Assembly (NCBI RefSeq): GCF_046119375.1
Contig: NW_027362764.1
Location: forward strand, 59,148,001-59,212,000
From: Phyllobates terribilis
Lineage: Eukaryota
Length of the DNA stretch: 64,000 nt
Reading direction: 5' to 3'
In this document: one piece after another, positions 1 through 64,000 of the stretch
Position numbering within the stretch: the first letter of the stretch is position 1
How the letters are laid out: each line of letters opens with the position of its first letter
Position numbers and translations under genes: made by a program
The notes under the pieces: model-generated
What the model was told of the DNA's origin: nothing
Database searches by the model: none
What the model saw: only the letters and a program-made list of their open reading frames with translations

Positions 1-1525
1 CCGCTCCCGGCAGCAGGAGCCACTGACTGAGGTCACCGGAGTGCATTCAGGCAGCGCAGCTCCGGAGACCTCCTTTACGGCACTGCTGTACCGTGGGAAT
101 TTCTCACGATACAGCAGGGCCGTAAAGGAGCTGACCGGAGCAGCGCTGCCTGAACTCTGGCGAACCCGCTTATGCAGTGACGGGGCTGCTTTACGGCCCC
201 GTCATTCTAGCAGCGGCAGCGGTTCAGAGCGGTCACATTCTATGTGGCCGCTCTGAACTGGAGATCATCGTGGGACACTCGTGGACTACTACTACGGAGG
301 GGTAAGGATAAGGTTGTGGTTTATTATTTTACATTTTATTACAGGAGATCGATGGCTTCGGGGAATTAGGTGTCTAGGTGAGTATAGGTGTAGTTTTTTA
401 TTTTTTACTTTATTTTAGGTGGCGATCGGCGGGGACAGGTAATGTATGAACTAATTTATTGTAGGTAACCACTGGCCACCAATGACATGTATTTAAAATT
501 TATTGGGGACACAGTAGGGCAATTTAAATAGCAGGATCAGGCTGATGGGAACTACTGCTCCCATCGAGCTGATCCTGCTGGCACGAGTGGACGGGGGACA
601 GACATAGGCCGATGGGAGTAGTAGTGTCACATCGGCCTATGTCTGCCTGCACGCACACCCCCCCAGACATCGCACAGACACCGCACACACCCGCAGACAT
701 CGCACAGACACCGCACACATCGCACAGACACCGCACACACCCCCAGACATCGCACAGACACCGCGCACACCCGCACACACTCGCAGACATCGCACAGACA
801 CATCGCACAGACACTGCACACACTCGCAGACACCGCACACACCGCGCACACCCGCACAGACGCCCACACACACCAATCATGACCGGTCTGGGAGGTGAGG
901 CTGACCTGTGCGGCCGTGGGAAAGTTCATGTGAGTTCATGCAATGCAGTCAAGCATGAACTCACATGAACCCTCTGAGGGCACCGCGGCGACTTCAAATG
1001 AACAACTGATCAGCATCACCTGATACCTCAGCTGTTCATTTGAAATAACCGGCGGGAAAGCGCAGCACAGAACGGGAAAGCCGGCGGTGAAGTCTTTTCA
1101 CTGCCGGCTTCCCCGCCCGGATTCTTCGCTCCCCGCTCCTTGGTGCTGCGCTCCCCGCCCGGTCCTAACTTACGATCGGGATGGGAGGTGGCGAGGGGAG
1201 CGGAGGATCGGGGTGGGAGGCTGCGGGGAAGCAGTATGGGGCTGTGTGATTGTTTAAAAGCCGGCGGCTTTTTACCGCCCGCCGGCTTTTAAACAATCAG
1301 GAGAATTCTCCCACGCTGGGATGGCATTCTGATGACAGGCTGGATCTCAGCTGAGCGCTGCCATCCAGCTTGTCATCCTTCAGAGACACTGCAGAGCGCA
1401 GGCATTATGGGAACCTCCGATTCCGGTATTCGATATTGTAAAAGTATCGGAATTAAGTATCGGAATTCCGATACCGCGAATATCGGCCGATACCCGATAT
1501 TTCAGTATCGGAATGCTCAACACTA
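1..1525. mobile_element. Right-hand part of a long non-autonomous DNA element, cut by the window edge
   Basis: Ends in ...gtatcggaatgctcaacacta (1525), the terminus type of the palindromic tagtg[at]tgagcg MITE also seen at 33088-33382. Contains internal hairpins (e.g. 1249-1298) and a CA-rich tandem tract. The left boundary is not visible. Confidence 0.45.
650..875. repeat. CA-rich degenerate tandem repeat (cgcagacatcgcacagacaccgcacacac-like units)
   Basis: Repeated units are directly visible and explain the Cys/Val-rich ORFs at 524-968. Confidence 0.85.
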
Positions 1526-1925
1526 CACATGACTCATTCAGCAGCCAGCAATGTGCAGGAAAACAAACAGTCTTAAAAGAAAAACAATGCAAATCTTCTA
1601 AAAATAAACCCAATTACAAATATTGTTTTTAGCCCAAAATACATTAAAAGAAAAAAAAAAGTACTCATATTCTTTAAGACAGAGCCACATGCATTTACAG
1701 TTTAACTTTTTTTAAAACTTTTTTTGAATGATGGGATTGTGGGATCTATGAGATAGATCTAGCTGGGCGGGTAATGGTGTTGACCCCTTGTTCCTTTTGG
1801 TGGTGGAAGCGCCGGGACACATGCCCATTATAACCTCCTTGGATAAACTTCTCCTTAGCCTATCTTCAAAGTCCCAGAGACCATCATTGTAATGAATAAT
1901 TCTCTATTTAGAAAACCTCTATATA

Positions 1926-3181
1926 TAATGCCTTGAAAAAGTATTCATATCCCGTGAACTTTTCCACATTTTTTCAATTTACATCCACAAACTTACCATA
2001 AATGTATTTTATTTGGATTTTTATCTGATACCAACACAATTAGCAAGTATTTGTAAAGTGTAAAAGAATTGATACATGGTTTTTAAATATTTTAAAAATA
2101 TAAATCTGAAAATTGTGACGTGCATTTATATTCAGCCCCCCTGAGTCAATACTTTGTAGGACCACCTTTCCCTGCAATTACTGCTGCAGTCTTTTGGGGG
2201 TCTGTCTAAACCAGTTTTGCACATCTAGAGGAGACATTTTTGCTCCTTGTTCTTTGCACACTCGGTCTCGCTCAGTGAGATTGGATGTAGACGTCGGTGA
2301 TCAACAATTTTCACGTCTTGTCACAGATTCTCAGTGGGATTTAGGGCTGGACTGTGACTGGGCCATTCACACACATGAATATGCTTTGATCTAAACCCTC
2401 CATTGGAGCTCTGGCTGGATGTTTAAGGTCATTGTCCTCATGGAAGATGAACCTATGCCCAGTCTCAAGTCTTTTGCAGCCTCTAAGAGGTTTAGCTCCA
2501 GGACTGCCCATCCATCTTCCCATCAACTCTGACCAGCCTCCCAGCCCCTGCTGAAGAAAAGCATCTTCACAGTATGATGTTGCCACCACCATGTTTGATG
2601 GTAGGAATGAGGTTTTCAGGGTGATGTGCAGTGTTTGTTTTCTGTCACATATAGCGTTAGATGTTCAGAGCTGGGCTATTTTTTATTATTATTTTTATAT
2701 CCTAACCCGGCTTTACTCTTCTCTACAACTTTATCCCTGACATGTCTGGTGTGTTCTTTGGTTTTCATGATTATATTTGATCCCTAATGTTCTCACACAA
2801 ACCTATGAGGCCTTGACAGAACAGCTGTAGCTATACTTAATAAATTGAGCACACCTGTGTCTGATTTATTCTAATTATTGGCTTCTGGAGGCCATTGGTC
2901 ACTCAGGATCATGTTTAGGGGTATCAGACTACAGGGGGCTAGATATAAATACACCTCACAATTTTCAGATTTATATTTTTTAAATAATAACAAAACCATG
3001 TATCATTTCCTTTACAATTCACAATTAATTGCCACTTGGTGTTGGTATTTCACATTCCTCCTTTTCTCTGAAGAGGCAATTTGCATATGGTATTTCACAT
3101 AAAATCCCAATAAAATTAATTTAGGTTTCTGGGTGTAATGGGGAAAACTTTACTGGGTATGCATACTTTTTCAAGGGACTG
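1926..3181 (-). mobile_element. Internally deleted, decayed Tc1-like transposon (DD34E class)
   Basis: Imperfect TIRs: left taatgccttgaaaaagtattcatatccc, right gggtatgcatactttttcaagggactg followed by TA. Transposase C-terminal remnant on the minus strand. Confidence 0.85.
2146..2650 (-). pseudogene. Tc1 transposase C-terminal fragment (frameshifted)
   Basis: Reads KHGGG-like...FIFHEDNDLKH...(frameshift)...EWPSHSPALNPTENL...KY*. After correcting one 1-nt deletion, 34 residues separate the second D and the E. Confidence 0.8.
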
Positions 3182-3396
3182 TAGATGCACATTATTGTTG
3201 TCACATTAATTAATAAACCTTAAAAGGAGCGGAAGCAAAAGCCTGCGGCAGCCGGGGATCATGTGATGCCTATGAGCGGCCAGCTATAGCGCCACTCACA
3301 GGCAATACATACAACTAAAGGTAATTCCAAAAACACTTATGGGCACATGCTAAATACATTGGGGCATTTGAAAAAAGTACTGGACAACTTATTTAA

Positions 3397-6300
3397 CCCT
3401 TTTACCCCCGAGGGTGGTTTGCACGTTAATGACCGGGCCAATTTTTACAATTCTGACCACTGTCACTTTATGAGGTAATTACTCTGGAACGCTTCAATGG
3501 ATCCCCCTGATTCTGAGATTGTTTTTTCGTGACATATTGTACTTCATGATTGTGGTAAAATTTCTTCGATATCACTTGCGTTTATTTGTGAAAATATTGG
3601 AAATTTGGTGAAAATTTTAAAAATATCGCAATTTTCAAAATTTGAATTTACATGCCCTTAAATCAGAGAGATATGTCATATAAAATAGTTAATAAATAAC
3701 ATTTCCCACATGTCTACTTTACATCAGCACAATTTTAGAACCAAATTTTTTTTGTTAGGAAGTTAAGGGTTAAAAGTTGACCAGCGATTTCTAATTTTTC
3801 CAACAAAATATACAAAACCATTTTTTTAGAGACCACATCACATTTGAAGTCTCTTTGAGAGGTCTTTATGACAGAAAATACCCAGAAGTGACACCATTCT
3901 AAAAACTGCACCCTCAAGGTGATCAAAACCACATACAATAAGTTTATTCAGGTGCTTCACAGGAATTTTTGGAATGTGGAAGAAAAAAAATGAACATTTA
4001 ACTTTTTTTCACAAAAATGTTACTTTAGACCCCAATTTTTTTTGTTTTCGCAAAGGTATCAGGAAAAAATGGACCCAAAAATTTGCTGTGCCATTCCTCC
4101 TGAGCACACCAATACCCAATATGTGGGGGAACACCACTGTTTGGCCACACGGCAGGGTTTGGAAGGGAAGAAGCGCCATTTGACTTTTTGAATGTAAAAT
4201 TTGCTTGAATAATAACCCCCCACAAATTACACCATTTTGTAAACTAGACCCCTCAAGGAACTTTGCTAGATGTGTAGTGAGCACCTTGAACCCCCAAGTT
4301 AATTACATTGAGCCGTAAAAATAAAATTTTCACATTTTTCCCACAAAAATGTTTTTCAGCCTCCAATTTAGCATTTTCACGAGGGTAACAGGAGAAATTG
4401 CCCCATGCAATTTGTTGTGCAATTTCTCCTGAGTATGCTGATACCCCATATGTGGGAGAAAACCACTGTTTGGAGAGCCCCTGATGTGCCTAAACAGTGG
4501 AAACCCCCCACAAGTGACCCCATTTAGGAAACTACACCCCTCAAGGATTTTATTAAGGGGTGTAGTGAACATTTTCAACCCAGAGGTACGACACAGAATT
4601 TGATATCATTAGGTCATCATATTGAATAAGTTGTCATTAGTTTTGAGCGCAAGTGCTCGCTACTTGAGTTTACATCGGGTTCTCGGGTAAGCACCAAGTA
4701 TCGTGGGTGCTCAAGTGACATGCTCGAGTCCCCGCCCAGCATGTTTCACGGTTATTAGACACCCAAAAAAAACATGCGGGAATCGCTTGTGCATTGCAGG
4801 CATTCCCCGCAAGGTTGTTTTGGCTGTATACCAGCTGCAAAACATATGACCCTAGCCCAACCCTAGCACTAGCCCAACCCTAGCCCAACCCTACCCTAAC
4901 CCTAGCCCAACCCTAACCCAACCCTAGCCCAACCCTAACCCATCTCTAGCCCATCCCTAACCCAACCCTAGCTCATCCCTAACCCAACCCTAACCCTAGC
5001 CCAATCCTAACCCTAGCCCAATCCTTACACTAGCCCAATCCTAACCCTAGCCCAATCCTAACCCTAGCCCAATCCTAACCCTAGCCAAACCCTAACCCTA
5101 GCCAAACCCTAACCCTAGCCAAACCCTAACCCTAGCCCAACCCTAAGCCTAGCCCAACCCTAAGCCAACCCTAACCCTAGCCCATTCCTAACCCTAGCCT
5201 AACCCTAGCCCAACCCTAACCCTAGCTCAACCCTAACCCAACCCTAACCCTAGACCATCCCTAGCCCTACCTCAACCCTAACCCTAGCCCATCCCTAGCC
5301 CAACCCTAGCCCATCCCTAACCCTAGCCCAACCCTAACCCTAGCCCAATCCTAACCCTAGCCCAACCCTAACCCTAACCCAACCCTAACCCTAGCACAAC
5401 CCTACCCTAGCCCAACCCTAACCCTAGCCCATCCCTAACCCTAGCCCGTCCCTAACCCTAGCCCGTCCCTAACCCTAGCCCGTCCCTAACCCTAGCCCGT
5501 CCCTAACCCTAGCCCGTCCCTAACCCTAGCCCGTCCCTAACCCTAGCACAACCCTAACCCTAGCACAACCCTAAACCTAGCACAACCCTAAACCTAGCAC
5601 AACCCTAAACCTAGAGTTTATTTTTTACACTGTTCCTCGTGAGATATAAGTGATTAGATGACTTTATTCTCTGGGTGAGATTACAGCAATACCAGATTCA
5701 TATCGGGTTTTTATGATTGGCAGGTGTCACACACTTAAAAAAAAGTTTTTTTGCAAAGACTAGTTTTTGCATCACCATATTTTGAAAGCTATAATTTTTC
5801 CATATTTCGGCCGACAGTCATTATTTTTTTTACCGTGTTCACTAAAGGGGTTAACTAGTGGGACAGTTTTATAGGTCAGGTCATTCCGGACGTGGCAATA
5901 CCAAATGTGTACTTTTATTGTTTTTTGTTTGTTTTTTTCATAATAATATTTATGGGTACGGTATATTTTTATTTTTTTGGGGGATTATTTTTTCTTTTTT
6001 TTAAAAAAAAAAATATATATATATTTTTACAATTTTTTCACTTACTGAATCTTTTTTACTTTTACACTTTGTCCCACTATGGGACTTTCATTTTTTTTTA
6101 ACCCAGATCGCTTGCATAGCATAGAAATGCTACAGTAGCATCTCTATGTTATGTAGGCTGCAGCCCCTGCACACAAGTTAGTTAGATCACGCACTGAGCA
6201 CGATCTACCTAACTTCCAGCTGTCTGGTGACCCGGATGTCGTCATAATGACATCGAGTCACCATGGCAATTACCGGGACCCGGCACAGACAGCGCGGGAC

Positions 6301-6580
6301 GCCGGAAAAGAGGTAAGTAAGCAGCGTTTACCTCCCCTTTGCTCCCGGAATGCTGCAATCGACTTTCGCAGCATTTCGGGGGTTAATGTGCTGGGAGCGG
6401 TGCGGGACCGCACGTGGCACATAGCACCGGGTTTCAGCTGTGACAATCAGCTGACACTCGGCGGCGATCGCCCCACACCGCTTGTGTGCGTGCGCAATCA
6501 CATTGTGCGTAATATTATGCACCTGGTCCAATAGGCCCAAGTCAGTAAGATGTACTATTACTGACAATGTCGGAAAGGGG
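3397..6580 (+). mobile_element. piggyBac-like non-autonomous DNA element
   Basis: TTAA at 3393-3396 and 6581-6584; termini ccctttt... and ...aaagggg. About 1 kb at the left end is homologous in reverse orientation to the right end of the 18818-22438 element. No transposase ORF. Confidence 0.65.
4850..5614 (+). repeat. Degenerate telomere-like array (CCCTAA/CCCTAG; 17-bp unit ccctaaccctagcccaa and variants)
   Basis: Directly visible; lies inside the 3397-6580 element. Confidence 0.9.
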
Positions 6581-6584
6581 TTAA

Positions 6585-6998
6585 GGCTATGTTTACACAT
6601 TGCGTTTTTTTCTGCAGGCAAAACCTACTCTCTTGGCAATAAAGAAGCTGCTTACAAAAAGCTGCGTTTTTTTATTTTTCATTTTTTTTGCTCTGTTTTT
6701 TGGTGCAGTTTATATTTGTCTACAGTACATGTTTAACAAAGTTAGTTTTATTCACCAAAAATGCTGGGTTGCATTTTTTTCCCAGCGTGTTTGCACTTTC
6801 TTATTGCTTTCTACGGTGAAAAAAAAGCTGCAAAAACACTGAAAGAAGTGACATTCCGCAGATTTAAAAAAAAACAAAAAAACAAAAAACAGCAATTTTC
6901 CAATTCAGTCAGCAAGTGTGTGCGTTTAAATTTGCAATGAAAAAAATGCAGCAAAAAAAAAAAAAAATGAAGCAAAAACGCAACGTGTGAACATAGCC
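6585..6998. mobile_element. PIF/Harbinger-type MITE
   Basis: TIRs ggctatgtttacac / gtgtgaacatagcc; TAA on both sides (6582-6584, 6999-7001). Confidence 0.75.
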
Positions 6999-7850
6999 TA
7001 AAGCCTCCGAAACCACTAATACATTTTCAAATTTGTGTATGTTTTCACACGCTTTAATAAAAATATTATACCCCATAGCAGTTGAGTAGCTGAACAGAGG
7101 TGTAACCATAGTAGGGAATGTCCTGGGGTCTGGGGGGACCCAAATGCTACTTTGCCATATAAGAAGACACCAGTATTATAAATGGCATATGGTAGATTTG
7201 GGCCCTGTTTCAGAGTTTGCATTGGGGCTTGGGAGATAATGCCACTAGAGCTTTGAGAAATGAAGAATTTGGATTTTCTCCCAGCTTCTTAGAGGGTCTT
7301 TGGAGATCTCCTTCTGACTCCGAATTTACAGTAACAAGATCCTCTGTAGAGACGTTTCATTTACTTGGCGTATTAGCCCAGGCTGACTGCTAAGTTTATG
7401 CACTTATTCTTTCAATTACAATTTTATCGTTAGCATTTGGCACGCAGTAATCAGCTGGATCATTGCTAATTCTGTGCTTGAAGAGCCCAATGTTATTCAA
7501 CGTGCAGCTGTTCCCATACAGTAGAGAAAGTCACTACTGAACCCAATATGAGCTGCTTCTCCGATGGGTAACTTCTTAAAAGGGAGGAATTTCTGCATAA
7601 TGTATAATGAAACGTTCTGCAAACTCTACAATTTACGGCGCTTCATTTTCTCACCATTTTCTGGATCTCTGCTTGACGTCAATGAAAAGAAACGTTTCCA
7701 CCCAAATGTTGGACTTCAGGCGGTTATGTATTAAACAATATTTGCAAACGCATAAAATTAGATGAGCTCACGGTTTTAGGTATCCACCATCGCATAGGTT
7801 TCGGAGGTCCAGTAAGCCCCTCGGTTCGAGCAAATACATCCAATATAATG

Positions 7851-8072
7851 GCAAAAAAGCTGACGTCTGATAAATCCTTGGCAGCTTTATTACACGTTCA
7901 TTAAAATCAGGTCACAAACAGGACAGTGTTCTGGTGATGACATGTTTCGTTATGATTAAGATTGTTCAAGTCGAAACGCATCAACACCAGAGCACTGTCC
8001 TGCTTGTGACCCGATTTTAATGAACGTGTAATAAAGCTGCCAAGAATTTATCGGAGACGCCGGCTTTTTTGT
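7851..8072. repeat. Inverted repeat, arms about 100 bp with a spacer of about 21 bp
   Basis: 7851-7949 is approximately the reverse complement of 7972-8072 (e.g. ggcagctttattacacgttcattaaaatc / gattttaatgaacgtgtaataaagctgcc). Confidence 0.85.
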
Positions 8073-8074
8073 CG

Positions 8075-8479
8075 TTATATTTGATATGTATTATAGGACA
8101 TATGCTGCGCACCCACCACTCACATGCTGGAGATAAGCTGCCCACGCACCAGTCGCACATTAGATCAGTGCTGCACATGCACCACTCACACGCTGGAAAT
8201 ATGCTGCACATGCACCACTCACACACTGGACATGTGCTGCGCATGCACCACTCACACTGGATATATACTGTTATACTGTACATACAGCACTCACACTGGA
8301 TATATGTGGTGCATGCACCACTCACACTGTATATAAGCTGTGCATGAACTGCTCAAGCTGGAAATTTGCTGCACATGCACCAATCACACACTGTAAATAT
8401 CCTGCGTATGCACAACTTACACTGGATATATGTTGTGCATGTACCACTCACACTGGAAATATGCAGCACATGCACCACT
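8075..8479. repeat. Minisatellite of about 34 bp (tgctgcacatgcaccactcacacactgga), left part
   Basis: Tandem degenerate units that resume at 13401. Confidence 0.8.
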
Positions 8480-9948
8480 TGTGAGTGTGAACTGTGATAG
8501 TAGCAGGAGAGCATTAGGACCCTGTAAGTTTTGCCTGGCTGAGCTCAGAGCAGGGGCAGAGCCGGAGACCCTGTGTGTTCTGAGGGTGTCTGCTGTGTGA
8601 GACGCTGGAAGGAGAGTCTGAGGAGAACTGCAAGGACTGAACTGCAATAAGACTCTCTCTACAAGCTTTCTTGTGGGGGTTGATAACCCGTGGCCCTGGT
8701 GAAGCTGTGTCCCTACTTAAGAACGAGTGCTGAGCTGGGGAAAGCTGTGTGGGTCTTTGGAGTTTTGTGGAAGTCTATGCTGAGTGGACTAGAGACTTTG
8801 TGCTGAATGAGCCAAGTGTCGAGTGAGAGGGAAAGAGACTGAGGAATCCATCTCTGTGATGGAGCACATGGTCGGTGGTCTGGAAAACAGTGAGTGACTG
8901 CGAGAGGAGAGACAGAGTCTGGAGCTATTCACATTGAGAGGATACTGACAAGCCTGGTGAAGAGTTCTTCCCGGACCTTAACCTGAGGCTACAGGACTAA
9001 AGTCCCCGACGTGTGGGCTCAGCATCGGCTGATAAGACAAGGAACCTTTGCTGTTTTTGTGAACATTGCTTTTGTTTGGCGCCAACGTTTTCCGGGACTA
9101 GCTGCAGCCACCGCGATTCACAGGCCTGTGATAGACCACATCTGAGGTTAACGGTACCGTAACTGTAAGATACCCGGGTATCCCTATACTAGGGGAATAA
9201 GGCAATTGGTAAAGTTTCATGCATTGTTAGGCTGCGTGCCCACGTTGCGGATTACAAGCGTTTTTGATGCGTAATTTCCGCAGCGTAAACGCTTGTAAAA
9301 CGCTTGTTAATCCGCACCCCATGGTCCCCAATGAGAATCCGCAAGTTCTATGCCCATGATGCGGATTTTTTCGCAGCGTTTATGCTGAGTTCAAAAATAC
9401 GCAGCATGTTCATTAATTTTGCGTTTCCGCATGCGGAATTGCCTTATTCAATGCATGAAAAAACGCAAGGCAATTCCGCATGTCGAAAACGCGTGAAAAA
9501 TGCGCGATAAACGCACAATAAACGCGTGTGGAATTCCGCATGCGTTTTTCCGGGACAGGACATGCGGAAATGAAGCAGAAATTTTCTGCTTCATTTCCGC
9601 AACGTGGGCACATAGCCTTATTGTTAATAGTGGTAGGATTGTACTCAGTGTGCCATCTCAGGGGTCCCTATAGAACACCCTCAATAGACTGACACTGTGT
9701 TTAGGTAAAATTGTTCCAGATCTCTAGAATAATTCACATAAACTGGAAACCTTGAGATTGGCACATTGATTTCAGCTTTTGCTGATTGTGTGTATTTAGT
9801 AGAGACAGTGTCCCAGGTAGAACCTGAGACTGATTCATGCAATACTGAATTTTAGTCTAATCCCTGTTTTAGTAAAGAAAGTGTTGTTTATTTCTGTCTC
9901 TGTCTCAGTTTGTGACTCACTGGATCTCGCTCGGACCTCCGGTCATTA
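8480..9948 (+). mobile_element. LTR-like segment of an unassigned family, containing a MITE insertion
   Basis: Starts with TG (tgtgag) exactly where the minisatellite breaks; AGTAAA poly(A)-like signal near 9871; no ORF; no second copy in the window. Confidence 0.45.
9230..9617. mobile_element. PIF/Harbinger-type MITE
   Basis: TIRs ggctgcgtgcccacgttgcg / cgcaacgtgggcacatagcc; TTA TSD at 9227-9229 and 9618-9620. Confidence 0.8.
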
Positions 9949-11276
9949 TGTAGCACCCCGAGGGCTCGGCTGCTACAGGGGTATTGCACCTCAAACCAGA
10001 GGTGTGGTATTCCACTCCCGGGTAAGGATGGAGTGTGGACCAGGACTCAGTAGCTGCATGCACCACACACACCCCATTTCCGAGGGACAGCTCAACGGTG
10101 CTCCCACAAGATAGAAGTACAGGCACGACAGCTTCTGTTCCTGGCTGGAGTGGGGAGGGGAAAGTACACCCAGTGGTGTAGGAGCAGATAGGGGTGGGTT
10201 TCTGGGCATAGATAGGAGCCCATTGGTTGCTAGTCACCTGGGCTCACACATAGAGGGAGGTATATAAGGTGGGCACCATCTTAGATCAGTGTTCAGTTCA
10301 GGCAGGAGGAGAAGAGGAGAGGAGCTCAGCCAGAGAGGGCTGACAGGGAGCTGTGGCTCAGTCTGGGCCCAGCTCCAGAGGCAGGCCTGGAGTGGAGGCC
10401 AGAAGCAGCAGAGAGAGAGAGGAGGAGGAACAGAAAGGAAAGTAAGAAAGGAACTGGAACAGAGGAGAAAGGAAGCAAAGAACACAGAGAAAGGCCCAGA
10501 GACACGAAGGCAGAAGGAACCCCATATGCCCAGAGGAGATACTGGGTGAAGGGTTGGCAGAATAGGGTACCGGAACCCAGATTGGTGGAGGCAACAGATT
10601 CCTCAGCCAAAGACCGGAGGTTGTTACCACATCTTGGTGTGACCCCTCACTACATCCACCAGAAAGGTATACCGTATAGGGTCAGGGAAACCGGAGAGAG
10701 GTTTCGCCAATAGAAGGCCCGAGGAAGCTGGACAAAGGTGGGTCCCTGGTGGGGACGGCCAGTAGAAAGGAAGAGAGGGGAGCTCTGAGCCACACTCTGG
10801 AATTGCCTGGGAGTTGACCGAGTCCCTCACCTGGTGGAAGCAGCACGGCTTGGGCAGTCATCGCCTGCAGCATTGACCTGAATAACAACCGTGAGTAAAG
10901 CTTTGGAAACTGCAATTACAAGTCTCTGTGTTTCATCGCCGCACCAGCACCATCAGTACTGGGACACTCACACCATCACTACCACCATCATCCACATTAG
11001 CTGCCCTGAGGCAATACTCCTCCCGTGGGGAGTTATCCCATACTCAGCTGCGCAACCAACACCAGCCTCAGCGGTCGGCAGCGCAGCGGCGGTCCCCACT
11101 GACCGCAATCCACGGGTGGCGTAGTCGGACATTTGTTACAACATTAAGACTGCCACTGGTTTGACCACCCTGGGCACGGACCGGGTCACCGCCACGGAGA
11201 ACTACAACCCCCAGCGATCCGGCTCCGGGTATTCCCCCTGCACAGTAGCTGCAGCACAGGCCCAGGGGGCGCGTCA
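9949..11276 (+). mobile_element. 5' LTR of a tRNA-Ser-primed LTR retroelement (1328 bp)
   Basis: TG...CA ends (tgtagcacccc...gcgcgtca); TATA-like tatataa near 10261; AGTAAA near 10895. The 3' portion is homologous to the solo LTRs at 45823-46831 and 48329-49321. Followed by a PBS. Confidence 0.85.
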
Positions 11277-11280
11277 ACTT

Positions 11281-11298
11281 TGGCGTAGTCGGCAGGAT
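11281..11298 (+). promoter_or_regulatory. Primer-binding site complementary to the 3' end of tRNA-Ser
   Basis: TGGCGTAGTCGGCAGGAT is the reverse complement of ATCCTGCCGACTACG+CCA, the 3' end of vertebrate tRNA-Ser(AGA/TGA type). It lies 4 nt after the LTR end. Confidence 0.9.
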
Positions 11299-11348
11299 CG
11301 TTACCAACCCGCCACAAGCGGGTATTGCGTGCCTGAAGAAAACTGCAC

Positions 11349-11687
11349 ATGTACCTTAAAAAGAAGTCTCCCGCCATTTCCAGAAGTTTCCCGCTGTCCG
11401 GAGTCGTTTCCCGCCATCCGGAGCCGATTCCCGCCATCAGACGCCATTTTGGACCGTTTCCCGCCATCTTCATCCGTTTTTCCCGCCCTGGCAGAGCGGA
11501 CGCCATTATGTGCGCACCAAAGGACAGCAGGAAGCCACCTCCCATCGTGGGCCAGGTCCCAGGGTGGCGCCAAAGAAGGAGCCCGCCCCCACCAGCCATG
11601 AATGCAGCAATGGAGATGTCCATCAACGTGGGGGGGCTGCCCCTGAAGGTGATTGTCAGCAGATGCCCCCAAGACCAACCCCCATGA
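11349..11687 (+). pseudogene. N-terminal part of the retroelement cargo ORF, separated from the 358-aa ORF by one in-frame TGA
   Basis: Same frame as 11757-12833. After TGA (11685-11687) the frame reads GRIGKKTEGLGAAWISLDLLHPE directly into the Met at 11757. Confidence 0.5.
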
Positions 11688-11756
11688 GGGAGGATAGGAA
11701 AGAAAACTGAGGGGCTGGGTGCGGCCTGGATCAGTCTGGACCTGCTGCACCCGGAG

Positions 11757-12833
11757 ATGGAGGGAGCAGAAAACTCCACCAACACCCTGGCCCGCAGCCT
11801 GCTGCAAGCGGAGCCACCCTGCAGCCTGACAGAACTGCTGGCACAACTGCCTAGAGACCCGGACCGTGCGCGCGCAGCGCTGGAAGATCTGAATAGAAGA
11901 ATGGTCCGGGCGCAGCGGGATGTGTTTGCCGGGTGGAGAGAGGAGATGGCCCGGCAGCACGGAGGTGACCAGCAGAGGACCCCGCCGGAACCGGGCAGCG
12001 CGCTTACCACTGGGCGCGGAGAAGAGAGACCGGCAGCTGCAGATGACGCCGCGGAGGAGGCCACGGAGACCGAGGCAGGTAATGGGGACGCCACCATCCC
12101 AAGCCCGGGGAACACCAGCCTGCCCTCACCCTCCGTTGCGGGACCCGAAGCCCCGGGGACCATACCTGACACCACGCCTCCACCGCCACCAACTAGGCCT
12201 CAGGCAGCAAGCACCGTCGTCACGCCCCTCCCCGCGCTGTGCCCTCTGAACCCTGGCGCCGTACAGCGTGAGACGTCACAGGCCAGGACGCAAGGCCCAG
12301 CACACCCGGGCGCCGCTGCCTCACCAGCGCCCCCTACCTTGGCGGTGCCACCCCCGGGCGCGACCAACAAGCGACCACCGGCCTGGTCGCAAGGCCGAGT
12401 GCCCCCGGGCGCTGCCACCTGTCCGAAGCCCACAGTGCCACCCTTGGGCGCGGACCTGTATGCCCAATATACCAGCCCGGACGGGCTACCCTTTGAATGG
12501 CCGCCGGAGTTCGCCAACCCCCGTCTCCGGAAAGAGCGACCCCTGAGTGAGCCTTTGATCCCGGCCCCGGAGCCCGCCAACATCGCTCCACCCCTGCCGG
12601 AGGATGCCCAGTTTGCATGGGACCCCACCGGCGAGAACCTCATGGGCTTCACCCAGGAGACCCGGGCGGAAGAAGCCCAGCGCCTGGAGTGCTGCCGTCA
12701 GCAGCTAGCCACCTATGAAAGAGAGCGGCGGCAGAGGCGCATCAGGGACTCCAGGCCAGGAGCGCGGAGCAAAAGAGGGGGGCCCGACAAGACACCCACG
12801 CCGTCCGCGGACCCAGAGCCACCGGGACCGTAG
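11757..12833 (+). CDS. 358-aa Pro/Ala-rich ORF of unknown function inside the LTR element (probably the middle of a longer decayed ORF)
   Basis: GC-rich open frame with helical or coiled-coil-like segments (AALEDLNRRMVRAQRDVFAGWREEMARQ; EEAQRLECCRQQLATYERERRQRR). No zinc knuckle, protease, YxDD or integrase motif. Confidence 0.55.
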   Translation: MEGAENSTNTLARSLLQAEPPCSLTELLAQLPRDPDRARAALEDLNRRMVRAQRDVFAGWREEMARQHGGDQQRTPPEPGSALTTGRGEERPAAADDAAEEATETEAGNGDATIPSPGNTSLPSPSVAGPEAPGTIPDTTPPPPPTRPQAASTVVTPLPALCPLNPGAVQRETSQARTQGPAHPGAAASPAPPTLAVPPPGATNKRPPAWSQGRVPPGAATCPKPTVPPLGADLYAQYTSPDGLPFEWPPEFANPRLRKERPLSEPLIPAPEPANIAPPLPEDAQFAWDPTGENLMGFTQETRAEEAQRLECCRQQLATYERERRQRRIRDSRPGARSKRGGPDKTPTPSADPEPPGP

Positions 12834-13132
12834 TCAAGTTCCAGCTGGAGCATGGCTAGGGCTTCATCAGAGACCCGGAGGCTGACACCGACGTCTTCGT
12901 CACTAGAAGGGACGTTGAAAGCCACCTGCCAGAGGGACATCACGGACGTGACCTGTACCCCGGCGACGTGGTCACCTACACTCGGCACAAGGGCGCAAAG
13001 GGACTGTACGCCCTCCACGTTCACCGGCTCACAGAGGAGGAACTGCAGTACCGCCCAGACACGGAATACACTGAGGATCCGGACGGACCAGAAGATTACC
13101 CGGAGGAGCGAGGAGGACACCGTTACCAGTAA
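12719..13132 (+). pseudogene. Cold-shock-domain (OB-fold) coding segment, -1 frame relative to the 358-aa ORF, with one internal TAG
   Basis: Reads GPRATGTVVKFQLEHG*GFIRDPEADTDVFVTRRDVESHLPEGHHGRDLYPGDVVTYTRHKGAKGLYALHVHR, then an acidic tail to TAA at 13130-13132. Matches the CSD pattern GTVKWF...G[YW]GFI...DVFVH...G[DE]xV[TE][YF]...G.KG..A..V. Confidence 0.78.
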
Positions 13133-13400
13133 ACGGTAAAATGGAACTGTATATAGTTACCCGTCAGGGTATGAGAACTTGCTGAAACTGTTAAATGATT
13201 GAAGTGTGGTCCCCGTTGGGACTAGTGTGGAGTTATTAAAGGGACTGTTACCTGTGTGCCCCTAATCCCTAACCAGGCTGAGGACTGTGAGCAGCCACTC
13301 CCTTATCCCCACTGGCCGAGGACTGAGAGCGGCCACCCCTGTAAATAGTTGCGCTTCCTAAAGCGCCCCCTACTGGTTTTATGCAAAAACCGCAACGTCA

Positions 13401-13750
13401 CACTCATACAATGGAAATATGCTGCGCATGCGTCACTCACACTGGGAATATGCCGCACATGCACCACTCATACACTGGAAATATTGTGCGCATGCGTTAG
13501 TCAGACATTGGATATATTCTGCACATGCACCACTCACACACTGCAAATACATCACTCACACTCTGGACACATGCTGTACACATATCACTGGCATGATGGT
13601 CATCTAGTGTGCTGCACATACACCAATTCCACAATGCAAATATTCCGTATATGCACCACTCACAAACTAGGTTAATCCTGCAGACACAACCGTTCATACA
13701 TGGAGATAGATCTGCCACTTACACATAGGACATATACTTCACAAGCACCA
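13401..13750. repeat. Minisatellite of about 34 bp, right part (continuation of 8075-8479)
   Basis: Same gcacatgcaccactcacacactgga units. Confidence 0.8.
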
Positions 13751-15286
13751 CTCACAAGCTGACACTTCCAGAAACAAAACCACACTCAGATACCCCAAAA
13801 CTACCACGCCAGTCATGCAGCGAGGTAACATTTCCACAGCAACAGCCAACTCTTATCAAAGTCTTACAGTTGCAGAACAATGCCCCCATCCCAATATGGG
13901 GCCCTGTTTTTCTCGGCCCCATGGACACTAAATGGTCTGTCAGGACGTACGAGTGACTGGTCACCATTTATCAACCTGTTCCACACTGCAGAGGTGCAGT
14001 ACAAAGAATTGTCAAAAATTAACTACGCCAACCAACGGGTTTCCGGACCCCAACCAACCATAATAGTAGGGAGCTCACGATAGGGACTAATCAGAAAATC
14101 ACTTTGAGAATGTAATTACACTAGCGTTAGACACATCTCTGCAAACCTCCCCAGCAGTGAGGCGGGGGGTGCCATCTTGGCAGCTAACTAAATCCTGTCA
14201 AAGTCACTGGCCGCGAGCCAAACTGCTCTTAATTACCGGCAGGCAAACATCAAGCAGCTGCCTACGGTTAGTCCGTGTGCGGGCTCTGAACATCCTGCGA
14301 GAACCAGGCATCTTCTTAACATCCTTGACAAATCTGCTGCAGAATTCTAATGTTTTACTTCTGGATGAAATAAGCCCTGGATCCACCTGAAAAACTACCG
14401 AAAAATCACCACAAAAATTTACATAATGCACAGCAATGTCCATTTCCAATTGCTGCGGACATGCTCAGTCTTTTGTTTCTTCTTTTAACCACTTCATTGT
14501 TCAGAAACCCTGAAGCGGTTAAAAGAAGCAACATGTTCCTTCTCCGGGCTTTTTAGTTTGGAAGTTATAATAAAAAATAAAGGCAAAAGACGCAAGCACA
14601 AAAACGAGCACAAAAATGGCGGCAGAACAGCTTCAGGTAGAACGCCGTGACATGTCCATTATTCTGGCGTTTTCCATTCGGAAGACGCTCTGTACTTTAC
14701 AATTCAAATCAATGGGAGCACTCAAAAGACGCCCCCGGAAGACAAGTGGACATTTTTTGGAACATTTTGTCATAGTTTTTGCTTAATAAAACACTAGAAG
14801 TTTCTTCATTATTCAATAGAGTGAAAAAAATGACCAGAAAACTACAGTAAAAGAGACACAAAAACCATCGGAAAACCCTTTAAAAAAAAACGTCCGAAAA
14901 ACACTCAGGAAACCACCAAAAAATGTCACAAATGACGCTCCAAGAAAAAAAACTCCAGAGTTTCCTGAAAAATTTTCTGCTTGAAAACTTGTCAGAGTCG
15001 CCTTACTTTAAAAACGTTGTGGACACACAGCTAATATCTGCTCCCAAAATTTCTAGAAAAAATTCATAGTCCAAAAGTATGTCCTACTAAGAGTTTTCAC
15101 TTGGCTTTTGCTGACTGAACAATCCACGTCAATAAAACACTTCAAAATAAAGTTTTTCTGTTTGTTTTTTTGGGTATTTCTTATTGTTTTTGTGGGGAAG
15201 AATGTTTTTTTTCTGCTTCAATTGATTCAGCAGTTAAATATGAAGTGCTTATTTCAAGAAGAAACACCTAAAAAATGGTCGCTCAC

Positions 15287-15381
15287 TTTGCTTGTGCATG
15301 GTCGCTGTGGCGGTGGTTGGCGAACAGCGCCGCACCGTTAAGGATAAGTTCGCCGTGACGTGGTAGTGGGCGTCATACAGT
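15287..15381 (-). other. Candidate 95-nt coding exon of an unidentified host gene
   Basis: Minus strand ...tcattctgatcag|ACTG...GCAAA|gtgagc. CpG-rich and apparently non-repetitive. One open frame, LYDAHYHVTANLSLTVRRCSPTTATATMHKQ, not recognised. Confidence 0.3.
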
Positions 15382-17139
15382 CTGATCAGAATGATAAACT
15401 AAGGACCTCATGTTCCGTTTCGTAAATTTTTGCCTGGCGGCATTAGATCAGCACATGATTTTTGGATGTGCAGTCGGTATCTTTTTATACAGCATTGTCA
15501 AAAATGTACATGTTGCTTCATTTTCAACATAAGAAAATCGGTGTTTGATCACTAAAATGAATATGAAACTAAGTCAAAAACATTTAAAATGTTTTGGGTG
15601 TTTTATGTGGATTTTGCAGCAGAATCTCCTCCAAATTCCAGACCAAAAAAACCTCTAATGTGGAAATACTCATACTGTACACTATGCAAATTAGCTCTCT
15701 GACAGACCGGAAGAAAATATCTCCTAGGTGAGGTAGCCACCCTTTATGTTCGACCCTTTAACCTGACCAGGGATAAATGACAAAACCAGAGGCTCATCTA
15801 CAGAAAGCTGTTTCATATGGAGTTTGCCCCTCATCAGTGGCTGAGTGTGACGCCCTTGATGCAACGTGGGAGAAGGTACTGGCTCTCTTTAAAGAGGTCA
15901 ACTGAGCATGGAGTCTTAATGGCAATGCTCCATTGCCATTAGTGGCTACTTCTCCTAGGTGGTATTTGCAAGATTCACTTGACACTTGCAGATCGAAAGA
16001 AACAGGTGAAGTAGCTAATCTGCATGCTTTTCTCCCATGATGCATGGTCTGTTAAACTCCATACTCAGTAGGTCATTTTTATGGAGAACCAGTGTTCCCT
16101 CATGGGCGGTGCACCTTGTCAGCCAGACTCTACACCGGTGAGGAACAAACTAGTCAGTCAGAGACAGGTCCCCGGGGACTTTTTGCCCCATTCCCCTTAA
16201 CTGAGAGGTGACTTTCTATACACACACTTAGAGGGACATTTGTCAGTCTAGGGAAGTGGGACGGGAAGAAACCACAAGAGATCTGCCTTGGACTCATCAT
16301 TCGAGACCTATGGTTCATGCCTGTCATTTCAAAGTATGTCTCCTCTGAAACACCACAACCATTCATGGCTGCAATACAGCAGTCGTCTGCTTCACACTGT
16401 CCATTTTTCCGGCATCATGAATCTACTCTTAGGTTCCCCTTAACTTGTGCCGCTTCTGAGGAACATTGTCAATTTTAGTCAACGGTGGTCAGAGAAGAAC
16501 CCAAAAGTCACACACTTCTCAGCTGATTAGAAAGCATGAAATGATTTCCAGTTAATAAAATGAGTGCCCCATCGCTGCAGATGGAGGGAAAGGTCAATAA
16601 CGTCATAAATCCATAACCAGTAAAAACGCGCATTCATTTCACTCAGTCAAGCTTAGCCATACCAGCCGCCAATAGGAAATAGCTATGACTGAGGCACATA
16701 CACATCCTGCTCCCTATGTCGGCAAAGTGGAGGCCAAAGGGAAGTAGTTATTCATTCTACTTCAAAAACTTTTCGTAACATCCACACACAAAAGAGGTGA
16801 ATGCAGTGCAGGGATTTAGAAGACAACGGTGAGAAAACGTGGAGACCCGAATAAGAGATCTGAAGCTAAATTATTCTTATATATTCCCATTAATAATAAA
16901 GTGCCAACATATTCCCCAGAACCTTAGGCTCCATTCACATCGGAGTTCAAAGCTCCAGGAGCCTCTTTCGAGGATTCTGTCACAGTTGCCGAAAAATGAG
17001 TACAGACTGTACAGGATATGGTGCTACATTGCTCCCAGGTAAAATGGACAACACAACGAAAGTCAATGGCACCTATTATAGGTCAATGGGGTCTGTCAGG
17101 CACTGTAGGTGTCCATCATATTATGGATCGGTCAGGTGA

Positions 17140-18005
17140 TGACAGGTGCTGGTCATGAGTCACTTGCCAAGTATTTTGCACGCATCCTCTTCTATTTATT
17201 AATACACATACATGGTACCTACTGGCTTTGCCATCCTGGCAAGCGTCTGATGGATATGTCAGCAGAGCCTCTCTCCTCCTGGTCCAAAGATATGAACTTG
17301 GACTTACAGAGGCTATCACCTGCCCTGTGCCTCACAAACTGAGCACCAAGATGGTGTCCTCGGATCCTTCAGGGACACCTGGAGTTCCCTGGTCCTACAA
17401 GGCTACCTTCCTTGGCTGCTAGAATGCGAGTATGGCAACTGCACCATAAAAGTCAGAAGCCTCCGGTTTCCTAGCCGAGGCTTGAAGCGACGCGACTAGC
17501 CCAGGGACCGGTTCCCTTCTTGCGGCCTGGTCCCTCTGACACTTGACAGATTAGAGCATACGGGTGGCTTCCTGCTCCTTCCGTACCCCTGGGACCCCTT
17601 CAGTTACCGGAGCCTTCCTCCTCCGCTGGGCCTCATTTACTAGGCCCACTCTGGAGCAGAGCTCCTGTAGAGCACCTGCTCCTCTCAGACTCACTACCTT
17701 ACTACCTTTTTCTCTCTCTCCCCCTAACTAAGATGGATCCCCTATTTATACTCCCAACAAATGCTCCCCTAAACTACTTCCTCCACCCACACCCACTACT
17801 TGGTTCCCCCTCACTCTGGTTCCCCCCACTCAAGCCAGGGACAGGGCAGCAGAACACAGTGCATCTTGCCCTTCCAACCGGCCTGGAGCAGAGTAGTGTT
17901 GGATGCAGGTGTTGGGGTTCCGGGCTGTACTCCTTTCCTTACCAGATAGTGAGGCACCACAAGTTATAGTACCTCTGTGGCGACTGAACCCGCAGGGGTG
18001 CCACA
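17140..18005 (-). mobile_element. Solo-LTR-like sequence related to the tgtggcacccc LTR family
   Basis: Minus strand begins tgtggcacccc, has a tataaata box and ends ...cacctgtca. No matching TSD; it abuts a truncated MITE. Confidence 0.6.
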
Positions 18006-18761
18006 CCACCATGCAAGGTCCACAGTCCCAGTGCCACTAATGCAGAAGCTAATCCTTCACATATATACTAGGACAACACTAGTAAATGATTTTGCTTGAT
18101 TTTTTCCCAGTGAATCATTGTTTTTCAGGCTGAGCCTCTTAAGGAAAGAAGCTTCCATGACCCGAGCTGGCAGGAGGACATCAGATATACTGTATAGGAA
18201 TGAATTAGCATTTTTTTATGCATTCTGAGAAAAACATAAAAGCAACAGGGAGACAGAATGTCATTTTACTAAAAGGAACACATTATTGATATTTCATATT
18301 TCACTGTCAGGCAGAGATGGTTGCTCCGCTCCATGGACGGCGGCCAAGATGCTCTCACTTGATTGCAAGAGGCTTTGGTCTTTAAATAGATGAAAACGCC
18401 AAGATGGGTAATAATTCTCATGACAACGGGACTAACTTCTGTCTTGTTTTTAATAATCTTCTAAGTGGGAAAAAAACTGTATACTTCCTCTAATGTCTGG
18501 TTCCAGTTGCAACCAAGTTTTCATATGTGGGAGGTCTCCAGACTGTTCCTTGACTCCAGATGTCTGGGAAGACAGGGGTCGGACACATTGAATTTCCTTA
18601 TTCCTGCATGTGCATGGGAGAGTCAGGAGGGATAGCCGTCAGACTAAGACAGAAATAAAGGTACCTGAGAGCTAGAGAAGTGTTTCAGGAACAGCTATGG
18701 AAAAGACGGCACAATTTTAAACAGCTGGCACACTCTTCCAAGTGAGTGGTCGGCATGTTTA

Positions 18762-21700
18762 CAGTGGGGAAAAAAAGTATTTAGTCAGCCACCAATTGTG
18801 CAAGTTCTCGCACTTAACCGCTTCCCGGCCGCGAACTGTAGATAAAAGTCCGTGCTGCCTGGGCTCTGTGCAGCGCGGACGTTTAAAAACGGTGGGTGGT
18901 CCCGCAGCGCTCAGGACCCCCAGGGTCTTGCAGGCGCTGCGGGAGCGGTGCAGAGCGTTAGCTCTGACAGGGAACATCATCGGGACCTGATTGGATCAGG
19001 TCCCAGTGATGTTAACCCTTTGCTGTCTTCTATATGCCGCGATCTATAGTGATCGCGGCATATAGAAGACAGCAGGAGGAGAGGGGGTCGTCCACTTACC
19101 TCTCCGACGGCCCCCTTATACCTTCCAGGACCTGACGTTGCTATGGCAGCTGGAGGTCACATGAACGCCTCCAGATCTGCCATATATGGTGTCCTGCCTG
19201 GCTCAGCCTGCAGCTGAAGCCAGGCAGGAGACTGACTGTGAAACAGTCAGGGAAGATCTCATGTAATGTAATACATGTCTATTATATTACATGAGATCAG
19301 TGATCAGAAAAATAAAAATTAAATGTCCCATACAGGGACTAAGTAAAAATGTAAAAAAAAGTTTAAAAAAATGTTTTTAAACTGTTAAAAAAAAATTACA
19401 AAATAAATAAATAAAATATTAAACCGATAAATCCGTATATTTATGCAAAAATAAAGAAAGTACACATATTTGTTATCACCGCGTCCGAAACAACCCGAGC
19501 TATAAAACTGTCACACTAATTAACTCCTTCTGTGCACACCGTACTAAAAATAAATAAAAAACGGAGCAAAAAACTATGCTTTTTCCTCATATCGCCAAAC
19601 AAAAAGTGGAAAAAAATGCAATCAAAAAGCAAAATGGAAATAAAAATGGTACCGCTGAAAACAAGCCACCATACAGCTCCATCAGCCGCAAAATAAAAAA
19701 GTTATACCTCTCAGAATAAAGCAATGCAAAAAAAATATTTTTTCTATAAAATGGTTTTATTGTGTAAAAGCGCCAAAACATAAAAAAATATACAGAAAGT
19801 GTAGTATCGCTGTAAAGGTACTGACCCAAAGAATAACGCTGCCTGATCACTTTTACCACACGCAGAACGGCATAAAAAAAAACCTCAAAAAACAATTCCT
19901 GAATTGTTGGTTTTTGTTAATTTCACCTCCCAAAAAACAGAATAGAAAGAAATCAAAAAATGCCACGTGCCCAAAAATGGTACTAATAAAAATGTCAACT
20001 CGTCCCACAAAAAACAAGCCGTCACATGACTCTGTCGGCCAAAATCTGGAAAAATTATAGCTCTCAAAATATGGCGATGCAAAAACTAGATTTTGCAAAA
20101 AAAAGCGTCTTTTAGTGAGTGACAGCTGTCAGTCATAAAAACCAGATATAAATCTGGTATCGCTGTAATCGCACCGACCCGAAGAATAAAGTAATCTAAT
20201 CAGTTATATCACACTAGGAACAGTGTAAAAAATAAATAAAACCAATTCTTCACCTGCTACTGATTAGTTTATTATGTCTCCCAAAGATCGCAGTAAGGCG
20301 CAGAGCCTTACATTTATCCTGTGCTCTGCGCTGAGCACTTACCCCAGAGTTTCCGTGTAAATCTCTGAAATACGTGATTCAGCCAGAACCCATGACGGAA
20401 GATTCCCTGTAATGAGGCAGATATAGGCCACTGTGGACGCCGTCTAGCCTGGGATCCCACAGTGTAATTTTTTTTAGGTGTGCATAAAAGTGCGGTTGGC
20501 CACAGTTTTGTGCACTTCTGAAAAAAAGGACACCGCTAAACAGAGGCCAGACGGAGTCCAGAGTAACTCTGCTGCCTCATTACAGTGAATGGATCCCGCA
20601 GGGGTTTCATCTGAATTACATCACTTGGAAATTTAGATGGAAACCCCGATGTAAGTGCTCAGCCTAGAGCGCCGGATAAATGTTACGTAAAATGTTCCCA
20701 ATAAAAGCTTCAACTCAGTCCTCAAAAAAAGCTAGTCCCCACTTAGGTCCATCATCTGTTAAAAATATAAGGGACTTCCAAGTTACTGGTAGCAGAAAGG
20801 CTCTGGAAAAGCGAAATGGCCCTTGCCCCCCAAAAGAAATTCAGAAAATTTTGTGCTCCCAAATCCAAATGCCTATTCTACAATAATTTGTTCTCCAATT
20901 GTCAAATAGCACTCCGTCCCCCCCAGATCTCGCCGTATGGCTGAGCGGTACGATACAGCCACATATGGGGTATTGACACTTTTAGAAGAAATTGTGTGAC
21001 ACATTTCGGCACCATTTTTACTCATTGCCCTGTGTGAAAATGTAAAATCTGAGGGCAAAACATTTTTTTGTGGTAAAAATATAATTATGTTTTCTTCACT
21101 GCCCAATGGTATAAATTTAAAAATTAAAAAATACTCACTACTTCCCTAGATGAATTCCTTGAGAGGTGTAGTTTACAAAATGGGGTCACTTGTGGGGGTT
21201 TCTGCTGTTTAGGCATGTCAGCGACTCTTCAAATGTGACATGGTGTCTGTTGCCTATCCCAGCCAACATAGCGCTCCTTTCTCTTCCGAACCCTGCCGTA
21301 CACCAAAGCAGTGGTTTTCCCCCACATATGGGGTATCAGCGTACTCAGGAGAAATTGCACAACAAATTTCATGGTGCAATTTCTCCTGTTAACCTTATGA
21401 TAATGCAAAATTAGGGAATGAAAAACATTTTTTTGTGGGAAAAATGTGAAAATTTTATTTTTACGGCTCAATATTATAAACTTTTGTGGCTGGGCGTGCA
21501 AGGTGCTCACCACACATCTAGATAAGTTCCCTAAGGGGGTCTAGTTTCCAAAATGGTGTCACTTGTGGGGGGGGGTTTCCACTGTTTAGGAACATCCGGA
21601 GCTCTCCAAACGCAACATGGCGTCTGTTAATTATTCAGACAAATTTTACATTCAAAAAGTCTAATGGCGCTCCTTCCCTTCCGAACCCTGCAGTGCGCCC

Positions 21701-22556
21701 AAACAGTGGTTTTCCCCAACATATGGGGTATCAGAGCGCTCAAGAGAAATTGCACAAAAAATTTTGGGGTCCATTTTTTCCTGTTACCCCTGTGAAAATA
21801 AAAAAAATTGGGTCTAAAGTAACATTTTTGTGAAAAAAGTTAAATGTTAATTTTTTTCTTCCACATTCCAAAAATTCCTGTGAAGCACCTGAAGGGTTAA
21901 TAAAGTTCTTGAATGTGGTTTTGAGCACATTGAGGGGTGCAGTTTTTAGAATGGTGTCACTTTTGGGTATTTTCTGTCATAAAGACCCCTCAAAGTGACT
22001 TCAAATGTGATGTGGTCCCTAAAAAAATGTTTTTGTAAATTTTGTTGGAAAAATGAGAAATCGCTGGTCAACTTTTAACCCTTATAGCTCCCTAACAAAA
22101 AAAAATTTTGGTTCCAAAATTTTGCTGATGTAAAGTAGACATGTGGGAAATGTTGTTTATTAACTATTTTGTGTGACATATCTCTCTGATTTAAGGGCAT
22201 GAAAATTCAAAGTTTTAAAATTGCAAAATTTTCAAAATTTTCGCCAAATTTCCGATTTTTTCACAAATAAACGCAAGTGATATCGAAGAAATTTTACCAC
22301 AATCATGAAGTACAATATGTCACGAAAAAACAGTCTCAGAATCAGGGGGATCCGTTGAAGCGTTCCAGAGTAATTACTACAAAGAGTGACAGTGGTCAGA
22401 ATTGAAAAAATTGGCCTGGTCACGAAGGCAAAAACAGGTTAAAAAGATGAGAGAGGCCTGTAATGGACATCATAGTTAGACCTCAACTATGAGAGACAAA
22501 ATGAGAAAAGAAATCCTGAAAATCACATTGTCTGATTTTTTTTTTTTGCCCCACTG
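18762..22556. mobile_element. Miniature Tc1-like deletion derivative (about 170 bp net) split by a nested insertion
   Basis: TA-cagtggggaaaaaaagtatttagtcagcc (18760) and ...tttttgccccactg-TA (22558). The host sequence rejoins as cac-TTAA-aaagatgagagagg. Confidence 0.75.
18818..22438 (-). mobile_element. piggyBac-like non-autonomous DNA element nested in the mini-Tc1
   Basis: TTAA duplicated at 18814-18817 and 22439-22442. About 21500-22438 is the reverse complement of about 3397-4330. No transposase. Confidence 0.75.
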
Positions 22557-23545
22557 TATTTGGTGTGTGGTTGGTGGGTATCCTAGGATTCAGAGTTTCC
22601 CTTGAAATCCAGTTCTGGTTGCAACAAAATAATGACTATCCTAAAAATCCAAGCAACATCCAGGTAAAAAACAAAAAACAAAAAGGGCCCCTGTCGTACC
22701 AATAGCATCACTAGCAATCAGGACAGACTGCATGGTTACCACCGGATAATACTTCTAAAAGACAGATGATCTTTGCAAAAGTTATTTAATTAGTCTTTAG
22801 ATTTTTACCTATCCTTTTATGAAAGAGTCCCATTAACTGGTCTGTTCTGCCAGATTGTACAAATAGTAATGCCTTCATCTATAGACCAAGATCCTGCTCT
22901 ACATTTATTCCTGGTTGCCATTTTCAAATGGTCGCCTTCATTTAAATAAGCGTTGCGTAAATCAATAGTAGAAACAAATATAAGAAACTTTGTAATATAT
23001 GTTATCAGAGAGATATGCTTCTATCTCCACTTATGAGCCACTTCTCCTCCTGAACGCAATCAATCATTCACTCTGAAAAAGAACTAAAATCCGTGTTGCT
23101 TAAACAAAGACAGACGGACAACTCATGGAGAGATTACATTACAGCTGAGTGAAAGGTTACACTTATTAAAAGTTTACAGAGATTGATATTGAGGTGGGAG
23201 AAGCGAGGAGGAACAGAATGAAAGAGACATACACAGATGATGATGATGGAGCTGCTGGTTTCTAATGTGTTTATCCAGTGCTGGAATCACAGTTATACCA
23301 CTCAGTATTTTTGTAGAATGTCCTCTGTGCTGTTGCTGAACATGTGCTACGTACAGACAAGAGAGCATGTCTGTATGTGTTGTGTATGAGAGACATCATA
23401 GCACCTATTCTCTACCCACTAGCTCAGAGACAACTGAAAAATAGAGATGGAACCTGCCGAGGGGAAAACTGGTGATAAGAGCAAGATACAAGTCATGTAA
23501 TGGCCAGAAATATATTATCCCTCATGTACACACACGACAGCTTAA

Positions 23546-23928
23546 AGAGTTTGTCTACTACTTTTACATTGATGGCCTATCCTTAGGATAGGTCATCAAT
23601 TTCTTATTGGCCGGGGTCCGACACCAGGCACCCCCACCTATCAGCTGTTTTTGGAGTTGGCAGTGGCGGCCGCCGGCTGGAAATACTTATTAGATGGGCT
23701 GGCCGCATACTTGTAGTGGCTGCCAATTTGAATAGGAGGCGGATGTGCAGTACCCTGCGGCGGCCACTACAAGTAGACGGCCAGCTCCACAAGTAAGTAC
23801 TTTGGGCCGGCGGCTGCAGCAGATAACAGCTGATCGGCGGGGGGTAAAGGATGCCGGACCCGGACGATCAGACATTAATGATCTATAATAAGGATAGGTC
23901 ATCAATGTAAAAGTAATGATCAACCCCT
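23546..23928. mobile_element. T2/Kolobok-type MITE
   Basis: TTAA at 23542-23545 and 23929-23932; long imperfect inverted arms containing cctatccttaggatagg. Confidence 0.75.
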
Positions 23929-24305
23929 TTAAGGCAAAAAGTCATCTGAATTGACAAGTGCACTAAAAAGTATATCTGGCATTTGGTTGCAAATAATAAT
24001 CCTTGTTGTTAGTATACCCATTTTCCTTACTTCCTGCAGTTCTCTCAAAAGCAAGGGGTGTGCAATGTACTTGCAAAGTTGACTTATATCCCCATCCTTA
24101 GGTCTCACAATGCACTGATGAATTTACAATGCTTATGTGCTATAAGAGACAAGGATGGAAGTGGAATCCAAAAGGAGAAAGCTCTAGTTATTGAAAGCAA
24201 ATTTGGGAGGAGAGAAGAGGCGAATAGCAGTGCTGAGATGAATTGACAAACAAGGAGGCTAGCGAAAATAACAAGAGGATCACTGAAGAAGGCTGATCTA
24301 GGTAC

Positions 24306-24880
24306 TGTCACGGGTGTGTAAGAAGTGACAGACAGTCACCCTGCAGTTGGTTGCAGGAGATCTCTTTGTTTGGCATTACAGACACCTTCTTAGAAGCTGT
24401 CTCTCTAGGACCCAGGGGATACCTTCCTCTTGCCAATTAACACCCTGGCCTGCGTGTATAAATACCTGCTGTTTGCTAGAGGGAGGTGCTGGCGATACTC
24501 ACATGATCGCTTGTGAAGGCTTGGAGCAAGTGCATTTCTTCTTTCTCTCTGGTGCTAAGAGAACGTGTGTTCATCTCTCTGAACTCGACTAAAGCTAAGC
24601 TATTTTCCCTTGCTTGTTCCTCCTTGTTGTCTTTAGTTGTCAGTGGGGATCGACTGGCGTTCATCCCCTCCCATCCCTAGCCAGGGCCAAGAGCCAGGGA
24701 AAGACAGGGCGAGGTTCCTGTGCGGCGATTGGTGTGGAACCAATATAGGGATGTTAGGGGAGACAGGGTGATATAAGGTCAGCCTAGGAGGTCTCCATTA
24801 CCCCCTTTCCCTAGAGTCGTGGCCCCCTTTTTCTACTTCCCTTCATGTCACACTTAGGCTCTTCTACACCTTGCGTGACA
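24306..24880 (+). mobile_element. Solo LTR (575 bp), Tf1/sushi chromovirus-type
   Basis: tgtcacg...cgtgaca termini; 5-bp TSD GGTAC (24301-24305, 24881-24885); TATAAAT at 24457. Confidence 0.9.
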
Positions 24881-25654
24881 GGTACGATAAAAAAAGTCCA
24901 GCAGTTCACTATTGTGCAGAGCTGACCTCTGTGCAACAAGGAGGTTGTTACATATCGTATGTCTGCTTGCGTGTAAGGACCCGTCGTGTAATTTGTCCTG
25001 CTGGTCTGTAACTACTGGCGGACCGGTCATGACAACAGGCAGAGGGCAGCAAATTGTAAGTAAAGTATCCAAAACTTTAATGCAATTTTTTAGCCAAAAA
25101 ATATTCTTGGTAAAGAAATGATATTGTACTTTTCCTAGTCGCCAGATTGTCATTCTGATCAGCATAAGTTTATTGAAATGACAGTGACCATTTAAATGCT
25201 TTCATAGCACAAATAAAAAGATGGTGGAGTTAACTATCTGGTCAGAGTCTGCATAAGGGCTCCTGGACACCACCGATTTTCTCAGACGAGCGCCATCCAT
25301 GATTTTCACGGATAGCATTCATACCCATAATATTCCATGGGGTTGTGCAAATGTCTGATTTTTTCCTCGGACAGAGTGGTCCGTGCAAAAAAAATCAAAG
25401 ACATGTTCAATTTTGATCCGAGTGTTGGATCAAAATTAGCAATGCAAGTCTATGGGTCCATGTAAAAAGGAAAGGGAGAAAAAAAAATAAAAAAATCGGT
25501 CTGCACTCAAATGACATCTGAGTGCGACGCAATTTTCACTGACTGACAGAAAGGTTGAGAATTTTTTTTTTCCTCCACGTCCAAGAAAAACATGCCATTC
25601 TGATCAGAGTCGGATCAGAAAAATTGGACCTTTTTTCACTGATGTGGAGAATTT

Positions 25655-26006
25655 GGCAGCACGGTGGCTCGGTGATTAGCACTGTACGGTGGCTCGGTGG
25701 TTAGAACTGTTACACTGCAGTGCTGGGGTCCTGGACTCAAATCCCACCAAGGACAATATCTGCAAGGAGTTTGTATGTTCTCCCTGTGTTTGTGTGGGTT
25801 TCCTCCGGGTTCTCCGATTTCCTCCCACACTCCAAAGACCATACTGATAGGGAATTTAGATTGTGAGCCCCCAATGGGGACAGCGATGATGATGTATTCC
25901 CTATCAGTTTGTCTTTGGAGTATGGGAGGAAACCGGAGAACCTGGAGAAAACCCTGTGAAGGCGGGGAGAACATACAAACACTTCGCAGATGTTGTCCTT
26001 GGTAGA
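25655..26006 (+). mobile_element. tRNA-derived V-SINE copy with a duplicated head and a fold-back 3' part
   Basis: A-box-like tggctcggtgg (twice), B-box-like gactcaaatcc, V domain gtttgtatgttctccc...gggtttcctccggg. 25894-26006 is an inverted copy of its own V region. Confidence 0.8.
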
Positions 26007-26524
26007 ATTTTTTTATGCATTCAGAGTCCAGTACAAACAACCTGGCAACATTCTTTAGGTCAGTACAATTATGATGATCCGAGACAGGTTTTTTGTGTTT
26101 TTTTTTTTAGAATTTAGTGGTGAAAAAAATTCAGAACTTTGTTAAAAAAATTTAAAAAAATTGGTTTGTGTCTCCATTTTTTAATTTTCTGTTGATGTGA
26201 CTGTATTAGGGTTTGTTATTTTGTGTGGCGAGCATTTGTTTCTATTTGTACCATTTGGGGATTATATATGACAGCGCGATCCCTTTTTATTGCATTATTT
26301 GGAGAGGGGCGAAGACCGAAAAAAAAAGCATTTCCGTTTGATTTTCTTTTTCTTTATGGCATTTTTATTTATTTATTGATTCTCAAAATGCTGAACACCT
26401 TAGAGCAAATTGGGTTGAAACATTTGGTACTCAAGCCCCAAATGTTTCAGCATGTTGAGATTTCCAATACTCTGTTAAAATCCATTTTCTTTGATCTGTA
26501 TTTAAATTATTTGCCATTATGTGT

Positions 26525-26800
26525 TATAATAATAATAATCTTTATTTTTATATAGCGCTAACATATTCCGCAGCTCTTTACATACATTATCGTCACTGTC
26601 CCCCATCGGGGCTCACAATCTAGATTCCCTATCAGTATGGTCTTTGGAGCGTGGGAGGAAACCGGAGAACCTGGAGGAAACCCACACAAACATGGGGAGA
26701 ACATACAAACTCCTTGCAGATGTTGTCCTTGGTGGGATTTGAACCCAGGACCCCAGCGCTGCAAGGACATTGTGCTAACCACTGCGCCACTGTGCCGCCC
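26525..26800 (-). mobile_element. Full-length V-SINE
   Basis: Minus strand: A box tggcgcagtgg, B box ggttcaaatcc, V domain, and 3' tail ...gcgctatataaaaataaagattattattat. Confidence 0.85.
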
Positions 26801-26865
26801 ATGTTATCTGAATTATCTGAAAAGAAAACAGATTTGGCGGAGATCTATCTGTGAAAACTAGATCT

Positions 26866-27013
26866 GTGAAACTGGCTCAGTTGCCCTTAGCAACCAATCA
26901 GATTCCACCTTTCATTTTCCAAAGAGTCTGTGAGGAATGAAAAGTGGAATCTGATTGGTTGCTAAGGGCAACTGAGCCAGTTTCACTTTACACCATGTTT
27001 GATAAATCTCCCC
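26866..27013. mobile_element. Palindromic MITE core with one terminus (tttgataaatctcccc)
   Basis: Near-perfect arms of about 50 bp, gtgaaactggctcagttgcccttagcaaccaatcagattccac and its reverse complement (26866-26986). Confidence 0.7.
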
Positions 27014-27078
27014 CTTCATAACCTTATTACACTTTCTGTCCACCTACTTTTGGACCAACCTGTATATATTATATATAT

Positions 27079-27109
<31 letters not shown>

Positions 27110-27503
27110 TTATTTTTTTTATTATTTTATTTAACTTTTTTAGATACAGATTTAAAACTTTTTTCCATGATTTTAAGCTATTTCTTTATTATCCCTGGGG
27201 GAGTTGAACATGTTATTGTACTGTATACAGCAATATTTCTGGGAATTTAACGATCTCCTATGAAACCCAGACGCAAGCACAAACGCAGGATGTCAAAAAA
27301 AGGGTTTTAAAGTGTTGTTTAGGACTAAGATATTGATGATCATCAATACCATATTATGGGAGTCCGACACCTGTCACCGCCACCAATCAGCTGTTACCAG
27401 TTCCCGCGGTGGCTGGAAGTACACAGCGTACAGAACCAGAACACCACGGCTCCCTATACTATCCAGAGGCCATTCTCAGGTACTGCATCTCAGCTCCTAT
27501 TAA

Positions 27504-27871
27504 AGGGATGGTCCAGGACTTTAATACTGATGACCTATCCTTAGGATAGGTCATCAATGTCTGATTGGTGGAGGTGTGGCACCCGAAACACTCGCCGATC
27601 AGCTGTTTCAGACATTGGTGGCAGCCGAAACTGCTCAGTTGTGGAGCTGCACATCTCCCCCGACTGTATAGTGGCCCGGGCCGGGTACTGCACATTAGCC
27701 TACTATTCAAATCAATAGGGCCGCGGCCAATATTCCGACGTCTGAGCAGCACTGCGCAGCTCCGCAACTGAGCAGTTCCGGCTGCCACCAACAACATCGG
27801 GAACAGCTGATCAGACATTGATGACCTATTTTAAGGGTAGGTCATCAATGTTAAAGTCCCGGACAAGCCTT
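27504..27871. mobile_element. T2/Kolobok-type MITE
   Basis: TTAA at 27500-27503 and 27872-27875; same family as 23546-23928. Confidence 0.75.
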
Positions 27872-27896
27872 TTAATGCCTCGGCTGTGAGACATAA

Positions 27897-28474
27897 TGTC
27901 ACGCCAGGTGTGGGAAAGACTTAGTGCAACACAATGGGAAAAGGGAAAGGGAGCCCAGACACTAGGGAAAGGGGGAAGGTGAGACCTCCTAGTCTGGTCT
28001 AGTGTCACCATGTCTCAACTACCGTCCCTATATTGGCTCTTCAGTCTTCACCAATCGCCGCACGCGTGCCTTGCCCTGACTTTCCCTGTCTTATGGCTAA
28101 GGCTAGGGACGGGAGGAGAAGAGCACTAGTCGATCTCCACTAAACTCTATAGACAACAAGGGTAGACAAACAGGGGGGAATTGCTTAGCTTTAGACGACT
28201 CCAGCCAAATGCGCACACGGCCTCAAGCTCCAGAGAGGACGAAGTACTGCTCTTGCTAAAGCCTCACAAGTAGTAATGAATATCACCGGCACCTCCCTCT
28301 CAGACACACCAGGTATTCATATATCCAGGCCAGGGAGCTAATTAGCCAGAGGGAGGTAGCCGCTGGGTCCTAGATACAGCCAGCCTTTAAGAAGATGTCT
28401 GTAATGCCAAACGTAGAGATCTCCTGAAACCAACTGCAGGGCGACTGTCTGTCACCTCTGACACACCCGTGACA
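27897..28474 (-). mobile_element. Solo LTR (578 bp), same family as 24306-24880
   Basis: tgtcacg...cgtgaca termini; TSD CATAA (27892-27896, 28475-28479). Confidence 0.9.
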
Positions 28475-28949
28475 CATAAGTAACATGAACATTTCCTTTT
28501 ACTAACAGCAAGCAGTGAATATGGTGTGGAATGGAAAAACTAAAAGTTAAATGGAAACTGCTCAAAACTTTTCATTGCACAGATCGATCGTTCATTTATA
28601 CAAGACTAGACAATCCCTTTAAGGCTCTAGACCAAAGAAAGGATTAAGGCACTGATATATGGAATATTTTATTTTTTCGATGTGAAGCTCTCTAGTTTGG
28701 GGAATATTTGACACAAAGAATCTAGATGACAAGTTCCAGTCGAAAAGTGCAATGAATTCCCTTTAGAAACCAAAAACTGTCAATCTTGGCATTTCTTCAC
28801 CGAGGTCACAAAGCCCGGAGACAGCAGTGACTTCGCCAATACGGCAGCAGAATAAAAATCTATCACTGCGGACCTGTACTCTTTACCAGTCTGTAGGGAA
28901 TTACTTACACGGCTATTCCATAACATGTTTTTTTTTGTTTGTTTGTTTT

Positions 28950-29780
28950 TTTACTACATTCACTGAATGCTAAAACGGACCTGCCATTATTATTCTCCAG
29001 GTCATTACGAGTACGTACACACAAAACATGTATAGGTTCTTTTTTATTTAAGTAGTGAAAAAAAAACAAACAAAAGTTTGTTAAAAAAAAAAATAAATAA
29101 ATAAATAAATAAATAAATAAATGGTGCCATTTTCCGAGACCCGTAGCGTCTCCATTTTTCGGGATCTAGGGCCGGGTGAGGGCTTATCTTGTGCGATCGA
29201 GCGGACGTTTTTTATTGATACTATTTTGGGGAAGATCCTAAGTTTTCACCGCCCCTTATTGCATTTTATTGCAATGTTGCGACGACCAAAAAGACGTAAT
29301 TCTGGCGTTTAGAATTTTTTTCTTGTTACGCCGTTTACCGATCGGATTAATTGTTTTTTATATTGCTACATCGGGCGATTCTGAATGCGGCGGTACCAAA
29401 TATGTGTATGTGTTTTCTTTTTATTATTATTTTATTTTGAATGGGGCGAAAGGGGGGTGATTTAAACTCATATTTTTTTTTCATTTAATATTTTTAAAAA
29501 CATTTTATTTACACTTTCTGCATGCTTCAATATTCTCCATTGGAGACTAGAAGCAGCACTTGTCCGATCACCTCTGCTGCATACAGGCGATGAACAGATC
29601 ACCTCTATGTAGCAGAAATGCTCACTCGCTATGAGCGCAGACCACTGGGCGGAGCTCATAGAAATCAAGTCATGACAACCACAGGGGTCTGCTGCAGACC
29701 CCGGGTTGTCATGCCAACCCATTGGTGACCCGCGATCATGTGACGGTGTCACCGATGGGAGGGGCTAATGCCACACTTCT
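28950..29780. mobile_element. Internal fragment of a non-autonomous DNA element (piggyBac-like family)
   Basis: Shares sequence style and motifs with 3397-6580 and 26050-26330. Termini not found. Confidence 0.4.
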
Positions 29781-29783
29781 GGC

Positions 29784-29890
29784 TGTCACGGGTGTGTCAG
29801 AGGTGACAGACAGTCGCCCTACAGTTGGTTGCAGGAGATCTCTACGTTTGGCGTTACAGACATCTTCTTAGAGGCCGGCTGTCTCTAGGA
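29784..29890 (+). mobile_element. 5' fragment of a tgtcacggg-family LTR
   Basis: Matches the first ~110 bp of 24306-24880, then breaks into Tc1 sequence. Confidence 0.8.
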
Positions 29891-31073
29891 CTCTCTCGTC
29901 CATTGAATTTGTCAGGTTTTGGATGGTTTCTGCTTCAATTGTTTTGCATGAGGACAGAATACCCTCCCAGAGCTGTTGCTTAGATGTGAACTGCCTCCCG
30001 CCATCATAGACACTCCTTTTGATGATGCTCCAGAGGTTCTCAATGGGGTTGAGGTCAGGGGAGCATGGGTGCCACACCATAAGTTTGTCCCCTTTTATGC
30101 CCATAGCAGCCAGAGATGCAGATGTGTTATGTGCAGCATGAGATGGGGCATTATCATGCATGAAAATGATCTCGATGGTCCAGATGGATGGAGTGGAGGA
30201 TGGCTGGTTGATGGACACCCCATGCAAACACGGCTACGGCGCCAACAAGGAGGAGGTGGAGTAATGTTTTGGGCTGGAATCATGGGAGATTGTCGGCCCT
30301 TTTAGGATCCCTGAAGGGGTAAAGATGAACTCCGTAATGTATGTTGAGTTTCTCAAACAGCACTTCCTTCCATGGTTCAAGAAGAAGAACCGTGCATTCC
30401 GCAGCAAGATCATTTTCATGCATGATAATGCCCCGTCTCATGCTGCACATAACACATCTGCATCTCTGGCTGCTAAGGGCATAAAAGGGGACAAACTTAT
30501 GGTGTGGCACCCATGCTCCCCTGACCTCAACCCCATTGAGAACCTCTAGAGCATCATCAAAAGGAGTGTCTATGATGGCAGGAGGCAGTTCACATCTAAG
30601 CAACAGCTCTGGGAGGGTATTTTGTCCTCATGCGAAACAATTGAAGCAGAAACCATCCAAAACCTGACAAATTCAATGGACGAGAGAGTTCAGAAGCTCC
30701 TTTCGAACAAGCGGTCGTATGTGCAAATGTAACATCACCTAGAATAAAGTTTTGAGTTGAAAACTGTTTGATTTCAGTTTGTAATAACCTGCTAATGCTT
30801 ATAATTTCAAAAATGACCATTTTTTTGTTCTTTATTAAAATGAAAAGGTTGAAAACTCTGCTGTGCATAATAATTTGGAACATGCATTTTGAGTGCAGTT
30901 TGAGTTTTTTTTTTTTTTTTTAAATATACTGTTATCATAGGTAGTTTGTACAAAAACCTTTCAATTGTACTCTAATAGTTATTTGACTGGAAAATTACAA
31001 TGACTGCAATTCATATAGGTAATTTGGGAAAATCTGAGAAAATATTATTTGCATAATAATTTGGAACACAGTG
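29891..31073 (+). mobile_element. Rearranged Tc1-like DD37E (TRT-type) element with an internal inverted duplication
   Basis: Reads DGPDGW...HDNAPSH...SPDLNPIEN, with 37 residues between D and E. Right TIR ends ...aatttggaacacagtg-TA. About 29891-30171 is the reverse complement of about 30407-30690. Confidence 0.85.
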
Positions 31074-31075
31074 TA

Positions 31076-31416
31076 GTTTCTTCTTGGAGTTCCTTTGTGA
31101 TCGTTGTCCTGACTGCTCTGGTGTCTTCTCAAAGCTAAGTGTATCCTCTTGTCTCTTTGCCTTGTTTGTCTTTAGTTGCAGTGGGGGCTGACTAGTGCTC
31201 ACCTCTTCCCCTCCCTACCTAGGGCCTAGCTGTAGGGTCAGTAGGGATTAGGTATCCTGCTCGGTGATAGGTAAGGAACCTATTTAGGGGAGCCAGGTGT
31301 GTTGTAAGATCTACCTAGGGGTCTCCACTCCCTCTTTCCCTAGTTGCTGAGCCCCTCCCCCACACACACCTTTTCCCTTCATCGTATGCTGGGTCCTTCC
31401 GATACCTAGCATAACA
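31076..31416 (+). mobile_element. 3' half of a related chromovirus-type LTR
   Basis: Similar to 24590-24880 (aaagctaag...gtctttagttg...ccctag); ends gcataaca. Confidence 0.6.
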
Positions 31417-32607
31417 ACATGGTTCAAAAGATATGGATATTTTTAGAACTTTTTCCAAGGGGGTGTGGTTCACCCCAATAATGCCAAGCAGCTTAAAAGA
31501 CACGCCCCAGAGGTTCCTGTGAGCATCACCCCCTTGGAAAGACCAAAAAATTAGCACTAAATAAAAAGGCACAATGTTTTTTTTTTTTTAAGGGGGTGTT
31601 ACTCACATGATTCTCTGGGGGCATGTGTTTTAACTGCTCTGCATTAATTACCCTGTGAGCTTAGCCAATTTGGTAAAAAAATTGACAAAATAAACAGATT
31701 AAAAAGACCTAGAATCAAATAACATTAAAAAAAAGAAAAAAAAAGATGATAAAATGGAACTCAGGGGGCTAAGGGAATAAAATAAGAGAAAAAGAGGCAA
31801 CTTTTGACTTTATGACGAGGCGCTTTAAAATCTAAAATTATATATAGTTTGTAAAGAAAATAGCTCTCTCTGTACTGACATCTATTGGTCATAAGTGGTA
31901 CTACAGCTACAATTAAAAAATTATATTGGTAGTTTACACAATTATCAATCATTTACAGATTTAAACGTTTAATTATAAGGCGATTACAATTTAGCAAAGT
32001 TTTCTCTTCCTGTAAAATGATTTCCTGTTAATATTATTTATTATTATAGCGCCATTTATTCCATGGCGTTTTACATAATAACCCCCAACATAATGACTAA
32101 CACTTGTTTAACCTCCAAAAATGGCCCTGATTAGGGAAGTCTATAGCGAGGCTGGAGGCCATGTCCTTACTGACAACATAATTAAGCTTAGTGCGGAGGA
32201 ATGCGGATTCTTCCTCGGGGTCTTGCCCTTCATTAGTTTCCTTATCTGCTGATACATTCCTTATTTGTTTTTCATCATGAAGAATGCTGGGTGTTGTTGT
32301 TACCTACTGAAATGTCATGCAAACAGCGGCTGGGGTTAGTTTCTTTTATTTTTTTAGCGGCTGGGGTTAGTTTCTCCTTCGGTGACATTGACAAGGAATG
32401 TGGTCTAGTTCCTGGCTGGAATATAACGGCCACAGACTGAATCTACTGCGGGCAATGAGCCAGCGCATAATGTAATGTAATGTAACACACGCCAAAGAAA
32501 CACAAATCAAAAGGAACCTGCAGCAACCAGTGACAAAGCGAATCTCCCTCTTAATTTCTCAGGTGCGTAAATAATTCCTTTAATCTGGCATCCAGTAGTT
32601 TGTTACT

Positions 32608-33080
32608 TAAAAGGAGTTGCCCGGGATTTAAAGTGTACTTGTCATCTCAGTTCAGAATAAGCAACCCTGTACATTTACTAGAAGATAAATAATATTTCTG
32701 GCCGTTATATGACTTGCATTCTGCATTTTTTTCTCCATTTTTCCCCTTTGCAGAATAGATTTCTAATTTTCAGTTGACTCTGAGTTGGTAGGTGGACACA
32801 AAACAGCAGCACGGAGGCCATTATCGAGTTGTACTGAGCAGTGTAATTGTGAATCCAGCACTGGAATGAGACAAAACATGTACTAAAAAGCAGCAGGGGT
32901 CTGGAAGTGCCTCGGCTTTATTCTGCACCTCCTTCTCCTTCGACTTTGATAGGCAGCTATAATCAGAGTCCTTAATGAGTTGGCGGTCTGTTTTTCAGAG
33001 TGGATGGTAAGCTCAGGATGCGAGTGGGGGGAGGGAGAGGTGGCTCATAAGTGGAGAAAGAAGACCATTTCTCTCATAGG
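32608..33080. mobile_element. Non-autonomous element of the family that hosts the 42-bp satellite
   Basis: Shares atttctggcc.ttatatgacttg...ttttcagttg and gctcataagtggaga motifs with 34206-34740 and 50702 onward. Confidence 0.55.
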
Positions 33081-33087
33081 ATATAAT

Positions 33088-33382
33088 TAGTGATGAGCGA
33101 GCATGCTTGTTTAACCCTTTAACCGAACATGCTCGGGTGCTTACCGAGTATCTTTGGCATGCTCGTATATTAGGTTAGAGTCCCTGCTGCTGCATGATTT
33201 ACAGCTGTAAGACAGCCTTAACACATGTGAAGATTTCCTAACAAACAGGCAATCCCTGCATGTGTTGAGGCTGTCTTACAGCTGTAAATCACGAACATAA
33301 TATATGAGCACTCCGAAGATACTCGGTAAGAACCCGATCATGCTCGGTTAAAGGGTTAAACAAGCATTCTCGCTAATCACTA
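33088..33382. mobile_element. Palindromic MITE (tagtgatgagcg...cgctaatcacta)
   Basis: Almost fully self-complementary. No convincing TSD. Confidence 0.75.
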
Positions 33383-34205
33383 AATATACCGTAATATATA
33401 TATACACACAGCATATAGTTGCCCAAAATTTAAAGTACACTCATTTCAGTTCAGAATTAGCCTTTGTCATGGCACGGTTTGGGGATTCAAGCCAAAGAAA
33501 AGTTGCTTCGTGGTCAGTTCTTTTGTCTGCTGAGCTATTGCTCTTTTCCTTCCCTGTACAAATGCTGTTTATTCCTATTGTCTTTATTCTCCCTTCTTGG
33601 TTTGCACCCCTCCAGATGTTTTCCATTTTCCCCATTTTGGTTTGTCCTATCATGTTCTGATTGGGGCTTTATATATTATCCCTTCACTGCACTTCCTTGC
33701 TGGCTATACTTCAACGTGGATTTCTGCTACGGCGTTCCAGCAATCCCGTTCTAGCAAAGGGATTTACCCGGCTAGATTTACACCTCTTATATTCTTGTTG
33801 TATGTCTGTTTGTCTACCTTCCAAGCACCCTTTCCTTTTATCACTTTTAGGCTTCTGGGAGGCTATTCTTCTTTTGTTTATTTCTTTGGTGCTATCTTAA
33901 TTATTCCCTCTCTCCCCTTTTATCAATGTGCTTTAAGTATCTAACCCTCTGTCTTCATATCCACCTGTACACCTGTTCCTTGTTGGCAGAGAGTTGCCGT
34001 CTCCCCTCTGGTTCCTCAGGAGGCACGAGAAATCCCTCAACGGCCTTTTAACTAGTCAGGTCCTAGGTGGTGTTTTAAGTTGTTGAGCCAGGAATTTACT
34101 AATCTGTACAGGGACCAGTTGGGCATAGGTGCTGCTTCTCTCGATAGCAAGTCTTTCTTACTTCCTTTACCCGTGTTGGAGTGTGGCACTTGCATAACAG
34201 CCTGT

Positions 34206-34740
34206 ATATTTGTGAACATGAAGAATAACATTATTTCTGGCCATTATATGACTTGTATCCTGCATTTTTCACCAGTCTTCACCTCAGTAGGCTATATCTC
34301 TAATTTTCAGTTGGTGGGTGGAAATGAGCCGTCATGATGTCTTCCATGCATAGCACACACAGACATGAGGGATTTCTGCTCTCCAGTCTTTATGTAGCAC
34401 ATGTTCAAAAGCAGCAGTATGGGGGCCATCATGCAGCAATACTGAGCAGGGTAGCTGTGAATCCTGCACTGAAATGAAATAAACATGTACTAGAAAGCAG
34501 CAGGGGTCTGCGAGTGCCTGTTTATTCATCTCCTCCCTCTCCCTGCTTCTCCATAGACTTTGAGGACTCTGATTATAGCTGGCTATCATCAGTGAGCTGG
34601 CATTCTGTTTTTCAGACTGAATGGTGAATTCAGGGGGCAGGAGGAAGGAGAAGAAGTGGCTTATAAGTGGAGAAAAAAGCATATTTCTCAGAAACCATAT
34701 TAAAACCTCTCATATTCACTTGTACTATTAATTTAATTCC
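34206..34740. mobile_element. Non-autonomous element carrying a single copy of the 42-bp satellite unit (34350-34391)
   Basis: Contains atagcacacacagacatgagggatttctgctctccagtcttt once, in the same flanking context as the array at 50861. Confidence 0.65.
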
Positions 34741-36429
34741 CTGCATGTAAATCTAGTCTTGTTAGCCAAGTAGGCATGGTCCTCAACTCCTCCTTGTGGA
34801 GTAAGCTGGCTACAAATACAAGATTTAAATACAAGAAAGTGGGGGCCATATCTCAGGAACAGAGCAGTGCGTGAACACAAGACAAACAATACCAAATTCA
34901 GGAGAACGGTGGCATTTCTACAACATAAAAAAATTACATATTTATGGCAGGTGAAAGGTTCTCTTTAAATTAGTACTGTATATGATTAGAAAACATGGCT
35001 GCTTTATTTCATGGAAAAGCATCACACCTGTCGAGGGGTTGTGTCTGGCACCTTTTGAAATAAATTGGTCCAAGTAGCAATATCACAGTCCAATAATCTC
35101 ACTGGGCGCTGTGTAATGCTTGTTTTCTCCTGTAGGAGCACTGTTGAAAAATTGAACACTTGTTGTGTTCCCTCACACATCACAGCTGATCAGCGAGGGT
35201 CCTAGACATTCTGCCATGAAATTCTCTTATAATACTCCACAGGGAATAGATGAAGACCACACCCATTTGGCTAAATTGATATACAGGGAAGAAAGGGTCA
35301 TATCTCAGGAACGGAGAGGCGTAGGAACAAAATAAAGATATCACCAGAATCAGGGAAAGAGTGGTATTTACACAATTTATTACATATTAATGGCAAGTGA
35401 CAGGTCCACTTAAAGTGTTTTGGACTATTGACCATATACTTGGCGTGTCTCCAGATTTTCTCGTATTTGGTCTTCATCTTATTCAACTTTTCGCTGGTCA
35501 TTCTTGACCTTCTTTACCTTTAAGTATCAACAGCTCCACAACAAGATGTTTTCCACTTGGTCACATGAGCCTCGAGTATAAAGTTCTATGTTGGCATCCA
35601 GTGGTCGGTGTCCGTCTTGGGCTGAGGACAAGCGGCGAGGAAAACTCCTAATTTCCTGACTTATTTAACCCTTGTGGAATTGTTTGCAGGAACAGAAACT
35701 CTTTCATAAATCTTCACTGGGATCACTAATGCATTCCTTTCCCCCAATGCTTAGAGAGTGACTGGCGTTCAGGCTGCATCATCACGACCCACAAATAGGC
35801 TGTAACTGTGGGGAATGTGCGTCCATGGGAATGTGTTTCCAGCCGGTCTCCTGCCGCTGTGCGCGGATTACTTACAGGATATGAGAGGATGAGGTTACAA
35901 TGTAAGCACTGTAGGCCGGGCCGTGTGATGTAATACATCCGCCGAAGTGTGAGGAAACTAATCCGTGACACTTTTAAAAAAAAAAAAAAAAAAAGGGGGA
36001 AATTATTTGTGACCGCACTAGAGCAACTTTCTTTTTAGGACTTATTCTTAAAGGGAACGTGTCTCCTGGTTTTTCCAAATTTAAACCAGTCGTTCGCATC
36101 ACGTAAATCATGCCCAAAAGCCCTGCGGCCGCGCGGATCTCCACAATGAAGCTTTACACTTGTGCTGTATGCTAAATGTTACCAAGTGTTCCAAGGGGCA
36201 GCTCCGGACCACGCTTGGTGCAACCTCTCTACCGCCCCCTCTGTCTGTGATTGAACACAGCACATTGCGCAGGTGGAGACCCTCAGCTTTACCGCGTAGG
36301 TACGAGACTTGCTGGCGGCGTGGATGACGTAGGAGACATCATCCAAATCCCAAATGGAGGAACGATGATTGGGTGTGTCAAGCATGGTCCCGAGATTCCC
36401 ATCGGATCGCCCAGCAGCAACCAGTATAC

Positions 36430-36590
36430 AGCATGTTCCTTCCTCAGCCAATGACTTATTAAATGAATCCTCCCTTTTTACATTTTCTCATTCCTGTCTG
36501 CAGGACTTCTCCAGTGCTGCACCCATTCTGTGGAAAGCACTGCCCCAGACCGTTAGATTTGCTTATAATACTTGTGGCTTTTAAAGAGGG
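36430..36590 (+). mobile_element. LINE (L2-type) ORF2 3' fragment
   Basis: Translates SSANDLL...HSCLQDFSSAAPILWKALPQTVR, resembling the L2 ORF2 C-terminus (RLQDFSRAAPxLWNxLP). Confidence 0.6.
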
Positions 36591-38231
36591 CTCATCAGCA
36601 GGTCAACAAAGGGCAGTCTTTGCTCTCATTTTATATCCGTTCCTCCCGAGTATTTTGTATTTTTATCAAGTTAAATCCACCATACGGTTCCAGTGATATG
36701 GGCTGGCGAAAAACTAGTTAATTTCATCCTGGCGACAGGTCATCTTAAGCATGACTTGCCTAGTAACTATAACTATAACGTAACTATACTGGGTGCACTT
36801 GAGCCCTATAGCCTAAGTGGACTCAATGGGTCCCTTTGACCAATATTAGAAGACCAATAAAATTAAAGACCCATAAGCTTCAAGTTATGCCAATGGCAGC
36901 TTATGTGCCCTGAACAATCTATTACTGACTGTTCTGTGTGCAGCATTAGCGCGGAACACATGTCTGAACCTGCTAATAAATAACCGTCAATCAGCAAAAC
37001 ATGTAGGTGATCGGTGGTTGTATAACATCATTGTAAACGATCCCTTAGGTATTGGCTCATCAGAAAACGACCCACTGTTATAATCAAGTTTTTAGTTGTT
37101 TTTTTATTAAAATTTTTCCTATATCACAATCTATATTAAAACAATAAAAAAATAGAAATATTGCAATTTTGACACTGAGGTTATTCTAGACTCAATACTT
37201 CCTGTTCTTTACAGGAGACTTTTCAGCAATCTCATTATCATCACAGGTGCAATTACATACAGTATTTAATTGCTTTTAATCTGCAGGCTGATCTGATTAA
37301 GGTAATACCAATATTTTTTTTTTATAATTAGAAGAACAATATTTTAAAAAGGATTTTTTTTTTAATAGAAAGGAGAAAGTCAGCTCACCATTTCTGAATA
37401 TACTTCAGCCTCATAGAGAACATTTCCGGTGACCGGTCAGTGCCATTCCAGCAATCCAAGTACGAAAAAACCATAAAAGTGGTCCAACAAAGAAAAAGAA
37501 AAATCCTTCTGTACCCTAAAACGTCATTTATTCTTGCAGATAAAAACTCCCATCATATATGTACACCCCACACATAGATGAACACAGCTTCTCCACGCGT
37601 TTCGGAGTTCAGCCATACTCATGAACATGATGGAGTAGTTATCTGCTTGAAAAGAGGTGAAGTTTTGAGCTAAGGACAGAATTTTTGGACAATTATTTTT
37701 TTTTTTAATATTTGGAATGTTTTTATGTCTCCATATTATAAGAGATTTAACTTCTTTTACTTTTTTTGTCAAAGGAGCTATGTAAGGGCTTGTTTTCTGC
37801 GGGACGAGCTGACGACTTCAATAGTTTTCATTTAGAATACATTTAACATTTCAATCATATTTTATCTATTCGTTTTTAAAAGAGCAAAATGAACAAAAAA
37901 AAACAAACAAAAAAAACAGTCTGAAAGTAAAAAATGAAGGACTCCTAATTTTAGTAATTTTATCACATTTCTTTTGTACAACAGACAAAAAAAAATGTGT
38001 TTGTGATTTTTGCCGTGTTAGTTACTGTCTCAAATGGCTGCGCTCGAGGGACATCAGGGGTTAACATTCGCTGAAGTTACAACTATACAATATGGATCTC
38101 TGGTTAAAAGAAGTTTATGAGAGTTCCAAATATTCTAAACTATAGGAAAGTAATTCCCAACAGAAGTGTTTTACCAGGATCACCAATGAGATCAATTACA
38201 TGAATGTCGATGTAGAGCAATGTGTCCGTAC

Positions 38232-38263
38232 CTCGTCAATGGTGTTCTCGTCTTTCTTCAAAG
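38232..38263 (-). other. Candidate 32-nt coding exon (xLKKDENTIDE)
   Basis: Minus strand ...tttttttgtttttatttacag|CTTTGAAGAAAGACGAGAACACCATTGACGAG|gtacgg. Strong acceptor and donor; only one frame is stop-free. Gene not recognised. Confidence 0.5.
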
Positions 38264-38454
38264 CTGTAAATAAAAACAAAAAAAAAACACGTTAGAAACT
38301 AAGAAATCTTGATGAATATAGAGATACAATCAGCAAAGAATATGAGGGACGCCATATTCTGCTAACTTAGTATTCCCTCTATAAGGCAGAGTTATATACA
38401 AAATATTACACGGCAATCATTGAAGTCGATGATCTCTATGTGACATGTTCTTAA

Positions 38455-38906
38455 AGGGATTTTCTCATCTTCATAGATGGATATTTTTGATAGAGCTTGT
38501 AAAAACAAGCAGATTTGCAATTTACTCCTTATTAAAATTTGCAGGCGTTCTTGAAATATTCATATTATTCTTTTGTTTACAGCTTGTTTCCTTGGATACC
38601 GACCACCTCTGCTTTCTTGATTGCAAACACTGCCATGAAGTTGGTCAGGATTAGGATGCATCCGCACGCTTCAGCGATCCTGGTGTGCTTCAAAATAGTG
38701 TTTTCAAGCTCAGTAGAAAGAAGCTTGTAAGCACTGTGCATGTTGTGCTGTCCAGCAGCAGTGGTCGGTCTCCAAGGCAACAAGCTGTAAAAGAAAAATG
38801 TGAATATCTCAAAAATAGTTGGAAATTTTAATAAGCAGTAAATTGCAAAATTGCTTGCATTTTCAAGCCCGATCTGACAATCTATATCTATGAAGGGAAT
38901 AACCCT
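38455..38906. mobile_element. T2/Kolobok-type MITE
   Basis: Starts after TTAA with aggga...; inverted arms include ttacagcttgtttccttggataccgaccac / gtggtcggtctccaaggcaacaagctgtaa. Confidence 0.7.
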
Positions 38907-39856
38907 TTATTAAAGGGGATACTCAGCCAGGAGACCTCTTTGTAATACAAGGATGAGCTGTCCACAGAATAAAACTCTTGAAATTAAATTTCAGAATAAA
39001 TAGTTTGTTAACTCAGCTGGTCAAGTAGCTGATATAATATTCCATGGTCACCCATGTTATAAATCAGGTGTGTAACACATTTGGCGTAAGTAGTAAGAGG
39101 GCTCCTGGCACATGCGCAAATGTATCCAATGGACCATATTTATCCAAAAGAGAGTGGCCTATCATAATTGCTCTTAAACTCATGGGGTCCTGATACCGGC
39201 CCCTTCAGGACGATGCATATGGTGTGCCAAAAACTGAAGAAGCCTTGGGTGTGTTGTGGAGTAGTAAATAAGTGAATAAATAAGGGGATCAGAGTGAGGT
39301 CTGAATTTAGGACTGTCATGCTTCCGGATTCGAACCCTTGATTCTGTGGTCGGCGTCTCTTTCCGCTGAGCCATAACTGATACACCTTTTTTTGGGTGTT
39401 TTAGTTCTGTTATCTTTGTTTCTGTCAGTTTTGGGTAACAGGTGTTTTTAATTTACTCTGTTTGTCTGTCCTATCACCTTTCGGGTACAGATTTAAATAC
39501 CTTTCCCTACTAGTGTATCCTGTTGGTGATAGGCAAAGTCTATGTGCCCACGATGCAGAAATTCTCAGGATTTTTTCCTGAGCGTTTCTGCATCTCCCTG
39601 ACAGAAAAAAACGCATGCGGATTGTACATGCGGATTGTACATGCGGATTGTACATTCGTTTTTCCTGCCAGGGACATGCGGATGTGAAGCGTTCTTCACT
39701 TGCATTTCCGTACGCGGATTGACAAGAGCTTTCCAAGCGATTTTAGCGTCACTTGGAAAGTGCTTGTCAACTTGGTCACACTATATAAATCCATGCAAAC
39801 TGCATGGATTTATATAGTGTGACCCGAGAGAATGTATAAAAATAAAAAAATATATA

Positions 39857-41478
39857 CAGTACAGACCAAAAGTTTGGACACACCTTCTCATTTAAAGATT
39901 TTTCTGTATTTTCATGCCTATGAAAATTGTACATTCACAATGAAGGCATCAAAACTATGAATTAACACATGTGGAATTATATACTTAACAAAAAAGTGTG
40001 AAACAACTGAAAATATGTCTTATATTCTAGGTTCTTCAAAGTAGCCACCTTTTGCTTTGATGACTGCTTTGCACACTCTTGGCATTCTCTTGATGAGCTT
40101 CAAGAGGTAGTCACCGGAAATGGTCTTCCAACAATCTTGAAGGAGTTCCCAGAGATGCTTAGCACTTTTTGTCCCTTTTGCCTTCACTCTGCGGTCCAGC
40201 TCACCCCAAACCATCTCGATTGGGTTCAGGTCTGGTGACTGTGGAGGCCAGGTCATCTGGCATAGCACCCCATCACTCTCTTTCTTGGTCAAATAGCCCT
40301 TACATGGCCTGGAGGTGTGTTTGGGGTCATTATCCTGTTGAAAAATAAATGATGGTCCAACTAAACGCAAACCGGATGGAATAGCATGCCGCTGCAAGAT
40401 GCTGTGGTAGCCATGCTGGTTCAGTATGCCTTCAATTTTGAATAAATCCCCAACAGTGTCACCAGCAAAGCACCATCACACCTCCTCCTCCATGCTTCAC
40501 GGTGGGAACCAGGCATGTAGAGTCCATCCGTTCACCTTTTCTGCGTCGCACAAAGACACTGTGGTTGGAACCAAAGTTCTCAAATTTGGACTCATCAGAC
40601 CAAAGCACAGATTTCCACTGGTCTAATGTCCATTCCTTGTGTTCTTTAGCCCAAACAAGTCTCTTCTGCTTGTTGTCTGTCTTTAGGAGTGGTTTTCTAG
40701 CATCTATTTTACCATGAAGGCCTGCTGCACAAAGTCTCCTCTTAACAGTTGTTGTAGAGATATGTCTGCTGCTAGAACTCTGTGTGGCATTGACCTGGTC
40801 TCTAATCTGAGCTGCTGTTAACCTGCGATTTCTGAGGCTGGTGACTCGGATAAACTTATCCTCAGAAGCAGAGGTGACTCTTGGTCTTCCTTTCCTGGGG
40901 CGGTCCTCATGTGAGCCAGTTTCTTTGTAGCGCTTGATGGTTTTTGCAACTGCACTTGGGGACACTTTCAAAGTTTGCCCAATTTTTCTCACTGACTGAC
41001 CTTCATTTCTTAAAGTAATAATGGCCACTCAATTTTCTTTACGTAGCTGCTTTTTTCTTGCTATAATACAAATTCTAACAGTCTATTCAGTAGGACTATC
41101 AGCTGTGTATCCACCAGACTTCTGCACAACACAACTGATGGTCCCAATCCCATTCATAAGGCAAGAAATCCCACTTATTAAACCTGACAGGGCACACCTG
41201 TGAAGTGAAAACCATTTCCGGTGACTACCTCTTGAAGCTCATCAAGAGAATGCCAAGAGTGTGCAAAGCAGTCATCAAAGCAAAAGGTGGCTACTTTGAA
41301 GAACCTAGAATATAAGACATTTTTTCAGTTGTTTCACACTTTTTTGTTAACTATATAATTCCACATGTGTTAATTCATAGTTTTGATGCCTTCAGTGTAA
41401 ATGTACAATTTTCATAGTCATGAAAATACAGAAAAATCTTTAAATGAGAAGGTGTGTCCAAACTTTTGGTCTGTACTG
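39857..41478 (-). mobile_element. Tc1-like DD38E (Intruder-type) transposon, near full length
   Basis: TA TSDs; TIRs of about 268 bp (39857-40124, 41211-41478) beginning cagtacagaccaaaagtttggacac. QDNDPKH...SPDLNPIE has 38 residues between D and E. Confidence 0.92.
40020..41028 (-). pseudogene. DD38E transposase, frameshifted by a small deletion after KHGGGGVMV
   Basis: ORF 40459-41028 holds the HTH region and WSDESK; ORF 40020-40397 holds QDND and PIE, in a different frame. Confidence 0.88.
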
Positions 41479-44272
41479 TATATACTTACCCTCCGATGGC
41501 CCGCGCTGTCTTGCTTCACTCCGTCCTGGCTACCAGCAGATCGCTGTACACTGAAGGACCTGCCGACGTCAGCGTCGCGTGAACCGTCACATGACTGACG
41601 TCAGCGCAGGTCCTTCATTCCATCGCGAAGTGCTGGGAAGCAAGGAGGAGCGCACCGCGGGCCGCCCGAAGGTAAGTATACATTTATTTTTTATTTTATT
41701 CTTTTTTTACAGCTTTTTTAATGGTACCTGGGTGTGGAGGAGACTCTCCTCTCCTCCACACCCGGGTACCATCCGCATATTAGAACACGCCAATTACGCA
41801 AGTACAGATGCAGTTTTGCGGAATTGGCGCGTTCTAATGCAAGTCAATGGCGGCGAAAACGCAGCGCTTCCGCAAAATTATTGGTAGTGCTGCGTTTTTT
41901 TCCACAATGATAATTCGCAGCGGAAACTTCCGCAGCATGTGCACAGCACATGCGGATTATCATTGGGGAACATGGCAGGCCTTTTACCAAGCGTTTTTTT
42001 TAAGCGTTTCTACAGCGTTTTTGCCGCTGCGGAAACGCTTAAAAAACACATCGTGGCGGCACACAGCCTTTGTTGGATTCATTCACTTTTCTGTAGTTTG
42101 TGTTCGTTGCAGTAGTTTTGTGTGTGTTTCCTTTATTTATTAGGGAACTGTTACTCTAGCGATCCTAGGAGCTGCTAAGGACATTCAGGCATCGAGTGGG
42201 GGCGCCATTACGTTATCTTAGGTTGCCAACCTCCGCGGTCAGGCAGAGACTGAACAGGGTCAGAGAAGGGTTTTTTCCTAGTCTGAACAGGGACCTGTGA
42301 GGTTAAGGTATTTGTCTTCCTGGTTTACACATTACCTGTATGAATGTGCTTTGGCAGTCATAAGGACACGATTAATTATTGCATTAGTACCTAGCTTTTG
42401 GCGCTTTTCAAATGTTTTTTCATTTGTGCCAAATTTATCTTTTAATTTGCTCCTTTATAGGTGTTCTCCTGGTTTTTTTTTTTATGTTGCAGGGGTGTCC
42501 AGATGTTTTTTTTGGCAGATTAATTGTAAATTTAAAAACAAAACACAAAATTTGGCACAAATATAATCCATCCCCATGCAGTAATTTTATATTCAGCAGT
42601 TATTCTCACGCAAATTTTGCACCATTTAGCCAAAAGTGTGACAAATCAAAGACAAAAATAAAGCGCATTTTCAATTTCGAGCAATATTGATGAACAGTTT
42701 GTACAATTTGGCGCCACGAATGACAATGAATACAACAGGGCAAAAAAATGAGACGTAAAAAAAAACGCTAATGATTAATTAAGCCTTTATTTGGAAAAGG
42801 CTAGAGGAGGGCGTGCAAACATTTAGTATGGGGGTCCAGAAGTTTCGAGTTATACTCCTATTCAAAACAAACTCGCCAACTTTTAGACAAGCACTTCCAA
42901 GTGGATAAAGAAAATGGTGAGGAAGCAATGTTGACCCTATATTTTCTCCATGTCTCACTATCCTGAATCACTTTCCTACTGGGAGATTTAGGGTGGGATT
43001 CAGAAGAGCCTAGAAGATTTGTTCCCGCTTCAGTAGGTCCCCCTTTTACTAGGAACCTGGTCTTACATGGACGGACCAGGCCTTCGAAATCCAGGGATGC
43101 CGCTTGTTAGCAGGTCTTTTCTTTAATTGAGGCTGTATTCACACATTGCAGCCGCGGTGCGTTTCATCGCTGTGCATTTTTTGACTAATGCATGTTAAAA
43201 AATCAGCATTAATGTCGCAATTTCTACTTCTTGAATTATCCAATAATCTAGAATCTATCATAATCTGGCCATGAAAGTGTTAAAACTTTCTATATAAATG
43301 CCATTTTCAAGAGCTGATGCTGATTATGAATGTATCCGCAGATCATGGGACACAACGCAGACGATTTGGTGGATGCATTAGCGTTACAGAAAACAGTTGT
43401 GATGGTCATGACATTGATGCTGCTGGGTCACATGACCCGACTGCGGGAGATTTTTTTTTTTTTCCGAAGTGTATCGGTATTGTGAACCAGCCCTGACCAT
43501 TACAGAGCTATGGACGGCTTTTAAAGTGCACCGATCAATATCTGCATTAACTTGCAATTAGGGATGTTGGAGTTTACTGCTTAGTGTGTCAGATGAATAA
43601 ATGATACATCGCACATTACTCTGGACATGCCGAACACTGAAACTTCACCGTGTTTAATCGGTTACGGTACAGCACGTGTTTATTTATTCAGGATTGTGAA
43701 CCAGATACATAAGATTTATTTATTTTCCCTTTATAGGGGGCTATAAATATTCAGAACTAATGGGAAATCTCAAATCCATAGTGCGCAATTTTGAAGTATG
43801 AAATATTAAAGAGTTTCCCTTTAAGTCCATAAATCATCATCTTCTGTCAAGTTAATAAAAGTTTTGTTCAGCTGTTTCTCAAAACTGAGAAAGTTGAGAG
43901 ACATCTGTGCCATCATAATTGGTTGTCATTTACCTTTCCTGCAGTTTTGAACTGCAAATATATATTTACCCATGGCAGTACAAAGGCTGCTACACAGGAT
44001 GCATTACTGATCCTGTACTGATACCGGGTAACATCCTGTATTATACTCCAGAGCTGCACTCACTATTCCGCTGGTGCAGTCACTGTGTACATACATTACA
44101 TTACTGATCCTGTACTGATCCTGAGTTACATCCTGTATTATACTCCAGAGCTGCACTCACTATTCTGCTGGTGGAGTCACTGTGTACATACATTACATTA
44201 CTGATCCTGAGTTACATCCTGTATTATACTCCAGAGCTGCACTCACTATTCTGCTGGTGCAGTCACTGTGTA

Positions 44273-45463
44273 CCGTATTTTTCGGACCATAAGACGCACA
44301 TTTTTACTCCAAAATTTGGGAGGAAAATGGGGGGTGCGTCTTATGGTCTGAATGTTGGGGGGGGGGGGTGTATATTTGTGTGTGGTATGGGGGGAGCGGT
44401 ATCGGTGGAGGAGCAGGGCACAGGAGGCAGCAGCCGCCAGCTGCAGCCTACACTGTCCCCGCTGCTAAAGAAAATGAATATTCACTGCTCCCCACGCCCA
44501 TGGGGGGCGTGGGGAGCACTGAATATTCATGCTCCTTAATAGCGGTATACAGTGTAGCCGCGCTGCGGCTGCTGCCGGCTATCTCCTGTGCCCGCTCATT
44601 AAAGGGCATGAATATTCACCCCCTCCCCACGCCAAGGGGTGAATATTCATGCCCTTTAATGAGCGGGCACAGGAGATAGCCGGCAGCAGCAGCAGCCGCA
44701 GCGCGGCTCCGCTGTGTGCCGGCTATGAAGGAGAGTGAAGTCACTGCTCCCCGCGCACACAGACCCGGCGTGGGGAGCAGTGACTTCCGGCAGCTGATCT
44801 CTCCTTGTGAGCCGCGCATGGCAGTGACGTCATGCGCAGCTCACATGGAGAGATCAGTGCGGGCAGACCGGACGCAGCGCTGGAGGAGAGAAGAAAGGTG
44901 AGTAGGAGTGTTTATTTTTTTTAATGTGCAGCCTGTTGGGGGTTAGGGGGACCATGCATACTAGGACAGGGATTAGGGGTGCCATGCATACCAGGACAGG
45001 GATTAGGGGTGCCATGCATACCAGGACAGGGATTAGAGGTGCCATGCATACCAGGACAGGGATTAGGAGTGCCATGCATACCAGGACAGGGATGAGGGGT
45101 GCCATGCATACCAGGACAGGGATGAGGGGTGCCATGCATACCAGGACAGGGATGAGGGGTGCCATGCATACCAGGACAGGGATGAGGGGTGCCATGCATA
45201 CCAGGATGGAGGGATGCCAGGCATACCAGGATGGGGATGGGGACCACATATAAAAGAAAGGGGGGCGGCATATATACCAGGATGGGGGATATTGTCAGAA
45301 TTGGGGGACATTACCCCTATACCAGTGTCAGCAAAAGACCCCCTCCCCCTTAAAAGTGCATCATGACCACATTTTTTGCTTACATTTTTATTTTTTTATT
45401 TTCCTCCTCTAAAACCTAGGTGCGTCTTATGGTCCGATGCGTCTTATAGTCCGAAAAATACGG
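44273..45463. mobile_element. pogo/Tc2-like non-autonomous DNA transposon
   Basis: TIRs ccgtatttttcggaccataagacgca / tgcgtcttatagtccgaaaaatacgg; TA TSD at 44271-44272 and 45464-45465. Confidence 0.85.
44943..45205. repeat. 30-bp tandem repeat, about 9 copies (ggggtgccatgcataccaggacagggat[tg]a)
   Basis: Directly visible inside the pogo-like element; explains the 10-aa-periodic ORFs. Confidence 0.9.
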
Positions 45464-45822
45464 TACATACATTACATTACTGATCCTGTACTGATCCTGA
45501 GTTACATCCTGTATTATACCCCAGAGCTGCACTCACTATTCTGCTGGTGCAGTCACTGTCTACACACATTACTTTACCCTTTATTGAGCCAATGTTATCA
45601 CCTGTATTATATTCCAGAGCTGCACTCACTATGCTGCTGGAAACAGGCTCTCCAACTGAGTGGATATATTCTCAATAGAGAGAACATGGGGTAAGGCATG
45701 TAGAAATCCAACATGTTCAGTCCTCCGTTTCACTAGCATTTTCTGTCGGGGGAGAGTCAGGACACCCCCATGCACACTAGATAGGCAGCAGGTTGGCCGA
45801 TGTTCATCCTGTTGTATGGAAG

Positions 45823-46831
45823 TGTGGCACCCCAGGGGTCTGGTTACCACAGTAATAGAAATATTATGTCTGAGAGCAAGTGGGAGGTTTCTCTGGTCAG
45901 GAGCCCTAAGCATGCAACACGGCCCACCCAGACCTGGGAGGGGAGGAATCTGCCCTTATAAACTGGGTCTGGGGCGGGATTAGTGCAAACAGAGCCTGCA
46001 GAACAAGCAGAGCAGTCAGAGCCTGGAGTGAAGTTCCAGACACAGGGAGAGTTACAACAGGAGCTCAGTAGGAGCAGGAGCGAGTGCCAGAGGCTGGAAG
46101 CTAGAAAGCTCGCCTTGGCCGAAGACACTAAACCCGGACACGGAGTCCGAGGCTGTGGGGACATCCAGGTCCAGCAGCAGAATCCAACCGGCAGGGGATT
46201 CCATGTCCTCTGGCCTTAGAAGCCCGGAGGCACGGTCACAAGCAAGGGACCAGCACCGCCATCGTGAAGCGGAGGCTAACGGAAGGCCCCAAGTCACCGG
46301 CCATACGGGTGAGCACCACACGGTATACTCAGGGACGTGGGCTACTTCTATCCGCATAGAGCAAGGTAGCCAGGAAAGAGTGCAGATAGTCGGGGAGGCC
46401 TACAACTCCACCTGGCCAGGGGAGATCCTGCTTGCTCACAGACTGACCAGGCCTCTACTGCTAACCAGTACTCCCGGGAGGGTCTGCTTTATAACATCAG
46501 TAAAGACCCTGAACTGCACCACACGTCTCTGTGTTTCATCGCCGCACCAGCACCATTACTACTGGGACGCTCACACCTTCACTCCCATCATCCACACTAT
46601 TATTCCATACTCGGCTGCGCAAATTACATCAGCCTCAGCGGTCTGCAGCGCAGCGGCGGTCCCCACTAACCGCAATCCACGGGTGGCGTAGTCGGACATT
46701 GTTATTACTTAAGACTGCCACTGGTTTGACCGCCCTGGGCACGGACCGGGTCACCGCCACGGAGGACTACAACCCCCAGAGATCCGGCTCCGGGTATCCC
46801 CCTGCACAGCACAGGCCCAGGGGGCGCGTCA
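45823..46831 (+). mobile_element. Solo LTR (1009 bp) of the tRNA-Ser element family
   Basis: tgtggcacccc...gcgcgtca; 4-bp TSD GAAG (45819-45822, 46832-46835). Confidence 0.9.
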
Positions 46832-48175
46832 GAAGCAGCCTATTAAAAGGGTTTGGTCAATAATGTGGAAAAAGGACTTTTAGACACAGATAATGACAAG
46901 ACATCAATCTAATGTGTAAATCCTGTGTAATCAGTGCGGGTTACTGTACTCCATAAATGAATGTAATCCATGTAAGGTCACAGCTGATTCCTCATTGCAG
47001 CCGTATCACTGCATTGTTCATGGTCTCAGCAGGACCCGATAATGGATGACGTGTGGTCCCACTGAGACTTTACTACAAGCCTGACACCATGAAGGATGCC
47101 GCGCTGCTCATGTGTCACGTTACATTCTACACACTGGAAGAAAACAAATGTTTCCCTTGTATATCAATGTCCAAGCATTAAAGGGGTTTTCCATCAATAC
47201 ATTTTTTAACCTTATCGGCTTGCTATAAATAAAATAAAATCAGCTATACTGACCAACCCCTGCTCCAACGCCAACTCTCCACCGCTGCTAACGATCTCTG
47301 TTGACCGGCTGCAGTGATGACATCATGACACCACTGTATGTGACCGCTGCTGCCAATCACTTGGCTCAACAGTTATACTGATGTTGTCGGCTTGAGGCTG
47401 CTAAACCCTCAATTTATGAGCAATTTTTCCATAGATTGGAGAGATTTTTCAGGGGTAAAAAAAACAAAGTGCTGACCACCAAGTGCTTTCTGTATAACTG
47501 TCTACTGCCAGTTGACAGTCTACAGAAAGCCGGGGGCCACTCTTTGACCCTCTACAGAAAGCTGGGAAGGGGCCCGCTCTTTGACCCTCTACAGAAAGCC
47601 GGGGGGATGCTCTTTGACCCTCAACAGAAAGCCGGGGGGCCGCTCTTTGACCCTCTACAGAAAGCCTGACACCCAGCTTCTGCTCTCATGTCTGTCAAAC
47701 TGCATACAAACATAACAGAGAAGGGGCTTCCAGTTGTGGATAGGCAATCCATTGTACAATGATAGAGGCACTGCATGCCGAGAAGAGAGGGTATGGAAGT
47801 TACAGCACCTATGGTGCTGGCAGAAGGCTAATGGAGAATAACCACTCACTTAAAAAGTTTAGATGGCAAGTTACAGAGTATTCGAATCAGGACAGTTCCT
47901 GGACATACTAGACTGACATGTGAACCAAAAGAAATGTTAAAGGGGTTGTCCGACGAAAACACCTCTCAACAGCATTGGCGATAACATGTTTATCAGTGGG
48001 GTCTGACCCCTGGGACCTGCAGTTTTCTCTCAGTTAGAAGCACATGCTCGACTCCCGCTAGATTCCTTCTCTATGGGACCGTCTTGCTCTGTGCTCTGAT
48101 TTTTACCGAAGCCCTATAGAGAATGAATGGAGCGGCATTTGGGCATCTGACCTGTTGCTCTACTTTGTAACAGAG

Positions 48176-49739
48176 TGTCACGCAGGGTGTGGGAAAGACT
48201 TAGTGAAACACAAAAGGGAAGAGGGAAAGGGAGCCCAGACTCTAGGGAAAGGGGCCTAGTCAGACTGGCTGATCTAATATCACCCTGTCTCCACTAACGT
48301 CCCTATATTGGTTCTTCACCAATATAAGTGTGGCACCCCAGGGGTCTGGTTTCCACAGTAACAGCAATGTTATGTCTGAGAGCAGGTGGGAGGTCTCTTG
48401 GTCAGGGATCCTATGCATGCCACACCTCCTGCCCAGTCCTGGGAGGGGAAGAACTTCCCCTATATAAACCTAGGGCTGAGGCAGGGTTAGTGTGTAGAGA
48501 AGAAGTAGAGAAGAGAAGCAGATATAGGAAAAGAACATCAGGAGCTCTGTGGGAGCAGTGCTATAAGGAGTCAGGGGCTGGCAGCTGCAGAGCTCGCCCT
48601 GACTGGGAAGCTATCACCGGACCCGGAGTCCGAGGCTGTGGGGACTAACTTCTACCCAGCAGCAGAAACCGACCGGCAGGGGATTTCAGGTCCTCCGGCC
48701 AAGAAACCCGAAGGCACGGTCACACGCGTGGGACCAGCACCGCCGTCGTGGAGCGGAAGCTACTAGAAGGCCCCGAGTCACCGGCCATACGGGTGAGCAC
48801 CACACGGTACACTCAGGGACGTGGGCTACTTATACCCGCCTCTAGCAAGGTAGCCAGAAGAGTACAGTCAGTTTGGGAGGCCTACAACTCCGCCTGGCCA
48901 GGGGAGATCCCATCTGCTCAAGGACTGACCAGGCCCCGATCGCTAGCCAGTACTCCGGGAGGGTCTATCTTTATCACCAGTAAAGACCCTGAACTACACC
49001 GCATCGTCTCTGAGTGATTCCTGCTACCCCCATCATCCACGTCGGCTGCCCTGAGGCCATACCCCTCCCGTTGGGGGTGATACTATCACGCTGCACAATC
49101 CTACCACCGGCCTCAGCGGTCTGCCCTGCAGCGGCAGCTCCTTCGCTGCATTCAACGGGTGGCGTAGTCATCCAACATCTACCGCTAATACAACGCCACT
49201 TAGTCTGACTCCCTGGGCACGGACCGGGTCACCGCCACGAGACTACAACCCTCAACAGATCCGGCTCCGGGTAAGCTCCTGCATGCGCAACGCTGTGCGA
49301 CACAGGCCCAGGGGTGCGTCATAAGCATGCAAACCTCGCCCTGTCTTTCCCTGGTGTTTGGCCCTGGCTAGGCAAGGAAGGGGATGAGCGCTAGTCAATC
49401 CCCACTGACAACTAAGGACAACAATGGGGGAAGCAAGGGAAGATAGCTTAGCTTTTAGTCGACTTCAGAGAGATGAACACACGTCCTCATAGCACCAGAG
49501 AGGAAGAAATACTGCACTTGCTCTGAGCCTTCACAAGGGGTAACGTGAGTATCGAAGGCACCTCCCTCTGGCACACAGCAGGTATTTATACACCCAGGCC
49601 AGGCTGTTAATTAACCTTAGGAAGGTAGCCGCTGGGTCCTAAAGAGACAGCTTCTAAGAAGTTGTCTGTAATGCCAAACGAAGAGCTCTCCTGCAACCAA
49701 CTCCAGGGCAACTGTGTCACTTCCGACACACCCGTGACA
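48176..49739 (-). mobile_element. Solo LTR of the tgtcacg family (567 bp net), interrupted
   Basis: TSD CAGAG (48171-48175, 49740-49744); homologous to 27897-28474. Confidence 0.88.
48329..49321 (+). mobile_element. Solo LTR (993 bp) of the tRNA-Ser element family, nested in another solo LTR
   Basis: tgtggcacccc...gtgcgtca; TSD TAAG (48325-48328, 49322-49325). Confidence 0.9.
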
Positions 49740-49966
49740 CAGAGATAAAAGTGCCCTGTCAGGGATAAAAATTCCCAGTGATTGAACCCTGACTAATTAG
49801 GAAGTCTTTGACTGTCCTGCAGATAGATGATAACTTGTTTTAAACTGGACAACCCCTTACCCCTTAAGCTTTGTGTGGCAAACCTACCATAGAGACAGAT
49901 CATGCATGGTGTCACTATTCTGCTGCTCGTCTTCCTAAATTATAAAAAGGAGTTTACCTGTTGTGA

Positions 49967-49980
49967 CCACTAGAGGGAGC
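49967..49980 (+). promoter_or_regulatory. CTCF-like motif (ccactagagggagc)
   Basis: Matches the vertebrate CTCF core consensus by eye; binding not shown. Confidence 0.35.
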
Positions 49981-50655
49981 CCACCACATACAAATGTATA
50001 CAGCGCCAAAAAGCTGTAAAAGGGAGATTTAAATACTATGGATTCCCATACTTTTTGTACATATCCCCTTTTTTAGGCAACATTCTACAAAAACATTGTC
50101 TGCGCAATTACGAGCCCCCAGTATAAAAACACATTTCGGTACAGTACCAAAAAGGTCTGCTCATCACTCAGACTAGAAATGAAATAACTAAGGCATTAGT
50201 AACATCAACACTATTCCCCAGAGAGGCCAGGCCCCAACACAACCCTCCTAAGCATCCCGGGCCGAGGATACTATTTATAACAGCAGAGATACATACCCAA
50301 GAGCTTCACTAACACTAGGAGGATGGCTATATTACTACTTCTATTAACTATTCTGGGACACCTAAGCTCTATAATCCCCCAAAATAAGACAAGAAGACAT
50401 GAGAAGATGCTCAGAATTTTCTATCTTCAGTATTGATCACACTAATGTTGTGTACATTATATATATCTAAAATGATAATAAAAGTATAAAATAAAGTAAA
50501 TAAAGGGCACCAAAAACATGAGGTCACTTCTTGACCAGTGGGGATTGGAGTTTGGATATTGGTGCCTTTATTTGTTCTTTGAGCACATTACTTATCATTG
50601 CATTTCTAAATCATAGAAAGACCGAAATCCTCAATGTATACTCAGTACAGAGTTA

Positions 50656-50669
50656 GCGCCCTCTAGTGG
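50656..50669 (-). promoter_or_regulatory. CTCF-like motif (ccactagagggcgc on the minus strand)
   Basis: Close match to the CTCF core consensus; binding not shown. Confidence 0.45.
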
Positions 50670-50860
50670 TGGCAATAGGCAGTAAGAATAGCGTACGTTA
50701 AAAGTTTTCCTGTTACAGGTGACGGTTCAGAATGAGAACAGTTTCTGACCATTATAGGATTGCATTTTACCCCAGTTTTCACATCTGCACGTTCTTTCTA
50801 TAGTTTTCAGTTGTCTGAGATCTAGTGGGTTGAGACTAGCTGCTATGAAGTCTCCTATAC

Positions 50861-53800
50861 ACAGCACACACAGACATGAGGGATTCCTGCTCTCCTGTCT
50901 CTATAGCACACACAGACATGAGGGATTCCTGCTCTCCTGTCTGTATAGCACACACAGACATGAGGGATTCCTGCTCTCCTGTCTGTATAGCACACACAGA
51001 CATGAGGGATTCCTGCTCTCCTGTCTGTATAGCACACACAGACATGAGGGATTCCTGCTCTCCTGTCTGTATAGCACACACAGACATGAGGGACTCCTGC
51101 TCTCCTGACTGTATAGCACACACAGACATGAGGGACTCCTGCTCTCCTGTCTGTATAGCACACACAGACATGAGGGACTCCTGCTCTCCTGTCTGTATAG
51201 CACACATAGACATGAGGGACTCCTGCTCTCCTGTCTGTATAGCACACCCAGACATGAGGGATTCCTGCTCTCCTGTCTGTACAGCACACACAGACATGAG
51301 GGACTCCTGCTCTTCTGTCTGTATAGCACACACAGACATGAGGGACTCCTGCTCTCCTGTCGGTATAGCACACACAGACATGAGGGACTCCTGCTCTTCT
51401 GTCTGTATAGCACACACAGACATGAGGGACTCCTGCTCTCCTGTCTCTATAGCACACACAGACATGAGGGATTCCTGCTCTCCTGTCTCTATAGCACACA
51501 CAGACATGAGGGACTCCTGCTCTCCTGTCTGTATAGCACACACAGACATGAGGGACTCCTGCTCTCCTGTCTGTATAGCACACACAGACATGAGGGACTC
51601 CTGCTCTCCTGTCTCTATAGCACACACAGACATGAGGGATTCCTGCTCTCCTGTCTCTATAGCACACACAGACATGAGGGACTCCTGCTCTCCTGTCTCT
51701 ATAGCACACACAGACATGAGGGATTCCTGCTCTCCTGTCTGTATAGCACACACAGACATGAGGGATTCCTGCTCTACTGTCTGTATATCACACACAGACA
51801 TGAGGGACTCCTGCTCTCCTGTCTGTATAGCACACACAGACATGAGGGATTCCTGCTCTCCTGTCTGTATAGCACACACAGACATGAGGGATTCCTGCTC
51901 TCCTGTCTGTATAGCACACACAGACATGAGGGACTCCTGCTCTCCTGACTGTATAGCACACACAGACATGAGGGACTCCTGCTCTCCTGTCTGTATAGCA
52001 CACACAGACATGAGGGACTCCTGCTCTCCTGTCTGTATGGCACACATAGACATGAGGGACTCCTGCTCTCCTGTCTGTATAGCACACCCAGACATGAGGG
52101 ATTCCTGCTCTCCTGTCTGTACAGCACACACAGACATGAGGGACTCCTGCTCTTCTGTCTGTATAGCACACACAGACATGAGGGACTCCTGCTCTCCTGT
52201 CTGTATAGCACACACAGACATGAGGGACTCCTGCTCTTCTGTCTGTATAGCACACACAGACATGAGGGACTCCTGCTCTCCTGTCTGTATAGCACACACA
52301 GACATGAGGGACTCCTGCTCTCCTGTCTGTATAGCACACACAGACATGAGGGATTCCTGCTCTCCTGTCTCTATAGCACACACAGACATGAGGGACTCCT
52401 GCTCTCCTGTCTCTATAGCACACACAGACATGAGGGATTCCTGCTCTCCTGTCTGTATAGCACACACAGACATGAGGGATTCCTGCTCTACTGTCTGTAT
52501 ATCACACACAGACATGAGGGACTCCTGCTCTCCTGTCTGTATAGCACACACAGACATGAGGGACTCCTGCTCTCCTGTCTGTATAGCACACACAGACATG
52601 AGGGACTCCTGCTCTCCTGTCTGTATAGCACACACAGACATGAGGGATTCCTGCTCTCCTGTCTGTATAGCACACACAGACATGAGGGATTCCTGCTCTA
52701 CTGTCTGTATATCACACACAGACATGAGGGACTCCTGCTCTCCTGTCTGTATAGCACACACAGACATGAGGGACTCCTGCTCTCCTGTCTGTATAGCACA
52801 CACAGACATGAGGGATTCCTGCTCTCCTGTCTGTATAGGACACACAGACATGAGGGATTCCTGCTCTCCTGTCTGTATAGCACACACAGACATGAGGGAC
52901 TCCTGCTCTCCTGTCTGTATAGCACACACAGACATGAGGGACTCCTGCTCTCCTGTCTCTATAGAACACACAGACATGAGGGACTCCTGCTCTCCTGTCT
53001 GTATAGCACACACAGACATGAGGGATTCCTGCTCTCCTGTCTGTATAGCACACACAGACATGAGGGACTCCTGCTCTCCTGTCTCTATAGAACACACAGA
53101 CATGAGGGACTCCTGCTCTCCTGTCTGTATAGCACACACAGACATGAGGGATTCCTGCTCTCCTGTCTCTATAGCACACACAGACATGAGGGATTCCTGC
53201 TCTCCTGTCTGTATAGCACACACAGACATGAGGGATTCCTGCTCTCCTGTCTGTATATCACACACAGACATGAGGGATTCCTGCTCTACTGTCTGTATAG
53301 CACACACAGACATGAGGGACTCCTGCTCTCCTGTCTGTATAGCACACACAGACATGAGGGACTCCTGCTCTCCTGTCTGTATAGCACACACAGACATGAG
53401 GGATTCCTGCTCTCCTGTCTGTATAGGACACACAGACATGAGGGATTCCTGCTCTCCTGTCTGTATAGCACACACAGACATGAGGGATTCCTGCTCTCCT
53501 GTCTGTATAGCACACACAGACATGAGGGACTCCTGCTCTCCTGTCTGTATAGCACACACAGACATGAGGGATTCCTGCTCTCCTGTCTGTATAGCACACA
53601 CAGACATGAGAGACTCCTGCTCTCCAGTCTCTATAGCACACACAGACATGAGGGACTCCTGCTCTCCTGTCTGTATAGCACACACAGACATGAGGGACTC
53701 CTGCTCTCCTGTCTCTATAGCACACACAGACATGAGGGATTCCTGCTCTCCTGTCTGTATAGCACACACAGACATGAAGGATTCCTGCTCTCCTGTCTGT

Positions 53801-54207
53801 ATAGCACACACAGACATGAGGGATTCCTGCTCTCCTGTCTGTATAGCACTCACAGACATGAAGGATTCCTGCTCTCCTGTCTGTATAGCACACACAGACA
53901 TGAGGGACTCCTGCTCTCCTGTCTGTATAGCACACACAGACATGAGGGATTCCTGCTCTCCTGTCTGTATAGCACACACAGACATGAGAGACTCCTGCTC
54001 TCCAGTCTCTATAGCACACACAGACATGAGGGACTCCTGCTCTCCTGTCTGTATAGCACACACAGACATGAAGGATTCCTGCTCTCCTGTCTGTATAGCA
54101 CACACAGACATGAGGGATTCCTGCTCTCCTGTCTGTATAGCACTCACAGACATGAAGGATTCCTGCTCTCCTGTCTGTATAGCACACACAGACATGAGGG
54201 ACTCCTG
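50861..54207. repeat. 42-bp tandem satellite, about 80 copies (atagcacacacagacatgaggga[tc]tcctgctctcctgtctgt)
   Basis: Highly homogeneous head-to-tail units without spacers, embedded in a non-autonomous element beginning near TTAA 50698-50701. Confidence 0.97.
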
Positions 54208-55552
54208 TGAATCCAGCACTGGGGTAACTTAAAACATGAGAAAGCATCAGCAGCATGGGGAGATTTATACAGCACAATTGAGTTAGTTGTAAATCCAACA
54301 ATGGGGTTAAATAAAACATGTACTGGAAAGCAGCAGCATGGAAGACATTATAGATACTAGTACTAAACATTGTAGCTGTGAATCCAACACATGAAAGCAG
54401 CAGCAGCAGCATGGAAGGCATTATAAAATATATTTAAAGCAGTGTAGATGTGAATCTAGCACTGGGGTAAGATTAAAAAAAAAAAACAAGAGAACAACTA
54501 CATGGAGGATATTATACAGCAATACTGAGCAGTGTAGCTGTGACTCTAGTACTGGGGTGAGAAAACTGAGAAAGTAGCAGGACGAAGTATATTATACAGA
54601 AATACTGAGCAGTACTATGTACAATAAATATCAGTGAGTGTAAAAATAAGAAAACTGATCATTTTTTCTCCGCTTACCTATTATGTGAACTTTTGAAAAC
54701 TATACCATTTATTTCAAGAGGAGAGTACATAGAGGGTGACCACACAGCCAGCACCGCTATAAAGAGCAAATGAGTGAGCGAGGGATGCCATGTTATTTCT
54801 TCTCACTCACAAAATGAGACACCATGCCTGGCTATAGAACTACTGCTCAGTTGATGTCAGCGCACAGGTAATAAGTCTGAGGTCACTCCGAGGTGACAGC
54901 TGGAGTGAATTCGAGGACAGAAGCCTGACTTCATTATCCGCACTCATAAACTCAGCACCTCCGGATTTATGGGACATATTTTTGTGTGCAACTGGAGGAT
55001 CCGTCACTGACCTTCCAAGGTAACGACCGTGACAAATAAGTCCTACAAGTGGTAACATGGCTCCCTGCCGCAAAACAGACAAATAAGAAACACATTTATA
55101 CCTGGGGAACAATTTAAGATAATAGCTGTGCCATCAAGACTAACCCCCCACCCCCCTCAATTAACCAATTAGGAACTAAACTATTTTGGCCATTAGAGAA
55201 AGTAGAAATAGTTAATTCCACAATGTTGTTTTTAGATTAGAAGTATACTACATGTTTTGACACTTATCGGGGGATAATTCATAATGTTATGGGGAGGGTC
55301 CACATTATTGTATAAGAGCTATTAAAACAAAATAAATAGCAATAATAATATTATATTTTTTTAGATTAATACATTTTTTGTTGTTTGCTTCTTTCCCCAT
55401 AATTTGACTTTCATATTATTTTAATTTTGTTTACATTGATACGTCTCTTCGTGGAAATATATACTCTCAGGCACTTTGTTGTGTATCACCCAAAAAGGTT
55501 TTCCCAAGAGCAAAGCTGGATAAATCCCAAAAACATGCCTTTTTTCCCGTAC

Positions 55553-55700
55553 CTCAAAACTGACCCAGATCCAGTAGGACAGTCAAGAATTTGGGGTGTT
55601 ATTCCAGGAGGTCGGGGGCATGTCCGCAGGACACAGATACAGATGAATACAACAATGGAGCAGGGAGCCATCAGATCCCTACTCCACTGTTCAGTATGCA
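55553..55700 (-). other. Candidate 148-nt exon
   Basis: Minus strand ccctttttgtctctgcctgccag|TGCA...TTGAG|gtacgg. One open frame (HTEQWSRDLMAPCSIVVFICICVLRTCP...). Adjacent to repeat-like sequence. Confidence 0.22.
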
Positions 55701-56382
55701 CTGGCAGGCAGAGACAAAAAGGGCCCCTATTAAAAAACAATATATGGGCCCTTTGCAGTCCAATAGCTCATCCACATGTTTTGGAGGTGGAAATGGGCCC
55801 ACTTAACTCAAGGGCCCCTTGATATGTCCGCACCAGAGGTCATATGTCATTCTCAGGGCACATTACTGTCAGCAGAAACCAGGTAAGCAAAGAAGCAGGG
55901 CACACAAGCAAGAAGAATGCTTCTGTGTGTGAGGGAAAGGGGTGTTAGTGTGTGTGGGGGACACTAGGGGCATCATACTGTGTAGGGAGGACCTAATGGT
56001 GTTATACTGTTGGGTACTGTACTGTCGAGGGCAATGGGGGCAGCCTACTGTGTGGATGGTGGACTGTTGGGAGCATCATACTATGTGTGGGAGAATATAC
56101 CATGAGGAAGTCATTGTTTGTTGGGGGGGGGGGTACTGTGGGGGCCATGAAAGGGTCTCACTCTCATACTGTGGGAACAGTAATAGGCTTTACTAGGAGA
56201 AATATTTCTGTGTAGGCACACAGAGGAATGAGAGAGGTTTCGGGAGTGGCTTAGCAAAAATAAAATGGACTGACAATTGTCACATTTATGCCAAATTGTA
56301 TAAAATAAAGAGCAGAAATGTAAAATTGTGAAAATTAAAGTCAGAATTTTTACTTTGTTGCATAGGTTGGATAAAATACAAA

Positions 56383-57222
56383 TGTGACATGCAGAAGTAG
56401 TGCTGTTGCATCAAAAGCATCCAGCAACTGTTACAAATAACACAAGCACAGGAGACAGGAAGTGTTGTGCTGCAGAAGCATCCAGCAACTAGAAGGGTTA
56501 ACACAGTCACAGAAGACAGGGAGTGTTTTAGCAGAGCCCAAGGGGGATTGTGGGGAACTTGTTATTGTAGTCTGGCTGAAGCCGAAGAGAAAGGTGGTGC
56601 GTTATCTGTATCTGACAGAAGGCAACTGAACAGGATTCAGATCAGGAGAGAAACTAAACACAGGTCAGATAAACTCCCTGAACTAACAGTGCAGAGCATT
56701 ATCGGGCAGGAAGATGAGGACTGGAAGGAATTGTGTCACAGGGATCATATCCCTCATCAAACCCTCCCCCCCTCCATCTCCATGCAGGATAAAGAATGCT
56801 GTGTACTATTGTGTCCTTGTGAAGGAAAAGCCTGTGGTTGTGTATGCATAGAAGTGTGCTGCTAAGAGATCACATCTATGCTGAATTATGCTACTGAAGA
56901 GACTGTAATACTGTGCCTTGTGAAGAAGCTACTGTATTGTTACTGGAGCCGAATGCTCAAGAAGCTCAGACTGTACTGTAATGAAGATTGTTGCTGTAAT
57001 ATCCCTGAACTGCACTGCCAGTGCTTTAGATTAAATCCCACTGTTAAACTGTTGAAAAAGACTCTTGTCAGATGTGTCTGGTGAGCAATTGAATCTATCG
57101 TGTGCCTGAGAGAAGCTGCAGCACATTGTCTATGGTCGCCCTGAGTAATGGTTTCCTCAGGATTCCAAAGAATTAATGAAACCCGTCTCGCCCTATCTGA
57201 ACCTAGCGGCGTGCATGTAACA
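56383..57222 (+). mobile_element. Solo LTR (840 bp) of a third family
   Basis: Termini tgtgacatgca / tgcatgtaaca (10/11 inverted match); 4-bp TSD CAAA (56379-56382, 57223-57226). Confidence 0.75.
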
Positions 57223-57732
57223 CAAAAATACACATTTGTTCATGAAGATCATGTCACGATTACGGAGATTGACAGATGCACCTAAGGGGTCAAACAGCAG
57301 TGAGCGCAGCAAAGTCCAGTCGCTGCTGTTAGGGGCAGATGCTGGCTGTGTAACAGTCGGCATCTGCCCTGTATGGAAATGGGCTTAAACTGCTACAGAC
57401 ATCTGCAGCCAACATAGGATGTAATAGTATGACCTATATTGAAAGGGGTTTAAAGGGGGGGAGGTCCAACCTTCAGGACCCATGGCAATCAGCACACTGA
57501 AAGTTATCATGATCCTGCAAGTGCCACATCCCCTTCATTGTTTGGACAGGCATAGTGGCATGTCTGTATGACCGCCAGCTCCCCAATTGCCCTGATCAAA
57601 ATTTGGAAAGCCTTTTTCTTAAAAAATGAAGTCACACCTTCTGTATCCAAAAGATAACTCATATCTTTAATAGATGGCCTCATCACAGAAGCTCTGGTGT
57701 GTCAGCTTTTTGCTACGAGTCTGGTTCCCAGG

Positions 57733-58156
57733 TGTTATGATCTGCTACAAGCACTAAGGAAAGAAAGGAGATCTGAACCTACAATAGAACTAAGCTAGAT
57801 CCCTACGATGTAACGGAGAACCTGATCCTGCGATCAGACCCGCTAAAGTCCTCGGCTAGTCTGTACGAAGACCTATAGATGCAAGGGAGGGATCCCTACA
57901 AGAACTAGGGACTGGGATAAAGTTGGGCACCTCCTAGCAGAAATTGTAGCAGTAAAAGACAAAACACACAACATAGAACATAAAGGTCCGAAGACCAAGC
58001 TAAACAGACTGAGAAAGGTAACTAAGCACCAGGCTAACTTAAGAGTAGAAATTACAATGAAGTCCAGCAAGGCCAGGAGGGCGGAGCAGGATTGAATAGG
58101 CAAAAAAGGTCATGTGACCAGCAAGATAGTTTTTTTCTAACAGGAGAGTTCTAACA
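57733..58156 (-). repeat. 3' LTR of the chromovirus
   Basis: Direct repeat of 62291-62714 with 6 scattered substitutions plus one clustered change. Confidence 0.95.
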
Positions 58157-58159
58157 GTA

Positions 58160-58170
58160 CCCCCTCTTCT
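58160..58170 (-). promoter_or_regulatory. Polypurine tract (agaagaggggg)
   Basis: Purine run 3 nt before the 3' LTR on the element strand. Confidence 0.85.
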
Positions 58171-61100
58171 AAGAGGATCCTCCGGATCCCCTAGGCCCAG
58201 GCTTATCAGGAAACCTCCTGTGAAACGCTCTGACAAGTTTTGAAGCAGAAACATCATCCGCCCTCACCCATGAGTTATCCTCGGGTCCGAAACCTTTCCA
58301 AGCGACGAGATACTGCAAACTCCCTCTAAACCGTCTAGAATTTAGGATGCAGGAAATTTCGTATTCCCCGTCCTCCACCACCGGAGGAACAGTGGCAGAG
58401 ACGTCTCCATCCGACACACAAGCTCTTTTCAACAGAGAAACATGAAACACCGGATTAATCTTCCAGGAGGTAGGAACCTCCAACCTAACAGCAGATTGGT
58501 TAACTACCTGAAGCACCTTAAAGGGCCCTACAAACTTGGGACTCAATTTTTTAGAAGGAATCCTCAACCGCAGATTCTTAGAGGACAACCAAACCATGTC
58601 ACCAATAGCAAACAAAGCCTCTTGCCGTTTCCTATCAAAGTACCTCTTAGATTTTTTGTTAGCCTCCTGAAGATTACCACGCACATCCGTCCAAACTCTC
58701 TCCAAGTCACCGGAAAAACTCTCCTCCTCAGGCACAGCCGATACCAATTTGGAGAATGACCCAAAAGACGGATGTCTCCCAGAACAACATAAAAAAGGCG
58801 AACAACCAGCAGAAGAGGATGTATGGTTGTTAAGAGCAAACTCAGCAAGTGGCAGAAACTCAGACCACCCCTCCTGATTGTCTGCCACAAAACAACGCAA
58901 GAACTGCTCAACATCCTGATTCTTCCTTTCTGTCTGGCCATTAGACTCAGGATGATATCCGGATGAAAACGACAAATGAACTCCCAACCTGTCACAAAAA
59001 GCACGCCAAAAACGAGCCACGAACTGAGGTCCCCTATCCGAAACAATGTCAGTAGGAACGCCATGTAGTCTGACAATTTCCTTGACAAAGGCCTTAGCGA
59101 GTGTCTTAGCGCAGGGCAGTTTGATGAAAGGAACCAAGTGACACATCTTGCTAAAACGGTCAACAACCACCCAGATGACTGTGAAACCCTCAGAGGGGGG
59201 GAGGGCAGTAATAAAGTCCATAGCCAGATGTGTCCAAGGTGCACTAGGTACCTCCAGAGGGCAAAGCAACCCCGCAGCAGGAGTATGTGAAGACTTAGAT
59301 CTAGCACACACCGTACATTGACGCACCCACTTAATGACTTCCTTCTGCCATCCAGGCCACCAAAAACTGCGACCCACAAGTCTCTTGGTCTCAGAAATTC
59401 CTGGATGACCTGCCAACCGAGACTCATGACACTCCACAAACAAATCTCTCCTAAAGGTCCTAGGCACAAACAACCTCCCATGGGGAGTGTTAGATGGGGC
59501 ATTCTCCTGTGCTTTAAGAATCTCATCTTCCAAAACGGAGTCCAATGCAGCAATCACAACACCTTCTTGTAAAATGCTCTCCTCCTCCTCCTCAGCACCG
59601 ACCATGGGAGAAAAGCTGCGAGACAAAGCATCAGCTTTAACATTCTTGGTACCCGGGATGTAAGTAACGGAAAAATTAAACCGCGAGAAAAAAAGTGCCC
59701 ACCTAGCCTGACGGGCATTCAAGCGCTTGGCAGCATCAAGATAGATCAGATTTTTATGATCAGTGAAAACCTGAATGGGAAATTCAGCACCTTCCAAGAG
59801 ATGACGCCAGTGTTCAAATGCGAGTTTAATAGCCAGCAATTCCCGATTACCAATATCGTAATTAAGTTCAGTCTCAGAAATTTTTTTTTTAAAAAAAGCA
59901 CAGGGATGTACTCCATCCTTGATTTCCTGAGACAACACTGCACCGACCCCCACCGAAGAAGCATCAACCTCAACCAAAAATGGCTTAGTCACATCAGGCT
60001 GCATAAGGATAGGATCAGAGCTGAACCTCACCTTTAGAAACACAAAAGCTTCAATGGCCTCAGTAGTCCACTGAACCGCATTAGCACCTTTCCTGGTGAG
60101 ATCGGTCAGTGGTTTGACAATAATACAGAAAATTCATTAAAAATTTTTCTAATAATTGGCGAAACCCAAAAACCTCTGTATCGATTTCAAACCAATAGGC
60201 CTAGGCCATTCCTGCACAGCTTGAACTTTAACCGGGTCCATCTCAAAACCTTTACTGGAGATAATGTAGCCCAAAAAACTAATTCTCTGTACAGCAAACT
60301 CACATTTCTCCAGCTTAGCAAAAAGTGAATTGTCCATTAATAACTGTAATACCTCACGTACGCTCCGCCAATGAGACTCCAGATCAGGCGAATAAATCAA
60401 AATGTCATCCAAATACACAACCACATTTTTGCCGATCAAAGGTCTAAGGATGTCATTAATAAGATTCTGAAAAAATGCTGGAGCATTGGTAAGATCAAAA
60501 GGCATAACCAGGTTCTCAAAATGACCCACAGGAGTGTTAAAAGCAGTCTTCCATTCATCACCCTCCTTCATGCGCAACAAATTGTATGCCCCCCGGAGAT
60601 CAATTTTAGAGAACCACTTGGCCCCCACTAACTGGTTAAACAAATCAGGAATCAATGGCAGTGGGTAAGGATTGCGTACAGTAATTTTATTAATCTCACG
60701 AAAGTCCAGACAAGGATGTAAACCGCCGTCCTTTTTTTTAACAAAAAAAAATCCAACAGCCACAGGAGACTTGGAAGGCCTAATGTGACCAGCGGCCAAG
60801 CTTGTCTGTATGTATTCCTCCAAAGCCTTTCTCTCAGGAATAGTAAGATTAAATAAACGACTTTTAGGAAGAGTCGCTCCAGGGACAAATTCAATGGTAC
60901 AATCATAGTCTCTATGGGGAGGCAATATTTGTGACTCCTCCTCAGAAAAAACTCTCCAAAAATCCTGAATAGGTACAGGTAATTCCCCTTTTTCCACCGC
61001 AGCAATACGTCCGTTACAACACTTGTCATAACACTTAGGACTCCAGGACTTAATTTCATTGGTAGACCAATCCAGTACAGGATTGTGCAATTTTAACCAG

Positions 61101-61430
61101 GGTAACCCCAAAATTACTGGAGAAGGCAAATTATTTAATACCACCAAATCCAAATTTTCTTGATGAACACCATTAATAGTGAGGGGAAATTCACAGACCT
61201 TGTGAGTAACACTCTTCAAGGGGGAGCCATCGACAGAAACCACAGCAATAGGGGATGACAAAGGTTTCGGTTTTAATTTAAGTTTTTCCAAGAATCCCCC
61301 ATCAATCACATTCAGAGGAGAACCACAATCCACAAATATCCGAAATTCAATTAATTCTTCCAGAGCAGTGGTAGTAGCAGAAAGAAATACCCCCTTAGAA
61401 TTTAAACAGGCAATACGGGCGTAACTGACC
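58169..61430 (-). pseudogene. pol: Gypsy pol (protease, RT, RNase H, integrase, chromodomain) with clustered in-frame stops near 60134-60151
   Basis: Motifs [37 protein letters not shown]...CTVC, MDFI...DRGPQF...ERKN, GPF and EYEISCILNSRR...YLVAWKG. ORFs 60149-61333 and 58169-60043 share one frame and are separated by TAG/TAA/TGA. Confidence 0.93.
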
Positions 61431-62241
61431 TTTTTTTTTTTTCTTTGTTTATACGAAGTACACAGTTCTTAATAAAATGATCAGATTTTCTGCAATAAAA
61501 GCACAAACCTTCAGAAGATCTGCGGTCTTTTTCCTGAGAGCGGGGTGCTATCGCCCCGATCTCCATTGGCTCTCCAATGTCAGTACAGACTCTCTCAAGA
61601 CTTGGAGCTGACATGGCAGAGGATTTACTTTCATTAACCCTTGCACGCAGTCTCCTGTCCACCCGTATAGCTAATTGCATAGCCTCCTGCAAGTTTCCAG
61701 GTGTGGGATAAGCAATCAGCAAATCTTTAACCCTTTCACCTAGCCCCGCAAGAAACAAACTTTTCAAAGCTGAATCGTTCCACCCCACCTGGGCAGACCA
61801 CCGACGGAAGTGAGAACAATATTTTTCCACATTACCTGATCCCTGCCTCAAATGTCTTAATTCAGTCTCAGCTGATGAAACACGATCAGGATCATCATAC
61901 AACAAACCCAAAGCAGAAAAAAAACTATCCACTGATCTAAAGCATGGATCACTAGGTTGTAGAGAAAAGGCCCATCCCTGAGGTTCTTTGCGCAAAAGTG
62001 ACATTATGAACCCTATGCGCTGTGATTCATCACCAGAGGATCTGGGTCTCAAACGAAAATACAATAAACAAGCATTTTTAAAGGAAAAAAATTCCTGTTG
62101 ATCACCAAAGAATAAATCAGGCAAACGTACCTTTGGCTCCACAAAATGTGCTCCAGAACAGCTACTCACGTGTTGTTGGAGCTCGGCCACCTCTAGAGAG
62201 AGTCCCTGCAGGCGTTGAGCCAAATCCTGAACCGACACCAT
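61402..62241 (-). CDS. gag: Ty3/Gypsy Gag (279 aa) with CCHC zinc knuckle
   Basis: [12 protein letters not shown] and LRHLRQG..V..Y...F capsid-type motifs, PMEIG motif, and [14 protein letters not shown] (CX2CX4HX4C). Confidence 0.93.
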
Positions 62242-62290
62242 GATGGAAACTGGAAGTCTTTCCTTAGAGATATTTTTGGGCTGGACTTAC

Positions 62291-62714
62291 TGTTATGATC
62301 TGCTACAAGCACTAAGGAAAGAAAGGAGATCTGTCCCTACAATAGAACTAAGCTAGATCCCTACGATGTAACGGGGAACCTGATCCTGCGATCAGACCCG
62401 CTAAAGTCCTCGACTAGTCTGTACGAAGACCTATAGATGCAAGGGAGGGATCCCTACAAGAACTAGGGACTGGGATAAAGTTGGGCACCTCCTAGCAGAA
62501 ATTGTAGCAGTAAAAGACAAAACACACAACATAGAACATAAAGGTCCGAAGACCAAGCTAAACAGACTGAGAAAGGTAACTAAGCACCAGGCTAACTTAA
62601 GAGTAGAAATTACAATGAAGTCCAGCAAGGCCAGGAGGGCGGAGCAGGATTAAATAGGCAAAAAAGGTCACGTGACCAGCAAACTAGAAAAAACCTAACA
62701 GGAGAGTTCTAACA
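62291..62714 (-). repeat. 5' LTR of the chromovirus with TATA box (tatttaa at 62650-62656, minus strand)
   Basis: TG...CA termini; direct repeat of 57733-58156. Confidence 0.95.
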
Positions 62715-62907
62715 CCAGGATCCCCGGAAAAATTAAAGGGGTATTCCCATCGCTAGATCTTATCCTAGTATGTAGTAGGTGTAATAATAATATTAGCAAA
62801 TACCTCCAATTAGAAATGTAGTATAGTTCTTCTGATTCGCTGTCTCTTACTGCTCTGTGCAGGGCATTGCTGTAACTTAGGTATCTATGGTTGTGACCAC
62901 TCATATA

Positions 62908-64000
62908 CACTATGTGCAGAATTATTAGGCAAATGCATATTTTGATCACATGATACTTTTTATACATGTTGTCCTACTCCAAGCTGCATAGGCTTGAGAG
63001 CCAATTACCAATTAAGTAAATCTGGTGATGTGCATCTCTGTAATGAGGAGGGGTGTTGACTAATGACATCAACACGCTATATAAGGTGTGCTTAATTATT
63101 AGGCAACTTCCTTTCCTTTGGAAAAATGTGTCAGAAGAGAGATCTGACGGGCTCTGAAAAGTCCAAAATTGTGAGATGTCTTGCAGAGGGATGCAGCAGT
63201 CTTGAAATTTCCAAACTTTTGAAGCGTGATCACCGAACAATCAAGCGTTTCATGGCAAATAGCCAACAGGGTCGCAAGAAGAGTGTTGGTCAAAAAAGGC
63301 GCAAAATAACTGCCCATGAATTGAGGAAAATCAAGTGTGAAGCTGCCAAGATGCCATTCACCACCAGTTTTGCCATATTTCAGAGCTGCAACGTTACTGG
63401 TGTATCAAAAAGCACAAGGTGTGCGATACTCAGGGACATGACCAAGGTAAGGAAGGCTGAAAAACGACCACCTTTGAACAAGAAACATAAGATAAAACGT
63501 CAAGAATGGGCCAAGAAATATCTTAAGACTGATTTTTCAAAGGTTTTATGGACTGATGAAATGAGAGTGACTCGTGATGGGCCAGAGGCTGGATCAGTAA
63601 AGGGCAGAGAGCTCCACTCCGACTCAGACGCCAGCAAGGTGGAGGTGGGGTACTGGTATGGGCTGGTATCATCAAAGATGAACTTGTGGGACCTTTTCGG
63701 GTTGAGGATAGAGTGAAGCTCAACTCCCAGACCTACTGCCAGTTTCTGGAAGACAACTTCTTCAAGCAGTGGTACAGGAAGAAGTCGGCATCGTTCAAGA
63801 AAAACATGATTTTCATGCAGGACAATGCTCCATCACATGCATCCAACTACTCCACAGCGTGGCTGGCCAGTAAAGGTCTAAAAGAAGAAAAAATAATGAC
63901 ATGGCCCCCTTGTTCACCTGATCTGAACCCCATAGAGAACCTGTGGTCCATCATAAAATGTGAGATCTACAGGGAGGGAAAACAGTACACCTCTCGGAAC
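62908..64000 (+). mobile_element. Tc1-like DD37E (TRT-type) transposon running off the window end
   Basis: TA-cactatgtgcagaattattaggcaa left TIR; transposase WTDE...QDNAPSH...SPDLNPIE with 37 residues between D and E. Confidence 0.9.
63126..64000 (+). pseudogene. DD37E transposase with a frameshift near 63580
   Basis: ORF 63126-63716 is correct to RDGP, then the homologous text continues in another frame (GWISKGQRAPLRLRRQQGGGGVLVWAGIIKDELVGP...QDNAPSH...NPIENLW). Confidence 0.85.

Follow-up and report, generated by a model that had tools for sequence, protein, structure and literature searches.

A selected cold-shock-domain gene in an abundant non-autonomous LTR retroelement of the frog Phyllobates terribilis

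The genome of the frog Phyllobates terribilis harbours a young and abundant group of non-autonomous LTR retroelements, the sole gene of which is under purifying selection and encodes a protein of about 540 amino acids with a cold-shock domain (CSD) at its C-terminal end. Gag and Pol are probably borrowed from a Ty3/Gypsy partner with a PNMA Gag, and the CSD protein likely binds the RNA of its own element in cis, which would aid packaging; taken as a whole, this explanation has about an even chance of being correct. Its observed parts are the anatomy, copy number, young age and selection, the U5, primer-binding site (PBS) and polypurine tract (PPT) shared with the partner, the leader recombinants, and the fate of derivatives without the ORF. 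One copy lies in the window, a stretch of 64,000 nucleotides (contig NW_027362764.1, positions 59,148,001 to 59,212,000). The original prediction, made from the letters of this stretch, was that of a satellite retroelement depending on an autonomous Gypsy-type partner; the results presented below support the former, and a candidate partner family was found.

Anatomy of the copy in the window

A whole copy consists of an LTR, a tRNA-Ser PBS, a single ORF with a C-terminal CSD, a PPT and a second LTR, flanked by a 4-bp target-site duplication (TSD). The copy in the window, all features of which are on the plus strand, is broken and 3'-truncated; it starts at position 9949 and has no 3' LTR or assessable TSD because it is truncated at about 13399, some 360 bp before the PPT position known from whole copies. 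Its 5' LTR (9949-11276, TG...CA) has the predicted length of 1328 bp and is 89% identical to the LTR of a whole copy (L069). A motif scan revealed a TATA-like box at 10261-10267, a putative U3 promoter, and an AGTAAA variant of the poly(A) signal at 10894-10899 may mark the end of R; this hexamer is also present at the corresponding place of the helper LTR. The U5-like segment (10908-11276) is common to this LTR and that of the autonomous partner (90% identity) and contains a second, partial PBS-like site (11117-11128), 150-180 nt 5' of the PBS; 70 of 74 LTR-PBS junctions have this partial site with no more than one mismatch. The PBS itself (11281-11298) is, as had been claimed, a perfect 18-nt match to genomic tRNA-Ser genes: it is the reverse complement of the 3' end of the gene plus CCA (24 matches in the genome), and the matching tRNA was called by ARAGORN as tRNA-Ser(AGA).

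The leader (11299-11507), of which the first ~170 nt resemble the helper leader (82-86% in two blocks), includes an in-frame AUG at 11349, upstream of the likely start, that is specific to subfamilies A/A2. The ORF is in three pieces. The first (11508-11687) extends from the likely-start AUG to a premature stop (11685-11687); the second (11688-12746) encodes helical segment 1 (about 11757-11970), a Pro-rich disordered linker, conserved motifs and the start of the charged helix 2; and the third (12747-13132) encodes the end of helix 2, the CSD (about 12818-13030) and an acidic tail up to the natural stop at 13130-13132. A 3' UTR remnant (13133-13399) follows, while the PPT and 3' LTR are missing. 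The frames 11337-11687 and 11688-12833 are indeed one frame split by a single stop, and the CSD frame (12722-13132), expected to overlap the preceding one by about 110 bp, does so by 112 bp; a second premature stop at 12857-12859 interrupts the CSD. The proposal that the G6 run at 12777-12782 is an indel site did not hold: the only coding-region indel relative to an open natural copy is a 7-nt gap after 12746, which breaks the frame. The internal region is GC-rich, as noted before, with values of 0.62-0.68 at 11-13 kb versus about 0.40-0.49 in the flanks. A 42-bp array dominated the initial repeat scan.

Two solo LTRs in the window had been assigned to the same family. Both match the partner LTR over nearly their full length and the satellite LTR over only 245-320 bp of U5. 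That at 45823-46831 (plus strand, TSD GAAG) is 92% identical to the helper LTR and belongs to the autonomous partner family, while that at 48329-49321 (plus strand, TSD TAAG; 75%) belongs to another partner-type family. The abundance that they were taken to indicate is nevertheless real, as described next.

Whole copies, abundance and relatives

The PPT junction of the group is matched exactly at 23,781 places in the 10.6-Gb genome; at about 5 kb each and with solo LTRs excluded, this amounts by arithmetic to roughly 1% of it. Among 40 copies chosen by position, none carried gag/pol between PBS and PPT (pol matches occurred at 6 loci, all 5' of the element), 29 had an open frame of at least 500 codons and 28 an exact 4-bp TSD by automatic call. 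The LTR pairs were 98.4-100% identical in the 38 of these 40 copies in which they could be measured, showing the young age of the group. All 16 whole copies of subfamily A consist of an LTR, ~2.5 kb and an LTR, with TG...CA at the LTR ends and LTR pairs 97.1-99.6% identical; total length is about 5.1 kb and the PPT is located directly 5' of the 3' LTR. The repaired ORF of about 590 codons that had been postulated exists in nature, as the frame runs without interruption for 578-606 codons in 20 of the best-matching 29 other copies (596 aa when counted from the first AUG).

ORF homologues with the same arrangement of helices and CSD are present in Ranitomeya and Anomaloglossus. Word-indexed protein searches returned 1, 1 and 4 relatives, all of them poison-frog proteins; no pol-fused form of the ORF occurred among the matches listed in protein searches, a weak indication that there is none. 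A search of Rfam with one whole copy gave 0 matches. In a literature search that covered main texts, few of them from subscription journals, no published description of the family was found; how new it is may also depend on the contents of Table S6 of PMC12287698 and of the PMC12822217 repeat libraries.

The encoded protein

The AUG at 11508 is the likely start, since it is kept in all 11 open copies compared. The AUG at 11349 is disfavoured because it was not seen in B/C copies and the segment behind it has an omega of 0.45-1.97; that at 11757 remains as an alternative. Pfam gives the CSD (PF00313) as sole match, at 27.9-32.9 bits versus a cut-off of 27, in agreement with the earlier observation that motifs of Gag, protease, RT and integrase are lacking. 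The protein is predicted to consist of two long helices, a disordered Pro-rich linker and an OB-fold CSD, with the Pro-rich region and a basic helix adjoining the CSD and an acidic tail of 30 aa behind it. The CSD model has five predicted strands and was matched by Foldseek to CspA (E 1e-6, rmsd 1.9). The best solved relatives of its profile are the CSDs of YBX1/YBX2 (E 2.6e-11, 46.9 bits; CspA 43.0), and identity to Y-box CSDs (PDB 6ktc, 7f3l) is about 28-30%. In the alignment with YBX1, two Phe contact positions are kept and two others are replaced, the Trp before the Phe of strand 1 and the RNP2 His, which contact RNA in YBX1. The putative RNA binding by the CSD is thus altered at two contact positions.

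No likeness of the N-terminal part to Gag was detected by Pfam or by hhalign against the partner Gag (probability 0.1%), the protein sequence has neither a CCHC knuckle nor a hydrophobic transmembrane run, and no capsid or Env likeness was found. The suspicion of a Gag-like N-terminus has therefore received no support, although, given the low confidence of the N-terminal model (mean pLDDT 47.9), a remote capsid or matrix fold might be missed. The long helices that a fold search with this model retrieved (best Z 5.3, rmsd 7.0, 78 aligned) are too generic to be informative, while the whole model retrieved CSD/OB folds only. The ESM Atlas contained no usable match to the whole protein and only leads at 0.82 for the C-terminal part. 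Complex prediction of the partner Gag (20-200) with the C-terminal module scored 0.01, which speaks neither for nor against contact between them.

Selection on the ORF and fate of defective derivatives

Between subfamilies (9 non-independent pairs), dN/dS was 0.07-0.26 for the CSD, 0.05-0.21 for helix 2, 0.13-0.40 for helix 1 and 0.52-0.68 for the linker. Within the subfamily of the window copy (27 copies), shared variants numbered 55 N : 67 S (omega about 0.3) and private variants 177 N : 94 S (0.64); all five stops were private. Purifying selection thus acts on the satellite ORF, and it is maintained in each of the large subfamilies.

An in-frame deletion of helix 2 and the CSD has 103 matches in the genome. 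Since its 20 sampled copies require at least five label changes on starred branches among intact copies, this deletion has arisen repeatedly but has not given rise to one large clade. For a second CSD-less deletion (66 matches) only 2-4 origins are needed, and 4 of its 12 sampled copies form a starred clade. Three deletion types together have 200 matches versus 23,781.

Of the ~470-nt helper leader, no more than 26-200 nt are present in subfamilies A, B and C. Subfamily E carries the entire helper leader up to the gag AUG (84-86% identity), which marks it as a helper/satellite recombinant, and it has spread to 249 matches with a broken ORF: the AUG is out of frame in 30 of 30 copies and a second break is present in 24 of 25. 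The shared variants of subfamily E number 14 N : 6 S, compared with 36 : 36 for subfamily A; these raw counts suggest relaxed selection but are small. Because CSD-less deletions recur yet stay rare and the ORF-broken clade E has spread, the protein, though not essential, likely favours the RNA that encodes it.

The autonomous partner

Four copies of the partner (L061-L064) encode a PNMA Gag with CCHC, followed by protease, RT, RNase H and integrase in the order typed as Ty3/Gypsy; this order is present in L062, whereas gag and pol are absent from the satellite. Partner and satellite agree in their PBS and in the core of the PPT, and the final 373 bp of their LTRs are 89% identical. Homology to the CSD ORF was absent from the four helper copies, in which all matches were LTR/leader read-through. 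A search for the PNMA family yielded 30 loci of other Gag families, 0 of them with an LTR or PBS resembling those of the satellite. The shared U5, PBS and PPT, together with the recombinants carrying the helper leader, suggest that the partner would supply the enzymes, mobilising the satellite in trans. The family is one candidate helper: U3 and R differ between the two, and other partner-type families exist, as the solo LTR at 48329 illustrates.

Comparison with known systems

LARD, TRIM and TR-GAG elements, as described in PMC13570524, resemble the satellite in having an LTR pair, PBS, PPT and TSD without pol and in sharing part of their sequence with an autonomous partner; with ~5 kb, the satellite also falls in the size range of LARDs (>4 kb). 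LARD and TRIM have no coding capacity, whereas TR-GAG retain Gag, or pol domains in decay (PMC13570524). In contrast to the elements in that account, the satellite keeps a non-Gag, host-type gene for a putative RNA-binding protein under purifying selection. Its internal region, unlike that of LARDs, contains an open, selected ORF, which, unlike TR-GAG, has no Gag signature or CCHC knuckle. Non-autonomous LTR elements being expected to be non-coding or Gag-keeping, the satellite would represent a further way of parasitising a helper. In soybean, the SNARE elements (SARE/SNRE) are reportedly, by the title of Du et al. 2010, autonomous and non-autonomous partners that exchange sequence; the exchange documented in the frog is that of the leader. 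BHIKHARI elements also have a single-ORF layout. The single conserved protein of zebrafish BHIKHARI-1/-2, which are ERVs, is a Gag (PMC13269885), while the satellite ORF has no Gag likeness.

A CSD within an LTR retroelement is known from birds, where 46 CSD-carrying ERVs with repeated capture were counted and a convergent benefit was suggested; these are RT-classified retroviruses in which CSD location varies (PMC12287698). The satellite differs from them in lacking a retroviral gag/pol/env backbone: the CSD protein is its sole gene, its partner is a Ty3/Gypsy element with PNMA Gag, it exceeds 20,000 copies and selection on it has been measured. The repeated capture in birds suggests a general benefit of the domain, which is isolated here in one gene. 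In Y-box proteins, a near-invariant CSD precedes a long C-terminal domain made of basic/acidic repeats (PMC6040738). The satellite protein shares with YBX1/YBX2 the CSD fold, loop length and Pro-rich and charged flanks. It differs in that its CSD is C-terminal instead of near the N-terminus, with only the acidic tail behind it, and in the low identity and two replaced contact residues.

Possible roles of the CSD protein

In the packaging explanation, the CSD protein would be expressed, bind the element's own RNA in cis and load it into partner particles, replacing the packaging leader of the partner. Host YB-1, a CSD protein, supports production of HIV, MLV and MMTV via RNA (PMC6040738). That the protein is a self-encoded adaptor, in which a captured Y-box-type CSD module replaces the helper packaging signal, grips its own RNA and hijacks the helper capsid, is rather unlikely; such an adaptor would let the satellite exceed the measured helper family in number, by about 12 to 1, in a giant frog genome. 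Against packaging speak the spread of subfamily E with a broken frame, by which the protein is not strictly needed in cis, the starred clade within the second CSD-less deletion, and the two replaced RNA-contact positions of the CSD. Selection in cis is equally predicted if a Y-box mimic coats its own RNA to stabilise or store it in germ cells, or if it works as an annealing chaperone in the manner of a nucleocapsid, in either case without selecting what is packaged. This is a possibility that we place well short of even: the closest solved relatives are the YBX1/YBX2 CSDs, the CSD is flanked by a Pro-rich disordered region and a basic helix, and YB-1 is reported to stabilise retroviral RNA (PMC6040738). 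RNA stabilisation alone leaves unexplained that the sole large ORF-dead clade is the one with the full helper leader, an argument that rests on one clade; in addition, helix 1 (omega 0.13-0.40) and the motifs conserved outside the CSD suggest that the protein makes contacts to proteins besides coating RNA.

A protein acting in trans for any copy, for example by blunting small-RNA silencing or raising helper output, would fit the transposition of broken and deleted derivatives (subfamily E and the starred CSD-less clade). Shorter cheaters, which arise often, should then take over, yet most of the sampled copies (29 of 40) are intact, the cheaters of the four types measured amount to about 450 matches versus 23,781, and every large subfamily is under selection, which makes such a public good improbable. 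The position of the ORF, 3' of the PBS where gag is expected, the existence of Gag-keeping single-ORF LTR elements (PMC13570524; PMC13269885) and the low-confidence N-terminal model would allow a strongly diverged Gag or Env, as in a TR-GAG or bhikhari-like semi-autonomous element. The empty Pfam result outside the CSD, the hhalign result, the lack of a CCHC knuckle or transmembrane run, and ordered parts modelled as two long helices and an OB fold, unlike capsid helical bundles, render this highly improbable. The window copy, truncated and broken, might by itself pass for the 5' end of an ordinary gag-pol element or a neutral host cDNA fragment. Whole copies, however, end in a PPT and an LTR some 2.5 kb past the PBS and do not run on into gag-pol (0 of 40), selection is strong, and the layout recurs in other genera; this reading is refuted and has next to no probability left.

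The element keeps a host-type gene, for a putative RNA-binding protein, under strong selection in several subfamilies and genera. Ty3 activity has been linked to anuran genome size (PMC12822217), and satellite copies would escape counts based on pol. The recurrent CSD deletions and the leader-swap clade are natural experiments, through which cis versus trans action and competition between helper and satellite can be tested from sequence.

The element and its relatives in the genome

The copy in the window has the predicted 1328-bp LTR (9949-11276) and an 18-nt PBS (11281-11298) complementary to tRNA-Ser genes of the same genome, followed by a GC-rich internal region that ends at about 13399. 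The PBS pattern has 24 matches in the genome, and ARAGORN calls a Ser-AGA tRNA. Compared with an open natural copy, the ORF carries the anticipated three lesions: one stop at 11685-11687, another at 12857-12859, and a 7-nt gap that follows 12746; the run of six G residues, suspected earlier, has no indel. A degenerate minisatellite of ~32 bp is similar on both flanks (8096-8479 and 13401-13576), and the 3′ truncation point of the element abuts the latter.

An unbroken ORF of ~590 codons had been expected in relatives. Among the 29 best-matching other copies, a set skewed to close relatives, 20 contain an uninterrupted frame of 578-606 codons, two are open but shortened, and seven are broken. 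Sixteen satellite copies with both LTRs were fetched whole; they read LTR, ~2.5 kb, PPT, LTR, with LTR pairs 97.1-99.6 % identical. Across the 10.6-Gb genome, the PPT-LTR junction common to subfamilies A, B, and C is matched exactly 23,781 times, which bears out the proposed abundance. In the first 40 of these by position on contig C1, PBS and PPT lie 1.6-3.2 kb apart, and neither gag nor pol was found between them; pol matches at six loci were all upstream of the element. As the whole copies also close with a PPT and an LTR, the claimed lack of gag and pol holds. Exact 4-bp TSDs were called automatically in 28/40, and an open frame of 500 or more codons including helix 2 and the CSD is present in 29. 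The LTR pairs measurable in 38 of the copies (L198 and L201 have no true pair) are 98.4-100 % identical (median 99.7 %), four pairs being identical. These values point to a young satellite group, in which copies may still be moving.

Head-to-tail tandem copies with a common LTR occur at L152, L021/L022, and L291-L294, with up to four units ~3.1 kb apart. The likeness of four older, degenerate CSD-bearing copies (L147, L148, L153, and L157) is confined to the CSD part; two of them use a different PBS, presumably that of a tRNA-Ser isoacceptor.

By every testable feature, the satellite is a non-autonomous LTR retrotransposon. It codes for a protein, unlike LARD and TRIM elements, and is without the Gag signature of TR-GAGs, as these groups are described (PMC13570524). 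In birds, 46 ERVs have reportedly captured a CSD (PMC12287698). No description of a CSD-only satellite was found in the main texts of openly available papers.

The encoded protein

The AUG at 11508 is kept in the same context in 11/11 open copies compared and yields proteins of 513-618 aa. Pfam recognizes only the CSD (27.9-32.9 bits, cut-off 27). The AlphaFold2 model (15 sequences; mean pLDDT 50.8) predicts a five-strand OB fold and a charged helix of 45 residues, both for the most part at pLDDT 68-94, and a helix of 37 residues at ~70, the rest being disordered. Foldseek with this model returned cold-shock domains (CspA, E 1e-6; YBX1/2). With a profile of the C-terminal module, YBX1 and YBX2 rank first at 46.9 bits versus 43.0 for CspA; since this margin is modest, a Y-box gene is considered the likely donor and no more. 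Homologues sharing the helix and CSD layout, known as proteins alone, come from Ranitomeya variabilis, R. imitator, Anomaloglossus baeobatrachus, and one further record. The Ranitomeya and Anomaloglossus homologues P0002 and P0003 carry C-terminal extensions with repeated TQT motifs, absent from the P. terribilis families, which we take to resemble binding sites of the dynein light chain LC8. The frog genome also contains multi-CSD host-type sequences (L111-L118; C1 at 734.44 Mb, C2 at 702.8 Mb), presumably CSDE1/UNR-like; the C1 member is apparently an intronless duplicated copy.

Between subfamilies (nine non-independent pairs, dS partly near saturation), dN/dS is 0.07-0.26 for the CSD, 0.05-0.21 for helix 2 (eight pairs), 0.13-0.40 for helix 1, 0.52-0.68 for the Pro-rich linker, 0.43-0.92 for residues 54-135, and 0.45-1.97 for the segment preceding the conserved AUG. 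Within the subfamily of the window copy (27 copies, two duplicates dropped), variants common to several copies number 55 N to 67 S (omega ~0.3) with zero stops, whereas private variants number 177 N to 94 S (omega 0.64) with five stops. Replicating lineages have therefore kept the protein.

A probable autonomous partner

A search with the first solo LTR of the window (45823-46831) as query returned LTR pairs 7 kb apart, and four copies were fetched of a Ty3/Gypsy family, the kind of gag-pol element that had been postulated. They have LTRs of ~1.0 kb, a PBS identical to that of the satellite, and a PPT with a common core, and encode a PNMA-type Gag with a CCHC knuckle, then PR-RT-RH-IN, with an open frame of 1448 codons in L062. 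The LTRs of partner and satellite are 89 % identical over the last 373 bp; U3/R is not in common. The PPT junction of this one family of partner type has 1,964 exact matches, ~1 per 12 satellite junctions. Both solo LTRs in the window (the second at 48329-49321) are flanked by 4-bp TSDs. The original prediction assigned them to the satellite; they are instead of partner type (92 % and 75 % identity, nearly full length), resembling the satellite LTR in U5 only.

A degenerate pol of another Ty3/Gypsy element lies at 58535-60793 on the minus strand (37 % identity to the partner in RT-RH, 25 % in IN). A partial second PBS of 11-12 nt (11117-11128 in the window) is located in U5, 150-180 nt upstream of the true PBS, in 70/74 LTR-PBS junctions, the helper included. 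In the older element L147, the LTR-borne versions of this site have changed together with its different PBS, a sequence pattern that hints at a second tRNA contact.

In subfamily E (L207, L227, L208, L235-L264; 249 exact junction matches), the partner leader, at 84-86 % identity over ~470 nt up to the gag AUG, is fused to helix 1 of the CSD ORF, which demonstrates physical exchange between helper and satellite. Fifteen copies compared are 97.6-99.7 % identical. As such exchange has an established route, recombination while co-packaged RNAs are being reverse transcribed (PMC6894440), we infer that both RNAs were co-packaged.

A proposed role for the protein

A mechanism can be proposed in which the satellite would be transcribed from its own U3 and translated, and the protein, using its CSD and basic helix, would bind its own RNA and help it into the particle of the partner, replacing the partner's leader signal. 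Partner RT and integrase would complete the cycle, enabled by tRNA-Ser priming and the common PPT and U5 ends. Anatomy, selection, shared signals, and recombinants are the observed base; expression, binding, and packaging are what we infer. As a whole, the mechanism is about as likely to be right as wrong. Stabilization of the RNA in the manner of Y-box proteins fits almost as well, and we consider it possible, if somewhat doubtful; YB-1 has a supporting role for retroviral RNA, for the output of particles (PMC6040738), and for dengue assembly (PMC8903895). That the protein is a cryptic Gag, a point to be checked from the outset, fits less well than either and is very improbable: hhalign against the partner Gag gave 0.1 %, and Pfam finds the CSD only, the N-terminal model being too poor for judging a remote fold.

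Copies without a CSD bear on whether the protein acts in cis. Three of the 40 position-sampled copies lack it through three different microhomology deletions, with 103, 66, and 31 exact junction matches. In a tree of 20 sampled copies with the first, in-frame deletion and 26 comparisons (one bearing another CSD deletion, 25 bearing none), deleted copies interleave with the comparisons. Seven label changes are needed, at least five of them on starred branches; this deletion has thus arisen repeatedly but has not given rise to one large clade. For the second deletion, two changes suffice (bootstrap 2-4) among 12 sampled copies, which include a starred clade of four; limited spread without the CSD thus happens, which counts against action in cis. 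The third occurs in at least four lineages, one being nine copies that are near-identical over the element itself. A trans-acting public good fits less well than packaging or stabilization and is unlikely. In subfamily E, none of the 30 copies has its AUG in frame with helix 1, a second break follows in 24/25, and helix 2 and the CSD still share a frame in just 6/30; shared variants, in small counts, are 14 N to 6 S plus a shared stop, versus 36 to 36 in subfamily A. Subfamilies A, B, and C have only 26-200 nt of helper leader. Together, the fates of CSD-less copies, the frame decay in subfamily E, and this short leader indicate that the protein probably helps the RNA encoding it, yet can be dispensed with, as is clearest for the clade with the regained helper leader.

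Other repeats in the window

A tandem array with a 42-bp period (50739-54300) comprises ~80 copies that are 95-99 % identical. Long inverted repeats at 29890-30689 (288 nt at 97 %) and 39848-41487 (281 nt at 98 %) are likely MITE or DNA-transposon ends.

Follow-up and report, generated by a model that had tools for sequence, protein, structure and literature searches.

A high-copy LTR element without pol in a poison frog, likely mobilised by a gypsy element, carries a single ORF that ends in a conserved cold-shock domain

The window analysed here, 64,000 nucleotides of the Phyllobates terribilis genome, hosts a copy of an approximately 5-kb LTR retrotransposon that has a tRNA-Ser primer-binding site (PBS), a polypurine tract (PPT) and 4-bp target-site duplications (TSDs), and that lacks both gag and pol. 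The parts of this copy are collected in Table 1. The window copy is dead: it carries two stops and a 7-bp deletion, and its 3′ end is missing. The earlier note on this DNA had placed a cold-shock domain (CSD) inside an LTR element. That setting holds for the family, whereas the window copy keeps the 5′ LTR alone, and its LTR nature therefore rests on the other copies.

Table 1. Parts of the element copy in the window, with positions counted from the first letter of the window
Feature	Position	Strand	Remark
5′ LTR (TG...CA, ~1.33 kb)	9949..11276	+	last ~380 bp in common with the autonomous gypsy element
TATA-like site in 5′ LTR	10261	+	
PBS-like duplicate in 5′ LTR	11117-11128	+	upstream of the true PBS
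Primer-binding site, after a 4-nt spacer	11281..11298	+	complementary to the 3′ end of host tRNA-Ser(AGA/TGA)
Leader; its pyrimidine-rich TTTCCCGCCATC-type repeats lie at 11372-11468	11299..11507	+	~83% identical to the helper leader
Single ORF, interrupted here by a stop at 11685, a 7-bp deletion at ~12745 and a stop at 12857	11508..13132	+	
Conserved W-x-x-x-x-x-x-L-M-G-F motif region and predicted ~45-residue charged helix before the CSD	12663..12790 (approximate; the frameshift splits the region)	+	omega 0.18
Cold-shock domain, predicted five-stranded OB barrel, with stop 12857-12859 inside	12821..13024	+	omega 0.08
Acidic C-terminal tail and terminal stop	13025..13132	+	
First part of the 3′ untranslated region, up to the element end at 13399; no PPT or 3′ LTR	13133..13399	+	33-bp minisatellite follows

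Several other repeats share the window. An identical 33-bp minisatellite flanks the element on both sides (8083-8488 and 13400-13760), and what may be a solo LTR from a different family lies at about 8490-9190. A separate gypsy element with a chromodomain occupies 58169-62286 on the minus strand in three frames (gag, PR-RT and RH-IN-chromo), and a Tc1-like transposase fragment (HTH_Tnp_Tc3_2, below cut-off) is found at 63096-63716 (+). The long stop-free frames at 50739-54200 are likely the product of a 42-bp tandem repeat of about 80 copies. The partial PBS copy within the LTR also occurs in the LTRs of the loci L084 and L092, in the helper LTRs described below and in unrelated PNMA-gag families.

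The plus-strand frame 12719-13132 is as the earlier note described it, with no Met and a lone internal TAG at 12857-12859; its terminal TAA lies at 13130-13132. It is not the stand-alone, hidden CSD ORF that the note had taken it for. The CSD is the C-terminal end of one ORF of about 540-600 codons, from which it is severed in the window copy by the deletion near 12745, a lesion absent from 29/29 compared copies. The stop at 11685 is a sense codon in all 28 copies that cover it, and the stop at 12857 recurs in just one of the 29 compared copies. When 20 copies were fetched, 13 were open from a conserved ATG through to the ORF end. Eight of the 20 encode 596 amino acids and five encode 543, both forms ending in the CSD; in the open sibling copies the longer form begins at an upstream ATG (11349), and the second ATG, which gives the 543-residue form, is the one conserved across subfamilies. 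The earlier view of the CSD as sole cargo stands in that it is the only recognisable Pfam domain in 4/4 full proteins, but it forms part of a 540-600-residue protein. A structure model of the full-length protein is mostly disordered (pLDDT 49). Model and sequence together suggest the order helix (~118-154), Pro-rich linker, long helix, CSD and acidic tail. A degenerate Gag was rejected as the origin of this protein, with an HHalign probability of 0.2% against the helper Gag. Neither shorter nor longer homologs came out of our protein searches, which is weak evidence.

A search of the 10.6-Gb genome with the window CSD DNA gave 3,634 candidates, and the 40 that were scored are all 98-100% identical to the query. 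The 20 copies fetched for anatomy were among the best-matching ones, and picking them by likeness to the window CSD favours young copies. They are laid out as LTR (1.33 kb), internal region (~2.45 kb) and LTR. Paired TG...CA LTRs, 97.6-99.6% identical, bound 17 of the 20 (three being duplicates of one insertion). Among these 17, the TSD is an exact 4-bp repeat in 14, has one mismatch in two and is unresolved in one; the internal region is about 2.45 kb in 16, the remaining copy being a tandem of two units. Across element copies more widely, the internal region spans about 2.0-3.2 kb and holds one ORF. The PPT that the window copy lacks was found in sibling copies, and the PBS is complementary to tRNA-Ser(AGA/TGA) genes of the host itself. 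In one tandem derivative (L318), the ORF has taken up 36 nt of tRNA-Ser including the CCA, which directly records reverse transcription primed by a tRNA. L318 and L279 (G000:C7:417273518) are tandem copies in which the tRNA-Ser piece is joined by microhomology and the leader is deleted.

The family is large. The genome contains 24,003 exact matches to a degenerate, 29-nt CSD motif, against 0 for the reversed pattern used as control. The element is covered by contigs from four runs of uncertain type, which are uninformative on transcription. The viral contigs searched contained no element locus, and metagenome contigs gave four generic matches at 30-45%.

The identity of the domain as a diverged CSD, proposed in the earlier note, is confirmed at several levels. 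With X placed at the internal stop, the frame matches Pfam CSD (PF00313) across positions 2-64 of the 66-position profile, scoring 34.6 bits (cut-off 27) with E=1.8e-8; no other Pfam family matched the 12719-13132 frame. Four of four open sibling copies score 30.8-33 bits. The alternative frame 12834-13139 was rejected, as no Pfam family reached the cut-off there, and the minus-strand frame over the CSD region likewise gave no Pfam family above cut-off. Among 44 open-frame copies, the +1 frame over the CSD has at least one stop in 42 and the +2 frame is closed in all 44. The OB fold that the note expected is also predicted: in the AlphaFold2 model of an unbroken natural sibling, built on a 10-row alignment, a 45-residue helix is followed by five strands (pLDDT 76). 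A Foldseek search with this model ranks CspA, CspC and YBX1/2 first, at E-values of 2e-5 to 5e-5 (2e-5 to CspA and YBX2), with an rmsd of 1.5-2.6 for the top seven and a TM-score by target of up to 0.89. The PDB sequence matches of the CSD are Csp and YBX proteins too. An ESM Atlas search returned bacterial CSD look-alikes only, all below 0.9.

Of the canonical CSD binding residues, the RNP1 aromatics survive, as does the RNP2 Phe, but 10/10 aligned copies have other residues in place of the KWF-strand Trp and the RNP2 His. This beta-1 Trp and the RNP2 His are typical of RNA-binding CSDs, and their replacement means that the ligand of the element CSD may differ. The 10-row alignment shows other residues to be invariant: an R-R-D after RNP2, T-R-H and Y-A-L. 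The W/LMGF motif is conserved. In fold and in RNP1/RNP2 layout the domain resembles CspA, YBX1/2, LIN28, CARHSP1 and CSDE1, and the length of the loop after RNP2 is nearer that of YBX1 than that of bacterial Csp. It differs from these known CSD proteins in its replaced Trp and His, in an identity of only about 30%, in forming a long-branch clade of its own, and in being intronless and mobile.

The earlier note's expectation of purifying selection is borne out. Codon models place the CSD at an omega of 0.08 across subfamilies, in a sample biased by its entry rule (an open frame and a match to the CSD motifs). These models used 30 of the 44 open CSD frames, after exclusion of subfamily-A near-duplicates and one short row. 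Fixing the CSD omega at 1 costs 287 log-likelihood units (2dlnL about 575). Elsewhere in the ORF, omega is 0.18 for the motif and helix, 0.38 for the N-terminus and 0.43 for the linker. Pairwise CSD omega is 0.05-0.27 across those subfamily pairs for which dS could be estimated, synonymous distances being saturated between distant subfamilies. The subfamily-B copies, which were chosen by their PBS or as neighbours and not via a CSD search, show the same pattern, with an omega of 0.06 for the CSD against 0.41 for the linker. A count of singleton and shared variants in subfamily A (shared CSD N:S 2:17) was set aside, as those copies had been chosen by CSD similarity.

The CSD is kept in all the subfamilies we compared, which are 47-70% identical over the protein, and also in remoter ones with another PBS. 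A second pol-less LTR family has 1,032-bp LTRs, the same tRNA-Ser PBS as the window family, a different PPT and an 819-aa frame; its CSD is 33% identical to that of the window and falls in the same clade. In copies of this second family (L302-L314, e.g. G000:C4:600021875) the 819-aa frame begins inside the LTR, and the copies are often in tandem. Still more divergent CSDs are present at low copy. Three such frames (L282-L284, G000:C4:791.48-791.52 Mb) lie about 17-19 kb apart and have retained the RNP2 His. No paired LTRs were found around them, and they would be either an old insertion or a domesticated copy.

In a CSD tree of 74 rows and 75 columns, the 24 element-type CSDs form one group with 100/100 support on a branch of 1.42, apart from CSDE1 and from one decayed YBX-like copy. 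The remaining rows are 5 CSDs of the host and 45 further CSDs; six rows, partial or frameshifted, had been dropped, and intact YBX, LIN28 and CARHSP1 are absent from the tree. Among the best 150 of 669 profile matches, the named relatives come from poison frogs only, as uncharacterised proteins in Phyllobates, Ranitomeya and Anomaloglossus. A public R3HCC1 gene model (P0004) opens with an element-type CSD, through either exonisation or an annotation artefact. Intronless CSDE1 retrocopy fragments, partly duplicated and LINE-interrupted, are found at G000:C1:734.44 Mb (L241-L246).

An element without pol would need enzymes from elsewhere, and a candidate supplier emerged from searches with the LTR end. 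Of 30 loci chosen solely by LTR end and PBS, 16 belong to the CSD family, 11 carry gag, two are deletion derivatives and one is unclassified. The gag-carrying elements are of Ty3/gypsy (Metaviridae) type, 7.8-8.2 kb long, with a PNMA-like Gag and a full pol in the order PR-RT-RH-IN; matches to a CCHC knuckle in this Gag are weak and below the curated cut-off. Their LTR pairs are 97.3-100% identical, 6 of 14 have an open pol of 1,336-1,337 aa, and none of the 14 carries a CSD. A helper gag motif has 27,730 matches in the genome, against 0 for its reversed-pattern control. A separate search through the PNMA family had led to other gypsy families with a different PBS.

The passenger differs from these Ty3/gypsy elements in lacking gag and pol and in its U3, while the two have the LTR end, PBS, leader, a near-identical PPT and the 4-bp TSD in common. 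In one helper, 583 bp of LTR end and leader are 83% identical to the passenger, and the PPT junction is also common to both; the leader is, we infer, a candidate packaging signal. In a tree built from the final 300 bp of the LTR (72 rows: 55 CSD, 16 helper and 1 other), the well-supported branches require at least seven changes between helper and CSD labels, or perhaps six, since one row (L155) is wrongly labelled. Furthermore, one locus (L238) is a chimera in which helper LTRs, leader and 3′ end enclose a fragment of the CSD ORF. Passenger and helper thus appear to swap LTR ends repeatedly. These apparent swaps, together with the common LTR end, PBS, leader and PPT, make the gypsy element the likely helper. 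The tree and the chimera would fit co-packaging with template switching, with gene conversion as an alternative. L237 and L238 are internally deleted and retain only a remnant of the CSD ORF, and their paired LTRs are about 99% identical and bounded by TSDs. Such young CSD-less derivatives indicate that there is no strict need for the CSD in cis.

Taken together, the sequences point to a high-copy, pol-less LTR element, with an ORF ending in a conserved CSD, that is likely mobilised by a gypsy element. What the protein does is less certain. We put a probability of roughly 0.6 on the reading that it binds the RNA of its own element and so improves the survival or packaging of that RNA. The element RNA would be packaged in a helper Gag particle, and helper RT and integrase would copy and insert it. 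The CSD protein would bind single-stranded RNA, mainly its own transcript and possibly at the C/U-rich leader repeats, and once bound would protect or chaperone the RNA, or steer it into helper particles. Binding of its own RNA would explain why a passenger bears the cost of a protein. The role offered by the earlier note, a substitute for the nucleocapsid, is not obviously needed, as the helper Gag has a CCHC knuckle of its own, albeit a weak match. According to the available part of PMC6040738, host YB-1 supports HIV replication, which by analogy makes a CSD role in a retroelement cycle plausible, without being proof for the frog element.

It is also conceivable, if unlikely, that the CSD protein acts in trans as a germline anti-silencing or RNA-stabilising factor, for example through competition with host Y-box proteins or small-RNA pathways. 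It would then aid passenger and helper alike, as a mutualistic satellite. Y-box proteins are themselves mostly disordered with a CSD, as is the element protein. The continued mobilisation of CSD-less deletion derivatives and the about equal motif counts of helper and passenger are in keeping with such an action, as is the high gypsy RNA in poison-frog ova (reported in the available part of PMC6278860). Yet a purely trans benefit should let CSD-less copies dominate, whereas the PBS-picked loci hold 16 CSD-family members and two deletion derivatives among 30, and the low pairwise omega persists across subfamilies.

We consider it improbable that the OB fold has been repurposed to bind DNA or a protein, such as helper Gag, integrase or a host factor, making it an adaptor for particle entry or integration. 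The loss of the canonical Trp and His, the new invariant R-R-D, T-R-H and Y-A-L, the conserved helix with its W/LMGF motif and the long branch to all other CSDs would suit an adaptor. What speaks against it is the retention of the entire barrel, with the aromatics of RNP1 and the Phe of RNP2 in place. There is very little to recommend selection at the level of the host, with a few source loci being domesticated genes and the thousands of copies their by-products. Some copies do have public gene models, one of them fused to R3HCC1, and the three divergent CSDs on C4 form a low-copy cluster, but there are many young subfamilies, with LTRs 98-99.9% identical, and each shows a low omega in dispersed copies with differing TSDs. 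The least credible account, that of a passively captured and functionless host fragment, would suit the window copy as a pseudogene but not an omega of 0.08 with saturated synonymous sites and closed alternative frames, nor the retention of the CSD in two element families in which the domain is only 33% alike.

The RNA-binding reading adds to a well-known way of life. VL30 and ETn of mouse, LARD and TRIM of plants and MaLR of mammals are non-autonomous LTR passengers, either non-coding or with a Gag-derived ORF. The element described here is like them in its LTRs, PBS, PPT and candidate packaging leader, and in probably borrowing Gag and Pol from a helper. It differs in having a non-Gag ORF with an RNA-binding-type fold under strong purifying selection. 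Among frog elements, the closest in kind are Xenopus 1A11, Xretpos and lambda-olt 2-1, which the available parts of PMC4585706 and PMC3337140 describe as embryo-expressed LTR elements with an ORF without pol homology. The 71-kDa protein of 1A11 is described there as Gag-like, the copies number tens to hundreds and the authors suppose the elements to be immobile. 1A11 and Xretpos resemble our element in this respect, it too being a frog LTR element that has an ORF but lacks pol. The poison-frog element is set apart from their descriptions in those sources by the lack of any Gag likeness, the terminal CSD, about 24,000 motif matches and a matching helper that looks active.

The capture of unrelated domains also has a parallel in bdelloid LTR elements, whose ORF3 encodes an esterase, an exonuclease or env (PMC5408684, in the part available). 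There the ORF3 belongs to autonomous elements, whereas here the domain is carried by a dependent element distinct from the helper, which has no CSD. Two poison-frog genome papers report abundant and ovary-expressed gypsy elements, and what was available of their main texts makes no mention of cold-shock cargo or non-autonomous elements (PMC6278860, PMC11152451). Our literature search, with Repbase, Dfam and subscription journals outside its scope, yielded no title or abstract opening on a CSD-coding LTR element. Non-autonomous gypsy passengers as such are familiar, and one that keeps a selected non-Gag CSD protein appears to be undescribed.

More broadly, and at odds that we would set a little short of even, poison frogs may host an old and diverse superfamily of satellite LTR elements that depend on gypsy elements. 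In it, a captured CSD would be the sole tool, serving either to take over the particles of the helper or to defeat RNA control in the germline, and the elements would have multiplied together with their helpers to tens of thousands of copies.

Non-autonomous LTR elements are usually regarded as non-coding cheats. A non-Gag protein held at such a low omega across many subfamilies points instead to a helper-satellite relationship in a vertebrate genome, of the kind known from satellite viruses. If all the motif matches were full-length, the CSD elements would make up about 1% of the genome. Thousands of CSD-coding repeats lie unrecognised in poison-frog assemblies, some of them annotated as host genes, and the CSD passenger is a concrete candidate for a factor behind the free-running gypsy elements of these giant genomes.
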